Below are positions 1 through 64,000 of a stretch of DNA of 64,000 bases, piece by piece (positions within the stretch are counted from its first letter, which is position 1; each line of letters starts with the position of its first letter). The position numbers and the translations under genes were made by a program. Where the stretch lies: positions 5,344,001-5,408,000 of the forward strand of contig OZ251539.1 of NCBI GenBank assembly GCA_965243135.1. The letters are read 5' to 3'. The stretch comes from Alphaproteobacteria bacterium (GTDB lineage Bacteria; Pseudomonadota; Alphaproteobacteria; MPNO01; UBA830). Below the pieces are notes generated by a model. That model was not told the DNA's origin, searched no databases, and saw only the letters and a program-made list of their open reading frames with translations.

Positions 1-1583
1 AAAGACTCTTGGATCGCGGGGCGGCGCTCGGCTTCGCGCTCGAAAAATGGCAGCGGGCCGGGTTATGGTCGATTACCCGTTCGGATCCGGAGTATCCCAA
101 GCGATTGAAGCGCAAGCTGCGGTTGGAGTCGCCGCCGGTGTTGTTCGGGTGCGGCAACAAGATGCTTCTTGATCGAGGCGGCATAGCGGTCGTCGGCTCG
201 CGGGATGCCGAACCCGACGACGTTGCCTTTGCCGAGAGGCTTGCGGAGGCCGCCGCAATGCAGGGATACTCGGTCGTTTCGGGCGGGGCTCGGGGGATCG
301 ACCAGCGTTCGATGCTGGGCGCGCTCCGCAAAGAGGGCACCGCTGTCGGGATTCTGGCGGACAGCTTGTTGCGCGAAGCGACCTCCGCGAAATATCGCGA
401 CTACATTCTCTCCGGCGATCTGACGCTGATGACGCCTTTCAATCCGGAGGCGGGTTTCCAGGTCGGCAATGCGATGTCCAGAAACCGCTACATCTATTGC
501 CTGTCCGAAGCGGCAGTAGCGGTGAGCAGTACGCGGGATAAGGGAGGAACGTGGAACGGCGCTTTGGAGAACCTGAAGTTCGCGTGGGTGCCGCTCTGGG
601 TCAAATGGACGGCGAACCCGGAAGCGGGCAATGCAGGTCTTGTCCAAAAAGGGGCTCGTTGGTTGCCGGACGACTTGAATTCGCTCGAGTCCCTGTCGCG
701 CGACGCGACGGTCGAGGCGGCTGACGAAGCCAGCCGTCCCTTGCCCGAGGCCGAGCGTCCGGCAACGACCGAACCCGGAGCGGAAAGCCGCGCCGACCCG
801 GAAATCGAAACCTCCGGCAAGCGCCCGAAGTCGACTCCCGAGACTGTCGACGAAAATGCTCCTGGCGTTTCGGATTTCTACGCCATGTTTCTTGACCGAA
901 TGCGCGGCGTTACGGCCGACGGTCCTATGAAGGCCGATGAAATCGCGTCGCGTTTGGAATTGCAGAAAGCGCAAGCGAGCGTATGGCTGAAGCGGGGTTT
1001 GAGCGATGGAAGGATCGAGAAAACGGCCAAACCCGTGAGGTATCGGTCAACTGAAAACATGCGGCGACAGGCGTCCTCTCCCGAGACTGTCGGCGAAAAT
1101 GCCCCTGGCGTCTCGGATTTCTACGCCATGTTTCTTGACCGAATGCGCGGCGTCACGGCCGACGGTCCTATGAAGGCCGATGAAATCGCGTCGCGTTTGG
1201 AATTGCAGAAAGCGCAAGCGAGCGTTTGGCTGAAGCGGGGTTTGAGCGATGGAAGGATCGAGAAAACGGCCAAACCCGTAAGGTATCGGTCAACCGAAAA
1301 CGTGCAACGACAGGCGTCCTTTCCCGAGACTGTCGGCGAAAACGCTCCCGGAACTTCGGATTTCTACGCCATGTTTCTTGACCGAATGCGCGGCATCACG
1401 GCCGATGGTCCGATGAAGACCGATGAAATCGCGTCGCGTTTGGAATTGCAGAAAGCGCAGGCGAGCGTTTGGCTGAAGCGAGGTTTGAGCGATGGAAGGA
1501 TCGAGAAAACGGCCAAACCCGTAAGGTATCGGTCAACCGAAAACGTGCGGCGACAGGCGTCCTTGTTTTCTGGCAACGACTGA
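1..1583 (+). CDS. dprA: DNA-processing protein DprA/Smf family, 5'-truncated by the window, with three tandem C-terminal winged-helix-like units
   Basis: DprA motifs YPKRL..PPVLFGCGN, IAVVGSR, VVSGGARGID and AMSRNRYIY. The reading frame is open to the window edge. Confidence 0.9.
   Translation, partial: RLLDRGAALGFALEKWQRAGLWSITRSDPEYPKRLKRKLRLESPPVLFGCGNKMLLDRGGIAVVGSRDAEPDDVAFAERLAEAAAMQGYSVVSGGARGIDQRSMLGALRKEGTAVGILADSLLREATSAKYRDYILSGDLTLMTPFNPEAGFQVGNAMSRNRYIYCLSEAAVAVSSTRDKGGTWNGALENLKFAWVPLWVKWTANPEAGNAGLVQKGARWLPDDLNSLESLSRDATVEAADEASRPLPEAERPATTEPGAESRADPEIETSGKRPKSTPETVDENAPGVSDFYAMFLDRMRGVTADGPMKADEIASRLELQKAQASVWLKRGLSDGRIEKTAKPVRYRSTENMRRQASSPETVGENAPGVSDFYAMFLDRMRGVTADGPMKADEIASRLELQKAQASVWLKRGLSDGRIEKTAKPVRYRSTENVQRQASFPETVGENAPGTSDFYAMFLDRMRGITADGPMKTDEIASRLELQKAQASVWLKRGLSDGRIEKTAKPVRYRSTENVRRQASLFSGND
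838..1563 (+). repeat. Three near-identical 243-bp (81-aa) in-frame tandem repeats in dprA
   Basis: Units start CCGAGACTGTCG at 838, 1081 and 1324 (spacing 243). Confidence 0.97.
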
Positions 1584-1832
1584 ACGGCTTCGTTCGCCGG
1601 CCTGAATTTCCTCTTCCTTTTGCCGGCGCAGGATCGATCGAGGGCGCGATATGTCTGGAAGCCGTGGGTCGCGGTCGGTCGGGCAGCTGTTTGCGGACAT
1701 GCCCCGAAACCGCTGCGCCGGTTTTACGCCGCGCATCGCAGTCTCGCCGAACGGCGAAGGACGGATCGGCGTCGCGAAGCGCTCCCGACGCGGCGCCGAA
1801 TCGCCTGGCGTCGCGGACGAAGCAAGCGGCCT

Positions 1833-2756
1833 TCAGCGGATCTCGAAAACCAGCTTGCCGCGCAAATGCCTGCCCTCGCTGACTTCGTGCGCCGCCGCCG
1901 CGTCCGCAAGGCGAAACAGGCGGGTTTCCGGCGCGGTCACCGCGCCGGACCGCGCCAGTTCGACGATGCGTTCGAGATGCGGCCGGTCGCGGCCGACCCG
2001 AGGGCGGAGCGACTGAACGTCGGGGCGGGGCGGAACGGGAGCTTTCGGCCCCGATGCGATGAACGCCGCCCGGCCGCCCGGCTTCAGCACGGAGAAGGAG
2101 CGCATCGCGACCTCGCCGCCGACGGTTTCGAACACGGCGTCGACGCCGGATACGGCTTCGGCGAAGTCGGTCTCGTTGTAATCGATGATCTCGTCGGCGC
2201 CGAGGCTGCGGACGTATTCGTGATTCCGGGCGCTTGCGGTCGTGATCACGTGGGCGCCGATATGCTTCGCGAGCTGTATCGCGAATCCCGCGACGCCGCC
2301 GGCGCCGCCCTGGATCAGGATGGTTTCGCCGGGCTTCAGTTTCAGCGTGTCTTCTACGGACACGAGCGCCGTGAGACCGATCAGGGAAAGGGCGGATGCG
2401 TCCGCGTGCGACATCCAGTCGGGCTTTCGGGCGACCAGAGACGCCTTCATGGCGATCTTCTCGGCATACGTTCCTTCCTGTCCGACCTCGCACACGCCGA
2501 ACACCGGGTCGCCGACCGCGAACTCGTCCGCGCCCGCTCCGATCTCGCCGACGACGCCTGAAAAATCGCGGCCGCATACGTAGGGAAAATCGGCGATCGC
2601 GCTGTAGGCGCCGGCCCGCACCTTCCAGTCCGCGCCGTTGACGCTGGCGGCGTGGATGTCGACGACGACCTCCCCGGATCCGGCAACCGGATCCGGCAGG
2701 TCGCCGTAGGTCAATACCTCCGGACCGCCGTGCCGTTCGAAATAAGCAGCCTTCAT
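1833..2756 (-). CDS. NADP-dependent oxidoreductase (MDR/quinone reductase-like)
   Basis: IHAASVNGADWK, GRDFSG, ILIQGGAGGVAG and C-terminal GKLV. Confidence 0.9.
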   Translation of the reverse strand: MKAAYFERHGGPEVLTYGDLPDPVAGSGEVVVDIHAASVNGADWKVRAGAYSAIADFPYVCGRDFSGVVGEIGAGADEFAVGDPVFGVCEVGQEGTYAEKIAMKASLVARKPDWMSHADASALSLIGLTALVSVEDTLKLKPGETILIQGGAGGVAGFAIQLAKHIGAHVITTASARNHEYVRSLGADEIIDYNETDFAEAVSGVDAVFETVGGEVAMRSFSVLKPGGRAAFIASGPKAPVPPRPDVQSLRPRVGRDRPHLERIVELARSGAVTAPETRLFRLADAAAAHEVSEGRHLRGKLVFEIR

Positions 2757-2959
2757 CGTTTCGTTCCCTCGCGCGCACCGTCAGCGCGGATTATGGCCGC
2801 TCGCTCCGCCGCGTTCAACGCAGGCCGGGACCTCGGCAGGAACGTTCCGCGCCAATTTTGCGTTGAATCTCCGGATTTTTTTCATCGCGCCGAATTTCTC
2901 CGGCTTTCGCGAGCCGATTCGGTTGTCCGCAGGCCATGCCTTCGGACGGGAGCCCCGTC

Positions 2960-3135
2960 ATGGACCTTGAGGCTCTTTCGCTCGAAGAGGCGGAAGTCCG
3001 CCGCGCTCGACCGGACGAACGCGATGCTTTCGTTCGACGGAACCACTGCTTGGGGTTCGAGCGTTTCGCCGGCCACGGCTTGCGCCGCCGGCCGACCCAT
3101 GCTGCCCTCCCGACGGAGATTGCCGATTGCCTGCC
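2960..3135 (+). pseudogene. Remnant of an IS-associated DUF4338-type N-terminus joined to an IS C-terminal fragment
   Basis: EVRRARPDERDAFVRRNHCLGFERFAGHGLR resembles the recalled HHYLGFKRFAGRGLR motif; short and degenerate. Confidence 0.5.
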
Positions 3136-3170
3136 TCGTGTTGGGGGACGCGCCGACAGCGTACGCACGG

Positions 3171-3569
3171 TCAAGCCTGCGCGTCGCCCTTGTAGCTGGT
3201 CAGGTTGATGATTTCGAGCACGTTGCCGTCAGGGTCGCGGAAATAGGCGCGGGGACCGTTGACGGCGCCGCCCTGACGATCCTCCTCGAAGAAGACGTCG
3301 ACGCCCTTTTCCTCGAGGAACGCCTTCGCTTCCTCGTAGTCGTCCGCGTCGACGACGAACGCGTGATGCAGATCGTGGTCTTGCGGATCGATCCTCGCGC
3401 TCGATTTCGCGAGGATCACGCAGTCGCCGCCCGTGTCGAGAAAGACCATTCCCCGCTGGTGGTTCACCTGGATCGGACGCATGCCGAGAATTTCCGCGTA
3501 GAAGGCCATGCTCCGCCGGGTGTCCGTGACCGGTATGGTGAAATGGGCGACTCCCTTCGTCCGGATCAT
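3171..3569 (-). CDS. VOC/glyoxalase family protein
   Basis: HFTIPVTD..FYAEILG, HHAFVVD and AYFRDPDGNVLE; GGAGG RBS upstream. Confidence 0.9.
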   Translation of the reverse strand: MIRTKGVAHFTIPVTDTRRSMAFYAEILGMRPIQVNHQRGMVFLDTGGDCVILAKSSARIDPQDHDLHHAFVVDADDYEEAKAFLEEKGVDVFFEEDRQGGAVNGPRAYFRDPDGNVLEIINLTSYKGDAQA

Positions 3570-3765
3570 GGGCTGCCTCCTCGCGCGGGCGGAACTCCGC
3601 CGTTCGCCGCTTCGACGGAACGATAGCGGTTTCGGAACCGTATCGCGAACCGCCGGTCGGGACCGCCGAACGAATTGGCGGCGAGACCGGAAGACAACCG
3701 GGCTGCGAAACGCTAGATTCGGAAGCGCACCGAACTGCGTTGCACGACAACAAGGAGCAAGGATC

Positions 3766-4164
3766 ATGCCGGATACCCATGCCAGACAGAAGATCGCCCA
3801 TGCGTCCATCAAAACCGCCCCGGAGGTCGGCGGACGGCGCGATTTCTTCGTGTACCGGGATCTCGGAGTCACGGAGGCGAGCCTCGGCAAGTTGCGCGCC
3901 CAGACGGTCACGGCCGTTCGCGGCATGACCGAACCCACCGGCTGGCACTATCATGTCTGCGAGGGCCAGTTCGTTTACGGTCTCAAGGGCTGGGTCGACC
4001 TCGAATTCGAAACCGGCGAGAAGATCCGGGTCGGGCAGGGAGAGTCGCTGTTCATCCCGGGCGGCATGCGCCACAACGAGACCGCGGCGTCGGACGACCT
4101 CGAAATTCTGGAATTGTCCGTTCCGGCGGACATGGGCACGGTCGCCTGCGACCCGCCGGCCTGA
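3766..4164 (+). CDS. Cupin-domain protein
   Basis: GWHYHVCEGQFVYGLKG and IPGGMRHNE; AAGGAG RBS. Confidence 0.9.
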   Translation: MPDTHARQKIAHASIKTAPEVGGRRDFFVYRDLGVTEASLGKLRAQTVTAVRGMTEPTGWHYHVCEGQFVYGLKGWVDLEFETGEKIRVGQGESLFIPGGMRHNETAASDDLEILELSVPADMGTVACDPPA

Positions 4165-4274
4165 CGTCCGGCGCGCAACGGTGACGGGCGCGCCGCGAAG
4201 CTCCGAGGGTTTTGCCGACCTCGGACGCGCCGCGGGCCGCTGACATTCGCGCGCAGTGCGCCCCGGACAGCCGA

Positions 4275-5645
4275 ATGGATTTCGACGTTGCGGTCGTAGG
4301 AGCCGGCTTCGCCGGTCTCACGGTAGCGAATCGGGTCGCCGAACGCGGGCTGACGCCGCTGGTCGTGGAAGCCGGCGACGCCGAGCTTTACATGTGCAAT
4401 TCGCGCGTTTGCACCGGCGCTCTTCACGTCGCGTTTCGGAATCCCGAGGATCCCGCCGACGAATTGTTCGAGGCCATCGTTTCCGCGAGCGGCGGAACCG
4501 CCCGGCGCGACCTCGCCCGCGCCCTCGCCGACCGCGCGGGCCCGGCCATGGACTGGTTGCGCGGCCATGGCTGCCGTTTCGTTCAGCATCCGGGCCGGGC
4601 CTACGCTCTGCCGATGATGGCGCCGGCCCGGGCGCTTCGGGCAGGACTCGACTGGGAGAACAGCGGACCCAATCTGTTTCTGAGATCGCTCGCCGAGAAG
4701 CTGGAGAAGCGGGGCGGACGCATCGTGCGCGGAACGAGGGCCGCCGGCATCAGAATGGAAGGCGGCCGGGCGGCCGGCGTCGCGGCGCCCGGCGTGAAGG
4801 GATCCGCGCGCGCCGTGGCGATCGCCGACGGCGGATTTCAGGCCGACCGCCGTCTGCTTTCCCGGCATATCACGCGAAGGCCGCAGGATCTCCATCAGAG
4901 AAACATGCGGACCGGCCGCGGCGACGGCCTACGCATGGCGGTCGAGGCCGGCGCCGCGACGACGGGGCTCGACAGCTTCTACGGCCATGTTCTCAGCAGG
5001 GACGCCTTCGGCAACGAGGCTCTTTGGCCCTATCCGCAAGTCGACGTGATATGCGCGAGCGGAATAGCGGTAACCCCGGACGGCCTCCGTTTCGCCGACG
5101 AAGGGCTTGGCGGCATCTATCTGTCCAACGCCATCGCCGGTCTCGACGACCCGTTGTCGGCGACCGCGATAATCGACGCTCGGGCATGGGAAGAGGCGCG
5201 CAGCTCCGACATCGTGCCGCCCAACCCGTCCCTTCCCGAAAACGGCGGCACCGTTTTCGAAGCGGGCAGTCTGGAGGAGCTGGCCGCGAAAGCCGGGATC
5301 GACGCAGCCGGCCTCGCCGGGACCGTCGCGGAATGCAACCGATGCATCCGGGACGGCGGCGCCCTGCAGCCGCGGAAAACGGCGGCGCGCCCGATCGAGT
5401 CGGCGCCCTTTTTCGCGATTCCGTTGTGCGCCGGTATCACGGTCACGTCGGGCGGCATCGCCGTTGACGGGTGCGGCCGCGTGCTCGACGGGAACGACGC
5501 CCCGATGCCCGGCCTGTTCGCCGCCGGTTCCGCGGTCGGCGGCCTCGAAGGCGGTCCGGCGGCAGGTTACGTGGGCGGATTGATTAAAGCCTTCGGCATC
5601 GGGCTGATCGTCGGCGACGCGATCGCGGACGAACTCCGTGCGTAA
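4275..5645 (+). CDS. FAD-dependent oxidoreductase (FAD_binding_2; TcuA/flavocytochrome-like)
   Basis: DVAVVGAGFAG, ADGGFQAD, GDGLRMA, TVTSGGIAVD and PGLFAAG. Confidence 0.88.
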   Translation: MDFDVAVVGAGFAGLTVANRVAERGLTPLVVEAGDAELYMCNSRVCTGALHVAFRNPEDPADELFEAIVSASGGTARRDLARALADRAGPAMDWLRGHGCRFVQHPGRAYALPMMAPARALRAGLDWENSGPNLFLRSLAEKLEKRGGRIVRGTRAAGIRMEGGRAAGVAAPGVKGSARAVAIADGGFQADRRLLSRHITRRPQDLHQRNMRTGRGDGLRMAVEAGAATTGLDSFYGHVLSRDAFGNEALWPYPQVDVICASGIAVTPDGLRFADEGLGGIYLSNAIAGLDDPLSATAIIDARAWEEARSSDIVPPNPSLPENGGTVFEAGSLEELAAKAGIDAAGLAGTVAECNRCIRDGGALQPRKTAARPIESAPFFAIPLCAGITVTSGGIAVDGCGRVLDGNDAPMPGLFAAGSAVGGLEGGPAAGYVGGLIKAFGIGLIVGDAIADELRA

Positions 5646-5720
5646 GGCCGCCGCGGACTCGTTCGCGCGCCGCCTCGGCGCATGCCCGCAGCCCGCGGAG
5701 CCGCCTCCCCAGGCGGCGCT

Positions 5721-6536
5721 TCAGCCTTCGCGATGGGCGTCGAGGAAATCGAGCAGGGCGGCGTTGAACGCTGCGGGCTTTTCGACGTTCGACAGATGGC
5801 CTGCGCCTTCGATCAGCACGAACTCGGATCCGACGATGCGGCGATGAAGATCGCGCCCGATTTCGGGCGGCGTCAGCCGATCGTGCTCGCCGTAGATCAG
5901 GAGCGTCGGCGCCGCGATCCGGTCGACCTCGGCGGAACGGTCGAAGGTCAGCGACGCTTCGATCGTTTTCAGGTAGGAGTCCGCGCGGAGGGCGGAAACG
6001 CTGTCGACCATCCTTCGCCTCGCGTCCTCGCTTGCGTCCGGAGCGATCAGGCCGTCGACGAGCGCGTCGGCGATGTCTTCCGGCCGCTTGCCCGCGAGCA
6101 GCGGTTCCTGCCGCAGCCGCACGAAGTCCGCGCGTTTTTCCGGCGTGAGCGTGACCGTAAAGTCCGGCATCGTGTCGCAGAGCGCGAGGGTCGACACCCG
6201 GTCGGGGAATCTGGCGTAGAAATCCTGGGCGATCCTTCCGCCCATCGACAGTCCGACGAGATGAGCCTTCCTTTCTCCGAAATGGTCCAGGACGCGCAAG
6301 ACGTCGTCGGCGAAATCGCCGAAGTCGAGCCGATCCGTGTAATCGTCGGAATCGCCGTAGCCGCGGGCGTCCCAGGCCGCTGCGTGGAACCCGGCGCTGC
6401 AGGCGTCGATCTGTTCCGTCCAGTTGCTCCGGTTGCCGCCGATGCCGTGCAGGAAGAGCACGAGCGGGCCGGTTCCGGCATGATCGACCGCGAGCCGCGG
6501 CGATCCCGGAACGAAGATCGTTTCGCGCTCCGTCAT
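5721..6536 (-). CDS. Alpha/beta hydrolase
   Basis: FLHGIGG, nucleophile elbow GLSMGG, GEHD and AGHLSNVE. Confidence 0.92.
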   Translation of the reverse strand: MTERETIFVPGSPRLAVDHAGTGPLVLFLHGIGGNRSNWTEQIDACSAGFHAAAWDARGYGDSDDYTDRLDFGDFADDVLRVLDHFGERKAHLVGLSMGGRIAQDFYARFPDRVSTLALCDTMPDFTVTLTPEKRADFVRLRQEPLLAGKRPEDIADALVDGLIAPDASEDARRRMVDSVSALRADSYLKTIEASLTFDRSAEVDRIAAPTLLIYGEHDRLTPPEIGRDLHRRIVGSEFVLIEGAGHLSNVEKPAAFNAALLDFLDAHREG

Positions 6537-6755
6537 TGTGCGCTTCTCCTGCCCGAGTATGTTTGTAGACGTTTCTCGGTTGGTTGCGAAGGGGCGGTCG
6601 CGTCCGGCGGCGGCCGTTTCCCGATACCTTGAGCGGTAAGAAGAATCGTCCGGGTCGCGGCGACATCCGGGATCGCCGTTTCGCGACTGGATTTTCGTCG
6701 ATTGACGGCGATTCCCGTTCGTTCGCCCCTGATCGCCCGGGAAAGGAGGAATGCC

Positions 6756-7379
6756 GTGTCGCAGCGCGCGCATAACCAGGATCGATTGCGACGCGCCTAC
6801 AGTTGGCTGCATCGCAGCGAGAAAGCGGAGACCGACGACGAAAAGTTCATCTTTCTGTGGATCGCGTTCAACGCCGGGTACGGCGTCGAGTTGGCGGAGG
6901 ACGACGACGACGCGAACGAAAGCAGGAGGTTCAGGGATTTCCTTGGGGAGGTTCTGAACAGGGATCGGGAAGGCGTCATCGGCCGACTTCTTTGGGAGAC
7001 CTTTCCGGGGCCGATCCGCGTTCTGCTCGAAAACCGGTATGTGTTCGGACCCTTCTGGAAGTATGCCCGCGGCGCGATCCCGAATTGGCGGCCGCAATTC
7101 GAGAGCAAAAACCAACGAGTGCTCAGGTCCATGGAAACGGGTGATGCCCATAGCGTTCTCAGCGAGGTCTTCATGCGGTTGTACGTCTTGCGCAACCAGA
7201 TTTTTCATGGCGGCGCGACCTTCGCCGAGGGCTTGGGGCGGGACCAGATCAGGGACGGCAGCAACATCATGGCTTCCCTCGTTCCGGCGATCCTCGAAAT
7301 CATGGACAAGGACATTACGGAAAATCCGAATTCCGAAGTCTGGGGAAAAGTTTTCTACCCGCGTGTCGATATAGCGTGA
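6756..7379 (+). CDS. Stand-alone HEPN-domain protein (putative RNase)
   Basis: RLRRAYSWL, FIFLWIAFNAGYG and Rx4H motif RNQIFH; AGGAGGA RBS before the GTG. Confidence 0.82.
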   Translation: MSQRAHNQDRLRRAYSWLHRSEKAETDDEKFIFLWIAFNAGYGVELAEDDDDANESRRFRDFLGEVLNRDREGVIGRLLWETFPGPIRVLLENRYVFGPFWKYARGAIPNWRPQFESKNQRVLRSMETGDAHSVLSEVFMRLYVLRNQIFHGGATFAEGLGRDQIRDGSNIMASLVPAILEIMDKDITENPNSEVWGKVFYPRVDIA

Positions 7380-7872
7380 GGCGCGGGTCAGGCGCTTTCC
7401 GAAGCGAATCGCTTTCTTCGGGAACGACCCGCCCGCCGTCGTCGTACGGGACGGCGTAGGACCATGAACTCGGCGACGCGGCTTGCTGCGCGTTCACCCT
7501 CTGCAGGGCAACCCGATGAACGGCGCATCTCGCGCCGGTCGGCCCGTCGGACTCGATGGAGGGGCTACCGGGACGAGACGCCATCCTCGATTCAGTTCGC
7601 TTGCTGGGCGGCGCCGGCGAACCGTCCATTACGGTCCGGATTTCCCGGTTGCCCGGTCTACCCGGCGGCCACTGCAGGAAAGACGCCGTGCCCGGCGCAT
7701 GCATGGATGCGGCACGGACCGGCGCGGGGAAAGTCCGCCGATGCCTCGGCAGGATCGTCCGCTACGCCCGCGACTCCATCCAGACCGCCGCCGCCCGCAT
7801 CGCCGGGAGTCGGGCGGCGACAAGGCCCCACCAGGGGTTGATGGTGCGCCGTCGTTATGGGAATATGTCGTG

Positions 7873-8226
7873 ATGAAGATGACCATCGAACTCCCCGACG
7901 TCATGTTCCGGCAGGCCAAGGCGCTTGCCGCCGCTCGCGGCGTCACCCTGAGGCGTTTCTTCACCGAAGCGCTTGAGGTGCAGCTCCTGCACTGCGAGGG
8001 CGACAGTCGCGCCGGACAAGGGGGACCGATGGCCGGCTTCGGCGCGCTGTCCGATCTCGCGCATGAACACCGCCACGTCCTCGGCGTGATCGAGGAGGAG
8101 TTCGAGAAGCTCGCTCCCGAAGATCGCCCCATGATCCTCGATACCAACGCCTTGTCCGCATGGGCGGAAGGGCGCGCGGCAATCGAGGCCCATCTTCGCT
8201 CGGCGGAACGTCTGGAAGGACCGTGA
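7873..8226 (+). pseudogene. VapB-like antitoxin read in frame into a truncated VapC (PIN) toxin N-terminus
   Basis: MKMTIELPD..RQAKALAAARGVTL is RHH antitoxin-like. MILDTNALSA starts at 8131 and is cut after about 30 aa by the next gene. Confidence 0.72.
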
Positions 8227-9110
8227 GTTACCGGTATTGCGGGCGGAAATTCTCGGAAGCCGACATCAACCTGATTCGCGATTTGATCGCGCAACGGAAC
8301 CCGCCTCTCAAACGCACGCCCCTCTCGCGCATCCTGTGCGAATGCCTCGACTGGCGCAAGCCCAACGGCGGTTTGAAAGATATGAGCGCTCGCGTCGCCC
8401 TGCTGCGGATGGAACGCGACGGCCTCATCGTTCTGCCGCCGTCGCAGCTCCGGTCCGTCCGCGTTCGCCGCCCAATTCCGCCGTCTCCCGAAACCGAACC
8501 GCCCCCGTTCCCAACTCCCGACCGTCTCGATCAAGTCCGTCCGCTGCGCATCGAACCCGTCCGCAGCGCCAGCGAAGGTCGCCTCTGGAACGCCTTCATC
8601 GACCGTTATCATTACCTCGGCTTTACTCCCATGCCTGGTGCCCAGATAAGGTACTTCGTCCGCTCCGCAGAGGGCGAACCCCTGGCCGTGCTCGGCTTCG
8701 GCGCCGCCGCGTGGAAGATTGCGCCACGGGACAAGCTGATCGGTTGGGACATCGAATGCCGCCAGCGCAATCTGCCTTTCGTCGTTAACAACGCGAGATT
8801 CCTTATACTGCCCTGGGTCAGAATCAAACGCCTTGCATCCCATATCCTCGCGCTGGTCGAGCGATGTTTGCCCGACGACTGGGACCGCCGCTACGCGTTG
8901 CGTCCAGTCCTGCTCGAGACCTTCTGCGAAATGCGGCGCTTCGAAGGAACCTGCTACCATGCAGCCAACTGGATCCGGGTCGGCAAAACGCAGGGCCGCG
9001 GCAAGCTCGACGTGAAAAACGAGTATGCGCTGCCGGTCAAGGATATCTGGCTGAAGCCCCTGCGGCGGGACTGGAAGAAGGTTCTCAATCGCGGACCATC
9101 GCCTGGGTAG
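8223..9110 (+). CDS. DUF4338 (DruA-like, IS-associated) protein
   Basis: RYCGRKFS, LDWRKPNGGLKDM, YHYLG, VVNNARFLILPW, LLETF, AANWIRVGKTQGRGK. Confidence 0.85.
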   Translation: MSYRYCGRKFSEADINLIRDLIAQRNPPLKRTPLSRILCECLDWRKPNGGLKDMSARVALLRMERDGLIVLPPSQLRSVRVRRPIPPSPETEPPPFPTPDRLDQVRPLRIEPVRSASEGRLWNAFIDRYHYLGFTPMPGAQIRYFVRSAEGEPLAVLGFGAAAWKIAPRDKLIGWDIECRQRNLPFVVNNARFLILPWVRIKRLASHILALVERCLPDDWDRRYALRPVLLETFCEMRRFEGTCYHAANWIRVGKTQGRGKLDVKNEYALPVKDIWLKPLRRDWKKVLNRGPSPG

Positions 9111-9272
9111 CGAACGCTTGCGGAGGCGGAAAAAGCTACCCGCTATCAACTCCGAAGTGCGATACTGGCGGTCGGCAATCCCTGTCGCCAAGGCAGTATG
9201 GGTTGGCCGGTGAGTCAAGGTGCCGGGGCGGCGGGCAGGATGGCTTCGCGCCCGGAGTTCTTGCCCGGCCGA

Positions 9273-9347
9273 TGGTGGGCGCGGCTGGGTTTGAACCAGC
9301 GGCCTCTCGCGTGTGAGGCGAGCGCTCTCCCGCTGAGCTACGCGCCC
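9273..9347 (-). tRNA. tRNA-Val(CAC)
   Basis: Reverse complement GGGCGCGTAGCTCAGCGGGAGAGCGCTCGCCTCACACGCGAGAGGCCGCTGGTTCAAACCCAGCCGCGCCCACCA: cloverleaf, anticodon CAC, encoded CCA. Confidence 0.97.
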
Positions 9348-9571
9348 AATGTCCGGCAATTAAGACCGGGAAGCGCAACCTGTCAAGCCGGGTGAATCGA
9401 GGATGGACCGCCCTCCGGATCTTCCGGACGGAGGCAAGCGGGCGTTTCGCGCTCGCCGCGAAACGGATCGAAAAGGTCGGCAAAGCGGCCGTCGGCGTTC
9501 TCGCGGCCGCCGCCGGACTTCGCCGCGCGCGGAAGCGAGGCCTTGTCTTCCGGCCCGCCTTTCGCCGGGAT

Positions 9572-10636
9572 TCAGCGAATGCGGCGCCCGTCCTCGCCGA
9601 ACAGGAAAAGGCGCTCGGGAGGGAAGCTCACGCCCAGAACGGCGCCTGCCGCGTAGGACGCGGCGCCGTCGGCCACCGCGATCAGATCCCGCTCGCCGCC
9701 GTAGTCGAAATAAAGCAGCGTATCCTTGCCCAGCGGCTCCACCAGATGGATCTTCTCCGAGAGATCGCCTGCCGCGCCGACGACAAGATGCTCGGGCCGG
9801 ATGCCGACGGTCGCGCGGCCCGGCGCGGCGTCCGCGAACGGAAGGTCGATCGCGACGCGCCCGCTCTCGAACCTGACCGACTCCCCGCTCCGGCGAATTT
9901 CCCCCGGAAACAGATTCATCGACGGACTGCCGAAGAAGTCGGCCACGAACTGCGAAACCGGGTCGCCGTAGATCTCGAGCGGCGTTCCGACCTGTTCGAT
10001 CTCGCCGCCGCGCATCACCACGATCCGGTCGGCGAGCGTCATCGCTTCTTCCTGGTCGTGGGTGACGTAGACGAACGTTCGCCCGAGCTCCTGATGGAGC
10101 CGGTCGACCTCGGCGCGCATCTCGCGCCGCAGCTTGGCGTCGAGGCTCGACAGCGGTTCGTCGAGCAGGTAGGTTCCGGGTTCCGTGATCAGGGTGCGCG
10201 CCAGCGCCACGCGCTGCGATTCGCCGCCCGAGCACTCGCCCGGCATCTTGTCGAGCAGATGGGCGATCCGGACCATTTCCGCCACCTCGAGCACGCGCCG
10301 CCGCCGCAGGTTCGCATCCATCTTCTGCATGCGCGGCCCGAACTCGATGTTCTGGGCGACCGTCTTGTGCGGAAACAGCGCGTGGCTCTGGAACACCATG
10401 CCGAGGCCGCGCTCGCCGGGCTCGAGATCGTTGATCGCCCTGCCGTTCATGAGGATCTCGCCGGCCGTGGGATCCTCGAACCCCGCGATCATGCGCAACG
10501 TCGTGGTCTTGCCGCAGCCGGACGGGCCGACCATGACCAGGAACTCGCCCTCCTCGATCGCGAGGTCGATGTTCTTGACGGCGACCACCGACCGGCCGAA
10601 TTCCTTGCGCAGCTTTCTGAGTTCGATTCGCGCCAT
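9572..10636 (-). CDS. CUT1-type ABC transporter ATP-binding protein
   Basis: GPSGCGKT, CSGGESQR, LLDEPLS and YVTHDQEEA. Confidence 0.95.
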   Translation of the reverse strand: MARIELRKLRKEFGRSVVAVKNIDLAIEEGEFLVMVGPSGCGKTTTLRMIAGFEDPTAGEILMNGRAINDLEPGERGLGMVFQSHALFPHKTVAQNIEFGPRMQKMDANLRRRRVLEVAEMVRIAHLLDKMPGECSGGESQRVALARTLITEPGTYLLDEPLSSLDAKLRREMRAEVDRLHQELGRTFVYVTHDQEEAMTLADRIVVMRGGEIEQVGTPLEIYGDPVSQFVADFFGSPSMNLFPGEIRRSGESVRFESGRVAIDLPFADAAPGRATVGIRPEHLVVGAAGDLSEKIHLVEPLGKDTLLYFDYGGERDLIAVADGAASYAAGAVLGVSFPPERLFLFGEDGRRIR

Positions 10637-11511
10637 TACCTTCTCACCATGCCGAAACTGAAGCCGCGGGCCAGATGCTTGCGGATCACCAGGCCGATGA
10701 TCACCAGCGGTATCGTGACGCCGACCGCGAGCGCCGCCTGCCGGCCGTAGACCCGGCCCTCGGTCGAACCCTCGTATTTGCTCAACTCGACGGGCAGCGT
10801 GACCACCTCCGTCTTGGACAGGATCAGCGCCAGCAGATATTCGCTCCATGTCAGGATCAGGATGAACAGGAAGGTCGCCACCAGGCCCGACCGGACCAGC
10901 GGCAGCACGACCTCCCAGATCGTTCGCCAGCGGCCGGCGCCCAGAATCATCGCGGCCTGCTCCACCTCCAGCGGCACCTCGTCGATGAAGCTCTTCGTCA
11001 TCCAGACCGCGTAGGGAAGGGTCGTCAGGAAGTAGACGGCGACCAGACCGATGACGGTGTCGAGCAGGCCGAGAGTCGCGTAGTAAAGCGAAAGCGGCGC
11101 GACGATGACGATCGGCGGCACCATGCGCAGCATCAGCAGTTGGAACATTCGCGTTTCCGAGATGATCCGGTAGCGCGAGGCGCCGTAGGCGATGATCGCT
11201 CCGAACCCGACCGCGAGGAAGGTCGAGGTCAGGGAGATGACCAGGCTGTTGCGGAGCGCGATCCAGGGCTTCTGCAGCGACTTGATGTACTGGGTGTCCT
11301 CGTATTCCGAGTAGTCGGTCCAGACGTTCAGGTAGTTCTTCAGGGTCGGCTCTTCGGACCAGTAGACGGGCGGCCAGGCGAACCATTCGTGATCCGGCTT
11401 GAACGACGTGGCGACGACCCAGAAGATCGGGAAGGCGACGATCGCCAGCCAGAGCAGCAGAACGGCGTAGCGTCCCGTCTCCGCGAGCCTCTTGCGGGTT
11501 CCGCGGGTCAC
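10636..11511 (-). CDS. ABC transporter permease (MalG-like)
   Basis: TM helices; EAA loop PLEVEQAAMILGA; GTG start overlaps the upstream stop. Confidence 0.93.
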   Translation of the reverse strand: MTRGTRKRLAETGRYAVLLLWLAIVAFPIFWVVATSFKPDHEWFAWPPVYWSEEPTLKNYLNVWTDYSEYEDTQYIKSLQKPWIALRNSLVISLTSTFLAVGFGAIIAYGASRYRIISETRMFQLLMLRMVPPIVIVAPLSLYYATLGLLDTVIGLVAVYFLTTLPYAVWMTKSFIDEVPLEVEQAAMILGAGRWRTIWEVVLPLVRSGLVATFLFILILTWSEYLLALILSKTEVVTLPVELSKYEGSTEGRVYGRQAALAVGVTIPLVIIGLVIRKHLARGFSFGMVRR

Positions 11512-12455
11512 CGCGCGGCCTCGCCGTACATCTGGTCGAGCGCCCGCTTCTCGCGGCGCAGCAGATGGATGGCCGCGAGCACGATGGCGATCATGATCAT
11601 CATCACGACGTAGGACATCGCCGCCCCTTTCGACACCTCGAAATACTGCCAGGTCGTGATGTAGAGGTAGATGGGGATGGTTTCGGTGGCCGAGCCCGGG
11701 CCGCCCTGGAACAGCGACCAGGCCTTGGGGAATTCGGCCATCGCCTCGAGGAAGCGCAGCACGATCGCGAGCACGATCACCGGACGCAGCAGCGGCAGCT
11801 GGATTTCCCGGAATATCCGCCATTTCGAGGCGCCGAGGACGCGGGCCGCCTCCTGCGGCTCCTTCGGCAGCGAGGCGAGGCCGGCGATCATGATGATGAA
11901 GGAGAAGGGCACCCAGTTCCAGATTTCGAGAATCATGACCGTGGTCAGCGCCATGCGGGCGTCCGCGAGCCAGATCACGTTCACGTCGCGGCCGGAGATC
12001 ATGCTCAGCACGTCGTTGATCGGCCCCTTCTGGTACAGCAGCATCTCGCCGGTGTAGGCGATCACGATCGGCACGGTGAGCATCGGCAGGATGAACGCGA
12101 TGTAGAAGAACGCCTGGCCGCGGAACGGGCGGTACATCAGGAGCGCGAGTCCGAAGCCGATGACGAAGCAGCCGAGGGTCGAGCCGCCCGCGAACAGCAG
12201 CGACCGGACGACGGCGGCGCCGAGCCGCGGGTCGGTGACGACCTCCTCGAAGATGTCCAGCGCCGCGAACTCGGCCTCCCACCAGCTGCCGAGGTAGATC
12301 GAGTATTCGTGGAAGGAGAAGTAGAGCTGGAGGAACAGCACCGGTGCCAGCACCGTTGCCATAAGCGCGAAGAAGACGCTCAAAACCGACCGCTTGAACC
12401 GGCGGACGGCCCGCGCCTGCGTCATTCCGCGCGCTGTCGCCGGTGCGTTGGTCAT
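11508..12455 (-). CDS. ABC transporter permease (MalF-like)
   Basis: TM helices; EPQEAARVLGASKWRIF. Confidence 0.93.
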   Translation of the reverse strand: MTNAPATARGMTQARAVRRFKRSVLSVFFALMATVLAPVLFLQLYFSFHEYSIYLGSWWEAEFAALDIFEEVVTDPRLGAAVVRSLLFAGGSTLGCFVIGFGLALLMYRPFRGQAFFYIAFILPMLTVPIVIAYTGEMLLYQKGPINDVLSMISGRDVNVIWLADARMALTTVMILEIWNWVPFSFIIMIAGLASLPKEPQEAARVLGASKWRIFREIQLPLLRPVIVLAIVLRFLEAMAEFPKAWSLFQGGPGSATETIPIYLYITTWQYFEVSKGAAMSYVVMMIMIAIVLAAIHLLRREKRALDQMYGEAAR

Positions 12456-12510
12456 TCCTGCGGCTCCCGCCGATTCCGGAGGCGCGCGGCGCGCCTCCGG
12501 AATCCGCCGA

Positions 12511-13944
12511 TCAGGTCGGGACGTCGACCTTGGGGAAGACGGCCTTGTAGCTCGCCAGCTCCTGCTTGAGCTTCCGCTTGCCGATCCGGCGGACGATCTT
12601 GCTCCAGGCTTCCTGCGTGTCCTTGAGCACGCGGTCCGCCTTCTTCTGCCCCACGTAGGCTTCGGACAGGTTCTTGGCGAGCTGGTCCTGGAACTCGAGG
12701 TAGCCGGTCAGGTAGATCGGCGGCGACGCGACCTTCAGGCAGGTTTCGATGGCGTCGATGCCGCCCGGGGTGTAGGCGGTCCTGACCTTGCCACTCGTCA
12801 TGTGTCCCTTGTGCCACGGATCGTGGAACGTGTTGACGCGGTCGGCGACGATTTCCTCGGAGTTCTTCAGCGTTCCCCACCACATCGCCATGTAGGCCGC
12901 CTTTTCCTTGTTCTTGGAGTGGCGGTTGACCAGGATCGCTCCCAGCGGCGAGGAGATGGAACGGTGGACGAGCTTGCCGGAGAACCGGGATCCGGGCGAC
13001 AGGCTGTAATGCCACTTGCCGGCGGTCTTCGACTTTTCGGGGTTCTCGTTGAGCGCGATGATGCCGTCCCAGTACTGGCACGAAAACGCCTTGCCGCCGG
13101 TGATCCGCGGGATCATCTGCGGGGTTCCCCAGCCCGGCGCCTCCGGATGCGAGACCTTCTTGACGTTCAGGTAGGTATCGACGGCGTAGCGTCCCGCGGG
13201 CGTGTCGAGCGTCGGGTTCATGTCGTCGTCGAACGGGAAGCCGCCCGCCGAGTAGAAGTACATGTACCACCACGTGACGCCGTTGGCGCGATTGCGCAGG
13301 TTGGCGGATCCGTACAGGTCCTGGTCGGGCCGGTGGAAGAACTCCATCAGCTGCTGGTCGTCCTCCCAGGTGACCGGATAATCCAGCTTCCTGCCGTGCT
13401 TGTCCTCGAACCGCTTACGCTCTTCCGGATTCTCCATCAGATCCTTGCGGGTGAACTGCACGTGCACGTTGCCGTCGGTCGGAACGCCGTAGGTCTTGCC
13501 CTTGTAACGCATGAAGTTGCCGTAGGTGCCGACCGCGTCGATGCCGAAGCTCGCCTTCTCCATGTAGTCGTCCAGCGGCTCGAGCAGCCCGGCCGAGGCG
13601 AGCGACGGGATCATGTTGGAGTCGACGTGGAAGAAGTCGAACTCCGGAGAGCGGGACAGCGCCTCGGCCATGGCGCGCTGCGGGATGACGAAGATCGAAA
13701 TGTCCTGGATGCTGCCGACCCCGATGCCGGTCGCCTGCTTGAAGCGCTCCATCGAGGGCGTCATGGCGACGTAATAGTTCGACCAGATCATGCCCTTCAG
13801 GTTGCCGCCGCCGAGCCCCTTGGCGGCGGCGACGATGTTCTCGTTCTCCGTCGCGGCGAACGCCAGGCGCGGCAGGCCCGCGGCTCCGAGCGCGGCCACG
13901 CTCAGTCCGCCCCCGACGACGCTTCGTCTCGTGATGTTGTTCAT
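12511..13944 (-). CDS. ABC solute-binding protein with Tat signal
   Basis: ITRRSVV twin-arginine signal; LEPLDDY and YKGKTYGVPTDG (SBP_bac_1/8 style). Confidence 0.92.
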   Translation of the reverse strand: MNNITRRSVVGGGLSVAALGAAGLPRLAFAATENENIVAAAKGLGGGNLKGMIWSNYYVAMTPSMERFKQATGIGVGSIQDISIFVIPQRAMAEALSRSPEFDFFHVDSNMIPSLASAGLLEPLDDYMEKASFGIDAVGTYGNFMRYKGKTYGVPTDGNVHVQFTRKDLMENPEERKRFEDKHGRKLDYPVTWEDDQQLMEFFHRPDQDLYGSANLRNRANGVTWWYMYFYSAGGFPFDDDMNPTLDTPAGRYAVDTYLNVKKVSHPEAPGWGTPQMIPRITGGKAFSCQYWDGIIALNENPEKSKTAGKWHYSLSPGSRFSGKLVHRSISSPLGAILVNRHSKNKEKAAYMAMWWGTLKNSEEIVADRVNTFHDPWHKGHMTSGKVRTAYTPGGIDAIETCLKVASPPIYLTGYLEFQDQLAKNLSEAYVGQKKADRVLKDTQEAWSKIVRRIGKRKLKQELASYKAVFPKVDVPT

Positions 13945-14007
13945 TCCACTCGCCTCCCTTGATTGGATTGCGCGGCGAGAATAGCGGAACTCGGACGGCC
14001 GAACAAC

Positions 14008-14050
14008 AAATTGCACTATCGGAAAATTTTTGGCATTTTGGAAAATTCCG
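14008..14050. promoter_or_regulatory. AT-rich imperfect palindromic operator candidate in the ABC/coxM divergent region
   Basis: AATTTTTGGCATTTTGGAAAATTCCG; a close copy lies at 20144-20168. Confidence 0.55.
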
Positions 14051-14064
14051 CGAAGGGAGAATCG

Positions 14065-14922
14065 ATGAAAGCGGCGCCGTTCACCTATCACGCTCCCGAA
14101 TCGCTCGACGAACTCATGGGGCTGCTGCCCGGCATCGAGAACGCCAGGCTGCTCGCGGGCGGACAGTCGCTCGTGCCCATGCTGAACATGCGCTACGCGA
14201 CGCCGGATCATTTGGTCGACCTGAACGGGATCGCGGCCCTCTCCGGCGTTCGCGACCGGGGCGACGCGATCGAGATCGGCTCCATGACGCGCCAGGCGGC
14301 GCTGGCGGACGCGCTGGCGTCGTTTCCGGTCCTTGCGGACGCGCTGGCGCACGTCGGTCATTTCCAGACGCGGAACCGCGGCACGATCGGCGGCAGCCTG
14401 TGCCATCTGGATCCCTCCGCGGAACTGCCCTGCGTCGCCGCCGCCGTCGGCGCGCGGCTGGCGGTGCGCGGGCCGGACGGCGCGCGCGAAGCGGCAATGG
14501 CCGACTGGCCGGTTTCCTACATGACCCCCGATCTTCGGGAGAACGAGGTGCTGACCGCGATTCGCATCCCCAAGGACGCGGCTCTGGAGGGGCAGGCGTT
14601 CGAGGAGTTCGCGCGGCGGCACGGCGATTTCGCGATCGTCGGCGTGGCCGCCATGATCTCGCTCGACGGCGGCCGGGTGAAGCGGGCGGCGGTCGCCGTC
14701 GCCGGCGCGGGTCCGGTCCCGATCCGGCTCTCAGAAATCGAGGCCGCGCTCGAAGGCGAGGCCGCCGACGGCCCGGCCTTCGGCGAAGCCGCGGCTCAGG
14801 CCGCCGAAATCGACGCCATGGACGACGCTTACGCGAGCGCTTCCTACCGCCGGCGGCTCGCGGGCGTCCTCGTCGAGCGCGCGCTCGTCCGGGCGGCGGC
14901 GCGCGCGGGGGCGGCAGCATGA
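14065..14922 (+). CDS. Molybdenum hydroxylase FAD subunit (CoxM/CutM-like)
   Basis: LAGGQSLVPMLNMR, RNRGTIGGSLCH and RRHGDFA. Confidence 0.93.
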   Translation: MKAAPFTYHAPESLDELMGLLPGIENARLLAGGQSLVPMLNMRYATPDHLVDLNGIAALSGVRDRGDAIEIGSMTRQAALADALASFPVLADALAHVGHFQTRNRGTIGGSLCHLDPSAELPCVAAAVGARLAVRGPDGAREAAMADWPVSYMTPDLRENEVLTAIRIPKDAALEGQAFEEFARRHGDFAIVGVAAMISLDGGRVKRAAVAVAGAGPVPIRLSEIEAALEGEAADGPAFGEAAAQAAEIDAMDDAYASASYRRRLAGVLVERALVRAAARAGAAA

Positions 14923-15386
14923 AGATCTCCCTGACGGTGAACGGACGGCGCCGCGAGGCGGAGGTCGAGGACCGCATGCATCTCGGCGACTTTCTCCGCC
15001 GCGAACTGCGCCTGACGGGCACGCATCTCGGTTGCGAGCACGGCGCCTGCGGCGCGTGCACCGTGCTGGTCGACGGCGCCGCGGTGCGGTCCTGCCTGAT
15101 GCTGGCGGTGCAGGCGCGGGGAACCGAGGTGACCACCGTCGAAGGACTCGCCGCGGACGGCGAGCTCTCGCCGCTGCAGCAGGCGTTCCGGGAGCATCAC
15201 GCGTTGCAATGCGGGTTCTGCACGCCGGGCATGCTGATGTCGCTGACCGCGTGGCTGCGCGACAACCCGGCGCCCGCCGAGCGCGACGTGCGGGAAGCGC
15301 TTTCCGGCAACATCTGCCGTTGCACCGGCTATCAGCCGATCGTGGCCGCGGCGCTCGCGGCGGCCGGCGGGAAGGAGAAGGTCTGA
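14919..15386 (+). CDS. Molybdenum hydroxylase 2x[2Fe-2S] subunit (CoxS/CutS-like)
   Basis: GCEHGACGACTV, QCGFCTPG and CRCTGY. Confidence 0.95.
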   Translation: MKISLTVNGRRREAEVEDRMHLGDFLRRELRLTGTHLGCEHGACGACTVLVDGAAVRSCLMLAVQARGTEVTTVEGLAADGELSPLQQAFREHHALQCGFCTPGMLMSLTAWLRDNPAPAERDVREALSGNICRCTGYQPIVAAALAAAGGKEKV

Positions 15387-17707
15387 TGGGCGTCAGGTAT
15401 TTCGGCGCCGAGGTGCGGCGCGTCGAGGATCCCAGGCTGATCACCGGAAACGGACGCTACGTCGACGACATCGAATTGCCCGGCATGCTGGAAGCCGCGT
15501 TCGTGCGCTCGACCCATGCGCACGCCCGGATTCGAGGGATCGACTCGTCGGCGGCCGCGGCGCTGCCCGGCGTGCGCGCGGTCCTGACGCTGGCGGATCT
15601 CGGCGACGGCTTTCGCGGCAAGGCGATGGTCCAGCCCTATCCGGCGCCCGTCCTGAAGCAGTCGATCACGCAGTATCCGCTCGCCGGCGAAGAGGTTTGC
15701 CACGTCGGCGAGGCGATCGCCGTCGTCGTGGCCGAAAGCCGGCACCTGGCCGAGGACGGCGCGGCGCTGGTCGAGGTCGACTACGAACCCCTTCCCGCGA
15801 TCGTCGATTGCCGCGAGGCGGCGGAACCGGGCGCGGCGCTCGCCCATGCGGGATCGCCGGACAACGTCGTCGCCGAGCTCGGGGCGCGTTTCGGCGACGT
15901 CGACGCGGCCTTCGGCCGCGCCGCCCACGTGTTCCGCGAACGCTTTCAGCAGCACCGCGGCGGCTGCCATGCGATGGAATGCCGCGGCGTGATCGCCGAA
16001 GACCGCCCGTACGAGGGGCTCACGATCCATTCGTCCACCCAGTGCCCGTACCTCGTGCGGCGGAACGTCGCCGCCTATCTCGGGCGCGACGAGGGACGCG
16101 TCCGGGTGATCGCGCCCGACGTCGGCGGCGGCTTCGGTCCCAAGGCGGGCGTCTACGCCGAGGAGATCGCGATACCGCTCGCCGCCTCCCGGCTCGGGCG
16201 GCCCGTGAAGTGGATCGAGGACCGGCGCGAGCACTTCGTGGCGACCAATACCCAGCGCGATCAGGCGTGGGATCTCGAGGCCTCGGTCGACGCCGACGGG
16301 AGGCTGCTCGCCGTGCGCGGACGGATCGTCCACGACAACGGCGCTTACGTGCCCTACGGGCTGCTTCTTCCCATGACGACGCTCACCCCGCTGCCCGGGC
16401 CATACGCCGTTCCGGCGCTCGACGTATCGATGACGGTCGTGTTCACCAACACCACGCCGAATTCTCCCATACGCGGCGCGGGACGGCCGAACGCGGCCTA
16501 CGCCATGGAGCGCCTGATGGCCCGGATCGCGCGCGAACTCGGCATCGACCAGGCGGAAGTCCGGCGGCGCAACTTCGTGCGGCCGGATCAGTTTCCCTAC
16601 GCCTGCGGCCAGAAGTTCCGCGACGGCTCGCCGATCAGATACGACAGCGGCGATTACGGCGGCTGCCTCGACAAGGCCCTGGCGCTCGCCGATTACGAGG
16701 GCTTTCCGCGGAGGCAGGCGGAGGCGCGCGCTCGCGGGCGCTATCTGGGCGTCGGCGTCTCCAGCTGCATAGAGGACACCGGCGTCGGCCCCTACGAAGG
16801 CGCGACGGTCCGCATCCAGCCCGACGGCAAGGTGCTGGTGCAGACGGGCGCGGCGAGCCAGGGGCAGGGCCACGCGACCATGCTGGCGCAGGTCTGCGCC
16901 GACCGTCTGGACGTCGGCGTCGACGACGTCCACGTGATCTCCGCCGACACGGGCATGTTTCCGCAGGGGGTGGGGACGATCGGCAGCCGGGTGGCGGTCA
17001 ACGCCTGCACGGCCGCGTTCTCGGCCGCGAACGAGGTGCGGGACAAGGCGCTGCGGCTCGCCGCCGAAGTCCTGGAGGCGTCGGTCGAGGATCTGTCGGT
17101 CGAGGACGGCGTCGTCCGGGTCGCCGGCGTTCCCGACATGAAGGTCTCGTACGGCGACCTCGCTCGGCAGCTGGCGCCGATGGTGGCGGGCAAGGTGCCG
17201 GAGGGTTTTTCGCCCGGTCTCGAAGCGACTTCGTGGGACGCCTCCGAGGGAATGCCGACCGCGGCCGGCTCCAACGTCGCGGAGGTCGAGGTGGACATCG
17301 GCACCGGCGAGGTGCGCGTGCTGCACTATTCGGTCGGGCACGACTGCGGCCGCATGATCAATCCGATGATGGTGGACGGCCAGATCGTCGGCGGCGTCGT
17401 GCACGGCATCGGAAACGCGCTGTTCGAACGCATGCATTACGACGAATCGGGACAGCCGCTGAACACGAACTACGGCGAGTATCTTCTGCCGCTCGCTTCC
17501 GAGATGCCGCCGGTCGCGATCGCCCATCAGGAGACGCCGTCGCCGTTCAATCCGCTCGGCATAAAGGGAGCAGGGGAGGGCGGCACGATTCCGGCGGCGC
17601 CCGCGGTGGTCGCCGCGATCGAAAACGCGCTCGAGCCGTTCGGCGCCGTCGTCGATGCCTATCCGGTCAGTCCGGAGGACATTTGCGCGCTGATCGACGC
17701 GGGATAG
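15386..17707 (+). CDS. Xanthine dehydrogenase-family molybdopterin large subunit (CoxL-like, not form I CODH)
   Basis: VGGGFGPK, SQGQGH and KGAGEGG; active-site loop reads SPIRGAGR rather than AYRCSFR. Confidence 0.93.
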   Translation: MGVRYFGAEVRRVEDPRLITGNGRYVDDIELPGMLEAAFVRSTHAHARIRGIDSSAAAALPGVRAVLTLADLGDGFRGKAMVQPYPAPVLKQSITQYPLAGEEVCHVGEAIAVVVAESRHLAEDGAALVEVDYEPLPAIVDCREAAEPGAALAHAGSPDNVVAELGARFGDVDAAFGRAAHVFRERFQQHRGGCHAMECRGVIAEDRPYEGLTIHSSTQCPYLVRRNVAAYLGRDEGRVRVIAPDVGGGFGPKAGVYAEEIAIPLAASRLGRPVKWIEDRREHFVATNTQRDQAWDLEASVDADGRLLAVRGRIVHDNGAYVPYGLLLPMTTLTPLPGPYAVPALDVSMTVVFTNTTPNSPIRGAGRPNAAYAMERLMARIARELGIDQAEVRRRNFVRPDQFPYACGQKFRDGSPIRYDSGDYGGCLDKALALADYEGFPRRQAEARARGRYLGVGVSSCIEDTGVGPYEGATVRIQPDGKVLVQTGAASQGQGHATMLAQVCADRLDVGVDDVHVISADTGMFPQGVGTIGSRVAVNACTAAFSAANEVRDKALRLAAEVLEASVEDLSVEDGVVRVAGVPDMKVSYGDLARQLAPMVAGKVPEGFSPGLEATSWDASEGMPTAAGSNVAEVEVDIGTGEVRVLHYSVGHDCGRMINPMMVDGQIVGGVVHGIGNALFERMHYDESGQPLNTNYGEYLLPLASEMPPVAIAHQETPSPFNPLGIKGAGEGGTIPAAPAVVAAIENALEPFGAVVDAYPVSPEDICALIDAG

Positions 17708-18338
17708 GCGATCTGCGGGACAGCAGGGCTTCCACCGCGTCGGCCGACTCGCCGCTTCCCGGCGGGCTCAGCCAGATCATGAGGATCTCGGCGTCGCCGT
17801 CGCCCGCGGTCGTGTAGGTGTGGGCCATCCGGCTGTCGAGGTAGAGGCTGTCGCCGGTTTCGAGCCGCACCGGCTCGTAATGCTCCGTGTGAACGTCCAC
17901 CGGGCCCCTGAGGACGTAGACGAACTCCTCGCCCGAATGGCTCAGCAGCCCGTCGCCGTCGGCCGGGGCGCGGCTGCGCACGCGCTCGACCAGCGGCGTC
18001 ATGCGCTTGCGCTGGATATTGCCGCATAACGGCCAGATGTCGTAGCTCGGCGTGGATCTGAACCGCGCCTCTCCGGCCCGGGTGACCGTCATTCTCGCCG
18101 CCTTCGACCGGTCCTCCTCGTCCAGCGCGACGAGCTCGCCGAGCGGGACGCCCAGGCCTTCCGCCAGCCGCATGAGGTTCGCGAAGGTCGGCGACACCTG
18201 GTCGTTCTCGATCTTGGACAGCGCCGAAATCGAGATCCCGGTGGCGGCGGACACCGCCGACAGGGTCATGCCGAGCCGCTTGCGGTAATTGCGCACCCGC
18301 GCGCCCAGGGAAGCCGCCTCTTGGGCCGGTTCCGTCAT
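17667..18338 (-). CDS. XRE-cupin transcriptional regulator
   Basis: HTH_3 (LSKIENDQVSPT) plus cupin (HSGEEFVYVLRG, DSRMAH). Confidence 0.92.
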   Translation of the reverse strand: MTEPAQEAASLGARVRNYRKRLGMTLSAVSAATGISISALSKIENDQVSPTFANLMRLAEGLGVPLGELVALDEEDRSKAARMTVTRAGEARFRSTPSYDIWPLCGNIQRKRMTPLVERVRSRAPADGDGLLSHSGEEFVYVLRGPVDVHTEHYEPVRLETGDSLYLDSRMAHTYTTAGDGDAEILMIWLSPPGSGESADAVEALLSRRSPIPRRSARKCPPD

Positions 18339-18354
18339 GTCCGGGCGCGGCGGG

Positions 18355-20091
18355 TCAGCCGGCGGGTATCGTCGGCAGCAGGAGATGGGACGGGCGGTCG
18401 GGTCCCGCATGCAGCGTCACGTCGCCGCCGAATATCGAAGCCGGCCGGTCGCCCGGGTCGTCGTGCTTGAAGGGCCCCACTCCCGTGAACACCGCGCCCA
18501 GCGTGCCAAGGCCGGCTCCCGCGCCGCCGGGCCATTCGTAATCCCGGCCCCGCACCGTGAGGCCGATGCGGTATCCCCGCGGCACGACGATGCAGCTGGG
18601 CCATATCTCGACGTCGAGCCTGTAGATTTCGCCGGGCGAGAGCGGCTGTTTCTCGTCGTGCGCATGGTACGGGCGCCAGGGAAGGGACAGTTCCTCGTCG
18701 AGCTTGCGGTGCGAGGCGCGCAGCCAGCCTTGCGCCACCGGCGTGTGCGGATCGAGGGCGCCCTGGAAGGTGACCTCCTTCAGGTCGGGCGAGAAGACGC
18801 GGACGACGAGGAACAGGTCGGCGTCTTCCGTCGCCGACGATATCCAGAGCGCGGCCGCCATCGGTCCGGTGATCTCGATTTCCTCCTCCGCCGGCGGGGC
18901 GAGAAAGGTCACGCCGTCGCCGAGACCCGCATAGGTCACGCTGCCCGTCGCCGGCTCCCCGGCCAGGGCGCAGTTTCCGGGATCGAGGTAGAGCTTCCTC
19001 CATTCCGTGCGCGGGATCGGCCAGTCCTCCTCGTGCCGTTCGACGAACTTTTCGCCGGGGGAGCGAATCTGGAGCTGAACCCTTGGCTGTTCCGCCCAGC
19101 CGGTGTCCTCGCCCTTGAGGAAATGCCCGAAGAACTTTTTCTGGAGGGCGACGCCGTAATCCGTGTAGAACTCGGTCCAGTGCTCGATGCCGTGGACTTC
19201 GAGCCATTTGCTGTCGCTTTTCGAGCGCGCGAAGCCCTCGAAATTGCCGCGCGGGTGCAGGCCCTGGCCTCCCCAGTTGGCCGACGACAGCAACGGCACC
19301 TCGACCTTCGACCAGTCGGGCATGCGCGACCGCCAGTATTCGGCGCTGTCGAGCGGGTTGTCGCGGCAGTCCTGCCAGAAGTCCCGCCGGTTGCCGCCGA
19401 GTTCCTCGGCGGTCAGCGTTTCCGGTCCGGCGACCCAGTCGCCGTTCATGCGGCTGCGGTAGCCGGCGGCGCCCTTGCCGTGCTGGACGGAGGTCACCTG
19501 GGACGGGAACCACGCCCTGCCGAAGCTGCACAGGATGCCGCCGTGATGGGAGAGGTCGCGATAGAAATCGGCCGCGCCTTCCCAGACGCAGATCGCGGCG
19601 AGATGGGGCGGCTGCAAGGCGGCCACTTGCCACTGGTTCATCGCGTAATAGGAGATGCCGTTCGCGCCGACCTTGCCGTTCGACCAGTCGCGCGTGCCGG
19701 CCCACTCGATGCAGTCGTGGAAATCCCGCGCCTCGCGCGCCGACCAGATGTCGAGCGTTCCCGGCGAGCGTCCGGCGCCGCGGGAATCGACGCGGACGAC
19801 CGCGTAGCCGTCCGGCACCCATTTCTCGGGATCGACGACCTCCCAGTTCTGGTACTTGTTGGTGGATCCCGCCACCACGTCGGGGTGCTCTTCGGCCATG
19901 CGGCGCCACTGGTCGGTGTACAGATCCTCGAAATGCAGGAGCTTGCCGTAGGGGCCGTAGGAGATGATCGCCGGATAGCGGCCGTCCTCCGCCGGCCTGT
20001 AGACGTCGCACATCAACTCGACGCCGTCGTCCATGGCGATCGGGACGTCCCATTCGATCCTCATGCCGTCCCGGTATTCCGTTCCGCTCAT
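18355..20091 (-). CDS. CocE/NonD family hydrolase
   Basis: VDSRGAGRSPG, nucleophile GISYYA, GWLRASHR and LLLP at the C-terminus. Confidence 0.92.
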   Translation of the reverse strand: MSGTEYRDGMRIEWDVPIAMDDGVELMCDVYRPAEDGRYPAIISYGPYGKLLHFEDLYTDQWRRMAEEHPDVVAGSTNKYQNWEVVDPEKWVPDGYAVVRVDSRGAGRSPGTLDIWSAREARDFHDCIEWAGTRDWSNGKVGANGISYYAMNQWQVAALQPPHLAAICVWEGAADFYRDLSHHGGILCSFGRAWFPSQVTSVQHGKGAAGYRSRMNGDWVAGPETLTAEELGGNRRDFWQDCRDNPLDSAEYWRSRMPDWSKVEVPLLSSANWGGQGLHPRGNFEGFARSKSDSKWLEVHGIEHWTEFYTDYGVALQKKFFGHFLKGEDTGWAEQPRVQLQIRSPGEKFVERHEEDWPIPRTEWRKLYLDPGNCALAGEPATGSVTYAGLGDGVTFLAPPAEEEIEITGPMAAALWISSATEDADLFLVVRVFSPDLKEVTFQGALDPHTPVAQGWLRASHRKLDEELSLPWRPYHAHDEKQPLSPGEIYRLDVEIWPSCIVVPRGYRIGLTVRGRDYEWPGGAGAGLGTLGAVFTGVGPFKHDDPGDRPASIFGGDVTLHAGPDRPSHLLLPTIPAG

Positions 20092-20127
20092 ATTCGTCCC
20101 CCGGCGCGCCAGACTCGACCTGTTCGA

Positions 20128-20168
20128 GATTTTCTTATACGACAATTTTCGGCATCGGGAAAATTCCG
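20128..20168. promoter_or_regulatory. AT-rich palindromic operator candidate in the cocE/isochorismatase divergent region
   Basis: AATTTTC-N8-GAAAATT (20144-20165), similar to 14025-14050. Confidence 0.55.
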
Positions 20169-20179
20169 GGAGAGGCGCC

Positions 20180-20908
20180 GTGGCAACCGTGGAAGTGGTC
20201 GACCGCTCGGACATGGTCGAAAAGATGAACCGGGAAATCGTGCTCAGGCCATCCGAGACGGCGGTCGTCACGGTCGACATGCACCGCGGGCATCTCGACC
20301 CGGCGGTCGCGACGATGCCGGCCGCGGCGGAAGATTGCGAGCGCGTCGTCGCCAGCGCCGCCGAGGCGCTCGAATTCGCCCGCGGCGAGGGCATGCCGGT
20401 CATCCACGTCGTTCTCGTCTACCGCAAGATTCCGGGTCTCGGCAGCGAGGGCATGTCGGCGCCGTTCTGGGCCGCGATGTCGCGGATCGCCGACGAGGAG
20501 AACCGCCTGACGCCGGGCCGCAGGAGCACGGTGGACGACCACAACATCGAAGGCGGTCCCGGCACGGAGATCGTTCCCGCGCTCTACGCGGAGACCGACT
20601 ACGTGATCGACAACAAGAAGCGCCTCGACTGCTTCATGGGGACCGATCTCGACATGCTGCTGCAAAACGTCGGCGCGAAGAACGTGTGCCTGATGGGAAT
20701 CAACACCAACACCTGCGTGCTGAACACGGCGTTCACGGCGCACAACCGGAACTACGCCGCCGTCGTGCTGTCCGATTGCGTCGCCAGCATGTACGGCGAC
20801 GACCTTCACGAATTCGGCCTGCAGAACGTCATGCGCTGCCTCGGCTGGGTGTTCGACAACCGGCAGTTCCGGGAAAAGGTCGAAGAAGGCCGCCGCCGCA
20901 ACGCCTGA
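20180..20908 (+). CDS. Isochorismatase-family cysteine hydrolase (amidase)
   Basis: VDMH, KKRLDCF and GINTNTCV give the Asp/Lys/Cys triad. Confidence 0.9.
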   Translation: MATVEVVDRSDMVEKMNREIVLRPSETAVVTVDMHRGHLDPAVATMPAAAEDCERVVASAAEALEFARGEGMPVIHVVLVYRKIPGLGSEGMSAPFWAAMSRIADEENRLTPGRRSTVDDHNIEGGPGTEIVPALYAETDYVIDNKKRLDCFMGTDLDMLLQNVGAKNVCLMGINTNTCVLNTAFTAHNRNYAAVVLSDCVASMYGDDLHEFGLQNVMRCLGWVFDNRQFREKVEEGRRRNA

Positions 20909-20919
20909 CGGGCAGGATC

Positions 20920-22041
20920 GTGCAAGACAGCTATCGAACGCTTTTTTCCGGCGGCAGGATCGGCGGCGCCGTCCTCGGCAACCGCGCCGCGGTCGCGCCG
21001 ATGACCCGCATCAGCGCCGGGCCCGGCGGCACGGCGACCGCCGAGATGGCCTCCTATTACGCGGCCTACGCGCGGGGCGGTTTCGGTCTCGTCATCACCG
21101 AGGGCGTCTATGTCGACGAGCGTCACAGCCAAGGTTACGTCGACCAGCCGGGCATCGCCAACGACGTCCAGGCGGAGTCCTGGCGCCAGGTGGCCAGGGC
21201 GGTGCACGACGCGGGCGCGCCGATCTTCATGCAGCTGCTGCATGCGGGCGCGCTGGTGCAGCATAACGACCATGTCGACGAGGCGGTCGCGCCTTCGGCC
21301 GTCCCTCCGGTCGGCGAGATGGCGCCGCATTACAAGGGGTCGGGGCCGTTTCCGGTTCCCCGCGAGATCGCCCGCGACGAGATTCGCGAGGCGACGGCCG
21401 CGTTCGCCGCGGCCGCGCTGCGGGCGGTCGACGCCGGTTTCGACGGCGTCGAGATCCACGGCGCCAACGGGTATCTCGCCGACCAGTTTCTGACCGAGCA
21501 CACGAACCTGCGGTCCGACGAGTACGGCGGGCCCGTCGAGCGGCGGGTGCGCTTCCATGTCGAGGCGATCGCCGCGGTCAAGACGGCGCTCGCCGGCCGC
21601 GCGCCGCTGGGCGTTCGGATTTCGCAGACCAAGGTCAACGACCTGTCCCACAGCTGGCCGGGCGGGACGGAGGACGCGCGGGCGATCTTCGGCGCGATCG
21701 GCGAGGCCGGTCCGACCTACGTTCACGTGAACGCGCACCACGGGTTCGATCCGGTTTTCGGTTCCGGAAAGTCGCTTGCCGCGCTCGCGCGCGAGGCGGC
21801 GCCGAAGCGCGTCGCGATCGTCGCCTGCGGCAAGCTGAACGATCCCGCGCTGGCGGAGAGCATGCTGGCGGAGGGCGTCGCGGACGTCGCGGCGATCGCC
21901 AAGGGGGCTCTGGCGGATCCGGCCTGGCCGCGCAAGGTGGCGGCGGGCGAGTCGCCGCGCGGGTTCGATCCCGGCATGATTCGTCCCTATGCGACGATCG
22001 CCAACACGGAAGCGTGGCGTCGGCGCAATCCGCCGTCATGA
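20920..22041 (+). CDS. Old yellow enzyme family NADH:flavin oxidoreductase
   Basis: NRAAVAPMTR, QLLHAG, GFDGVEIHGANGYL and RSDEYGG. Confidence 0.93.
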   Translation: MQDSYRTLFSGGRIGGAVLGNRAAVAPMTRISAGPGGTATAEMASYYAAYARGGFGLVITEGVYVDERHSQGYVDQPGIANDVQAESWRQVARAVHDAGAPIFMQLLHAGALVQHNDHVDEAVAPSAVPPVGEMAPHYKGSGPFPVPREIARDEIREATAAFAAAALRAVDAGFDGVEIHGANGYLADQFLTEHTNLRSDEYGGPVERRVRFHVEAIAAVKTALAGRAPLGVRISQTKVNDLSHSWPGGTEDARAIFGAIGEAGPTYVHVNAHHGFDPVFGSGKSLAALAREAAPKRVAIVACGKLNDPALAESMLAEGVADVAAIAKGALADPAWPRKVAAGESPRGFDPGMIRPYATIANTEAWRRRNPPS

Positions 22042-22403
22042 GAGCCATGGTTTCGCCGTAGGTTGCGGAATCCGCTTTGCCGGGCGAAATCTCCGGGTCG
22101 CCGCCGGCGCCGCAAAATTGAATTTTTTCTTGCAACAGGCGGCGAATCTGTCATTCCAGCGACGTAAGCGACCGTTGGAAGTTCCGCAGGGCGTTGGCGA
22201 GAGCATATCCGAGCGACTTGGCGAGGCGCAGGAAGCTCGAAATGGCTCCGGGAATTCGGCGAAGGCCGGTCGCGCCGGATCTCGGGACGGAGAATTTCCG
22301 CGTTACGTTCGGCATCGAGAAGGCGATGCGGCGTTCGAGGCTCGGCACGGAGGGTCGGGCGCGGGCATCCGCTCGACCCGAAGCGGCAGACAAGAGGACT
22401 CGA

Positions 22404-23660
22404 ATGAGCGTTCGTTTTCAATTCGACTGGTTTGAGGCCACGCCTTCGCCGAGCCAACTCGCTTGTTTCACCATGGCCGAATTGTCCATTGAAGCGCAAG
22501 GCGAGATCGTGACGTCGGTGCGAGATCGAGAGAGGCGAACCTGTCGGGACCACGTCGTGGTTCCGTTGATTAGCGTCGTCGAGTGGCTTGTCGGCAACTG
22601 GTGGCATCTCTTCCACGAGATCGAAGATACAAGGGAGCAAAAATCCGGCTTCGAAAGTCGGCATAACCTTGCGTATGCGGGCGACGGCTTCGTTTTTCCA
22701 AATCTTGTCATGGTCCCGTCGCTGGAGGGAATGCTTCTTCGCTGGAAACGATACAAGCCCAAGCATGCATGCATCGAATTTTTGGGCGACGGGGAAGCCA
22801 ACGTCGAATGCGAGGAACTGGAAGAACAATTCCGGATTCTCGTCGATGCCGCAATCGAACGGCTTCGAAGCAACGGCGCGCTTCCGGAAACGCTGGAGAG
22901 CGAATGGAAGGCTATCAATTCCCTCGACCCGGACGAACGGGAATTCTGCCGCGCAGCGGCGCTGCTCGGCGTCGATCCTTTCGATGCGCCGGATTCCCTG
23001 GCAGCTGCCATCGCGAAGTTCCGCGAAGACATCGTTCCTTCTTTGCTCGACGATGCTTTGGCCGTGGGGAACGCCGATTCGCTGCCGGAATTGAGCGAAT
23101 GGATGGAGCGGTCTCTTCGGAGCCTTGAAGGCGTCGAAAGCGGGAACGATTGGGCGGACATGCGTCGAAATCTGCCCCGAGCGTCTTCCGCGCCGCCTTG
23201 GGAACGGGGCTATGAGTTGGCGCGTTCCGTCCGGCTCCAGCTTGGCGTCGGCGACGGCCGGTTCGATTTCGATTCGCAGGGCTCCCTGGCCGTGCATTCC
23301 GAAGAAGCGCAATCGCCGTCGACACGCGTCGAAGGGCTGGTGGCGGCGGAAATGCCTGCATGCGTGATCGTGCCAAGAGGCCAGGCGGGAAAACGGTTTC
23401 TGCTCGGGCGCGCCCTTGGCGGTTATCTGAGCGGACCCGGCCCTTCCCTTCTCAGCTCTTTGGCGACAGGCCGTCAGGCGCTGTCGAGGGCGTTTGCCGC
23501 CGAATTTCTCGCGCCGGCGGAAGCCATTCGCAAGCGGCTGAGGGGCGGCCTAGCGGAAGCGGAGGAGGTGGACGATCTCAGCGACGAGTTCGGCGTGTCC
23601 AGCGGACTGATACGCCGCCAGATCGAAAACCACAATCTGGCGACCGTCGCAGGTTGGTGA
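22404..23660 (+). CDS. Hypothetical protein with a C-terminal ImmA/IrrE-like region lacking HExxH
   Basis: RFLLGRALGGYL...SRAFAAEFLAP..FGVS..IRRQIEN matches the M78 C-terminal pattern; AAGAGGA RBS. Confidence 0.7.
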   Translation: MSVRFQFDWFEATPSPSQLACFTMAELSIEAQGEIVTSVRDRERRTCRDHVVVPLISVVEWLVGNWWHLFHEIEDTREQKSGFESRHNLAYAGDGFVFPNLVMVPSLEGMLLRWKRYKPKHACIEFLGDGEANVECEELEEQFRILVDAAIERLRSNGALPETLESEWKAINSLDPDEREFCRAAALLGVDPFDAPDSLAAAIAKFREDIVPSLLDDALAVGNADSLPELSEWMERSLRSLEGVESGNDWADMRRNLPRASSAPPWERGYELARSVRLQLGVGDGRFDFDSQGSLAVHSEEAQSPSTRVEGLVAAEMPACVIVPRGQAGKRFLLGRALGGYLSGPGPSLLSSLATGRQALSRAFAAEFLAPAEAIRKRLRGGLAEAEEVDDLSDEFGVSSGLIRRQIENHNLATVAGW

Positions 23661-23974
23661 AGTTTGACGAATTAGCCGCAACGGAGCTTTGCCGCCATCT
23701 TTCCTCCTGACTCGACCGGACCTTTTCCGGGAAACGACGGGTCGAGGACCTTCGGAAAGCAGTCGATGCAGGCGTCGAGATATTCCGACGCATGTTTTTC
23801 GAACTGCGGATGCGCGAGGCCGGTCGGTGGTTCCGATGCGAAGCGTCGATTCTGCAAGAAATCGCGAACCGCTCCCTGTGAAGACTGGCAGCAAGCGGGC
23901 GTTGCGAATTCCGCGCGAAACGAAGAGATTTCCGGCGGCCGACCATCTCTCGTACCGGGAATCGTTTCCAATCG

Positions 23975-24358
23975 CTAATGACCGGATGGATTTGCGCCGG
24001 AACGCCCCAGCAGGATGTCGGCGGGGATACCGAGACGTTCGTTCAACGCGCGGATCATGCTGACCGTCAAGCCGCGTTGGCGGTTCAGGACCTCGTAGAC
24101 CCGGTTTCGGCCGCCGAAATACGGTGCGAGGTCGGCGGCGGTCAGTCCAGCCTGGTCCGCACGGAATTTAATGGCTTCAATCGGATCGGGCGGATCGATA
24201 GGCGCGACGCTTCGTTCGTAGTCCTCGATCACGAGCGCGAGAACCTTCATTTCGTCCCGCTGCTCCGAGGTGCGTTCTTCGAGCGCCATGAGCGCATCGA
24301 TTCGTCCCATGGCCAAGTCATAGTCGGCTTGGGATCGAATGGGGAGCGCAACGGCCAT
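23975..24358 (-). CDS. higA: HigA-type HTH antitoxin
   Basis: PIRSQADYDLAM, PPDPIEAIKFR and EVLNRQRGLTVSMIRAL. Confidence 0.88.
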   Translation of the reverse strand: MAVALPIRSQADYDLAMGRIDALMALEERTSEQRDEMKVLALVIEDYERSVAPIDPPDPIEAIKFRADQAGLTAADLAPYFGGRNRVYEVLNRQRGLTVSMIRALNERLGIPADILLGRSGANPSGH

Positions 24359-24367
24359 GATTTCATT

Positions 24368-24475
24368 TCAAACGGTGCTCGGGTCGATATTGTCGCATTC
24401 CGCACGGGTACCGGTCCAGCGCACCCGCCTCGTCTGCGAATTCGACGACGAGCCGATACCGTTCGCCCTTGAGTC
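24368..24475 (-). pseudogene. higB: HigB toxin C-terminal remnant, frameshifted
   Basis: Translates as LKGERYRLVVEF.. then, in a shifted frame, VRWTGTRAECDNIDPSTV*, matching the recalled KGNxYRLIV..IRFIGTHAEYDKID. Confidence 0.75.
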
Positions 24476-24651
24476 TGAATTTCACCCGAGTGCCATTCGG
24501 TATCGACGCGCGCGGATAACGGTGCATGATATTTGGGGTGATTTCCGAGTCGTTCGCTTGCGCGAGTGCGCAAGAATCTTCTGGCGAGAGCCGCTGCAGC
24601 GGACGGGCGGCCGTCGGCGAAGCGCACGACAGCGCGAGCGGCTTCCGATTC

Positions 24652-24679
24652 TTGACGTTGTCGGCCGGCGCGGTATACT
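24652..24679 (+). promoter_or_regulatory. Sigma70-like promoter of the surface lipoprotein
   Basis: TTGACG (24652-57), 16-bp spacer, TATACT (24674-79). Confidence 0.7.
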
Positions 24680-24689
24680 GGCGCGGAAT

Positions 24690-24815
24690 TCTTCACGGGG
24701 CCTCTTCACGGGGCCTCTTCACGGGGCCTCTTCACGGGGCCTCTTCACGGGGCCTCTTCACGGGGCCTCTTCACGGGGCCTCTTCACGGGGCCTCTTCAC
24801 GGGGCCTCTTCACGG
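24690..24815 (+). repeat. Perfect 13-bp tandem repeat TCTTCACGGGGCC x9.7
   Basis: Units run from 24690 to 24794 in steps of 13, plus a partial unit at 24807; all identical. Confidence 0.98.
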
Positions 24816-24833
24816 ATCAAGAGGACCCGTTCG

Positions 24834-27059
24834 ATGACGATCTACAGGCTTTGTTTAGCGGTGGCTTGCGGCGTGGCGCTGGCGCTGGGCGCCTGCACCG
24901 AAACCAAGACAGTGCGCGTCGGCGACCCGGAGGCTCTCGCGGCCGAGCAGCGGAAGACGGCCGCGGCCGAGGCAAGAGCCGACGAGGCCGAGACCGCGCT
25001 GCGCGGTCTCCGCACCTTGCTGGCCGAGCTGGGTTCGGCCAACACCGTCGAGCAACGCACGGAGGCTCGCACGGAGGTGGGCCGCGTCCAAAAAGAATTG
25101 GCGCGGTTGCGGGAGAACCTGGAGTTGGAGGAGCAGCCAGAGGCCGACGTGGCGCTGTCGGCGGTCGACACGGCTCTGGAGGCGGTCGTCGAGGCCCTGG
25201 GGGCGGCCAATGCGGCATTCGGGTCGGGGGGGACCGTTTCCTTCGCCAGCATGCACACGACGCTGGACCGGGCGCAGGCGGCGCTGGACGACGCCCAGAC
25301 CAAGATAACCGCGGCGCTGGCGGCCAATCCCACCGGCGCGATCGAAACTGTGCTGTCGCAGGCCCAGGGCGCGCTGACCACCGCCCAGATCTCCCTGGTG
25401 CCGCTGCTGCGCGAGGAACTTGCCGAGGCCGAGGCCGAACGAGATGCGTTGAAAGATGCCGAGGCCGAACGAGACGCGTTGAGAGACGAGCATGTCTCCC
25501 CGCCTCTCTTCCGGAGCACCCGCGGCCCGAGGGATCTTGAAGAAACGATCACGATCGCCCGGACGGCCCGAACCGTCCCGAACGCCGTCGGCAACGCGTG
25601 GGTCGCGAATCCGAACGCGCTCGACATCGCGACGGAAGCCGTCCCCTACGCGGCCGGCAGGACGCTGACCTCCCGCGCCGGGGGCGAGGAGTTTCCCATG
25701 CGAGCGATCACCTTCCGGGGCGACATACGCCAAGGAAGCCAGCGGGGACTTACCGGAGCCGCCGCCGACAACGACGGTCGCTATCCGATCATCCAGGGCC
25801 CCGGCAACACGCTGGGCAACGCCAACGACCACACCAAGACAGCGGTGATCAGCTCGATCCAGATGTCGGAAGACGGCGGGCTAACCCTCAAGGCCGGGGG
25901 ATCGGGCGTCGTTTTCAACGAGTTCCAGTACGACATCCGCGGGACCGAAGCCGACGGCCCGGACGGAATCCCGGGGGACGGCGGCGCAACGACGGCCACG
26001 ACGGCCACGGACTTCCATGTCGCCATGTTCCGCAGAGCGGGCGAGACGCCGCCGTCCGTCGGCGATACGTTGACGGCGGATCAGGCCGCCAAGCTGACGG
26101 GGTGGGCGGCCGACAACTGCAGCGGAGTGACCTTCCCCTGCTGGGACGGCAACATGCGCGACCTGACGATCGACTTCGGAAAGCCTTCCCCGGATCCGGA
26201 CGGCGAATCCGGCTACCACTGGGCGTCGAAGATCCCGTCGTCCGAAGGCCAGCCCAAACCCGTCGCCGCCGACGCCATGCACCGTTGGGCCAAGCCCAAG
26301 GTGGATAATTTCGTCGACCCCGACCGCGGAGCCGGGGAATACCGGGGCGAATACCGGCTATGGCTCTCGAACTACGCGGGCCTGGGTACCGACGATTCCC
26401 ACCGCTATCTTCGATACGCCGCCTATGGCCTTTTCACGTTCACCGACTATCTCACGTCGAACGTCAGGCCGGCCCGCATGCAGGGGCTTCATTTCGGTTA
26501 CGACGCCTTCGCCGACGCCGCCGGGATGAGGACGACCGATCTCGACACTGCGATCACGGCCACGTTCACGGGCAGGGCCTCCGGCATGGTCATGGAGCCC
26601 CACAGCGACAGGTCCCAGGTCGAACGTCTGATCCGCGTGCGGGGGGACGTCACGCTCAACGCGACGATCGGCGGCGCCAACACGATCATCGGCGATATCT
26701 CGAATCTGCAGACGCCGGCCGGCGGGGGCTGGGGGCCCTACGCGCCGTTGACGGACAGCGTCCAGTTGACGAACGGAACGATCGCGGCCGACGGCAGCTA
26801 CGAGGGCGCAACCACCGTGGACGGCGCCGCGAGCCATCTCTGGGATGACGGCATGTTCGGCGGAAACTTCTACGGCAACAAGAGCGGTCCAGACCTCGAG
26901 ACCGCGGGCTGGTGGTATCTGAAGCCGCGTGGGTACACACCCCCTCAGACCAATCCCCTGACCGGCGCTGACGCCCGGGACCATCCCGGCCGGCCGGACT
27001 TCAGGTACTCGGGCGCCTTCGGCAGCTTCGGTGCCAAGTGCACCGAGGGCTGCGATTAG
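24834..27059 (+). CDS. Surface lipoprotein with coiled-coil stalk and C-terminal TbpB-like beta-barrel
   Basis: Lipobox LGA-C; Ala/Glu-rich helical N-region; C-terminal ATFTG, VRGDVTLNATIG, FGGNFYG and GAFGSFGAK typical of transferrin-binding-like barrels. Confidence 0.78.
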   Translation: MTIYRLCLAVACGVALALGACTETKTVRVGDPEALAAEQRKTAAAEARADEAETALRGLRTLLAELGSANTVEQRTEARTEVGRVQKELARLRENLELEEQPEADVALSAVDTALEAVVEALGAANAAFGSGGTVSFASMHTTLDRAQAALDDAQTKITAALAANPTGAIETVLSQAQGALTTAQISLVPLLREELAEAEAERDALKDAEAERDALRDEHVSPPLFRSTRGPRDLEETITIARTARTVPNAVGNAWVANPNALDIATEAVPYAAGRTLTSRAGGEEFPMRAITFRGDIRQGSQRGLTGAAADNDGRYPIIQGPGNTLGNANDHTKTAVISSIQMSEDGGLTLKAGGSGVVFNEFQYDIRGTEADGPDGIPGDGGATTATTATDFHVAMFRRAGETPPSVGDTLTADQAAKLTGWAADNCSGVTFPCWDGNMRDLTIDFGKPSPDPDGESGYHWASKIPSSEGQPKPVAADAMHRWAKPKVDNFVDPDRGAGEYRGEYRLWLSNYAGLGTDDSHRYLRYAAYGLFTFTDYLTSNVRPARMQGLHFGYDAFADAAGMRTTDLDTAITATFTGRASGMVMEPHSDRSQVERLIRVRGDVTLNATIGGANTIIGDISNLQTPAGGGWGPYAPLTDSVQLTNGTIAADGSYEGATTVDGAASHLWDDGMFGGNFYGNKSGPDLETAGWWYLKPRGYTPPQTNPLTGADARDHPGRPDFRYSGAFGSFGAKCTEGCD

Positions 27060-27129
27060 CCAGCCTGCACGAGCCTCCGTCCGAGGCTGCGGGGCAAGCG
27101 CCGCCGCCGAGCGCTGGCCGACGGCTGCC

Positions 27130-28260
27130 CTCGACGGCGCCGCAAGGCCGGCGAAGGTCCGTACGCGACCTGTCGCCTCGCGCGCAGCGAGCGGGTCGGC
27201 GGCGGGGCGCGACAGGTTGCCCTCTTCGACCTCGGCGCCGACTTCTCCTTGCTCGGGCGGCGAAACCTGACGAAGGTTGTCGAAGTCCTTCTCGCCGGTT
27301 CCGGGCTGCTCCTCGAACCGAAGCCGGAACTTCGTGCCGTCGCACAACTCCGTGCCCGCAACCTCGACGTTTCGGAAACGGGCGCGGCGGTCGATCTCGC
27401 CGGCCCACGAGCGAGTCCGTTCGGTGGCGCGTCTCGCCTCCGCGGCTCTCGACCAGCTCCGGTTCGCTGAAACCCTGCGGATGCTCGGCGTCGGCGGCCG
27501 CGACGCCCGTATCGCCTCGATCATTGCGCGCATGCCTTCGAGCGAGCGCAAAGCCTTGCGCAGGCTGCAGGACAGCAGCGCGGCTTTCGAACCGCTCGGT
27601 CCGGAGAGCGGCGACAGCCTGAACGAACTCTATTCCGCTGTGGAAACACCGCGACGATATCGAGAACGCGCTGTTCGCTCGGGAGCGCGACCTCTCCCCG
27701 GCGCTGTTGCGTTCTTCGACCTGACCAACGCTCACCTCGCAGGCCGCCCGGTTCGGCCGTTCGAAGCAGAAGCGCGACGACCGTCAGTTGGCAACCTTGG
27801 CCCTGCCTGCTGCCGGCTTCCCCCGGCGCGGCGCACCTGGCAACGTCTTCGAGCCGGGCGCCCTCGCCGCCGCTGTCGGCAGGCTCGAAGCTCAGGCAGG
27901 AGACGGTCCGAAACCCACCTTCATGCAGGCATCTCGACCGAATTTGCCTGGCTTCACGAGCGCGCGCGGTTCGGCGCGGCCGCGCGCCATGCCCGGAACG
28001 CGCCGCCGATGCCGCTTTCAAACGCGTGCCGGAGCCGGGATCCGGCGTCCGAACGCCCAAGGCGGCGAAGCGCGCTTGTGCATCTGGAGCCATGAACGTC
28101 AGCGAAAGGGCATGGCGGCGAAGGCGCGGGAAGGGTTCGAGTCCGAACTCCGAAAGCTGCGCGACGGCCTGAAGAACTGCGCGAAGCGGCGCCACGAGGT
28201 TCCGGAACGCCTTGGACGACCGCGGGAACGCCGCTAGCGCCGCCAATACGACATCGAAGT
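27130..28260 (+). mobile_element. Heavily degraded IS1634-family transposase remnant (boundaries approximate)
   Basis: Fragments across frames: SIIARMPSSER, FFDLTNAHLAG, TLALPAAGFPR..PGNVFEPGAL and LCIWSHERQRK. Confidence 0.7.
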
Positions 28261-28392
28261 GAAGCCGAGCGAAGCCAGGATATGGATCTTGCTGCGTTCG
28301 ACGACATGGGCCGGCGGGACGGGACGAACTCCGCGATGGCGCGCGCGACTTCGCTCGTCGTTGCCGGCCGCATGCCGCGTCCGGCGGGCGGC

Positions 28393-29265
28393 CTATCCTT
28401 TCGTCGCTTCCCGGAAGCGTTCGGACGGGGGAGCGGCGAACCCCCAGGAATCGCCGTGAAACTCGGGCGGCCGCTTCCAGTCTTCCGGCATGCCGGTCCT
28501 GTAGCCGTCGTCCACCTGCTCGACCTCGGCGGTGTACTCGATGACGTATCCCGCCGGATCGATGAAGTAGGCGAAGATGTTGTTGCCCGGTCCGTGCCGC
28601 CCGACCCCCCATTCGACCGGGTAGCCCGATCGCTTCATCCTTCCGGAAGCGCGCATCAGCGCGTCGTGGCTCGGCACTTCGAACGCGCAGTGGTTGAGCG
28701 TCGGCGAGTCGACGTTCGTGTAGGCGAGCGCGTGATGGTCGCTGCTGCAGCGGATGAAGTCCATGTAATCCGTGCGGTCGCTGAGCTTGAATCCGAGGAG
28801 GTCGACGAACTGCGCGCTTTGCGCCTCGCGCCGGGGCGAGTTGAGCACTATGTGACTCAGCTTTTCCGGCCGGTCGGCCGCGCCCTCCCGCGCTTCGTGC
28901 CGTGCGAGGCCGGTCGAAATCCCGTACTCCCGGCCGTCGAGGTCGCGGAACACGAAGCCGTATCCGCCTGCCGGTCCGTTCAGCGGAGCGGGGGCGTCCG
29001 CCGACGCGCCGAATGCCTTCGCCTTCTCGTGGAGCCCGTCCACCGCCTCCTTGCCGTCGGCGGCCAGATTGACCCTGAGCAGCTTTCTCTCCCGGCCGGG
29101 ATGCAGAACGAGCAGGTGGTGCTCGGCGCCGGCGCCCCGCAGCTGCACGGGACTGTCCGCGACGGCCTCGAGCCCCCAGCAATCCTCGTAAAACCTTTTC
29201 GCGGCCGCTACGTCCGACACCGCCAGTTCCGCGCTGCGCAGTCCCGTCACTCTCGGTTCGGCCAT
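28393..29265 (-). CDS. Two-domain VOC protein (extradiol dioxygenase-like)
   Basis: LSHIVL, DHHALA and WGVGRHGPGNNIFAYFIDPAGYVIEY. Confidence 0.88.
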   Translation of the reverse strand: MAEPRVTGLRSAELAVSDVAAAKRFYEDCWGLEAVADSPVQLRGAGAEHHLLVLHPGRERKLLRVNLAADGKEAVDGLHEKAKAFGASADAPAPLNGPAGGYGFVFRDLDGREYGISTGLARHEAREGAADRPEKLSHIVLNSPRREAQSAQFVDLLGFKLSDRTDYMDFIRCSSDHHALAYTNVDSPTLNHCAFEVPSHDALMRASGRMKRSGYPVEWGVGRHGPGNNIFAYFIDPAGYVIEYTAEVEQVDDGYRTGMPEDWKRPPEFHGDSWGFAAPPSERFREATKG

Positions 29266-29353
29266 CCCTTTTCTCCTCCTGTCGGCGTCCGCGAGCGATG
29301 GTACGCCGGTCGCGGCGGGTCGGAAAGCTCGGTGGGCGAAGCGCCGCGAGGCG

Positions 29354-30379
29354 TCATCCCGCGGCGAGTTTCAGGGCAAGGTCCAGATTGGAGCGGGCCG
29401 GGGCGAGCTCTCCGTTCCGGATCCGCCTCGTGATCTCCGTGACGGCGGCGTTGGCGGGAGCCTGCCTGCCGGCGCGGCGGCTTTCTTCGGCGACCAGGCC
29501 GTTGATCAAATCGACCTCGCTGTAGCGTCCCTTGAGGTGGTCCTGGAGCACGCAGTCCCGCGCTCCGGGTCCGATATCGGACGCGAGCTTGTCGAAAAGC
29601 GTCTCCAGCAGCCGGTTGGAGTTGCCGACGTCTTCCGGACCCAGCCCGAATATGGGCTGGATGGCGTATTTGCGGTCCCGGCCGACGGCCAGCGCCTCGG
29701 CGCCCGCTCGAAGAATGAAGTCGCGGAAGCCGGGCATCGCGGCCGCCTCGCCGACTGCGAGCCCCAGCATCGCGACCGGTCCGAGGCTCATGCTGTTGAC
29801 GACCAGCTTCATCCATTTGGCCGCGACGATGTCGTCCGATATCGATACCGCGCCGACGCATTTCAGGATGTCGGCGACTTCCGGAACCCTTCCGGCCATG
29901 GACGGTCCGAGCGCGCCGATCCCCAGCCAGCTTTTTTCCGGCGGCGTGTTGCGCTTGACCAGCCCCGGCGTGAAAATTTCCGAGGACAGTTCGATGACGC
30001 AGCCGACGGTTCTGGCGGGGCCGACCGCTTCCGCGATCTCGTCCGCCGTCATGGCGTTCTGGATTCCGACCATCAGCCCGTCCGCGGCGAGGTAGGGTTC
30101 GATCAGCCGGGCCATCCACGCCGTGTCGTAGGCTTTGGGCATCAGGAAGACGTACCCGAATTCCTGCCTGAAGGCGCAAACCTCGCAGACGTGCCGGGCG
30201 TCGACCGCGACGTTGATCTCCCTGTCCGGCATCCGGACGGTCAGCCCCTCGGCGCGCATGGTTTCCACGTGTTCCGGCCATTGGTCGACCAGCGTGACGT
30301 CGTATCCGGCCCGCACCAGATCCGCTGCGGCGCAGCTGCCGTTCGCGCCGGTGCCGACCACGGCGATTTTTCCATTCAA
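29354..30379 (-). CDS. Ketopantoate reductase (ApbA/PanE) family oxidoreductase
   Basis: IAVVGTGANG, KAYDT, QNAM, KWMKLVVN and QDHLKGRYSEVDLING. Confidence 0.87.
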   Translation of the reverse strand: MNGKIAVVGTGANGSCAAADLVRAGYDVTLVDQWPEHVETMRAEGLTVRMPDREINVAVDARHVCEVCAFRQEFGYVFLMPKAYDTAWMARLIEPYLAADGLMVGIQNAMTADEIAEAVGPARTVGCVIELSSEIFTPGLVKRNTPPEKSWLGIGALGPSMAGRVPEVADILKCVGAVSISDDIVAAKWMKLVVNSMSLGPVAMLGLAVGEAAAMPGFRDFILRAGAEALAVGRDRKYAIQPIFGLGPEDVGNSNRLLETLFDKLASDIGPGARDCVLQDHLKGRYSEVDLINGLVAEESRRAGRQAPANAAVTEITRRIRNGELAPARSNLDLALKLAAG

Positions 30380-30493
30380 GGCGACGTTTCCCGACAGGTT
30401 CGATTCGGCGCGATAATGACGGTCGCAAGACGCAGATCAAGTGCGCGGAACGGGTCGGCCGAACTGCGCGCGCATTGCCTGCCGTCCGACGCG

Positions 30494-32389
30494 TTACGCG
30501 CCGTCCGAACGGCCCATCTCCAACAAAAATCGCGAAGGCGCCTTCGGCCGTCCCCGATATCGCCGCGCGCGCGACAGGATCAGGCGCTTTCTTGCGAGGG
30601 TCATCGCGACGAAGCAGCCTCGGCGTTCTTCTTCGATCTCGGGGCTGTCTTCGCCCTTCTTCACGCTATGCCATGACGGCAGGATCTCTTCCGCAAGTCC
30701 GATCAGGTAAACCGTATCGAACTCCTGACCCTTGGATCCGCGGATCGTCGTCAGCGATACAGTTCCCGGCGCCGGAATCGGTTCCTTGGAGTGCACCCGA
30801 AGCTCTTTCAGGAACCGATCCAGTGACGCGGACTCTTGCGTATCCCTGATTTCGCGCTCCGTCTTTCGCCATGCGTTCAGATCGTCCTTGAGATCGTCGT
30901 CGGGATCATTGCTGTCGAAATGCCTGAGTATTCGATCGATCGCCTCGGCAAACCTGACGCTTCCGCTTGCGAGATCCGCGACCGCTTCAACCGCTCCTGC
31001 GGCAGGTTGCGGCATCTCGGTCTCGCGAACGGCGTCCATCCACGCTTTCAAACAGGTAATCTCGGTGGATTCCGATCGCGACGCGATTTCGTCCCAGTCC
31101 AGCGGGGAAGGCGCGAAACTGTCGAACGCTTCGACCAACGCGGCCATGTTGCGCAGGTTCAGCGGCCGGTCGATTTGCTTCAAAGAAGCGACCAGCCAGC
31201 GCATCTGAGGCGAAGCGAAATCGTCGCGCCGCATCGCGACGGGAACGTCTTCGGCCGCGAGGGCTTCTTGCATCGCTTCCAGAAGGGATCGGTTTCCGGC
31301 GAGCACGGCAGTCCGGCCGCGAGCTGCGCCATCCAGGAGCGCGATCTCGCTGGCAATGCCGACGGCCTCCTCTCTGTCCGTATCGAACTCCCGGCATCGA
31401 ATCCGCTCGTCGTCCGAAGGCGGCGAGGTTTCCGGCGCCGGCGTAGCGGCTTGCTTCGACGCTGCGCGGCGGGAGTTGTACGCGACGAGACCTTTTGCGG
31501 CCTCGACGATGCGCGGCGGACAGCGGAAATTCGTCGGCAGCTGCACTACGTCGCAGGAGAAGTCCCTCGCCAGCTCGCCGATTCTGCGAACGTTCGCCCC
31601 GTTCCACTCGAAAATCGTCCGGCGGTCGTCGGCAACGGCGAAAACTTCGCGAAATCCCTGACCGGCCATTCGTCGCAAGAGCGCGTATCGAGCGTAGTCG
31701 GCGTTTTGAAATTCGCCGAGCATCCAATACCGATGCGTTTTCTGGTAGTGGCGAGCCATGGCCGGATAGGCGAACAACCGGTACGCATCCAGAACGAGCG
31801 AATTGAAGTCCAATGCATTGATGCGCCGAAGTTCTTCTTCATATAGACGATAGGCGCGCGCGATGCGTCCCGCCGAGCCGTTCGTCTCTTCAAGATGCCG
31901 TTCCGCCTTGTCAGGCTCCACGAGCCGGGTCTTCAGGCGATCGATCAAAGGCAGGAGGCGAAAGTCCTCTTCGCCCCAACCTTGCCCGCGGTCGCGGCTG
32001 AGCGCGTCCTCCAGCACCGCCTGTCGATCCTCGGTCCGCGAATGGATCTCGAAGTCCGGCTTGATTCCCAGATGCACGCCGTGCTGGCGGAGGACTTGCG
32101 CGCAAAACGCATGGAAGGTTCCGATGTCGGCGCGCCCTTCGAGATCGGGGACGAGGGCAGCCACGCGGGTCGCTATCTCGTTCGCCGCCTTGTTGGTGAA
32201 CGTCAAGGCGAGAATGCGGAAGCGTCGATCCCGGGATGAATCGAGGAGGCGAGCGATTCGGCAGGTAATCACCCGTGTCTTGCCTGAGCCGGGTCCGGCC
32301 AAAACGAGCAAGGCGCCGTCATTCCAATCGACCGCTTGACGCTGAGTGTCGGTCAGTTCCCGAAGGAGCGCTTCAAGTGAATTGTCCAT
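30494..32389 (-). CDS. UvrD/Rep SF1 helicase (accessory, GajB-like) with degenerate catalytic motifs
   Basis: AGPGSGKT, LTFTNKAA, GTFHAF and NFRCP are intact; motifs II, V and VI are altered (LGEFQN, TIRGSKG, VAMTLA). Confidence 0.88.
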   Translation of the reverse strand: MDNSLEALLRELTDTQRQAVDWNDGALLVLAGPGSGKTRVITCRIARLLDSSRDRRFRILALTFTNKAANEIATRVAALVPDLEGRADIGTFHAFCAQVLRQHGVHLGIKPDFEIHSRTEDRQAVLEDALSRDRGQGWGEEDFRLLPLIDRLKTRLVEPDKAERHLEETNGSAGRIARAYRLYEEELRRINALDFNSLVLDAYRLFAYPAMARHYQKTHRYWMLGEFQNADYARYALLRRMAGQGFREVFAVADDRRTIFEWNGANVRRIGELARDFSCDVVQLPTNFRCPPRIVEAAKGLVAYNSRRAASKQAATPAPETSPPSDDERIRCREFDTDREEAVGIASEIALLDGAARGRTAVLAGNRSLLEAMQEALAAEDVPVAMRRDDFASPQMRWLVASLKQIDRPLNLRNMAALVEAFDSFAPSPLDWDEIASRSESTEITCLKAWMDAVRETEMPQPAAGAVEAVADLASGSVRFAEAIDRILRHFDSNDPDDDLKDDLNAWRKTEREIRDTQESASLDRFLKELRVHSKEPIPAPGTVSLTTIRGSKGQEFDTVYLIGLAEEILPSWHSVKKGEDSPEIEEERRGCFVAMTLARKRLILSRARRYRGRPKAPSRFLLEMGRSDGA

Positions 32390-32880
32390 CACGTCAACCC
32401 AGGTAACTGCTCGATTGCCGCCTGGAAATCCGCCAGCGCGCGGTCTACCAAATTGCGGCCGGTGCGAAGACGGGCGTCCAGCGCTGCGGCATAGTCGGTT
32501 TTGTCGTTGTGTCTTGCCAAAGCTTCGTTGAATCGACTCGAAATTCCAGCTCTTGGGGACGGTCCAGAAGCGGCCGAACCGTAAACGCCCCTTTCCTTCG
32601 CGAGCGCCAAGATAACCCGTGTACCCGTGATCTCGAGTCCTGCCGCATTGGCGTGCGTTACGGTCATCCAACGCAAGCAGACGATCCGGCGTCCCGAGAT
32701 CTAAAACCTCTTTTTCCCCGTCGCCCAAGCTCGTAACGAGAGGCAGCGGCGTACGATCCCGAACAGGACGCACCCTTCCGACAACTCCGGCAAGCGGACG
32801 TCATGTCTTCCGCCTTCGGCCAATTCCGCCGCCACGGCCGGCGGCGTCTGCGCCGAACGGAGTTGGCAGGAAGCAAGTCT
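32389..32880 (-). pseudogene. DUF3368 PIN toxin fragments fused to the C-terminal remnant of the helicase's former upstream partner
   Basis: SLGDGEKEVL..LALDDRNAR and GLEITGTRVILALAKERG lie in different frames. The final peptide DKTDYAAALD..QLPGLT* ends with TGATG overlapping the helicase start. Confidence 0.65.
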
Positions 32881-33157
32881 ATTGCGACGGGGACGCGTGA
32901 CGTCGCGCACTGGCCACGTCGCCCTGGAGTTCATTTTCCGACATATCGAACGTATCGATGCCGTAGGTCGCCAACTTGGTCAAGAACAGCGGTTTGGGCA
33001 AGTTCGCCAACTCGGCCGCCGCGCCAGTGGACAACCTTCCCATCTCACAGAGCTTGACCGCGATGAGAGTCCTGGCCTCCTCGCTGAATTCATCCGGGGT
33101 CATGCCCAAGGCCAGCAAGACTTCATCGCCGTAGTCGATGGTCAATGATCTCGTCAT
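32879..33157 (-). CDS. UPF0175 family antitoxin
   Basis: EARTLIAVKLCEMGRLSTGAAAELA..FLTKLATYGI. Confidence 0.85.
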   Translation of the reverse strand: MTRSLTIDYGDEVLLALGMTPDEFSEEARTLIAVKLCEMGRLSTGAAAELANLPKPLFLTKLATYGIDTFDMSENELQGDVASARRHASPSQ

Positions 33158-33525
33158 TCGCACTGGTCCTTCCACGGTCCGGTCAGGGCGTTGCGGCAGA
33201 GCCCGGTCGGCCCGGCCACGACGGCCCTGATGCCCTCGGGGAGGGGCTTGGCGAACCGGCCCCTCTTCTCGCGTTTGTAGTCTCGCTTGAAGAGCGCAGT
33301 TCGCCTAATCGTCCGCCTCAACTCGTCCATGCCGACCAATTCACCGCGTCGGGCGGCTTTCATGGCTTCGATCGTCTCGTCGTTGGGCACCATGGGTTCG
33401 AACGGTAGCCGTCTCTCGGCGGCGATTCGCACCATCAAAGGCGTCGGATACCGTGAACGCACTCAGCACGGCGGTGGCGTGTTCCTTGGTCTTCTCGTCG
33501 AGGCGTGCGCCAACGATAGCGATCA
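33154..33525 (-). pseudogene. Degraded, fused DinJ/RelB-YafQ toxin-antitoxin pair
   Basis: ARLDEKTKEHATAVL, RIAAERRLPFEP.VPNDETIEAM, RTIRRTALFKRDYKREKRG and ALTGPWKD. Confidence 0.75.
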
Positions 33526-33815
33526 GCCCCTTCACGATCCAAGCTACATTGTAGCCCGGATCGCGAACCTTGAGTTCACACCGTCGGCGACGGAGCGCCA
33601 GCTGCGGACTGATACATCCTCCGAGGTCCGCCCGACGGGGCGTAGGCCCTTCATGCAGCGATCCTCTCGGACCGAACGTCCTTGCGCATCTTCCGGCGTC
33701 GACTCGCCTCCGGAGACCACGGCCGCGACAAGAGAACGCGCACTGCACGCGGACTGCGCACCCGGCGCGGCGCAGAGGTGATAGACTGCCCCGTCAATCT
33801 GGAACGGAGAACGAC

Positions 33816-35507
33816 ATGAACGACCCGGCCCCCTCGGTCCACCCGGAACTCGCGCGTCACCAGCAGGCCATGACGCCCCGCGTCTATACGTTGCGGGATC
33901 GCATCCACTCCGCGTTCGGATACGCGATCGTCAACTGCACCCTCGTCGAAGGGGAGGACGCCTGCATTCTGGTCGACACCATGACCGGCATGGACAACGC
34001 CGAGGTCGTGGCGGCCGAATTCCGGAAGATCACCGACAAGCCGATAAAGACGGTGATCTACACGCATTTCCATGCGGACCACGTCAGCGGGGCCGAGGCC
34101 TTCGTCTCCAGATCGGACGTCGAGTCGGGCGCGGTCGAGGTCGTCGGCCAAAAGGGCCTCGTCGACAACATCGCGCGGGACGTGGGATTGATCGCGCCCA
34201 TTCTCGGGCGCCGCGCCATGTATCAGTTCGGGATGAGGCTGCCGCTCGGCGACGAGGGCACGGTCGGCGCCGGGCTGGGGCCGCCGCAGCGCCCCGGAAG
34301 GCGCTCGTTCGTCGCGCCGACCAGGACGTTCGAGACTTCGTTGCGGGGCGAAACCGGCGGCGTCCGCTACGAAATCCATCTCATTCCGTCCGAGACGGAG
34401 GACCAGTGCGCCGTATGGCTGCCCGACGAGCGGGTGCTGCTCTCCGCCGACGCGGTTTACGAATCCTTTCCCAACGTCTACGCCCTGCGCGGCACGCGTT
34501 TCCGGAATCCCATGGTCTGGGCCGAGGGAATCGACCGGCTGCGGACGTTCGGCGCCGAAATCCTGATTCCGCATCATGGACGTCCGGTCGAGGGCGCGGA
34601 GCGGATCGACGAACTGCTGGTCGACTACCGGGACGCGATCCAGTTCGTCCACGACCAGACTCTTCGCTACATGAACAAGGGCTATGCGCCGGACGAGATC
34701 GCCGAGATCGTGGTCATGCCCGAACGGCTCCGGGATCATCCCTGGCTGGGCGAGTTCTACGGTTCGTACAAGCACGCCGTTCCGGCGATTTACGCGGGCT
34801 ATCTCGGGTGGTTCCAGGGCGACCCCGTGACGCTCGATCCGACGCCCCGGAACGACCGCGCCGACCGCTACGTAACCTTGATGGGCGGCCGGGACCGGCT
34901 GCTGGGCGAAGCGCAAGACGCCGTGGAGAAGGGGGACGTCCAGTGGGCGGCCGAACTCCTGACCTTGCTGGTGCGCGCCGACGGCGGGGATTCCGAGGCG
35001 CGCGCCCTGAAGGCCCGCGCCCTGCGCCAATGGGCCTACGGGCAGAAGAACGCGACGTGGCGCAACTGGGGCCTGACGGCGGCGCTCGAACTCGAGGGGA
35101 AACTGGACATGGCGGCGGGCGGCATGGTTTTGGGATCGCCCGAGCAGGTGCGCGGTTTTCCCATGGCCGTGATCATGCGCGTCATGACCGTGCGTCTCGT
35201 CGCGGAAGCCTGCCGGGACTCCAACCTGACGGTTGCGTTCACGGCCACCGATTCGGGCGAGTCCTGCGCTCTCGAAATCCGCCGGGGCGTCTGCCAGTTC
35301 CATGATTCGCCGCCCGCCCGGCGCGACGCCGGGTTGCGCTTCGAGCGCTCCTTTTTGCTCCAGTGGGTGTTCGGCCGGACGACGTTCGAGGACGCGCTCG
35401 CGTCCGGCGCCGTGACGGTCGACGGCGAGGTCGGGACGGTCACGGAGTTTCTCGGGAAATTCGAGCCGTTCAACCAGGTCGGCGACGTCAGGATCGCGGC
35501 GCGTTGA
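33816..35507 (+). CDS. Alkyl/aryl sulfatase (SdsA1/BDS1 family, MBL fold plus SCP2)
   Basis: YTHFHADH, FPNVYALRGTRFR, EFYGS and YLGWFQGDP. Confidence 0.9.
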   Translation: MNDPAPSVHPELARHQQAMTPRVYTLRDRIHSAFGYAIVNCTLVEGEDACILVDTMTGMDNAEVVAAEFRKITDKPIKTVIYTHFHADHVSGAEAFVSRSDVESGAVEVVGQKGLVDNIARDVGLIAPILGRRAMYQFGMRLPLGDEGTVGAGLGPPQRPGRRSFVAPTRTFETSLRGETGGVRYEIHLIPSETEDQCAVWLPDERVLLSADAVYESFPNVYALRGTRFRNPMVWAEGIDRLRTFGAEILIPHHGRPVEGAERIDELLVDYRDAIQFVHDQTLRYMNKGYAPDEIAEIVVMPERLRDHPWLGEFYGSYKHAVPAIYAGYLGWFQGDPVTLDPTPRNDRADRYVTLMGGRDRLLGEAQDAVEKGDVQWAAELLTLLVRADGGDSEARALKARALRQWAYGQKNATWRNWGLTAALELEGKLDMAAGGMVLGSPEQVRGFPMAVIMRVMTVRLVAEACRDSNLTVAFTATDSGESCALEIRRGVCQFHDSPPARRDAGLRFERSFLLQWVFGRTTFEDALASGAVTVDGEVGTVTEFLGKFEPFNQVGDVRIAAR

Positions 35508-35638
35508 ACGCTGTCCGACGCGGGCGGACGACGCCCGTTCTGTTTTCCGGGCGCTTCGGGCGGTATACGTTGCCCCGCCGGCCGAGGCCGCGCGGCCGCT
35601 TTCCGTCGGTCGCCTGAGGACCGGGAAGGGAGACGGCC

Positions 35639-36673
35639 ATGGAATCGATCAACGTCGGCGTTATCGGAGCGGGCTGGTGCGGCGGCATCCGGGCGGAGAG
35701 CGGCGCCGCGCATCCGCTGGTGGACCGGCTGCACATCGCGGAAATCAGGCCGGACAGGCTGGCCGAGATCGCGGACAAGACTTCGGCCGCCTCCGCCGTC
35801 GAGGATTACGCCCGGCTGCTGGAGAACGACGACATTCACGCCTTCATGATTTCGGCGACGCCGGAGAGCACGCACTACCCGATCGCGAAGGCCTGTCTCG
35901 AGGCCGGCCGCCACGTCCTCCTCGAAAAACCAATCGCGCTCACCCTCGAGGAAGCGGACGAGCTCATCGCCCTCGCGCGCGACGGGAACCTCAAGTTCAC
36001 CATCGGCTATTCGCAGCGTTTCAACCACAAGTTCGCCTACGTCAAGCAATGCCTGGAAGACGGTACGATCGGCAAGCCGGTCAGCGCGCTCGTCAGCCGC
36101 AACGTCACGCGCAGCCTCGGCAACAAGATCACGGGGCGGACCCGCCTGTCGCCGGCGGCGATGGAGTCGACCCACGACCTCGACTTCGTTCTGTGGTGCC
36201 TCGAGCCGGCGCGCCCGGCGCGGGTCTATTCGCAGCTCGCCTACGGAGCGATGAAGGAAGTCAACGGCGCTCCCGACATACAATGGATAATGGTGACGAT
36301 GGACAACGGAGCGGTCGTCACCGTCGGCGGCGGATGGAGCCTGCCTCCCGCCGCGCCGAATCATTCGCAGACCTGGATCGAGATCCTCGGGACCGAAGGC
36401 GCCCTCGTCGTCGACGACACGCACCGCGACGTCACCCTCTCGAGGATGGGGCAAGGCGCCGTCAACCCGATGTCTTCGATGCCGGGAGAGCAGGTGGGGC
36501 ACGTCTTCGCCGGCGCGATGGCGGGCGAGACGCGGCATTTCATCGAGGCGGTGGCGCTGGACCGGCCGGTCATGGCGACGCCGGAACAGGCGCGGCGCGT
36601 GATGGAGGTCTATATCGCGGCCGATCTTTCGGCCGACCGCGGCGACCCCGTGACCCTGCCGCAGAACCGGTAG
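35639..36673 (+). CDS. Gfo/Idh/MocA oxidoreductase
   Basis: GVIGAGWCG, LEKPIA and HDLD. Confidence 0.92.
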   Translation: MESINVGVIGAGWCGGIRAESGAAHPLVDRLHIAEIRPDRLAEIADKTSAASAVEDYARLLENDDIHAFMISATPESTHYPIAKACLEAGRHVLLEKPIALTLEEADELIALARDGNLKFTIGYSQRFNHKFAYVKQCLEDGTIGKPVSALVSRNVTRSLGNKITGRTRLSPAAMESTHDLDFVLWCLEPARPARVYSQLAYGAMKEVNGAPDIQWIMVTMDNGAVVTVGGGWSLPPAAPNHSQTWIEILGTEGALVVDDTHRDVTLSRMGQGAVNPMSSMPGEQVGHVFAGAMAGETRHFIEAVALDRPVMATPEQARRVMEVYIAADLSADRGDPVTLPQNR

Positions 36674-36674
36674 C

Positions 36675-37586
36675 ATGATCCGCTTCGGCGGCTATCAGCC
36701 CCCGGAATCCGTTCACAGCCGGGCGGCGGCGGCCTTCGGCGACGCGGTTCGCAGCCGGCTTGGCGACGCGCTGCCGTTCGACCTCGAAGGCAACGTCATG
36801 GATGCCGACCGCAACGCGGCCGACCTTCTCGGCATGGTCGAGAGCGGCGAGAAGACCATGTGCTATTTCTCGTCGAGCTATCTCGCCGGGCGGGTTCCGG
36901 AGTTCGCGCTTCTCGACCTTCCGTTCGTCGTCGACGACCGCGCCGCGGCGTACGCCGCGCTCGACGGAGCGCTCGGCTCGCTGCTTGCCGAACGGCTTGA
37001 AAGGTCCTCCTCGTACCGCCTGCTGGGTTTCTGGGACAACGGCTTCCGCCATTTGTCGAACCGCGTTCGGCCGCTGCGCACGCCCGAGGACTGCGCTGGC
37101 CTGGTCATCCGGACGCTGTTCAGCGATCTGCATCGAGATACGTTCCGGCATCTGGGTTTCCGTCCTCGGGCGCTCGACGTGAAGGATTTGCTCGAAGCGG
37201 TCCGTGGCGGGACGGTCGACGCGCAGGACAATTCCCTGACCAACATCTGGAATTTCCGCATTTGCGATCACCATCCCCACGTCACGCTGACCGGACATTT
37301 TTTCGGCGCGGCCGCAGTGCTGTGCCATGCGCCGAGTTTCGAGATCTGGTCCGGGGAAGCGCGCGCGGCCGTCGTCGACTGCGTTCGCGAAGCGACGGAG
37401 TTGCAGCGCCGGCTCGCCGCAGCGGAGGACCGCGACGCCCGCGCGAAGCTCGAGCGCGCCGGCGCGAGGATCGTCGAGCCGTCCCGGGAAGAGCGCCGCG
37501 CTTTCATGGATGCGGTTCGCCCGGTGATCGAAACTCAGCGAGAGCGGTTCGGCGAGGAGTTGTTCGCGTGGGGGAGCGCTTTCTGA
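36675..37586 (+). CDS. TRAP DctP-family solute-binding protein (no evident signal peptide)
   Basis: LDLPF, WDNGFRH, GLVIRT and VDAQDN. Confidence 0.87.
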   Translation: MIRFGGYQPPESVHSRAAAAFGDAVRSRLGDALPFDLEGNVMDADRNAADLLGMVESGEKTMCYFSSSYLAGRVPEFALLDLPFVVDDRAAAYAALDGALGSLLAERLERSSSYRLLGFWDNGFRHLSNRVRPLRTPEDCAGLVIRTLFSDLHRDTFRHLGFRPRALDVKDLLEAVRGGTVDAQDNSLTNIWNFRICDHHPHVTLTGHFFGAAAVLCHAPSFEIWSGEARAAVVDCVREATELQRRLAAAEDRDARAKLERAGARIVEPSREERRAFMDAVRPVIETQRERFGEELFAWGSAF

Positions 37587-37689
37587 GGCGCCGGTCTGAC
37601 CCTGGACGCGTTTCCGAATTCCTGCGATGAGTTGCCGGAAGGGTCGCGACAGGGCGGCTTGCCGCGCGCCGTTCGCGCGGCAATGGCCG

Positions 37690-38049
37690 CTCAGGGACGC
37701 CGTCGACTTCTGCCGGCTGCAAGAACCGGAACGCGGACCGGCCGGCGGTTTCGGATACCGGCGCCGACAGAGCGAGAAGGGCGAGGAAGTGGATGGCGTC
37801 ATGCTTGGTATCACTCTTGAATCGACCGCCAACGACAAGCCGGCGAAGGAGGAAGCGCTCGTCGACAAGCCGGAGAACGGCGCGGTCGCGGAAACGCTTG
37901 CGTTCGAGGCTGCGTGCGATGCCTACGCCGAAAGATGCGGTCATCTCTACGTGACCGGGTTCGCCGTCCAGCCAGATGGTCGGCGCCAGATCGAGAATTG
38001 CGAACGGATGGTCGTCAAGCCTCTGTCGGAGCGGGAGGCCGGGAGGTGA
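37690..38049 (+). pseudogene. Probable remnant of a site-specific DNA methyltransferase
   Basis: PENGAVAETLAFEAA..HLYVTGFAVQP and AVDFC resemble recalled Mod-type adenine MTase segments; stop overlaps the next GTG. Recall only. Confidence 0.45.
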
Positions 38050-41000
38050 TCCATACGATCCGCATCCGCGGCTTCAAGCGCTTTCGGGACGTAGAGTTCC
38101 GTCTGCCCGGCCATGTCGTGTTGACCGGCCCCAACGATGCCGGCAAGACGACGGTGCTCCAGGCGGTCGCGTCGTGGGCGTTGGCTCTCCGGCGGTGGCG
38201 CGAACTCAACGATTTCAACAAGCGCCGGGGATATGTCCGCGCTCCGATCACCCGGCAGGCGTTCACGGCGGTGCCGCTGCGGAACTTCGACCTGCTCTGG
38301 ACGGATCGAAGGTACCGGAAGCGGATCGAGATCGAGATCCGGCATGCTGACGGCTGGGCGGTGACGATGGAGTTCATCCCCGACAGCACCGAGCACATCT
38401 ACGTCCGGCCCACGGCCGACGCCCCGGCGGATATGCTGAGGGATCTCGATTTTCGAACGGTGTTCGTGCCGCCGATGACCGGGCTGGCGGTCGACGAGCC
38501 GCTCTTCCATACGCCGAAGATCGAGCATCTCCTGGGTCAGGGCCGGCCCGGCGAGGTCTTGCGCAACCTGCTCGCGGAAGCGAAACTTGACGAAGCGGCG
38601 TGGGAGCGAACTCGGGCATCCATCGAGAAGCTGTTCGGTTACGAAATTCTGCCTCCCGATGCCTACGGGGCGCATATCCTCGCGGAATACCGGAAGGCGG
38701 GCGCAACGGGTCCTCGTTTCGACGTCGCCGGCGCAGGCAGCGGGTTTCAGCAAGTGTCCATGCTGTTCGCGTTTCTCAACACGCGACCGGGCTCGGTGCT
38801 GCTTCTGGACGAGCCGGACGCGCATCTGAACGTCGTTCTGCAGGGCGCCGTCTATCACGAACTGCGGACGGCGGCCGCCCTGCAGCGGTCGCAACTCATC
38901 GTCGCGACGAATTCCGAGGCGGTCATAGACGCGGCGGACCCTCGCGAGATCTACGTCGTGCTCGACGAGCCGCGAAGAATCGCCGACGACGCCGAGAGAA
39001 GCCGCCTCGTTTCCTCGCGTCGCGGGTTGAGCAACACGGACGCGATGCGGGCATTGGCAGTTCGCGGCGTTCTTTACGTGAAGGATTGCACCGACATCGG
39101 CATCCTGCGCGCCTGGGCCGCCGCGCTCGGCCATCGGGGCGACAGGTTGTTGACGATCGAGGCGATGTGGGCGCAGGCGGACTTCCAGGGCCGGGAGGGC
39201 GGTTCCGGAGTCGGGGCTCGGGAGCATTTCGAGGCGCTGCGGCTTGTGCGCGACGATCTTCCCGGCCTCGAGCTCGTCGACGGCGACTCGCGCCTCGATA
39301 TTCCGGGCGGCGCATGCGCAGGCTTGCAACGGCTTCGCTGGCGGCGCTACGAGATCGAGAGCTATCTGCTCCATCCCGACGCCCTCGCGCGTTTCGCGGA
39401 GGCGGAGGTCGGCTCGGATGCCGCCGGTCCGCGCATCGAAGACATGAGGGCCTGTTGGGAGGACGAATTCCCTCCGGCCGTGGCGCGGGATCCGCTGACG
39501 GACCATGAGTACCTCAACGTTACCGAGGCCCGAACGCGGCTCCTGCCTCGGTCTGCCCTGTCATCACAAATCCCCTTCTGGACTGAGCAGGGGATGCGAC
39601 CGTCCCGATTTCTTGATTTCCGCCAGATCCTCGTATGCCTGACAATAGCCGGAGAGATAGGAGTAACCCTGCCAGATTTTGGCCGGGCGGCGGGTCGTGC
39701 TTGCGGTTGCGGTAGCCGGCCATGATGGCGACGATCAGCACCGCCGCTTTGAGCGTCCTCGGCTTCGGCGTTCTCGGCAGTTTCGTCGCGTAGTCTGACG
39801 AGCAGTTCCATGTCCGAGAACATGAGCTCGGCGGGGACGTCCGGCGTCTCGCGCGCCAGCAGCGCCATCAGCATGACGCGCCATGCGATGACTGCGTTGA
39901 TCGCAATCACGCGTTCGAGGCGCGCTGCGGTGCGGTGGCCCGTTTCTTCGACCTTGCACCCGGACTTCAGCGTGCGATGCCAGTCTTCGATGCGCCACCT
40001 CAGGGCGTACCAACCCACGACCCGCATGGCGTCTTCGACGGACGAAACGGCGACCGTGGTGAGCAGGAACCATTCGACCGGTTTGGCCCCTTCCGGCGGC
40101 TTCGGCTCGCTGATGTGAACGACCTGAACGGGAAGCGGCGCGGTTCCGCCCGACGTCGGCGGCAGGGAGACGGTCCGATAGCGGATCTCCATATCGGCGA
40201 CGCGTTCCTTGCGCCCGTTCGTCGCCTTGCGTTTGCTGATCTTGGGCCGCTGGCTCAGGCGCGAGACCGTAAGTTTCCGGTGCCCTTGAACCGGCGCGGC
40301 GCGGACGCTGTCGAACAGCTTCTCCGTTTTCGACAACTTCCGGCTATGCTTGGCGCGCACCAGAATGTCGATATTGCCGAGACGCCGCTGCTCGGCGAAC
40401 ATTTCGAAGAAGTCCGCTTCCCGGTCCATCACGCTGACCAGTTGCGTACCTTCGAGCCGCCGGGCCGCCTCGGCGCATTCGCGCAGCCCTCGCAGCCACC
40501 GCGCCGACTTGCGTTCTTCCGGCAGCTTGTCCTTGCCCGGCCGAGGCGCGTCGAACTCGAGCTTCAGCAGACCCAGCGGCAGGCCGGCATCGTCCACCGC
40601 CATCGTCGTGTGCAGATGAAGCCCGGCGGTCTTGGCGCTGTATGCCCAATTACGCCCAGATCGTCGCACTGCGCACGCGTGGCGAAGTTCAGGTCGGTGC
40701 CGTCCTGAAGGCACAGAACCGTATTCCGGGTCCGCATTCGCCCGAGCGTGCGCTCCTTGTGCGGCGTCAGAATGTTTTCCGGCGTGACCGCCCCCGGCTC
40801 GTCTCGCGGACGGCAGGCGGTAAAACCCCGTCACTGCCGCCATGTTCCCGCCCGCCGCCACCGAGAAGGGAGCGCGCGGCTCCTCCGCCTGGACATGGGC
40901 GCTGTCGACCAGGCGCTTCGCCAGACGCTTGTCTCCCAACGGCGCACCTCCAAACTCATTCTCGGCCCAGCACTCGCGCGACAACCCCTCGCCGACCGGC

Positions 41001-42080
41001 ACCGGGAGGGCCGGCCGGACGCTTAGCGCCGCCCGGCAACCCGGTTCGAGCTCGTACATGTATATCTCTTTCACGGACTCGGCCGCCAGCCCTTTCCGGT
41101 CCTGCCGGCCGCGTCCGCGAGTTGCGCCCACATGAATCCAGTTCGCCGCACGGAGCGAGATGCCCGAGTGATGCGTCGGGTCGACAAAAGTCTCCACCAA
41201 CCAGGGGCGGTGGCCGTAGCGTTCCTCGAAGTCCTGCGCCATCGTCGTCAGCGACATGCTCAACACTTGAGACGCGAGATTGTGGCATTCGACGCCGGGC
41301 AGGAAACGCGACATGCACGCGACCCGGTGCAAATAAGCGCGCCTCCTGTCGTCATCCCAGCCAGTTGTCGCGCGCCGCCAGGCGCCGCGCCGAGGCTGCG
41401 AACCCCACCGCGCCGAGCCAGCCATGGGACGAATCCACGAGATAACGGCACTGAGGGCCGACCAACACCGCCTTGCCGAGCGGATGTTCCGTGATCATCA
41501 ATTCGTTCCAGATCGCACTCTGTGCGGGGTTCCGCACCGGAACCAACTGCAACCCCTCGACGAGATCGACGCGCTCGGGAACGTCCGTCGCGGGCGGCAC
41601 CGGTTCCGGGCTGCGGCGCACCCGGCGGCCTCCGCCTCCTCTCGATGTCGGCAGAGCAATCCGCCCATCCGTTGCGAGAGCGCCAAGGGCCGCGTTGCAA
41701 CTGCTGATCTGTGGACGTCCGAAGGCATCCAAAAAACCGAACTCGCGGCATACCCTGCGGCTGAGTTCGGCTCGCGAAAGTTGCGGTTCGGCGGACAATA
41801 ATCCGCCGACCCGCTGCAATGCCTCAGGCGTGCTCAGGCGTTGCTTGACAAGATTCTGCGTATCCATGGCGTCTTGGTGAATACGCGAATCGATTGTCCC
41901 TGTCCAGAGCCTGATTTATGATTGCAGGGCAGGCCTCGGTTGCTGGCGGCGGCCGGGCTGCGCGGGCTTCCTCCTACCCGCTATTGCGAGATCGCCGCGC
42001 GGATGCTCCCCGAAGAAGTTCACCCCGAGGTCACCGAGAAGCTCGACGGCATTTGCCGCGCCTTCGGAGTCGACCCGTAA
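38046..42080 (+). pseudogene. ABC-type (AAA_15/21) ATPase-TOPRIM (OLD-like) gene split by an IS
   Basis: IRGFKRF, GPNDAGKT, GSGFQQ and LLLDEPDAHL. Removing 39553-41940 restores the frame: ..LLPRLLAAAG..VHPEVTEKLDGICRAFGVDP* (stop at 42080). Confidence 0.88.
39553..41932 (-). mobile_element. Complete IS4-family element (DUF4338-fused IS50-like transposase, frameshifted), 2380 bp
   Basis: IRs CTGCCCTGTCATCACAAATC and CTGCCCTGCAATCATAAATC; TSD GCCTCGGT at 39545-52 and 41933-40; motifs LGDKRL, DREADF and YALRWRIEDWHRTLKSGC. Confidence 0.95.
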
Positions 42081-42371
42081 TCTCGCGCGAGGCCCCGAGC
42101 CCGCCGGTCGAGGAGCTTGGGGAGCGTTGACGCATCAAGTGCGCGAACCATCGGGTCATGGCTTATAAACCGCCCTAACGCGACGATCCGCAACCAGCTG
42201 ATTTGCCGAATAACTTGACATCCCCCGCCGCTATCTCCAGAATGCGGGAAAACTGGGCGGAACCTTGGCGTCGAAGAAGCGACGGAACGACGCGGGATCG
42301 TTCCCGTTCGGCGGGACGAGAAATTGCCTGCATAACGAGGCGGACCAACGCGTTCGCCGGGGAGGAACAAT

Positions 42372-44030
42372 ATGAGCAACGACCGGCGCATAACAGTCGC
42401 CGAAAGCGGCTTTTTCACGGGTTTGCACGGCGGCATGGGCGTCGCCGCGAAGGGAATGGTTCTGGCCTTCGTCGTCTTCACGGCGCTCAACGTCGATTTC
42501 GCGAATTCCATCTACTCGGCGGTTCGCGGCTGGATCGAAGCCTCCCTCGCCTGGTACTACATCGCGGCGGTGACGTTCATGCTGTTCGCGTGCCTGTACC
42601 TCATGTGCAGCCGCTTCGGCTCGATCCGGCTGGGCGACGACGATTCCCGGCCGGAATTTTCGAATTTCTCCTGGTTCGCGATGCTGTTCTCGGCCGGCGT
42701 CGGCATCGGCCTGCTGTTCTTCTCGATCGCCGAGCCGTTGTTCTACTTCGACAATACCCAAGCCTGGAAATACCCGAACAACCCGTTCGCCGACGCCGCC
42801 GGAGTGACGCAGCTCACCGAGCAGCGGGCGCTGCATGCGATGCGGGTCACCTATTTCCATTGGGGCTTCCACGGTTGGGCGGTGTACGTGGTCATCGGTC
42901 TGTGCCTGGCGTATTTCGGCTTCCGCAAGAAGTTGCCCTTCACGCTGCGCTCGGCGCTCTATCCGGTCATCGGCGACAGGATCTACGGGCCCGTCGGGCA
43001 CGGCGTCGACCTGCTCGCCGTGTTCGGCACCGTGTTCGGGGTCGCCACCTCGCTCGGACTTGGCGTCAGTCAGATGGCCGCGGGCCTCAACGTGCTCATC
43101 GGCGTCGATCCCGGGATCGTGACGCAGATCGTCCTGATCGTCGTCATCACCGTCGTCGCGACCTTTTCGGCCGTGTCGGGCGTCGGCAACGGGATCCGCA
43201 TCATCTCGGAGTGGAACATCTGGCTCAGCATCGTGCTGGTCGCGTTCTTCCTGTTCGGCGGACCGTTCCAGTGGCTGATGGGATTATTCATCACGTCGCT
43301 CGGCGACTACATCTGGAACGTGATTCCGATGGGCTTCTGGACAGCGGGAGAGGCCGGCGACAGAGCCTGGCAGGGCGGCTGGACGATCTTCTATTGGGGC
43401 TGGTGGATCTCGTGGGCGCCGTTCGTCGGCATGTTCATCGCCCGGATTTCCCGCGGTCGGACCATCCGCGAATTCATGGTCGGCGTGATGTTCGTTCCGA
43501 CGACCATCGCCTTCTTCTGGTTGTGCATCTTCGGCGGCAACGCGCTTTACATGGAGTTGAACGCGGCCGGCGGTCCCGGGACGGCGGGCGTGCTCGACAT
43601 GGTGCGGAACTGGAACCTGCCGTCGGCTCTGTTCGGCACCATCCAGCGGGTAACGGACATTTCCTGGCTGAATTGGGCGATGGTGGCGCTGGCGACCTTC
43701 CTTCTCGCCACGTGGTTCATCACGTCGTCGGATTCGGGCACGCTGGTCATCACCACCATGCTGTCGATGGGCGACGACAATCCGCCGCAGAAATTCCGGA
43801 TCATCTGGGGCACGGGCGAAGGCTTCGTCGCCGCCGTGCTGCTGCTGGCGGGCGGGTTGAAGGCGCTGCAGACGGCTTCCATCGCCGCCGCCCTCCCGGT
43901 CAGCATCATCATGCTGGCGATGACTTACGGCCTTCTCAAGTCGCTGCGGGAGGATCCGGGCGCGATGCCCGATCCGGAAGAGGAACTCGCGCCCGACGGA
44001 ACGCGACTGCGGGGCGACCTTCGGGCGTAG
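42372..44030 (+). CDS. BCCT family (betaine/choline/carnitine) transporter
   Basis: WFAMLFSAGVGIG, FHWGFHGW, WTIFYWGWWISWAPFVGMFIARISRGRT and ITSSDSG. Confidence 0.96.
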   Translation: MSNDRRITVAESGFFTGLHGGMGVAAKGMVLAFVVFTALNVDFANSIYSAVRGWIEASLAWYYIAAVTFMLFACLYLMCSRFGSIRLGDDDSRPEFSNFSWFAMLFSAGVGIGLLFFSIAEPLFYFDNTQAWKYPNNPFADAAGVTQLTEQRALHAMRVTYFHWGFHGWAVYVVIGLCLAYFGFRKKLPFTLRSALYPVIGDRIYGPVGHGVDLLAVFGTVFGVATSLGLGVSQMAAGLNVLIGVDPGIVTQIVLIVVITVVATFSAVSGVGNGIRIISEWNIWLSIVLVAFFLFGGPFQWLMGLFITSLGDYIWNVIPMGFWTAGEAGDRAWQGGWTIFYWGWWISWAPFVGMFIARISRGRTIREFMVGVMFVPTTIAFFWLCIFGGNALYMELNAAGGPGTAGVLDMVRNWNLPSALFGTIQRVTDISWLNWAMVALATFLLATWFITSSDSGTLVITTMLSMGDDNPPQKFRIIWGTGEGFVAAVLLLAGGLKALQTASIAAALPVSIIMLAMTYGLLKSLREDPGAMPDPEEELAPDGTRLRGDLRA

Positions 44031-44034
44031 CCCT

Positions 44035-44075
44035 TCGGCGCCAATGGGCGGCAAGCTGCCGTCCATTGGCGCCGA
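44035..44075 (+). terminator. GC-rich hairpin after the BCCT gene
   Basis: TCGGCGCCAATGG...CCATTGGCGCCGA inverted repeat; no U-tract. Confidence 0.5.
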
Positions 44076-44818
44076 CGAGCGCTCGGCCTCTGCCGGGGTT
44101 GCGCGGCTATGCTGCTTCGCTCATGAGGATCGCGCTTCCAGGTCTGCTTCACGCTGTCTGACCATGGGTTGAGCGCGTGCGGCCTGACCGGCGACTTCCG
44201 CGTCCAGTGACAGCATCCCCTGCACTCTTCATAGCAGCAAACTGCGTTCCCGGCCGTCGCGTCGACTCTCAGATCGCCCCGGCAGCGCTATTTTTGTTGA
44301 GGTACGGTTCACCAAGCCAGCCTTAAGCCCCGCCAAACAATCGGCCATGCGCACTGGCGCATGTTTCCCTCGGCAGGGAGAGGGGTTCGACCGCGGCGCA
44401 GTCGCAGTTGATAGGGAGAGGTGAAAAACTGCCGGTCAAGGATGCCGAAGCGCTTTCGACGGGACTGAAAGAAAGTTCTCGGCCGGGTAGCGAACGCTTG
44501 CGTTTACGCAGCCGTCCGGCTTCGCCCCTCCGGGCGGGGTACGATGCTGTCGGAGGTCTTGGACAGCGTGGCCTGTCGTAGACTCCACGATCCGGGAGCG
44601 AACGCGACCGGCGGTCGCGAAAATCTCGTCGACGCGCCGGTTTTTGCGGACTGGCCCGCGGCCCGGAGAAAGCGACGGCAAAATCGCGAAACTCGCGGTC
44701 TCGCGCCGGAAAAGGCCCTGAGTCGGTTGGCAAACGGGCCGGAGCGCGCTGCGCTCAGCCGGTATATTCCTCGAAAATCCATAGTTCCCTTGCGGAATTT
44801 CAAGGAATATACCGGGGC

Positions 44819-45985
44819 ATGTTCATCGAACGCCCAGTGGTCCGATCCCGTCTTCGGGAGGCTTTCTCCGTTCATCCGGTCGCGGCTCTCACCGGACCGC
44901 GGCAGTGCGGCAAGACCACGCTGGCCCGAGCCTTGGCGGCCGACGTTTCCTCGAGCGCGTTCTTCGACCTCGAGAGCGCGGTCGACCGGCGGAGACTGCA
45001 GGCGCCCGAACTGACGTTGAGCGGCCTGACCGGACTCGTGGTCATCGACGAAGTGCAGCGTATGCCGGAGCTCTTCGAAACGCTGCGAGTCCTCGTCGAC
45101 CGGCCCGAGAACGCGGCGCAATTTCTCGTTCTGGGCAGCGCCTCGCCGTCGCTCGCGCGGGGAGTTTCGGAATCGCTGGCCGGACGAATGGGTCTGGTCG
45201 ACCTTTCCGGTTTCGATCTTTCGGAAACGGCCTCGGCCCCGTGGCGTCGCCTCTGGCTTCGGGGAGGTTTTCCGTGCGCGTACCTCGCGCCGAACGACCG
45301 CATGTCCGCCTTGTGGAGGCGGAACTTCACGCAGACGTTTCTCGAACGCGACATTCCCCAACTCGGGATCACGGTTCCCGCCGAAACGCTCCGCCGATTC
45401 TGGACGATGTTGGCGCACTATCACGGCCAGGCGTGGAACGCCGCCGAGTTCGCCCGCGCTTTGGGAACGAGCGAAGGCACGGCGCGCAGATATCTCGACA
45501 TTCTCGTCGGGGCCTTCATGGTGCGGACGCTTTCTCCCTGGTTCGCGAACCTCGGGAAACGCCAGATTAAGTCGCCCAAGATCTACGTTCGCGATACGGG
45601 ATTGCTGCATGCTCTCCTCGGTTTGGATACGGCGGACGAGGTCGACGGCCATCCGAAAGTCGGCGCTTCCTTCGAAGGGTTCGCGATCGAGCAGCTCGCG
45701 GGCGCGTTCGGGGGCGACAGAGTCTGGTTTTGGGCGACGCACGGCGGCGCCGAGCTCGATCTGCTCGTCGCGCAGGGCGGCAAGCGTTACGGTTTCGAGT
45801 GCAAGATCGCCGACGCTCCCGGCACGACGCGTTCGATGCGGACGGCGATCAAAGATCTCGGACTGGAGCATCTGTGGGTGGTTTATCCCGGAACCACGCC
45901 TTATGCGCTGGATGACAGGATTTCCGTTTTGCCCGTAGCGGATATCCCCCAACTTGCCGGCGCCTTGGGGAAGGGCGAGCGGTAG
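44819..45985 (+). CDS. AAA_14 + DUF4143 ATP-binding protein
   Basis: GPRQCGKTT, IDEVQ, LGSAS, RGGFP, KSPKIYVRDTG and ELDLL..GFECK. Confidence 0.92.
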   Translation: MFIERPVVRSRLREAFSVHPVAALTGPRQCGKTTLARALAADVSSSAFFDLESAVDRRRLQAPELTLSGLTGLVVIDEVQRMPELFETLRVLVDRPENAAQFLVLGSASPSLARGVSESLAGRMGLVDLSGFDLSETASAPWRRLWLRGGFPCAYLAPNDRMSALWRRNFTQTFLERDIPQLGITVPAETLRRFWTMLAHYHGQAWNAAEFARALGTSEGTARRYLDILVGAFMVRTLSPWFANLGKRQIKSPKIYVRDTGLLHALLGLDTADEVDGHPKVGASFEGFAIEQLAGAFGGDRVWFWATHGGAELDLLVAQGGKRYGFECKIADAPGTTRSMRTAIKDLGLEHLWVVYPGTTPYALDDRISVLPVADIPQLAGALGKGER

Positions 45986-46568
45986 CGCTCTCCGAAAACG
46001 CGATTCGATCGCAAATCGATCGCAGGGCCAGCGACGTGAATTCGGAGGCGCGGTCCATCAGCGGCAGCGCGGCCCGCCTGACCCTTGGTTCGCGAATCGC
46101 GTGTCTTGCCGAGCAGGCGGCGGAACGCCTTGCAGCCGGCCTCTTTGTCGGCCCGCGCGCAGGCCGGCTGACCGCGAACCCGCCTTCGAGGCGCAAGCGT
46201 CCCGAGCCCGGACTTAACTGCCACGCCGGCTTGTCGTCCACGACGCCCTGCCGGTCCGGGGCCATCTTCCGGGGCCGGCCCGACGCGGCGTTCGGCCGCC
46301 AGCCGCTCGGCCGCCTCGGAGTCGTAGCCGGTCGGCTGCGGCGCAGCTCCCGGCCGATCGCCGAGGGGCGCGGCGGACCTCCTTCGCGACGGCGACGTTC
46401 GAATCGCCCCTTTTTGCCGGCCAACGTTCCTTTCTGGTCGGCGCCTTCGGGCGAATCTCTTTTTTGCCCCGCTATCGCCTGACCGCTGCGCGCAACATGC
46501 AGACGGTCACGAAGCCGCCATGTTCGGGGAATTGCGCTTCAAGGTTGAGAGGGCGAGCGCAGGGAGGG

Positions 46569-47447
46569 TTAACCGGCGTCCCTCTTTGATCGTATGCGCT
46601 CGAAGTCCCGGTAGAGCAGCGAAAAATCCTCGTCTTCCATGCCAAGCGCCGCCGCGGCGTCGAGAAAGGCGAGCGTCGCTTGCGAGAACGTCGCGTCGGC
46701 ATCCGCCGCGTCGGCCAGGCGGGCCGCCATTTCGAGATCCTTCCGCAAGTTGCGGACGCTCGAGCGCCCGTCCCATTTCCCCGTCAGGACATGCTTCGGA
46801 AAACGGAACTCGCTCGCGTAGCTGCGCGCGTTGGAAACGTTGAACGCCGCGATCATGTCCTCGAGGCGCAGCCCCGCCCGTTCGCAAAGCCGGCCTCCCT
46901 CGCAGGTCGCAAGGAATATCGAATGACAGACCATGTTGTGTATGAGCTTCATCGTGTGGCCGGCCCCGGAATCCCCGAGATGGAAGATATTGTCGGCGAA
47001 CACTTCCAGATGCCGCCTCGTCCGCGCCAGCGCGGCCGCGTCGCCGCCGATCATGAGGGTCAGCGTGCCGGCCGCGGCGCCCGTCGCGCCGCCGCTCATG
47101 GCGGCGTCGAGATAGGGCACGCCGCGCGCCGCGGCGCGTTCCGCGAGCCTGCGCGTGTCGTCGGGATAGGACGTGGTCAGGTCGTAGACGACGAGGTTCG
47201 CCCCTGCGGATTCGAGCATCGCGTCGAGTTCCGCCTCGATGTCCGGAGTCGCGGGAACCGCGAAGAACACCGTGGCGCCCGCCGCCGCCATGTCTCGCGG
47301 AGCGGCGGCGCGTCCGGCGAACGCGGCGAGCCGTTCTTCGGAAACGTCCCAGACCGCCGTCGCGACGCCGGCGTCGATGAAATTGCGGGCGATGCCCGAA
47401 CCCATGTTGCCGACGCCGACCACGCCGACCTCGAATTCCTTCGTCAT
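46569..47447 (-). CDS. 3-hydroxyisobutyrate dehydrogenase/6PGD-family oxidoreductase
   Basis: GVGNMGSG, DAAMSGG, LTLMIGG and MKLIHN. Confidence 0.9.
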   Translation of the reverse strand: MTKEFEVGVVGVGNMGSGIARNFIDAGVATAVWDVSEERLAAFAGRAAAPRDMAAAGATVFFAVPATPDIEAELDAMLESAGANLVVYDLTTSYPDDTRRLAERAAARGVPYLDAAMSGGATGAAAGTLTLMIGGDAAALARTRRHLEVFADNIFHLGDSGAGHTMKLIHNMVCHSIFLATCEGGRLCERAGLRLEDMIAAFNVSNARSYASEFRFPKHVLTGKWDGRSSVRNLRKDLEMAARLADAADADATFSQATLAFLDAAAALGMEDEDFSLLYRDFERIRSKRDAG

Positions 47448-49362
47448 TCGCGCGCTCCGCGCAGGCTCCGGGCGGCGCGGCGGCCGGAAAGCTGATAGGC
47501 GGACATGCCGACCGCGAGAATCGCGCCGGCGGCGTAGGCGTGGTAACGCAGATCCGCTTCGATGCCCGTCGCGGCGGAAACCAGAGGTCCCGCCGGCAAC
47601 AGCAGGCAGGCCGCCGCCGCCGCCCAGATCGGGCGTTCGCAAGGCGTCCTGCGGCCGAGGCCGGAGCCTTCGAGAAACCTGGCCCATGCGACGACGCCGA
47701 GAAAGCAGGCCGCGACGGTGACGGCGACGTCGAGGGGCGTGCCGTCGAGCAGCAGCGGCGTGTAGACGAACAGGAACGGCATGACGAGGATCATCGACGC
47801 GAGTTTCAGAGCCTGGTTGCCCGTCCTGACCGGATCGCCTCCCGAGATCGCGCTCGCCGCGTAGGCGGCGAGCGCCACGGGCGGCGTGACGGCGCTGACC
47901 ACCGCCACCCAGTAGCTGATCATGTGGGCGGCGAGGGTCGGAACCCCCAGTTCGGTCAGGGCGCCGACGGCGAAGATCGCGAGGATCACGTAGCTCGCGA
48001 CGATCGGAAGCCCCATGCCGACGACGTAGCCGGCGACGATCACCCAGAAGATCGTGACCGGCAGCATTTCTCCGCTGGCCGCGACGAGCAGGTGCGAAAT
48101 CCGGCCCGGCAGATCGCTCTGCGTGGCGGCCGACAACAGGATGCCGAGCACGCCGGCGATGCAGCTGACCACGAGGGTGTTGCGCGCTCCGGCTTCGAGG
48201 GAAATCCAGACGGTTCGCCCGAGTTCGGCGAAGGCGTCCCCCAGGCCTCGCGCGGCGCGGGCCTCCTCGCCGACCGCGACGGCGCCCGGAGACGGCGCCC
48301 GGGCCGCGCTCCGCTCTCCGGCGGGTCCGAGCAGCGCGATCTCGCCGATCTTGAGGACGATGAAGGCGAACAACGCCCAATAGGCGGCGTCGTCCGCCCC
48401 GACGCCGATATGGTCGTCGACGAACCAGGTGAAGGGCGGGCCGATCCGCAGGCCGAAGAAATAGACGAGGAGGCCCGCCGCGGCCGATATCGCGAGATAG
48501 GGCTTCCACGAGGTCCGCGAACGCCGCGTCGGGATCGACGCCAGCAGATCGGTCAGCTTCAGCATGACGATCAGGACGATCGTCTTCGCCGCGGCGAGGA
48601 ACGCGGAGTCCCCGGTGACCAGGAGGTAGATCATCGCCGGGATCGGCGTCAGCAGATGGAGGCGGGTCAGAATGTCGCGCCACGGCGGCAATTCGTCCGC
48701 GGACACGCCGTGAAGCCTGTCTTGCCGCGCCCGGAAATACACGATCAGGCCGACGGAAAAGTAGTAGAGAAGAGCGGGAATCGCGGCGATCTTGACGATC
48801 TCGAAGTAGCTCGTCTCCGTCAGCTCGGCCAGCAGGAACGCGCCGGCCCCCATGATCGGCGGCATGTACGCGCCGCCGGTCGAGGCCGCCGCCTCGACTC
48901 CGCCGGCGAATTCCGGCCGGTAGCCCACGCGCTTCATGAGCGGGATCGTGAACGTGCCCGTCGTCATCACGTTCGCCACGCCGCTTCCCGAAATCATGCC
49001 GAAGAAGCCGCTGCTGATGACCGCCGCGAGCCCGGGACCTCCCGTTCGCCGGCCGGTGATCCTGTAGGCCGTGTCGATTATCAGCGCGCCGAGGCCCGTC
49101 TTCTCGAGGAATGCGCCGAGGATCACGAAGATCACGATGAACGTCGCGAACACTTCGGCGATGAGCCCGAGCATGCCCTCGGTCGACAGCATGAGGAACT
49201 CCATGACGCGGGCGGCGCGGTTGCCGGGGTGGTTGAGGACCCCGGGCATGGCCTGGGCGACGACGTCGAAGGAGTAGACGAAGAAAAGGAAGCCGAGCAG
49301 CGGGATGAGCGGCCCGACGATTCGCCGGGCGATCTCGAAACTGACCGCCGCCATCATCACAA
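47444..49362 (-). pseudogene. TRAP fused (4TM/12TM) permease, 5'-truncated
   Basis: SGSGVANVMTTGTFTIP, EAAASTGG..PPIMGAGAF and TPPVALAAY. Homology begins abruptly mid-helix (IVMMAAVSFEIARR) with no RBS. Confidence 0.85.
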
Positions 49363-49483
49363 TGTGATGCGAGCAGTCGTGCAAGCCGGCAACTGTCCCC
49401 CCAGCCAGCGTTCACGCCATGATCAATAGGAGGGGGCAGAGAAGGGACCGTAGCCCGGAAAAGGCCGTTCGTCAACAGACACG

Positions 49484-49603
49484 AAGAAAAAGGGGCCGGT
49501 GATCCCCGACCCCTGATTCGTCTTCGCGAAAACCCGCGCCCCACTGCTGGGACTGCGAACCTCGCAAAACATCGAGTTTCCTCGACAGCATCGCCAAAAG
49601 CTG
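49484..49603 (-). ncRNA. Putative counter-transcribed RNA (ctRNA) of the repC replicon
   Basis: Minus-strand promoter TTGACG-N17-TAATCT and intrinsic terminator AGGGGTCGG-loop-CCGGCCCCT-TTTTCTT (49484-49514), antisense and upstream of repC. Confidence 0.7.
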
Positions 49604-49609
49604 TCGGAG

Positions 49610-49638
49610 AGATTACAGGGATGGTTTGCGCCCGTCAA
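49610..49638 (-). promoter_or_regulatory. Sigma70 promoter for the ctRNA
   Basis: -35 at 49633-38, -10 at 49610-15, 17-bp spacer. Confidence 0.72.
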
Positions 49639-49710
49639 CCGGAATTTTCGGCGGGCCGGAATTTTTTCGCGAAGGGCCGCAAGCCTTTCACCGGGTCGGC
49701 TATTGCGACC

Positions 49711-51078
49711 ATGGATCTCCAGACTTCGGGCAGCGGCGCCTGCCCGGCGGGCGGAAGGCCCCGCCGCGAAATTCACTATCGGGCCGAATCGGCAGCCGCC
49801 GCGTTCATCGGCCTGCCGGAAGGCGACGACCGGTTCGCCGTCGTCCGGTTGCTCAGGGAAGTCGGGCGCGAAGCCGGCTGGACCGGCCGGCTGATCGAGC
49901 ATCTCGAATTGCTGATCGGCTTCACGCGGCCCCAGGACTGGTTCTGCGGACACCGTCCGATCGTTTATCTCCAGGTCCAGTCGGCGGCGGAACGGCTGGG
50001 CCTTTCCGCCTCCCAGATACAGCGCAACGAGAGGCGGCTGATGCAGTTGGGCGCGGTCTCGTTCCGCGACTCCGGCAACTTCCGGCGCTACGGCAAGCGC
50101 GATGGCGACGGTCGGCTCGTGGAGGCGTGGGGGCTCGACCTGTCGCCCTGCGCCGCCCTTCTGCCGCGACTCAAGCAGCTGGCGAAAGAGGCCGCCGCCG
50201 AACGGGAGGAATTCATGCGGCTCAAGCGCCGGATTTCCGCCGCGCGGCGGCGCATCGGGGCGGCCGTCGATTGCGCCGTCGCCGATTCGAAACTGACGGA
50301 GGAGGCGGCCGCCGCGGCTCGCGTCGAGCTGGACCGGCTGACGCCGCGAATCCGGGCGCGGACGCCGCTCGAAGCGTTGCGGCGGCAAGAGGACGGTCTG
50401 GACCGTCTCGACGCGCAACTGGCGGTTGCGATCGGAGCGAAAGAGCCGACCGCGCCGACGCCCGGCGCGCCGCCGGCGCCGGTCGAACGGCCCGAAGATC
50501 TGCTTTCGGGAGCCGCGGAAATGCGGGCCGCGGCCGCCGCAAATGCGGCCCAGGGACCGCATCGATGCGGCACGCAAGAATATTACAATACAAACCAAGA
50601 ATGTACGAATAAAAATATTACCGTAGCCGGGGGCCGCCCGGAAAGAGGAGCGGACCGCGCCGCCGCCGCGCCCGGAGAGCGCGCGGCTGCGGGAGCTTCC
50701 GGCGGCGCGCGGACCGTCTCTTTTACGCTGCTTCTCGACCTGCTCTCCGAAGAATTCTTCGGGTATCTGCCGCCCGGCCGTCGGGTGGGCTGGAGCGAGC
50801 TGATCTCCGCCGCGGGCCTCGTCGCCGCCGATCTCGGGATTTCGCTCCACGCATGGCGCGAAGCCTGTTACCGCCTGGGGAGGCAGACCGCCGCGACCGC
50901 CGTCGTCGTCATCGCCGCCAAGAAGGCGCGGGGCCTGATCGGTTCGCCGGGGGGCTACCTGCGCGGGATCACGCGGCGCGGCCTCGAGGGCGAACTCTAT
51001 CTCGAACGGAGCGTTTTCGGCCTGGCCAAGGGAGAGGACGGCTATCTCGTCCAGGGGCCCGAGGCCCGGTCGGCGTAG
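49711..51078 (+). CDS. repC: Plasmid replication initiator RepC (repABC type)
   Basis: TRPQDW..RPIV, RDSGNFRRYG, WGLDLSP, LGISLHAWREA and SPGGYLRG. An AT-rich patch at about 50575-50622 is consistent with an intragenic oriV. Confidence 0.85.
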   Translation: MDLQTSGSGACPAGGRPRREIHYRAESAAAAFIGLPEGDDRFAVVRLLREVGREAGWTGRLIEHLELLIGFTRPQDWFCGHRPIVYLQVQSAAERLGLSASQIQRNERRLMQLGAVSFRDSGNFRRYGKRDGDGRLVEAWGLDLSPCAALLPRLKQLAKEAAAEREEFMRLKRRISAARRRIGAAVDCAVADSKLTEEAAAAARVELDRLTPRIRARTPLEALRRQEDGLDRLDAQLAVAIGAKEPTAPTPGAPPAPVERPEDLLSGAAEMRAAAAANAAQGPHRCGTQEYYNTNQECTNKNITVAGGRPERGADRAAAAPGERAAAGASGGARTVSFTLLLDLLSEEFFGYLPPGRRVGWSELISAAGLVAADLGISLHAWREACYRLGRQTAATAVVVIAAKKARGLIGSPGGYLRGITRRGLEGELYLERSVFGLAKGEDGYLVQGPEARSA

Positions 51079-51098
51079 GGAGAACGGAGGAGGAGAAC

Positions 51099-51545
51099 AT
51101 GACGGTCCATCGAAAGGGCACGGGACCCCCGGTCTCGTTCTTGTCGTCGAACGCCCCGCGCGGCGGACGGCTCCGCCCGGTCGGAAGCTCCCGGCGCGGT
51201 CCGACGACCGGGAAGCGGCGCCCGTCGCGAGACGAAGGCGCTCGCCGGGAGCGCCGCCCTCCGGACGGCGGCCTTGAACGACGCGCGGCGCCGTGCCGCG
51301 GCGAGCGGCGCCGGACTGCCGAAAGCGTCCGCGCCGCCGGCCCGGAGATCTTTGACGAGGCGAAACCGCGCTCGGCAGGCGGATTCTTTAGGAACCGTCT
51401 GGCGCGGTTTCGGCGGGCGCGGCGCGCGGCGGAAGAACCCGAACGCACGGTGTTACGCGCCGGGCCGTCTGTCGCCATGAACATGGCGACGTGTATGCAG
51501 GGAACGTGCGCAAACGAGCGCGCAGAAGAAGGGAGAAAGTCATGA
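51099..51545 (+). CDS. Hypothetical Arg-rich protein translationally coupled to the recombinase
   Basis: Strong GGAGGAGG RBS; its stop overlaps the recombinase start (ATGA). Confidence 0.55.
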   Translation: MTVHRKGTGPPVSFLSSNAPRGGRLRPVGSSRRGPTTGKRRPSRDEGARRERRPPDGGLERRAAPCRGERRRTAESVRAAGPEIFDEAKPRSAGGFFRNRLARFRRARRAAEEPERTVLRAGPSVAMNMATCMQGTCANERAEEGRKS

Positions 51546-53068
51546 AGGTTTCAAAACGCGTCGCGATCTACGCGCGTTTCAGTTCGTCGCTCCAGAATCC
51601 GAAGTCGATCGAAGACCAGATCGCCCTGTGCGAGCGGCGAATCCGGGAAACGGGCGGCACGGTCGTGGCCACGTTCAAGGACGCCGGGATGTCCGGCGCC
51701 AGCATGCATCTGCGGAAGGGGCTGATCGACCTGCTGACCGCGGTGGAAGAGGGGACGATCGACATGGTTTGGGCGGAGGCCCTCGATCGCCTGAGCCGCG
51801 ATCAGGCGGACATGGTCCAGATCTACCGGCTCCTGCAATTTCACGACGTGGAACTGTGCACGCACGAGGAGGGCGAGGTTTCGGATCTCCATGTCAGCCT
51901 CAAGGGCGTGATCAACGAGACCTTCCGGACGTCGCTCTCCCAAAAGGTGCGGCGCGGCAAGCTGGGCGCCGCGACGCGCGGCCGGGTGCCGGGCCGCAAC
52001 TGCTACGGCTACCGGGTTTTGCCCCGCCTTCCGGGCGAACCCGGCGGGAAACAGGAAATCGTGCCCGAACAAGCGGAGACCGTCCGTCGCATATTCCGCT
52101 TGTACGTCGGCGGAACGGCGCCAAACGAGATCGCCCGGATCCTCAACGAGGAGGGCATTCCGGGTCCGATGGGCAGGGAATGGAGCGAAAGGGGCATCTC
52201 GGGTTGGAGGAAGCGCGGGAGCGGCATCCTGCGCAACAAGCTGTACGCCGGAATTCTGGTGTACGGCCGGACCCGCCGGTTTTCGGACCCCAGGGCGGGG
52301 CAAACCCGACCGCGTTTCGTGCCGGAATCCGAGTGGTCGGTTCGGGAAGTGCCGCATATGCGGATCGTGGACGACGAGCTCTGGCAGCAGGCGCAATTGC
52401 GGGGCTGCGCAGGTTCCGACCGGTCCCGGAGCGGCGGAAAACGCGTTCCGCATCCTCTGACGGGAGTGCTCTCCTGCGCGGTTTGCGGGGGCATCCTCAG
52501 AGTTCGGAACGGCAGAGGCTACACCTGCAAGAGGCAGGACGACAGGCGGGGTTGCGACAACAGGATGCGCATCGACGTCAGGCGGACGGAAGACCGGGCG
52601 CTCCGCGAACTGATCCGGTGGGTGGAATCGTGGCGCGAGGGTTCCGCGCTGCTCGCCTCCGGAATTCGGGAATACGAGCGAAGAAGGGACCGCCTCGAGA
52701 CGAAGATCGTAGACGGGAAGGAGAAGATAGCGCTGCTGGTCGAGAGCATCGAGCGGGGAGGAAAGGAGCCGCGGGCGGTCGCGCGGCGCATCGGCGATCT
52801 GGAGCGGTCGGTCGCCGCCCTGACGATCGAATTGAAGTCCATGCGCCGTCCGGAAGAACGCTCGGCGGCGGACCTGCTTGGGACGCTGAAGTCCGCGCTC
52901 GAGGGGCTCGCCGCCGCCGCCGCTGACGACGACACCCGGCGGGACGCGTTGCTGAAGTTCCGGGACCTGGTCGAGCGAATCGACATCTCGCCGACGGCCG
53001 AAAAGGGAGAGTTCGAGATGACGGTGCGCCCGCGCGTCGACGCGCTTGTCGCGCTGGTTCTCGAATGA
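51542..53068 (+). CDS. Large serine recombinase (resolvase + recombinase + Zn ribbon)
   Basis: AIYARFSS, LDRLSR, YGY, ILRNKLYAG, CAVCG..YTC..GC and a coiled coil. Confidence 0.95.
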   Translation: MKVSKRVAIYARFSSSLQNPKSIEDQIALCERRIRETGGTVVATFKDAGMSGASMHLRKGLIDLLTAVEEGTIDMVWAEALDRLSRDQADMVQIYRLLQFHDVELCTHEEGEVSDLHVSLKGVINETFRTSLSQKVRRGKLGAATRGRVPGRNCYGYRVLPRLPGEPGGKQEIVPEQAETVRRIFRLYVGGTAPNEIARILNEEGIPGPMGREWSERGISGWRKRGSGILRNKLYAGILVYGRTRRFSDPRAGQTRPRFVPESEWSVREVPHMRIVDDELWQQAQLRGCAGSDRSRSGGKRVPHPLTGVLSCAVCGGILRVRNGRGYTCKRQDDRRGCDNRMRIDVRRTEDRALRELIRWVESWREGSALLASGIREYERRRDRLETKIVDGKEKIALLVESIERGGKEPRAVARRIGDLERSVAALTIELKSMRRPEERSAADLLGTLKSALEGLAAAAADDDTRRDALLKFRDLVERIDISPTAEKGEFEMTVRPRVDALVALVLE

Positions 53069-53113
53069 CCGCAGGCCGCCGGAAGCCGAGAGGCTTCCGG
53101 CGGCCTGCCCGCT

Positions 53114-53752
53114 TCAGTCGGCCCGCGCCAATTCGTCGAGCAGCGCGGCGCTCGCGCGGCGCAGGAGTTCCAGCGCGAGTTCCGGCGGCGGCGGCCGTTC
53201 GATCCACTGGATTTCGCAAAGGAGGTAGCCGGGGCCGGCCAGCCAGGCGATGCCCCTCGAATCGTCGATCTCGTCGTCGTCGACCGCGACGCCGTCCGGG
53301 TCGCAACCGACGATCCGGCAAACGAATTGCGGGCTGCCCATATGGACGAGGTATTCCCGCCGGTCGTCCTCCCCGTGCGCGAACAGCCACTCGTCCGGCG
53401 GTCTCCGCGTTTCCGGCTCGCCGGTTCCGTCCGCGATGCGGCAGACCAGCGCCGGCGTCGCCAGGTGAACGACATAGTTCCGCCACTTGCCGGAGGCGTC
53501 CTTCGGGCCGCGCGCGTACAGCCAGTCGTCGCGCCGGAATTCCGGCACGGGCGCGGTGCGGAGGCGGTAGAACTCTTCGAAGCGGGCCCGGTATTCGGGC
53601 GGGATCGGGCAGACGCCGCCCGCCCAGCCGCGGGCGTCGGCGAGAGGAATGGAGAAGGATTCGGCGACCGCCCCGACGGCATCGAGCGACGGGCCGCAAG
53701 CGACGACCGCGAACGCGCGGAATCGGGCGGATGTCCAGTGTCTGTCGTTCAC
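53114..53752 (-). CDS. Hypothetical protein with an HTH-like N-terminus and a duplicated YxVH..P..VCRI domain
   Basis: WLYARG..YVVHLATPALVCRI and WLFAHG..YLVHMGSPQFVCRI. Start uncertain. Confidence 0.65.
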   Translation of the reverse strand: MNDRHWTSARFRAFAVVACGPSLDAVGAVAESFSIPLADARGWAGGVCPIPPEYRARFEEFYRLRTAPVPEFRRDDWLYARGPKDASGKWRNYVVHLATPALVCRIADGTGEPETRRPPDEWLFAHGEDDRREYLVHMGSPQFVCRIVGCDPDGVAVDDDEIDDSRGIAWLAGPGYLLCEIQWIERPPPPELALELLRRASAALLDELARAD

Positions 53753-53985
53753 GGCAGGTCTGCGCCCCCATGCCGGGAAGTGCTGCTCGACTTCCGGCGG
53801 GGAGCCCCTCGGACCGACGGCGGCTCCGCGCCCGGAAGCGCACGGCGCCGAATGATGGTAGGTTGCGGCGGAATGGTCAAACGGGTTTTTTTCGGACGGG
53901 GCGTTCGCCTTGACTCGCCGGCCGACCCGTCGATAGGGGGGCGTTTCCAAACGTTCTTGCGTGGAAAAGTAAAGGAGAATGACAG

Positions 53986-54941
53986 ATGGGCAGGGCATTC
54001 GTGGTCAAGGCTGTGCATGACGGTTTTCCTGTCGAAGGCGTACCAGCTCGCGGCGGGACATGCGCGCATCGGGTGGTCCAGTCTGGACAGCCAGGATCTG
54101 CGCGTCGTTCAGCGGAATCTGGAGCAGGGACATGGCCTCGACGACGATCAGGAAGACGCGAAGAGGTGTCGCGGTTTCCTCACCGAAGTGGGCGCAGGCG
54201 ATCTTCTCCTTTATCCGCATCAGCCGGCGAGAGATCAGTTCACGGTCGTGCGGGTGACCGGCGACTACGGTTACGATAGCGGATTGGAGAAAGACTTTCG
54301 GTCGTTTCGGCCGTGCGAGCTCGTCACTCCGAAACCGGTGTCGCGGTACGATGAAATCGTCCCTTCCTCGCTGCGTCACCGAATGGTGCGTCCAGGCCGT
54401 TTTTCCGAGGTAAGCGATACCGGTCCGTTGCGGGACTGCCTCGATCGCCTGTCGAAATCTGGACGTGACCAAGACGGTACGAACAGTGCAGCTCTCACAC
54501 GCATCCACGAGAAATTGAGAGAATCGCTTCCCGGTCAGCAAGAGTTCAGCAGAACCGACCTTTCGCGCAAGTTTTGCGCGGAACTGTCGCATGGGGTATT
54601 TCTGCGAACTGCAGGAAGGGCCTGCCGAGGCGGGTTCGGACATCGTCCTCACCGTCGGTGACCGTTTCCTGCCTGATAACGTCAACTTCAGGGTTGGCGT
54701 GCAGATTTTTTCCTACAAGGACTCGGTCGACGAACACGCGCTTAAAGAGAAGTTGGAACAACTTCTGCAAGGCTGGAAACGGAACGATTACGGAGCGCTT
54801 CTGACGACGGGCCGTTGCGACGAGGAGGCGGTGGCGATGCTTCGTCGTCACAATACGGACGATCGCCAACGACCGGTCAGGTTGATCGACGGCGACGAGC
54901 TTGCCGTTCTGCAGCATTTCCCGCCAGGGGGCGGGACCTGA
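53986..54941 (+). pseudogene. Mrr-like restriction endonuclease, frameshifted
   Basis: RIGW, GDLLLYP and VTGDYGY; then in a shifted frame MGY..EAGSDIV..GVQ..LTTG..VRLIDGDEL (Mrr_cat pattern). Confidence 0.75.
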
Positions 54942-55432
54942 CGGACGGCGCAACCGCGGCCTCCGGGTTCGCCAACGCGGGAAAGACAACTGCGCCAGCC
55001 GACGGGTCGGCGTGCGCTACGACAGGTTTTCCGCGTGGTTCCGGAAAGGCGGATCGCCGGTTCGGAACGCAGCACCGTTCGCCAGGCGGCGCCTGCCGGA
55101 CATGCCGGCCGTGCGACGGCGCATCGCGCCGTCCTCTTCGCCAACTTCCACGCCGTTCGTCTCGACAATGGCCGTCGTCGATAATGCCGGAGGGCCGGTC
55201 GTTCAAGCATCCTGTCGCGCACTCGTGACGGCGGACGGTTTCAGGCGATCCGCGCCGGCAATTCCTCTCGCTGCCGCGGGTTGTTGCCCAGGCAAGCGGT
55301 CGAAAGGTAAAACGGCGAAGCGCTTTGTCTGGCCGGGCGACGCCCGCCATTGCCGGAGGCTCCCCGGGCATCCCCCGGTCGGCCGCCGGAGACGGGGCAG
55401 GCGGCGTTCGCGCGTTGTGGAAGCAGCTGGTT

Positions 55433-57166
55433 ATGGAGACAGTACGGACCGGGCGCAGCCCAAGCGCCCTCGGGGAACAACTGGCGCCGGTGCTGTTGCG
55501 AATGCGGCGGGCGCGGGTCGAACCCGTGTGCCAGGTGACGATGTCGGTTCCAACCGACGATGTCTATGCAACGTTCGGCGCGACGCGGACCGAGGCGCTG
55601 CGGTGGATGCAGGAACGAGCGGGCCGACGGTTGCCGGCCGAGGCGTGGGACGGCGGCAGTTTCGATCTGGCCGATATCGGGGCGCCGCGGACGGAGGCGA
55701 CGTTCCTCGAAGAAATCGGCTACTGGGCGGGGCGGGTGGACGCCGTCGACGCGACCGCGCCGGAACGTTCCAGAGATACCGTCGGATTCAAGTCCATAAT
55801 CTAAATATTTGTGGACGCCGTCGACGCGACCGCGCCGGAACGTTCCTGGACCACCGAAACCGCGGTCGCGAAGGTCGCCGGGACGATCAGGTTCGGCGCG
55901 CGCCTCACCTGCGTCGTCCGCGGGGAAAGCGAGCCGTTCGTTCCGTCGGTTCCCGGGCCCGTGAAGCAGGTCGTCGACGGATGCGGCGGCGTTCTCGACG
56001 GCCGGTCGATCGGCGGGGGGCCCTGGCTCGTCGATACGCCGGAAAAGGCGTCTCGGCTCGTCGAGTTTATGTCCAGTCCCGAGCGCCAATGCGACGTTCT
56101 CGCTATTTCGACTCGGGGTTCGAGCGACGATCCCGACGCCACCCTGATTCAGGCCCGATCCGTGTTCGAGCGGACGATCGGAGCCGCCCATGTCGTCGTC
56201 CTCACGGCGACGGGCACCTACGCCCTGACCGAGCTGGTCGGAAAGGAGCTGTCGGTCTTCCGGCAGGCCGTCCGGACGTACAGGCCTGGTTTCGATCCGG
56301 AAGGCGCGGCGCCTCGCGAACATCCGTTGGCGCTCGGCATGCGCATAGCGGACTGGCCGGGGGGACCGTCCGGTTTCGAGGATTTCCTCGTGGCCAGCTG
56401 CCTGCGCGGCACCGTCGACCGGCCCGATCGCGAACGCCTGCTGCCGTCCTATGTCGCGGTCAAGCAGGCCGCGCAGAAGTTGCGCAAGAAAACCGCGGCC
56501 GCCGGTTCGATAACGGACTCCGAGCGCGTGGCGGTGCTGGAAAACGAAGAGCTCAGGAGGGACAACCAGGATTACGAAGCCCTGCTCGAGATCGCCGAAG
56601 AGGAGCTGAGCCAGGTTCGGGACGAGCGCGACGCCGCGAGAGGCGAAATCTGGCGCCTCAAGAACCGGGTCGAATATCTGGAGCGGCAGGACATCCGGGG
56701 CCCGGTTGCCAAAGACGAAATACCGGACGCTTTCGACGATCTGGAACGATGGGCGGCGCAGCATCTGGCCGGGAAGGTGACGCTTACCGGCCGCGCGATA
56801 CGGGCCGCGAAGGATTCGCCGTTCGAGGATGCGCGTCTCGCTTATCGCGCGCTCCTCATCCTGCGGGACCGCTACGTTCCCATGCGCCGGGAGGGCGGTC
56901 TCGATCTGAAGGAGGCGTACCGAAAGGCGCTGGAGAAGGAAGCGCTTCAGGAGCAGCCGACGTTCGCGGGAACGAGATCCGGGGAGCACGGAGACGTTTA
57001 TTTCGTCAGGCACGGGGGGAGAAGGCGGGAACTCGACCTGCACCTGAAAGGAAGCGACTCCCGGGATCCACGTTTCGGCTTTCGCCTGTACTTTTTCTGG
57101 GACAACGAGAACGAGGAGGTCGTCGTGGGTTCGTTACCGAACCACCTCAAGACGAGAATCACCTGA
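55433..57166 (+). pseudogene. Coiled-coil protein with RelE-like C-terminus (putative defence effector), interrupted by a 75-bp insertion
   Basis: Both ORF halves are in the same frame; the stop at 55802-04 lies inside the insert. C-terminus HLKG..DPRFGFRLYFFWD..VVVGSLPNHL. Confidence 0.72.
55736..55846 (+). repeat. 36-bp perfect direct repeat flanking a 39-bp unique AT-rich insert
   Basis: GTGGACGCCGTCGACGCGACCGCGCCGGAACGTTCC at 55736-71 and 55811-46. Confidence 0.97.
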
Positions 57167-57550
57167 ACGGCGACTGGCCGGGCGTCCCGGAGGTCGGCTG
57201 AACTGCCGGCGACATCGGCTTGCGGTCTGTTTCGACCTCTTGCGCCCGGAGAGCCGGGCGGCGGAGGGATCGGCCGTTCCTTCGACGAGCGCTACGGAAA
57301 ATGTCTGGACTTTCATGCGGCTTCGCGGAAGCCAATTCCTTGCAGGAACTTTCGGGATCCGCCGGAAAGTCGGAATGCTTGCCTGCCCATCCCGCCGCCA
57401 AGGGCGAACGCATTCGAGGAAGCGGAGGTCCGAATCGTGGCGGCGGGCGGCCGAAAAAATGATCGTTCACGACTTCGTTTCAGCCAATGGCGCGGCGGGA
57501 TCTCCACGAGACGATCCGGTACGATGGCGCACGCGGGGGGCGGTCGTCCG

Positions 57551-58144
57551 ATGAAGATTTTCCTTGTTCTTGCGCTCGTTTTGGCAGTGCAAGGCGGATC
57601 GGCAGCGGCCCAGACATTCGAGGAATCCGAAGCGGCCTATAACCGCGGCGATTACACCACGGCTTTACAAGGCTTTCGACGGCTTGCCGAACAGGGAAAC
57701 GCTGGCGCTCAGTACAACCTCGGGGTTATGTACGCCCGCGGCGAGGGCGTTCCGAAGGGTGCCGCAGAGGCGGCGAAGTGGCACCGCCGCGCCGCCGAGC
57801 AGGGGGAAGCCGAAGCTCAGGCCATCCTCGGGGTGATGTACTCCCAAGGCACGAGCGTCCCGCAGGACGACACGGAAGCTGCGAAGTGGTATCGCCGGGC
57901 CGCCGAGCAGGGACACGCCGGAGCTCAGCACCTCCTCGCGGGCATGTACTACCAAGGCACGGACGCTCCGAAAGATGACGCCGAGGCGGCGGGCCGACAA
58001 AAAAATGGCACAGCGCAAACGGCTCAAGTTGCGGTCGGGGTGACGGAAATCCACAGTAATGCTGTCCTAATCTCAAACCACAAGAACACTATCCAAAGGG
58101 ACAGATTTCGTGTGGTTGCACAGGATGGGGTTGTCTGTGAATGA
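57551..58144 (+). pseudogene. Secreted Sel1-repeat protein, truncated at about 57990
   Basis: Signal peptide; three Sel1 units (AQYNLGVMY..G.GVP..EAAKW.RRAAEQG); the frame then runs into an IS end. Confidence 0.88.
57985..58026 (+). repeat. Orphan copy of the IS right end also present at 61334-61375
   Basis: GGCGGCGGGCCGACAAAAAAATGGCACAGCGCAAACG(G/C)CTCA, 41 of 42 identical. Confidence 0.9.
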
Positions 58145-58183
58145 GAGGCTTGGAAGCGAGAGGGGAAGAAGGAGAAAACGAAG

Positions 58184-58825
58184 ATGACGACAGGTAGGCC
58201 AATGGCAGTGCACCGCCGGGTGTTCCAGCTACTGGAGGAGAGTAACAACGGGAGCAAGTTTCCCATAGGCACAGCATTTCAGTGCCAAGAGGGACTGCTG
58301 CTCACAGCCAAGCACGCAGTGGAGCAAACGAACAAGGCAATAAGCGTGAGGGCGTACGAAGGAGGGAGACAAGGCTCGGACGTACCAGTGCAGGTGGCAG
58401 GAACAAGAAAGGGGGACTTAGCCGTGCTGAGCGTGAAGTGGCCAGACGACTTGCCTACAGAGAAATTCCAGGTGGGCTACCCCCCAGCGACGCAGAGGTC
58501 GCTGGGGCTTGAGGTAATGGTAACAGGTTTCCCGGACCTGCAAGGCGGAGGGCAAAACCGGTTGAGGGCAATCAGGAGCTGGATCCAGTGTTCGTACGAA
58601 AAGGACGCGCTAACCCACTACGAGCTACCGCACCCGGCATTCCGAGGGCTGAGCGGAAGTCCAGTGTTGTTCCACGACTGGGGCGTATCCAATGGGCTGG
58701 ACTACGCAATCGGCATGGTCGTGGAAAGTGTAGCGCACGAACAGGAAGACGGGCACGGCAACAAAGTAGGAGTAGCCTACTGGGCGAAAGCGGTGGACTT
58801 GTGCGAGGCGCTGTTCGGAAGCTGA
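58184..58825 (+). CDS. Trypsin-like serine protease, cytoplasmic, foreign composition
   Basis: Triad LLTAKH, DLAVL and GLSGSPV; no signal peptide; purine-rich, lower-GC coding strand. Confidence 0.85.
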   Translation: MTTGRPMAVHRRVFQLLEESNNGSKFPIGTAFQCQEGLLLTAKHAVEQTNKAISVRAYEGGRQGSDVPVQVAGTRKGDLAVLSVKWPDDLPTEKFQVGYPPATQRSLGLEVMVTGFPDLQGGGQNRLRAIRSWIQCSYEKDALTHYELPHPAFRGLSGSPVLFHDWGVSNGLDYAIGMVVESVAHEQEDGHGNKVGVAYWAKAVDLCEALFGS

Positions 58826-58959
58826 AGCAGGACTGGGTATGAGCAATCACGATAATCGATGCTCTCGCTTTTTTTGATGGGGTGTGATTGCCATGGAGGA
58901 GGGGACCGGTTTCCGTTTCCGCTCGGCCCGTTGTCGGGAACCGGAAGCGTGCACGCGGC

Positions 58960-59888
58960 GTTCACCTCCCTACGACGGACGGCCCCGCACGGGTGACCGG
59001 AGGTGCGAGGCAGTATGTCGGGTGTATGAACGGCGCATCCCTCAAAGACCATTTCCTTGAGAACGCTATTGACGGTACTGGCGCGCATTTTCGCCGCGTC
59101 CCGGATCTGCCGCTGAGAAAGCGGAGTGTCGGCAAGCAAGCTTGCGCTTGCGAGGCGACATGACGGGAGCTTCGGAGATGGCTTCGACGATCTGCAGCGA
59201 CAGAATCGGTGTCTCGCGCAACTCAAGAGCAATCTCGTCCGGACTTGCGGAAGCGCGATGCTCGACGGTCAACAGAATACGGTGCTTTCTGCGCCGCAAA
59301 TAAAGGTTGGAGTCGCCCCAAGCATGCAGTTCGGAAGAACCGCGCAACGCCTGTCCGCCTCGCGCATGGGCGCTCTTGCGGGCATGGTGGACGAGGACGA
59401 CAGCGGCGTCGAAGTTGCGTTGCAGGTCGCGGAGACAAGCGAGCAACGGTGCGACTTCGCCAGCGGCATTCTCGGCGGTGGAGGCGAACCAAAGGATCGA
59501 GAACCAGCAGGCGTGGCCGGACGCGGCGAACCGTCAGGCGCTGCCTGTCGCCGTCCAGATCGAGGCGCACGGCGGAAACGTCGATCACGTCGATATCGAG
59601 GTTGTTGAGGTCAGTGCCGGCGGCTCGCCCGTCGAGGCGCTCGCGAACGACATGGGCGGCGTCTTCGACGGCGAACAGCAAGACACGCCCCGAAGCGGCG
59701 GGGAAGCGCCGCAGGCAGGGCGTACCGGTCGCGACGGCGACTGCGAGATCAAGAGCGAGGAAAGATTTGCCGCATTTCGGCTCGTCGATGCCGACCGCCT
59801 GTTCGCTCCACAGCTGTTCGACGAGCCACCGTCGCTCTTGCGGTTGCTCGGCAAGCTCCGCGGGCCGGCGGGTAGGGAAAACGTTCAT
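58960..59888 (-). pseudogene. AAA_25/RepA-like ATPase of a mobile element, multiply frameshifted
   Basis: EPKCGKSFLALD, LVLDPLVRLH, LVHHARK and LRGSSELHAWGD; wHTH-like tail. Confidence 0.8.
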
Positions 59889-60391
59889 GACCGCGCTCCT
59901 CTGCGTTTGTCGGGCGTGAAGATCTCGAAGAACAGGCCGAGTTCGGTAATCACGCGCTCGGCCGCAGCGGCAAGCAGGTTATCGGCCATTCTGGTGAGGG
60001 AGCGGTAGTTTCCCGCAGCGTGAAGAGCTTCCTTGAGGCTCATGAGGTTGGGGTTGCCAGCCTGTTCGAGAAGGTGATCAAGGCAGGCAGCCAGTTCCCT
60101 GCGTTCGGCATAACTCATGACCAAGCGTTGGCGGATGCGGGACTCCAAGGGCTGCAGGTCGTTGCGTTGCAGCTTGTCGGTAAGGCGCGCATCGCCAGCC
60201 AGCACGACGCTGAGGATGGATCGGGAGTCGAACTCCGTGGCGGCAAGCAGGCGCAGTTCGTCGACCAGCAGGACGGGACGCAGCGCTTCAAGGTGGTCCT
60301 GCCAGCGCCCGCGCAGCACCTTGAAGCCGCCCCATCTATTGTGGGGGCGCAGCGGGACGTCGAAGAGTTCGCCCGCGATAGAAGTCGGCAA
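59885..60391 (-). pseudogene. ExeA-family ATPase fragment (transposon-associated)
   Basis: PVLLVDE, VVLAGD and PLESRIRQR; internal deletions and no N-terminus. Confidence 0.8.
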
Positions 60392-60393
60392 CG

Positions 60394-61375
60394 TTGGAGG
60401 AGGGGTGCGGCAGCGTCACCCAGGCGTCGAGAGCCGAAACCAGGGAGCTGGACGCGATGGTGGACAGGCTGTTCGAGGGAACGCCGCTGCTGGCCGGGCG
60501 CTGCAAGGACTTCAGCGCGGATCGGGGACTCGACAGCGGGCCGCTCAAGGCCAAGCTGTGGGACGAGCACCGCATCCGCCCGTTGATCGACACGCGCCTC
60601 ATGTGGCGGGAAGAGAAGAAAGATCCCGACTACGACCCTGACAAGCTGATCGTCCGCCCGCTCTTCGATGACAATGTCTACCATACCGAGAGGGGCGAGG
60701 TGCTGTGCAGATGTCCCGCAACCAACGTTCAGCGGCACATGGCGCGGCTTCGAAGCGAACCGCGGGGCGTGCGGCACCCTCAAGTACCGATGCCCGGCAG
60801 CGGCCTTCGGCTTGCGCAGGCCGCAAGGAATGCCACCGGGCCGCCAGGTGCCAGGCCGGCGAGTACGGTCGCATCGTCCGCGTCGACCTGGAAAAGCATG
60901 ACCGCCGGATCTTCACGCCGGTCCCTTGGGGCAGTCCCTCCTGGAAGCGCGGCTACAATCGCCGTTCCGCCATGGAGCGGATCTACAGCCGGGTCGACAA
61001 CGCTTACCGCATGGAGAAACACTACGTTCACGGTCTGAAGCAAATGCGTCTGCGACTCGGCCTGGTGACGGGGGTCATGATGGCGATGGCGCTCGGGCAC
61101 CTGCGGGCGGAACGTCAGGACCGCATGCGGTCGCTGGTCGGTCCGGTCGAGCTGCGCGACACGGGATGACCGCGGCGGTCGTCTGACTGCCCCCCCCCCC
61201 CGCAACTGGCCGCCTGCATTCAGGCCACGGCCCGGCTCGCCCCGGGTTCGCGGCGCGGTGCCGCTACAACAGAATGTTCGCTTTTAGTTCTAAAAAACTA
61301 AGCGTCCGTGCGATCCTTGCGGCCCCGTCGGCGGGCGGCGGGCCGACAAAAAAATGGCACAGCGCAAACGCCTCA
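60394..61375 (+). mobile_element. 5'-truncated IS (IS5/IS1182-like DDE transposase, frameshifted) with right end
   Basis: FSADRGLD, LKYRCPAA and YNRRSAMERIYSRVD; terminal sequence repeated at 57985. Confidence 0.8.
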
Positions 61376-61739
61376 GTCGCGTGCGGCGCGGTCTGGCCCC
61401 CGGAAACGCGGGCCATCCCAGTCCTGTTCGGTGCCGCATTGGCGCCCCCCGTCGCCAGCGGTGTCAGATACCCACATAAAGCGCCGTACCACGCTCCTCG
61501 GAGGTCCTGTCACCGTGCTCCGCGCGCCTTTCTTCGTCTCCGGAAAACCTTGTCGCGGGCTGGACAGGAGAGGTTTGACGCGAACCTCCTCTCGTTCCGC
61601 GCCTGTGCTCGAAGACCGACCCGGTAGCAGAACCACCCTTACCGGACAGAAGCCCGACGAGAACGAGGACATATGCTTGACGTAACGCGGATGCGGCGTC
61701 TACGCTCGGTTTCGGAGGCCACAGCCGAACGGAAGCACG

Positions 61740-62021
61740 TTGATCGTCGGCTTCGCGGACAAGAAAACGGAGACCTTCTACCGGGGAGGCAGGGTCGCGG
61801 CCTTCTCCGGCTTTGCGCGCACTGCGTCGCGCAAGCTGGACCAGCTGGATGCAGCCACAAGCCTTCGCGATCTGTCTCGCCCCGGTAACCGACTGGAAGC
61901 TTTGAAGGGCCGCCGCAAGGGGCAATGGAGCATCCGGATCAACGACCAGTGGCGGGTCTGTTTTGAATGGCCGGAGGGAAGCCCCGGTCCGACCGATGTG
62001 GAAATCGTCGACTACCACTGA
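61740..62021 (+). CDS. higB: HigB-type RelE/ParE toxin (plasmid maintenance killer)
   Basis: RKLDQLDAA, PGNRLEALKG, SIRINDQWRVCF and VEIVDYH. Confidence 0.93.
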   Translation: MIVGFADKKTETFYRGGRVAAFSGFARTASRKLDQLDAATSLRDLSRPGNRLEALKGRRKGQWSIRINDQWRVCFEWPEGSPGPTDVEIVDYH

Positions 62022-62035
62022 GAAGGAGGCATGTC

Positions 62036-62344
62036 GTGACACGCGATCCCATCCACCCGGGCGAAACGCTGCGCGAGGACCTGGAGGCACTCGGGATGAG
62101 CGCGGCCGAGCTGGCTCGGCGGATTGAAGTTCCGGTGAACCGCATCACCGAAATCCTCAACGGTCGCCGCGCCGTTACCGGCGACACGGCGCTGCGCCTG
62201 GGGCGCTTCTTCGGGACATCGGGCGAGTTCTGGCTCAATCTTCAGAAGCTCTACGAACTGCGGCTCGCGGAGCGGAAGAACGGTGCGGAGATCGCCCGTC
62301 TGTCTTCGCTGGACGACGACGACCGTCTGCGCGCTTCAGGCTGA
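62036..62344 (+). CDS. higA: HigA (VapI) antitoxin
   Basis: IHPGETL, NRITEILNGRRAVTGDTALRL and FWLNLQ. Confidence 0.94.
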   Translation: MTRDPIHPGETLREDLEALGMSAAELARRIEVPVNRITEILNGRRAVTGDTALRLGRFFGTSGEFWLNLQKLYELRLAERKNGAEIARLSSLDDDDRLRASG

Positions 62345-62385
62345 GGCGCCCCGGACCGGAGGCGGAAACCGCGTCGGGCGGCCGC

Positions 62386-62874
62386 TCAATCTGTTTCCAC
62401 CGCCAGATCGCGCTCAATGCTGTCGCCGATACGTGCGGCGGAAGCCTTGACGGTATCGCGGGCGAGATGGGCGTAGCGCGCCGTAGTCTGAACCTGGGTA
62501 TGGCCGAGCAACTTCCCGATCATCGGTAGGCCCTCGCCGAGCGCCAGCGCGCGGGAGGCGAAGCTGCGACGGAGATCATGGATGCGCACGCTGTCGAGCC
62601 CGGCGCGCGACCGGATGCGCCGCCCAGGGATGTTGCAGGTCGCGGCGACCGCTGCGATACCGCACTTGTCAGATTTGTTGAATTTGCGAGCCAATTGCTC
62701 GGGTGAACGATTCGAACCGATGGCGAGAATGCGCTTGCGGTCGGGAGCGTTGATGATTCCGTCGATCCGGTCGGGATCTTCGCTCGGTTTGCCGTTCTCG
62801 AAGAGGAAACTCCCGTTCGGCGCTTCGTAGGGATAGTCGAGCGTGCGGGCGATCCGCTTCCTCTGTTCGTCCAT
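62386..62874 (-). pseudogene. Chimera: N-terminus of a GGCT-like hypothetical fused to a tyrosine integrase C-terminus
   Basis: YPY..ILAIGSNRSPEQLARKF, then RIHDLRRSFAS..LLGHTQVQTTARYAH. Confidence 0.8.
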
Positions 62875-63349
62875 TGTCGAATTCCCTGCTCAGGGCCGCC
62901 CGAACTACGGCCGATGCGCCAAAAGACTGCGGCCTGCCCGCCTCGAGTCGAGCATACGGGCGGGCGAGTCGCTGCAACCGCCCGCTACGCGCCAGGTCGG
63001 CAACTGCAGAATTCCGCCGCTCGCACTGCCACGACTCGGCGGGCAGGCCGACGAACGGCGTTCGAACTCGCTTGAGAGGCGTCGAACGTTCCGTTCCGCA
63101 CACGACTTCCGACAGGACCGAACTGGCCGAACGCGGTGACATGCGGTCGACGCCGCCCTGACTGCTCTTGCCATGCGTAGGGTTCCGGAAACGGCCCGCC
63201 GAGAAAACGCGAGGGCGGCTGAATTGTCGACGATATCGGGCGGCGGCTCTGATCCCTTGCGCCCGGCTGCGAACCTTCTTTCTGTCGCCGGAAGAGCGTA
63301 GTAGTTTCCCTCGTCCCGTTCGCGCCGCGGGGCCGGAAAGAAGGAGCCG

Positions 63350-63575
63350 ATGGCGAGAGACATCTACCAGGAGGTCACCGACACGATCCTGGCCCAGCTC
63401 GAAAAAGGCGTGCGCCCGTGGCAGCGGCCGTGGGAGACCGGCGTGGAGGCCGAGAAGCCGGCTCCGACCCTGCCCCTCCGCCACAACGGCGAACCCTACC
63501 GCGGCACCAACGTCGTTCTCCTCTGGTCCGCCGCCTCCGAGCGCGGCTACGACAAGCCCACGACCTACCGACGGG
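63350..63575 (+). pseudogene. ardC: ArdC (DUF1738) antirestriction/ssDNA-binding protein N-terminal fragment
   Basis: DIYQEVTDTILAQLEKGVRPWQRPW..YRGTNVVLLW..GY; homology is lost after about 75 aa. Confidence 0.85.
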
Positions 63576-64000
63576 CGCAGGTTTTCGTCCTCGTAGCCGA
63601 GGGCCAGAAGATGGCCGTGGCGCTGGCCTTGGTTGTCCGACGGATGCTGCCCTTGCTCGCTGATAGTCGGCGACGCCGGGTGCAAATCTGATATTGCCAA
63701 ATTGAAAAATCTATAAGGTGTTGATTTTTAAGGATTAACAAAGTTTGCGCGATAGCGCTTCAAGGCCAAAATCAGCGATTTCGTGACAAATCGCCGTTCC
63801 GGGCGCGGATTTTGTCACGATGGCGGGGGGGGGGGGGGGCGCGAAAAAAGGAATGCTCCAAGCCGCAAGATGCGGTAAAATGTTGGCATCAAACCACAAC
63901 ATCAGGAGCATTCCCATGCCAGCATTACAGCCTTCGGCCGGTTTGTCCATCGATTTCTCGAAGCTCCCCGCGGCGACTGCCGAGGCATTCCAGTCAGCCG

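Follow-up and report, generated by a model that had tools for sequence, protein, structure and literature searches.

A plasmid-type repC gene and a large serine recombinase at the left end of a probable 169-kb integrative and conjugative element in an alphaproteobacterial chromosome

In the chromosome of an alphaproteobacterium (assembly GCA_965243135.1, contig OZ251539.1), a gene for a plasmid-type replication initiator, repC, lies against a TRAP permease gene without its 5' end and is followed by a gene for a large serine recombinase (LSR), which raises the question what kind of element carries these genes and how it came to lie there. We analysed this locus within a stretch of 64,000 nucleotides (positions 5,344,001 to 5,408,000 of the contig; hereafter the window, to which coordinates refer unless given as genome positions). 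The most probable answer, to which we assign a probability of roughly 0.72, is that the region forms the left end of a 169,380-bp integrative and conjugative element (ICE) that was inserted by its LSR into a TAXI-type TRAP gene at an AC dinucleotide, and of which the excised circle would be replicated by RepC.

Ends of the element and the split TRAP gene

The 3' part of the TRAP fused-permease gene, which is of the TAXI type and constitutes the B arm of attL, occupies 47444 to ~49358 on the minus strand, 350 bp from repC, and scores 481.6 bits with TIGR02123 over profile positions 104-592 of 615 only. Four orthologues in relatives (75-81% identical, with intact open frames of 828-875 aa) all extend ~195 residues 5' of this frame, which bears out that the gene adjoining repC lacks its 5' end. 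The sequence-only reading had proposed a mobile element integrated by splitting the TRAP gene and had advised to seek the other half beyond the window. This 5' part was indeed located by tblastn (E 1e-73 to 1e-87; 61-69% identical to the orthologue N-termini) 169 kb away, on the minus strand at genome positions ~5562735/5562741-5563337, with a TAXI binding-protein gene (NMT1_3) upstream. Each half remains an open frame, and joining both flanks regains the reading frame of the orthologues (..AVMMAAVSF..), as expected from such a splitting. The whole insert, EL3, runs from 49361 of the window to genome position 5562740, its left 14.6 kb (49361-64000) lying within the window.

EL3 is one of three elements in this genome, all inside a single 6.1-Mb contig and each splitting a different gene, the other two (EL1 and EL2) being found within a cupin gene and within an AAA-ATPase/PD-(D/E)XK gene. 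TRAP as the target therefore holds for EL3 and not for the family, in which these two genes and, in a relative, tRNA-Met are used instead. Homology among the elements begins at the junction, and EL1 and EL3 are 96-99% identical at both ends, which implies that one copy moved or arrived recently. Their comparison sets the crossover: the sequence common to EL1 and EL3 starts and stops exactly at AC, at 49359-49360 in attL and at genome positions 5562739-5562740 at the right end of EL3, and, the flanks being different, this dinucleotide is the sole sequence common to both ends. A 3-bp ATG/CAT overlap, which had also been considered as crossover site, was ruled out by the same comparison. In the P' arm of attL (49361-49421, delimited from the junction sequences), the 8-bp arm ATGTGATG (49362-49369) is mirrored by CATCACAT at the right end of EL3, and a 17-bp repeat (49405-49421) has its inverted counterpart near that end. 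The EL2 junctions, with TA inside GTAC, show the same att layout with their own perfect symmetric arms of 6 and 10 bp; the attB sites of the three elements have little sequence in common. Rebuilding attL and attR, as had been suggested, thus yielded a second att site with AC common to both and symmetric arms, and the AC-only overlap together with the symmetric attP makes the EL3 junctions fit LSR integration.

Four public sequencing runs were compared as assembled Logan contigs, in which uncovered parts carry no meaning. A contig of run X16 crosses the junction (49308-49723) with 0 differences, contigs of runs X13 and X17 extend to 49388, and one X13 unitig begins at 49359. In metagenome run X1, a contig agrees with the window over 48995-49360 except for 1 difference and departs from it immediately thereafter. 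Depth in X13 is 184-298 for element contigs versus 109-129 for flank contigs, a ~2-fold difference that is expected from two near-identical copies.

Replication gene, leader and serine recombinase

The repC gene extends on the plus strand from 49711 to 51078 (longest frame from 49621), the Met at 49711 being conserved in a sister element, and its product matches PF03428 (115 bits), PF11800 (82 bits) and NF040974 RepABC_RepC (193 bits, cut-off 150). With dN/dS values of 0.27 versus EL1 and 0.36 versus EL2, repC is intact and under purifying selection. The identity of RepC to plasmid RepCs does not exceed 43%, the protein has no relative among solved structures, and its final 39 residues are identical between EL1 and EL3. 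An AT-rich island inside the gene (50573-50625; 35% GC in 60 nt versus ~70% around it), of which the encoded motif is kept in 3/3 copies, is a candidate oriV. For plasmid p42d, oriV is described at an A+T-rich region within repC, and repC alone replicates (PMC3155836). The repABC system of p42d resembles EL3 in both RepC Pfam domains, in the intragenic AT-rich island and in a terminator, in EL3 a candidate one, on the antisense strand upstream of repC (PMC3155836). EL3 differs from repABC in being chromosomal and in having a disrupted TRAP gene upstream of repC instead of repA and repB. Moreover, the partition genes of the family follow repC, unlike those of repABC, and encode a short ParA (NF041546, 181 bits) together with a ParB of the generic kind, which in relatives reach 45-47 bits against the RepA cut-off of 348 and 45-64 bits against the RepB cut-off of 201.5.

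The leader of repC contains, antisense to it, a hairpin with U-run (49491-49514, minus strand) that is a candidate countertranscript terminator; it is conserved in 8/8 family loci and, as read directly from the sequence, includes a U.G pair that is functional only on the minus strand. A second, terminator-like hairpin with T-run (49646-49661, plus strand), of which the sequence is conserved in EL2, is a possible attenuator. The ctRNA signals that had been claimed here are thus borne out only in part: the antisense hairpin with its T-run is present in all eight loci, whereas an Rfam search of 48800-54200 gave 4 weak chance-level matches and no ctRNA, and no sigma-70-like promoter was found. A putative antisense RNA ending at the hairpin probably limits the expression of repC and hence of the downstream LSR gene.

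Between repC and the LSR gene lies a 148-codon Arg-rich ORF (51099-51545, plus strand, ATG to TGA) in place of parA-parB, preceded by the RBS GGAGGAGGAG; its stop codon and the LSR start codon at 51542 overlap in the sequence ATGA. The ORF has no Pfam or NCBIfam match, its GC content by codon position (0.70/0.67/0.77) is a weak signal, and its frame is retained in EL1, the two copies differing by an in-frame indel of 9 nt. When it was compared with EL2 by tblastx for a remnant of parA or parB, only the last ~145 nt aligned, to the 3' end of parB, and the remainder gave noise. Since parAB has been deleted in EL3, the ORF is probably a relic; parAB is lost in EL1 as well.

The LSR (508 aa; 51542-53068, plus strand) combines Resolvase (PF00239, 82 bits), Recombinase (PF07508, 83 bits) and Zn_ribbon_recom (PF13408, 29 bits) domains, an integrase-type architecture, with a YARFSS motif in the N-terminus. 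It is 99% identical to the copy of EL1 and 56% to that of EL2, matches CcrB, XisF, TP901-1 and YokA weakly, and has only distant relatives among solved structures (best PDB E-value 8.5e-7). The gene lies 2.2 kb from attL in 3/3 copies, and we infer that its product is the integrase/excisionase of EL3. Coordinates and domains agree with the earlier statement that repC, the small ORF and the LSR gene are co-oriented and the last two ATGA-coupled. The right limit that had been set for this module, 53752, has to be revised: the LSR gene stops at 53068, and 53114-53998 is filled by a convergent minus-strand gene (GC3 0.81) for a 294-aa protein; the frame best conserved between EL2 and EL3 is on this strand (56% over 116 aa), and the protein has no family match in profile searches.

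Conjugation genes, cargo and relatives

Neither repA or repB nor a relaxase or phage gene lies next to the module within the window, in line with what had been noticed around repC. Further into EL3 the window holds an Mrr_cat fragment (54591-54941), a Sel1-repeat protein (57437-58144), Trypsin_2 (58184-58825), HigB (61740-62021), an HTH antitoxin-like gene (61967-62344), a tyrosine-recombinase fragment (62386-62874, minus strand) and an ArdC N-domain (63350-63691). The proposed defence cargo is accordingly present for the most part, namely as the Mrr_cat fragment, Trypsin_2, HigB, the HTH antitoxin-like gene and the ArdC N-domain. The middle of EL3 is crowded with IS copies, through which its mobility may be impaired. 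Tyrosine-recombinase matches in EL3 (n=5) lie far from both ends, one of them (genome positions 5513628-5514131) being an open 339-codon frame; none of the 24 PF00589 matches falls inside EL2.

Contrary to the proposal of a 'repC-only' integrative-replicative element, EL3 is not small but, by its gene content, a 169-kb ICE, which beyond the window encodes a relaxase of the MobF type, a coupling protein (T4CP) and a T4SS of the IncI type. The relaxase (1581 aa; genome positions 5475520-5480265, plus strand) matches PF08751 (TrwC) with 189 bits and NF041492 MobF with 156 bits (cut-off 100) and has a Toprim domain; a MOBP relaxase was also considered, but PF03432 has no match in the genome and the relaxase of EL3 is of the TrwC/MobF type. 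On the minus strand follow the T4CP (~5534383-5536740; PF02534, 131 bits, with TraG-D_C and TrwB_AAD_bind), the IncI-type T4SS genes (5536743-5552276) and thin-pilus genes up to PilN (5561149-5562675). Above cut-off are TraI (PF16932, 201 bits), TraM/DotI (PF11393, 121 bits) and TraY/DotA (TIGR04346, 237 bits); TraO and TraQ were matched below their cut-offs, and DotD is also present. The thin-pilus genes are R64-like (PilN, PilQ, PilS and PilV-like), with two PilV-like Shufflon_N genes. A 970-aa ORF (5540882-5543794) gives a weak match to TIGR00929 (VirB4-family ATPase; E 5.6e-5) and is 58% identical to its counterpart in a relative's element, G056, while PF03135 (VirB4) has no match in the genome. 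MPF_I is assigned on at least four type-specific genes of TraIKLMNPQRWY (PMC3158045), and EL3 has TraI, TraM and TraY and, below cut-off, TraQ, as detected with profiles other than those of PMC3158045. The integrase, the defined chromosomal ends, the relaxase and the T4CP are the ICE features found in EL3.

In this genome, 3/3 RepC matches pair with 3/3 LSR matches, and among 9 relatives a co-oriented LSR gene follows at most 5 kb downstream at 10/15 RepC loci, so that the predicted linkage of repC and LSR without repAB was recovered when searched for. The idea of a repC-only module as the norm did not survive this comparison: in relatives, repC is separated from the LSR gene by parA and parB, the family order being repC-parA-parB-LSR, and EL3 has lost parAB and carries the small ORF in their place. 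The G056 element, 108.7 kb long, bounded by 12-bp repeats and situated at tRNA-Met, has the same gene order, and none of 82 PF00589 matches lies inside it. As deduced from these comparisons, the conserved left end consists of att, a leader of ~350 bp, repC, parA, parB and LSR, the LSR start overlapping the preceding stop, and the conserved right end of an IncI/Dot-Icm-type mating apparatus and thin pilus, with the MobF relaxase between the ends. Elements of the family span two bacterial families, another genus included.

A related-locus search with RepC alone gave no match, and one with an alignment of three RepC sequences gave one locus (30% identity); a class-wide sample of 401 genomes, in which 4 candidates per genome were scored, added 1 further RepC match (29% identity), and a search of 5.8 billion proteins returned 12 matches, with identities of 64-96% for 8. 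When 49364-64000 was compared by megablast with 72,556 plasmid records, no match was found. Full-text literature searches brought up no paper on the combination of RepC, serine integrase and MPF_I, and a family in which replication genes of plasmid type are joined to a serine integrase and to conjugation machinery of the IncI type is apparently undescribed.

EL3 shares features with several known systems. The IncI1 plasmid R64, the MPF_I archetype, has TraI, TraM/DotI, TraO, TraQ, TraY/DotA and DotD like EL3, as well as the thin-pilus proteins PilN, PilQ, PilS and PilV-like (Guglielmini et al. 2011, PMC3158045). Whereas R64 exists as a free plasmid, EL3 is integrated and has a relaxase of the MobF/TrwC type with Toprim. 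The relaxase of R64, NikB, belongs to MOBP, and its replicase is other than RepC. Among LSR elements (SCCmec Ccr, Tn5397 TndX, Tn4451 TnpX, XisF, TP901-1, SPbeta SprA), the domain architecture, the 2-bp crossover, the insertion inside genes and the in-frame restoration upon excision are as in EL3, but their recombinases are very distant in sequence from that of EL3, and they are phages, transposons or small cassettes; we know of none (SCCmec, Tn5397, Tn4451, XisF or phages) with RepC or MPF_I. Actinomycete elements of the pSAM2 and SLP1 type integrate, replicate after excision and conjugate, and differ from EL3 by their phylum, FtsK-like transfer of double-stranded DNA, an unrelated Rep and small size. 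RepC_soli plasmids of Rhodobacterales (pGal_E78, ~78 kb) are conjugative and have a RepC-type replicase without repAB, but they are free, with a VirB4/VirD4-type T4SS, and the passages of PMC4148982 that describe them mention no LSR or integration. EL1-EL3, located in one chromosomal contig and without a near match among the plasmid records, are not autonomous extrachromosomal replicons of that kind.

A survey of 200 ICEs found 16 with theta replicases (15 MPF_T and 1 MPF_G), delimited no MPF_I ICE and called MPF_I extremely rare (Cury et al. 2017, PMC5587801); the survey, which also cites SXT/R391 and ICEBs1, found partition and theta-replication genes co-located in some ICEs (PMC5587801). 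Like the ICEs surveyed there, EL3 is chromosomal and has an integrase, relaxase, T4CP, T4SS and replication/partition genes, and it differs from them by MPF_I, a serine integrase and a repC gene co-oriented in one string with that of the integrase (PMC5587801). EL3 is best read as an ICE with plasmid-like maintenance genes.

Competing readings and their meaning

If EL3 is such an ICE, its LSR would excise it as a circle, RepC would fire at the AT-rich site in its own gene and so prevent loss of the circle, with ParAB adding partitioning where present, relaxase, T4CP and T4SS would transfer the element, and the LSR would re-integrate it. That the excised element replicates via RepC is our inference from the genes it carries; replication of the circle would explain the second near-identical copy, EL1, at a new site. 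The loss of parAB in EL1 and EL3 may mean that plasmid-like maintenance is decaying.

Such decay could be complete, EL3 being the fossil of a plasmid or ICE that was inserted by the LSR, with repC as a leftover without replication and the element now immobile. The deletion of parAB in two copies would suit this, as would the many IS insertions, the truncated cargo (e.g. the fragments of Mrr and ArdC), a GC content equal to that of the genome (0.649 versus 0.650) and the lack of evidence of a circle from assembled contigs, which cannot show circular junctions. Nevertheless, EL3 retains open frames for repC, the LSR, the relaxase, the T4CP and the principal T4SS genes, the dN/dS of repC is low enough (0.27-0.36) to speak against a leftover, the near-identical ends of EL1 and EL3 indicate a recent move or arrival, and both TRAP halves are still open, so that we consider a fossil unlikely. 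Far less credible is that the LSR resolves multimers or inverts DNA (e.g. the pilV shufflon) and that another recombinase inserted EL3. The junction overlap is 2 bp, whereas tyrosine recombinases need 6-8 bp; EL2 and the G056 element are without any tyrosine recombinase; and the constant distance of the LSR gene to attL as well as its Recombinase and zinc-ribbon domains, as in integrase-type serine recombinases, point to an integrase. These observations stand against the tyrosine-recombinase genes and the two Shufflon_N genes in EL3 and the fact that rep-par-res modules are common on plasmids. An assembly error at the TRAP/repC junction, which a repeat-rich genome might invite, deserves next to no credence, given the public contigs that cross the junction or reach past it, the other TRAP half exactly at the far end and two more elements with the same junction logic.

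A more far-reaching version of the ICE reading is that leader antisense RNA, repC, parA, parB and LSR form one unit, in which a plasmid copy-control RNA sets the dose of replication as well as of integration and the circle replicates, seeds new sites and conjugates. We regard this as a tentative idea that is rather doubtful at present. Such 'copy-out, paste-in' by a replicating circle could give the three copies in the genome, and integration would let replicons that are incompatible as plasmids coexist, the final RepC residues being the same in EL1 and EL3.

In surveys, chromosomal MPF_I is almost absent and theta replicases occur almost only in MPF_T (PMC3158045, PMC5587801). In the family of EL3, an MPF_I mating apparatus occurs together with a relaxase of the MobF type, an integrase of the serine class and a replicon based on RepC, here with three copies in one chromosome. 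The boundary between ICEs and the RepC plasmids of Alphaproteobacteria is blurred by this family. It supplies new LSR/att pairs, of which the attB sites lie in genes for a TRAP permease, a cupin, an ATPase and tRNA-Met, and it lends itself to studying why an element that integrates retains a plasmid initiator. If replicon and integrase indeed work as one unit, an MPF_I ICE and ICE replication driven by RepC would each have their first worked example in this family.

Insertion of a 169-kb element into a TRAP permease gene

The window spans 5344001-5408000 of the single source contig (6,103,318 bp, 65% GC). In it, a minus-strand TRAP fused-permease gene lies about 350 bp from repC, and its match to the family model starts at position 104 of 615. 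Orthologues in four relatives (G001, G003, G033 and G039; 75-81% identity, open frames of 828-875 aa) reach ~195 residues further upstream, and a search of the genome with their N-termini recovered, beyond the window, the 5' part that the sequence-only reading had considered missing (5562735-5563337, minus strand; 61-69% identity, E 1e-73 to 1e-87), with a TAXI-type binding-protein gene just upstream. Because this 5' half is distant and joining the flanks restores the orthologues' reading frame, the TRAP gene was split by an insert of ~169 kb, here called EL3. An AAA_14 and DUF4143 ATPase gene (44819-45985, plus strand) lies on the chromosomal side, outside EL3.

The genome holds two sister elements, EL1 and EL2; a TRAP permease gene, a Cupin_2 gene and an AAA-ATPase_like/PDDEXK_9 gene are interrupted, one per element. 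EL1 is 96% identical to EL3 from the first base and 98.6% over the last 29 kb, with different flanks, and their common sequence starts and stops at an AC dinucleotide (49359-49360 in the window on the left, genome 5562739-5562740 on the right). The crossover was therefore placed at AC, which makes EL3 169,380 bp long, and the att sites that had been suggested around 49350-49380 could be rebuilt with both junctions defined. The deduced attP of EL3 has perfect 8-bp arms (CATCACAT / ATGTGATG) around GACA. EL2 is more distant (about 101 kb, 66-84% DNA identity at the ends), and its attP has perfect symmetric arms of 6 and 10 bp around GTAC; a conserved word, GCAGTCGT, keeps a 12-nt spacing to attP in both. 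A 2-bp crossover, a dyad-symmetric attP and the lack of a long direct repeat are hallmarks of serine integrases, and judged by sequence the integration into the TRAP gene is of the large serine recombinase (LSR) type. The three attB sites have little sequence in common.

Public sequencing runs are consistent with these boundaries. A contig of metagenome run X1 agrees with 48995-49360 apart from a single difference, after which it departs from the window sequence, as an unoccupied site would look; an X16 contig crosses 49308-49723 with zero differences, and an X13 unitig begins at 49359. Near the left end, 44 nt in, EL3 has a 17-bp sequence (CCAGCGTTCACGCCATG, 49405-49421) that recurs perfectly inverted near the right end, 27 nt in (genome 5562696-5562712); EL2 retains the pair, with two changes, at 42 and 28 nt. 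In a circular form the two copies would lie on either side of attP, in the region from which pilN and repC diverge, and they may represent an operator or accessory site.

The left-end module

The left end carries repC (49711-51078, plus strand; PF03428, PF11800 and NF040974, the latter with 193 bits against a cut-off of 150), of which the longest frame opens at 49621 and the Met conserved in the sister copy is at 49711. An Arg-rich ORF of 148 codons with a ribosome-binding site (51099-51545, plus strand) follows, its TGA overlapping as ATGA with the start of the 508-aa LSR (51542-53068, plus strand; Resolvase, Recombinase and zinc-ribbon domains). The right limit of 53752 proposed earlier needs correction, as the LSR stops at 53068 and the next 0.9 kb belongs to a convergent minus-strand gene (53114-53998) encoding a conserved 294-aa protein without family match (EL2 versus EL3, 56% over 116 aa), a candidate accessory or directionality factor.

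All three elements have an intact repC, with a dN/dS of 0.27 between EL3 and EL1 and 0.36 between EL3 and EL2. Within it lies an AT-rich island (50573-50625; 35% GC against about 70% around it) encoding a motif conserved in all copies; for p42d, repC alone is reported to be enough for replication, with the origin at an A+T-rich region inside the gene (PMC3155836). Upstream, a hairpin with U-run on the antisense strand (49514..49491) occurs in all eight family members compared and its G.U pair forms on the antisense strand only, making a countertranscript ending there plausible; the leader matched no Rfam family, and a promoter search in it found none. Two TGTCAAC boxes (~49470 and ~49630) are kept in the leader of all family members, at equivalent positions in loci L014 and L037-L042, and the first, read antisense, gives TTGACA immediately past the U-run.

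In EL2 and six fetched loci of relatives, a short ParA and a ParB are encoded between repC and the LSR gene, and in EL2 it is the parB stop that overlaps the LSR start as ATGA. ParA_partition scores 181 bits and the NCBIfam RepA and RepB models fall far under their cut-offs, so a permuted repABC operon is not the explanation for this order. EL1 and EL3 lack the 1.6-kb parAB stretch and carry ~370 bp of unrelated sequence in its place, and upstream of the LSR gene only the last ~145 nt align to EL2; the small ORF, whose frame EL1 preserves with an in-frame 9-nt indel, is therefore most likely a relic.

Conjugation genes and other contents of EL3

Within the right-hand 29 kb, which the three elements share, are the genes for a mating apparatus of IncI1/Dot-Icm type (DotA/TraY with 237 bits, DotI/TraM, T4SS_TraI, DotD, TraO, TraQ and a 970-aa TraU-like ATPase with weak VirB4 likeness), for a thin pilus resembling that of R64 (PilN, whose gene lies 65 bp from the right end, PilS pilin, a PilQ-like ATPase and two PilV-like proteins) and for a VirD4/TraG-type coupling protein. 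Since EL3 also contains a 1581-aa MobF/TrwC relaxase with Toprim domain (5475520-5480265), we classify it as an integrative conjugative element (ICE) of the MPF_I (IncI/Dot-Icm) type. What had been read as a small repC-only element is only the left 14.6 kb of it that the window displays; the cargo noticed there was identified as an Mrr fragment, a trypsin-like protease, HigB with an HTH partner and an ArdC N-domain. Five tyrosine-recombinase matches lie in EL3, all distant from the ends, and EL2 has none of the genome's 24.

In each of the three elements the central part is a patchwork of IS copies. Two ISs within EL3 (genome 5442341-5443990 and 5416874-5419668) have many identical copies genome-wide, at least 10 at 100% identity for the 1.65-kb IS and seven for the 2.8-kb IS. 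Directly downstream of the relaxase gene, in EL1 too, lie arrays of ~100-bp tandem repeats (5481099-5482509 and 5487040-5487862), with copies about 80-84% identical.

Distribution and proposed life cycle

The three RepC and three LSR Recombinase-domain matches in the genome are all paired and co-oriented. Of 78 genomes of the order, 10 (the source included, from two genera) encode a RepC relative (36-47% identity) and 19 an LSR relative. The expected repC-LSR neighbourhoods without upstream repAB were found at 3/3 loci here and at 10 of the 15 RepC loci of nine other genomes, with the co-oriented LSR at most 5 kb downstream; the other five comprise a contig end, a fragment on a short contig, a fragment beyond an LSR, one locus with LSR fragments only, 8 kb off, and one with an LSR 13 kb off. 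A 108.7-kb element was also delimited in G056, a genome from another family of the order; it lies between 12-bp direct repeats, one copy forming the 3' terminus of a tRNA-Met gene that follows an rRNA operon. Its gene order is that of EL3 (PilN 130 bp from one end, repC ~300 bp from the other; proteins 40-61% identical), and it contains none of that genome's 82 tyrosine-recombinase matches. Several elements of genus g12 (L037, L039 and L041, in G055 and G048) start with a tRNA-Met 3' end or its last 12-15 bases only, the full gene not being adjacent, which suggests tandem arrays at this site. Inside EL2, a broken second LSR (genome 2993256-2994204; several stop codons, DNA 85% identical to the EL3 LSR) points to an earlier insertion, tandem or nested.

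RepC without repAB is described for free Rhodobacterales plasmids as RepC_soli (PMC4148982). There are also known ICEs that carry genes for partition and theta replication (15 MPF_T and one MPF_G among 200 surveyed); in the available text of that survey no MPF_I ICE is delimited and the type is termed extremely rare (PMC5587801), and in an earlier census, as far as its available text goes, chromosomal MPF_I systems are very scarce and amount essentially to the dot/icm loci of Legionella and Coxiella (PMC3158045). Full-text searches of the literature, supplementary tables aside, found no description of the present arrangement (ICE, RepC, serine recombinase, MPFI/IncI/type IVB). Among 5.8 billion proteins this RepC lineage forms eight clusters at 64-96% identity, plasmids gave nothing above 43% identity and a 401-genome sample of the class gave one distant match, so within these datasets the lineage is rare.

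These comparisons establish an LSR-type integration, a conserved module, a conjugation gene set and an intact repC. In the life cycle we propose, the LSR would excise the element as a circle, RepC would replicate it from an origin within repC itself and ParAB, where present, would partition it; the MobF relaxase, coupling protein and MPF_I system would carry out transfer, after which the LSR would re-integrate it. Counting against this proposal are the loss of parAB, the heavy IS load, the weakly recognised VirB4-like ATPase and the dissimilar attB sites. Element contigs in run X13 are roughly 2-fold deeper, which equals the expectation for two copies. Replication of the circle would account for the near-identical second copy, EL1, at a new site. 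The last 39 RepC residues are identical in EL1 and EL3, and p42d incompatibility is reportedly set by the RepC C-terminal region (PMC3155836), so both should be incompatible as plasmids; integration would remove this conflict.

Follow-up and report, generated by a model that had tools for sequence, protein, structure and literature searches.

A likely off-target CRISPR spacer integration splits a HEC-07 candidate defence gene in an alphaproteobacterial genome

Introduction

What process copies a short piece of a gene perfectly and places between the two copies a few dozen bases that occur nowhere else in the genome? The question is raised by a structure in a 64,000-nt stretch of an alphaproteobacterial genome (OZ251539.1, positions 5344001-5408000; hereafter the window), where a 36-bp segment of coding sequence is duplicated around a 39-bp insert. 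A reading made from the sequence only had proposed that Cas1-Cas2 integrated a CRISPR spacer off target at this site, and had named the scar of an insertion sequence (IS) and an assembly artefact as alternatives.

Off-target ('neo-CRISPR') integration by type I-E Cas1-Cas2 was reportedly described in E. coli by Nivala, Shipman and Church in 2018. The proteins are said to have been over-produced in the laboratory, and off-target sites reportedly can seed new arrays. For nature, what is recounted of that work is reportedly only circumstantial evidence from two other species. Here, we estimate a probability of about 85% that the structure in the window is a natural, fixed off-target CRISPR spacer integration. 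It is most likely one of about sixteen misplaced spacer units in this genome.

Results

Structure of the insertion and its empty site

The features of the locus are collected in Table 1. The two 36-nt copies are 100% identical, start 75 nt apart, and lie at exactly the coordinates first given for them. They can be extended on neither side, the bases beyond them being G and T on the left and A and T on the right. A perfect pair of 36-mers at such spacing cannot have arisen by chance. We likewise confirmed the composition of the insert, with a GC content of 0.33 (13/39) versus 0.65 genome-wide, and the stop codon that it adds in the frame of the gene. Both 36-mer copies code VDAVDATAPERS in the frame that yields a sensible protein, which agrees with the frame chosen by the sequence-only reading. 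A second long frame over the region was rejected as arginine-rich noise typical of a high-GC genome.

The genome is a single contig of 6.10 Mb. It holds the 39-mer once and the 36-mer three times, namely the two window copies and a third at genome 351995-352030 in a paralogous element. Palindromes are present in the duplicated segment, as had been pointed out, but the longest of them, the 10-bp GGAACGTTCC, is not unusual (p ~0.06 versus random genome 37-mers). There is no inverted repeat at the ends of the 39-mer. We considered an RNA origin for the 39-mer, in which a GGATTCAAGTCC stretch resembles a T-arm, and rejected it: no Rfam match appeared up to E = 1 and the tRNA search found none. A consensus scan found no promoter made by the AT-rich insert.

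Comparing the genome with itself revealed that the site lies in the second copy of an 8.6-kb segment found at genome 345610-354174. Identity between the two copies is 96.3% over window positions 49355-55771 and 90.9% over 55811-57987, with the alignment stopping at 55771 and resuming at 55811. Since the paralogous segment has one 36-mer and no insert, the structure in the window is an insertion with target duplication, adding 75 bp in all. We took the paralogue as the empty site because a search of 40 relatives gave none: the element and the gene were absent from them, bar one marginal 56-nt match. According to Pfam, the split gene is accompanied by genes for a RepC-like replication protein, a large serine recombinase, a Sel1-repeat protein, and a trypsin-like peptidase. 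The 8.6-kb segment thus has the appearance of an integrated mobile element.

Table 1. Features of the locus, resident CRISPR arrays, and comparable loci. Positions are those of the window unless preceded by g (genome). Sums such as 37+39 give duplication plus insert length.
Feature	Position	Strand	Description	Evidence or context
Twice-present segment	49355..57987	+	about 8.6 kb	self-comparison, Pfam
RepC-like gene in 8.6-kb segment	49621-51078			Pfam
Large serine recombinase gene in 8.6-kb segment	51491-53068			Pfam
HEC-07 gene and start of Sel1-repeat gene			further content of 8.6-kb segment	Pfam/PADLOC
5' fragment of HEC-07 homologue	55325..55804	+	open to the insert's stop	profile positions 9-107 = g 5399481-5399771
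Left target copy	55736..55771	+	36 bp, codes VDAVDATAPERS	once only in paralogue
Spacer-like insert	55772..55810	+	39 bp, 33% GC, TAA at 55802-55804	unique in genome
Right target copy	55811..55846	+	36 bp, first codon GTG	identical to left copy
3' fragment of HEC-07 homologue	55811..57166	+	451 codons, same frame	profile positions 96-553, E 5.6e-141
Array A1	g 5265306-5272800		114 repeats of 36 nt, spacers 29-31 nt (113/113)	beside cas9
Array A2	g 5284180-5287867		48 repeats of 37 nt, spacers 37-44 nt (39 nt in 7/47)	III-B
Array A3	g 5302437-5307163		78 repeats of 28 nt, spacers 33-34 nt	I-E-like
E2	g 3444841		37+39, insert 38% GC	empty site in alignment with relatives
E3	g 2242318		37+35, in frame in a 1457-codon frame, adds 24 codons	
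E4	g 2822593		37+39, copies differ at 2 positions	
E5	g 5486220		36+41, copies differ at 2 positions	paralogues without insert
Period-61 loci	g 385672, 973349, 1912721, 1922849, 2208565, 2510624			
Period-61 loci, continued	g 2545732, 2742314, 2992257, 4477871, 4812993, 5621020			

The interrupted gene

By profile comparison, the broken gene is a homologue of HEC-07, a candidate defence gene of the PADLOC collection with a RelE-like RNase domain. The product of the intact paralogue matched the HEC-07 profile PDLC04161 of PADLOC over positions 9-553 (E 6.8e-169) and had no Pfam match. The available text of the source on HEC-07 lists AdoMetDC-like, thioredoxin-like, and RelE-family RNase domains (bioRxiv 10.1101/2024.01.29.577857). 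The window copy matches the same profile in two pieces, as listed in Table 1. Without the 75 bp, the frame in the window becomes the 588-codon frame of the paralogue, and the insertion is therefore the sole visible lesion. Although the added 75 bp preserve the frame, their TAA truncates the gene at roughly a quarter of its full length. We infer that the split gene is inactive. The knockout of a putative toxic effector had been suggested for this site; the interruption by a stop codon stands, but the profile match assigns the gene to a candidate defence family.

Across the genome, the HEC-07 profile gave 13 matches at about seven places, comprising one intact gene, the split gene, and several fragments. 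The sole intact copy lies at 351740-353347. HEC-07-like pieces, some with stops, lie at genome 2233081-2234657, 2954626-2955345, 5411355-5411810, 377901-378246, and 654127-654306.

Resident CRISPR modules and sister events

The window has no cas gene, as first stated. The Cas1-Cas2 modules of the genome form three loci, located 92-135 kb upstream of the site, and every one of these comprises a CRISPR array with its own cas1. Neighbouring A2 are cmr2, cmr3, cmr4, a cmr6-cmr1 fusion, a CARF gene, cas1 (345 aa, E 4e-72), and cas2 (E 8.8e-17), the last two both being full-length open frames. On the basis of the cmr genes, cas1, and cas2, we classified A2 as type III-B. A Cse1-like gene near A3 scored 62 bits, under the curated 70.

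Further loci of the same kind, for which the sequence-only reading had proposed a search, do exist. A whole-genome scan for direct repeats around a unique insert recovered four more with the geometry of A2 (E2 to E5), having 36-37-bp duplications and 35-41-bp inserts, in addition to the loci with a period of 61 described below. Empty-site comparators are available for three of the four (E2, E3, and E5). E2 replaces the final four codons of a conserved 304-codon frame, at the 3' end of which it lies, and 6/40 searched relatives align there with a single 37-mer and a 76-nt gap. For E3, the 35-nt insert is identical to its donor at genome 565156-565190, and a paralogue at genome 2964789-2964824 is the empty site. 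Because donor and target share three bases, the split of E3 is ambiguous between 37+35 and 34+38. None of the inserts of the five A2-geometry loci, that of the HEC-07 site included, is related to another or to any array spacer.

Some candidates from the scan were dropped as not CRISPR-like, namely those at genome 3808905 (44+37), 3805637 (33+39), 5962652 (three 38-nt copies within a larger repeat), and 1915589/1937344 (a repeated element). Separately, genome 122341-122574 consists of three copies of a 76-bp unit, which form a perfect plain tandem repeat rather than a repeat-spacer structure.

Fit of the insertion to each module

We compared the 36+39 geometry with each resident module. Relative to A2, the duplication is one base short of all 48 repeats and the insert falls inside the range of spacer lengths. 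The insert falls outside the spacer range of A3. The host does possess Cas1-Cas2 with repeats near 36 bp, as the proposal of an integration presupposed, but the best-fitting system (III-B) has 37-nt rather than 36-nt repeats. By analogy, a one-base slip in duplication length at a foreign target is plausible, and the accessible portion of a type II-A study addresses repeat elements that control proper repeat length (PMC6895254).

The target and the A2 repeat share 16/36 identities, a weak resemblance (p ~0.03), and only 3/15 matched over the last 15 leader bases; the targets of E2 and E3 resemble the A2 repeat at chance level. The longest palindromes of the targets span 18 bp in E2 (p < 0.002) and the above-mentioned 10 bp at the HEC-07 site, with none in E3. 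None of the 47 A2 spacers (GC content 0.40-0.77) is as poor in GC as the insert (0.33). The 39-mer is also unrelated to the insert of E2, with a best local match of 12 nt with 2 mismatches. Judged by these geometries, the III-B Cas1-Cas2 in particular is most likely the integrase involved, and if off-target integration is granted, we regard its responsibility as probable.

The type II (Cas9) Cas1-Cas2 could have acted in its place by an otherwise identical mechanism, integrating an abnormally long prespacer. Its cas1 adjoins cas9, and the 36-nt repeat of A1 exactly equals the duplication both here and in E5. However, the 39-nt insert lies 8 nt outside the range of 29-31 nt that holds for all 113 A1 spacers, and the genome scan found no 36+30 locus outside the array. 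The sister events also speak against type II: the duplications of E2 and E4 are 37 bp and that of E3 is 34-37 bp, with inserts of 39, 39, and 35 nt, respectively, while E5 has a 41-nt insert despite its 36-bp duplication. We therefore consider an integration by the type II module improbable.

Loci with a period of 61

Outside the arrays, we found 12 loci with a period of 61, which corresponds to a type I-E geometry. Each has 2-11 repeats of 28-29 nt with unique spacers of 32-33 nt. Two of the loci duplicate each other, and all are far from cas genes. The repeats differ from locus to locus, with a CGCGCG-like centre in common. The period of 61 was the only enriched one that was neither a multiple of 3 nor of a 13-bp tandem repeat. 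Other periods not divisible by three were represented by 0-5 loci, and those with multiple loci were multiples of the 13-bp repeat or 2 x 61.

A chromosomal copy elsewhere was identified for 14/23 distinct period-61 spacers, in 12 cases over 32-33 nt with 0-2 mismatches. The two bases beside one end of these 12 donors were AA in 6, AT in 3, and TT, AG, and GC in 1 each. For the counts of AA (6/12) and AT (3/12), we obtained binomial P of 3.6e-6, based on a genome frequency of 0.041 for AA, and 2.2e-8, noting that the 12 flanks are not fully independent because four of the spacers share one locus. Two canonical A3 spacers match the chromosome as well (33/33 and 28/33), and both donors have AA on the same side as the period-61 donors, the flank of the 28/33 match having been reached by extending the match coordinates. 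Ungapped identity to the A3 repeat proved an unreliable guide to the orientation of the period-61 repeats, owing to the palindromic centres of the latter, and the flanks were therefore tallied in the sense of the genome strand.

When the arrays are read on the + strand, the A-rich donor flank is on the same side for all 12 spacers that have a full-length donor; these spacers come from 9 loci, including one duplicated pair. The canonical A3 array has its A-rich flank on that same side too, whereas random orientation would give a mixture. Taken together, fixed-length copied fragments, a PAM-like flank, and repeat-length duplication are the signature of Cas1-Cas2, and we know of no other process with that combination.

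We also considered the terminus as a hot spot for self-derived donors. This idea was rejected: 5/14 located donors fall at 4.66-4.94 Mb, and GC skew places the terminus near 1.65 Mb and the origin near 5.16 Mb.

Public contigs and the search for a donor

Spanning sequence was sought in public contigs. The junctions are present in contigs of two studies. In one run (X7), a 99-nt contig spans 55742-55840 with zero differences. Nine nearby positions in this run depart from the window sequence, implying that a somewhat different strain bears the identical insertion. In a second run (X6), three contigs span both junctions and the insert with zero differences. A run of the other study (X10), labelled as another organism, contributed a contig covering 55300-55779, which enters the insert by 8 nt and has 4 differences in 480. 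A contig from a sponge metagenome (X1) skips exactly the 75 nt from 55736 to 55810. Its substitutions at 55869 and 55871 are those of the paralogue, so this contig may represent the paralogue and does not count as an independent empty site.

The contigs of X6 break exactly at 55772 and 55810. One 39-nt contig is the 39-mer itself, and another extends past 55810 for 255 nt that are absent from the genome. From the contig break points, a depth difference (about 2 in 41), and a single loose end, we read the 39-mer as also occurring in a second context, at low depth, in that sample. This second context may be the donor of the 39-mer.

Searches of viral, genome, and metagenome contig collections gave no exact match to the 39-mer, and phages and plasmids gave only matches at chance level (E 6-7). 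The 39-mer of E2 had no match in viral or metagenome contigs. A 30-letter stretch of the X6 continuation was absent from the organism's own genome, from viral contigs, and from genome contigs, with only chance matches in plasmids and phages. Since no collection gave a donor, the protospacer context and PAM of the 39-mer could not be read. We infer that the 39-bp donor was foreign DNA.

These data bear on the possibility of a transposable-element scar, in which an insertion with a 36-bp duplication was followed by a deletion that left 39 bp of the element's ends. A few IS families make long target duplications (the sequence-only reading had named IS1182, IS1634, and IS1202), and they share with the present locus a direct duplication around inserted DNA. 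The X6 continuation, being absent from the genome, could in principle be part of a larger element. Yet the 39-mer is unique in the genome, lacks terminal inverted repeats, and is unlike the inserts of the sister loci, and is thus not the end of a multicopy IS. Unlike the products of such families, the present locus has no transposase, inverted ends, or copy family. Five events share one geometry with unrelated inserts, and the lengths of these inserts follow the lengths of the host's CRISPR spacers. Moreover, the insert of E3 exactly reproduces an ordinary chromosomal site, not an element end, and X6 breaks at both ends of the 39-mer, unlike a left junction shared with a full-length element. 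A transposon scar is accordingly very improbable.

Another way to produce such a structure would be an accident of repair or replication, whereby a tandem duplication acquires filler DNA from break repair with no integrase involved. The insert of E3, templated from another chromosomal site, is reminiscent of templated insertions. An accident, however, leaves unexplained both the five events with 36-37-bp duplications and 35-41-bp inserts and the twelve 28+33 loci, each geometry matching a resident CRISPR module, as well as the AA/AT donor flanks. We find this explanation hardly credible. An assembly or library artefact, the other alternative raised at the outset, has a negligible probability given that nothing was found in its favour, that junction contigs occur in the runs of two studies and in strains several substitutions from the window, and that an artefact would not yield a perfect 36-bp target duplication.

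Discussion

Off-target spacer integration is supported by the geometry of the site, its empty counterpart, the presence of cas1 and cas2 in the host, and the sister events. We propose that a Cas1-Cas2 integrase, with the type III-B (Cmr) locus as its most likely source, would have loaded a 39-bp foreign AT-rich fragment. Instead of acting at the leader-repeat junction of its array, it would have made two staggered strand transfers 36 bp apart in the HEC-07 homologue. Gap repair would then have duplicated the 36 bp, creating the repeat-spacer-repeat arrangement.

The proposed event resembles the neo-CRISPR integrations of E. coli in that a non-CRISPR target segment as long as a repeat is duplicated on either side of an insert of spacer length. 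It differs in being fixed in a wild genome with empty-site comparators, in showing a III-B-like geometry besides that of type I-E, and in that some units are inside coding sequences. Off-target sites have also been studied in vitro with Pyrococcus furiosus Cas1-Cas2, where, according to the available part of the report, they share specific features with the repeat (PMC6698737). Both cases would involve integration into non-CRISPR DNA, in which the enzyme and features of the target sequence together determine the spacing. In contrast to the P. furiosus sites, the HEC-07 target is only weakly repeat-like (16/36).

Isolated or orphan arrays offer another comparison. They are small, far from cas genes, and have non-canonical repeats, a description that fits the 11-repeat locus at 2742314. 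Three origins have been proposed for isolated arrays, off-target acquisition among them, according to the portion consulted of one article (PMC13142298, citing Shmakov et al. 2020). Unlike isolated arrays, the HEC-07 unit stands singly within a gene and has plain coding sequence for its 'repeat', and a paralogue still shows the site as it was before the insertion.

On a more speculative note, it is possible, though we would bet against it, that this genome documents adaptation gone astray on a scale undescribed for a wild organism. Such a view would comprise about sixteen fixed off-target loci from two modules, the first natural cases with III-B geometry, units in protein-coding genes, and an off-target site grown to an 11-repeat array. 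It would further hold that Cas1-Cas2 is a recurrent natural mutagen and gives rise to new arrays, and that the HEC-07 insertion may be kept because it silences a RelE-type toxin gene on a mobile element. The term 'neo-CRISPR' turned up in one paper in a literature search that was thin on subscription journals, so similar published cases are possible.

If the reading as off-target integration is true, errors of adaptation can break or remodel genes, in one case a candidate immune gene, and their products would be plausible intermediates in the birth of new CRISPR arrays. The genome lends itself to such study in that empty sites are kept in paralogues and relatives, many donors are identified, and the donors have a PAM-like flank. 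It also combines two enzyme geometries, and provides a natural data set on the targets that erring adaptation integrases accept.

Additional observations on repeats

Some of the repeats have further peculiarities. The 11-repeat locus (2742314-2742951) has two repeat variants, …GACGCGCC and …GACGTGCC. An internal 122-bp duplication makes its spacers 7 and 9 identical. Four spacers of the locus are copies of chromosomal sites, and three of these sites lie within 4.66-4.74 Mb. The 29-nt repeat of the 2992257 locus occurs as single copies at genome 2794036-2794064 and 2945679-2945707, which are probably paralogous empty sites of that locus. Finally, the 13-bp tandem repeat TTCACGGGGCCTC and its complement reach up to about 35 copies and occupy window positions 24689-24816, with similar 13-bp arrays at genome 239257-239683, 5220821-5221286, and 5459003-5459127.
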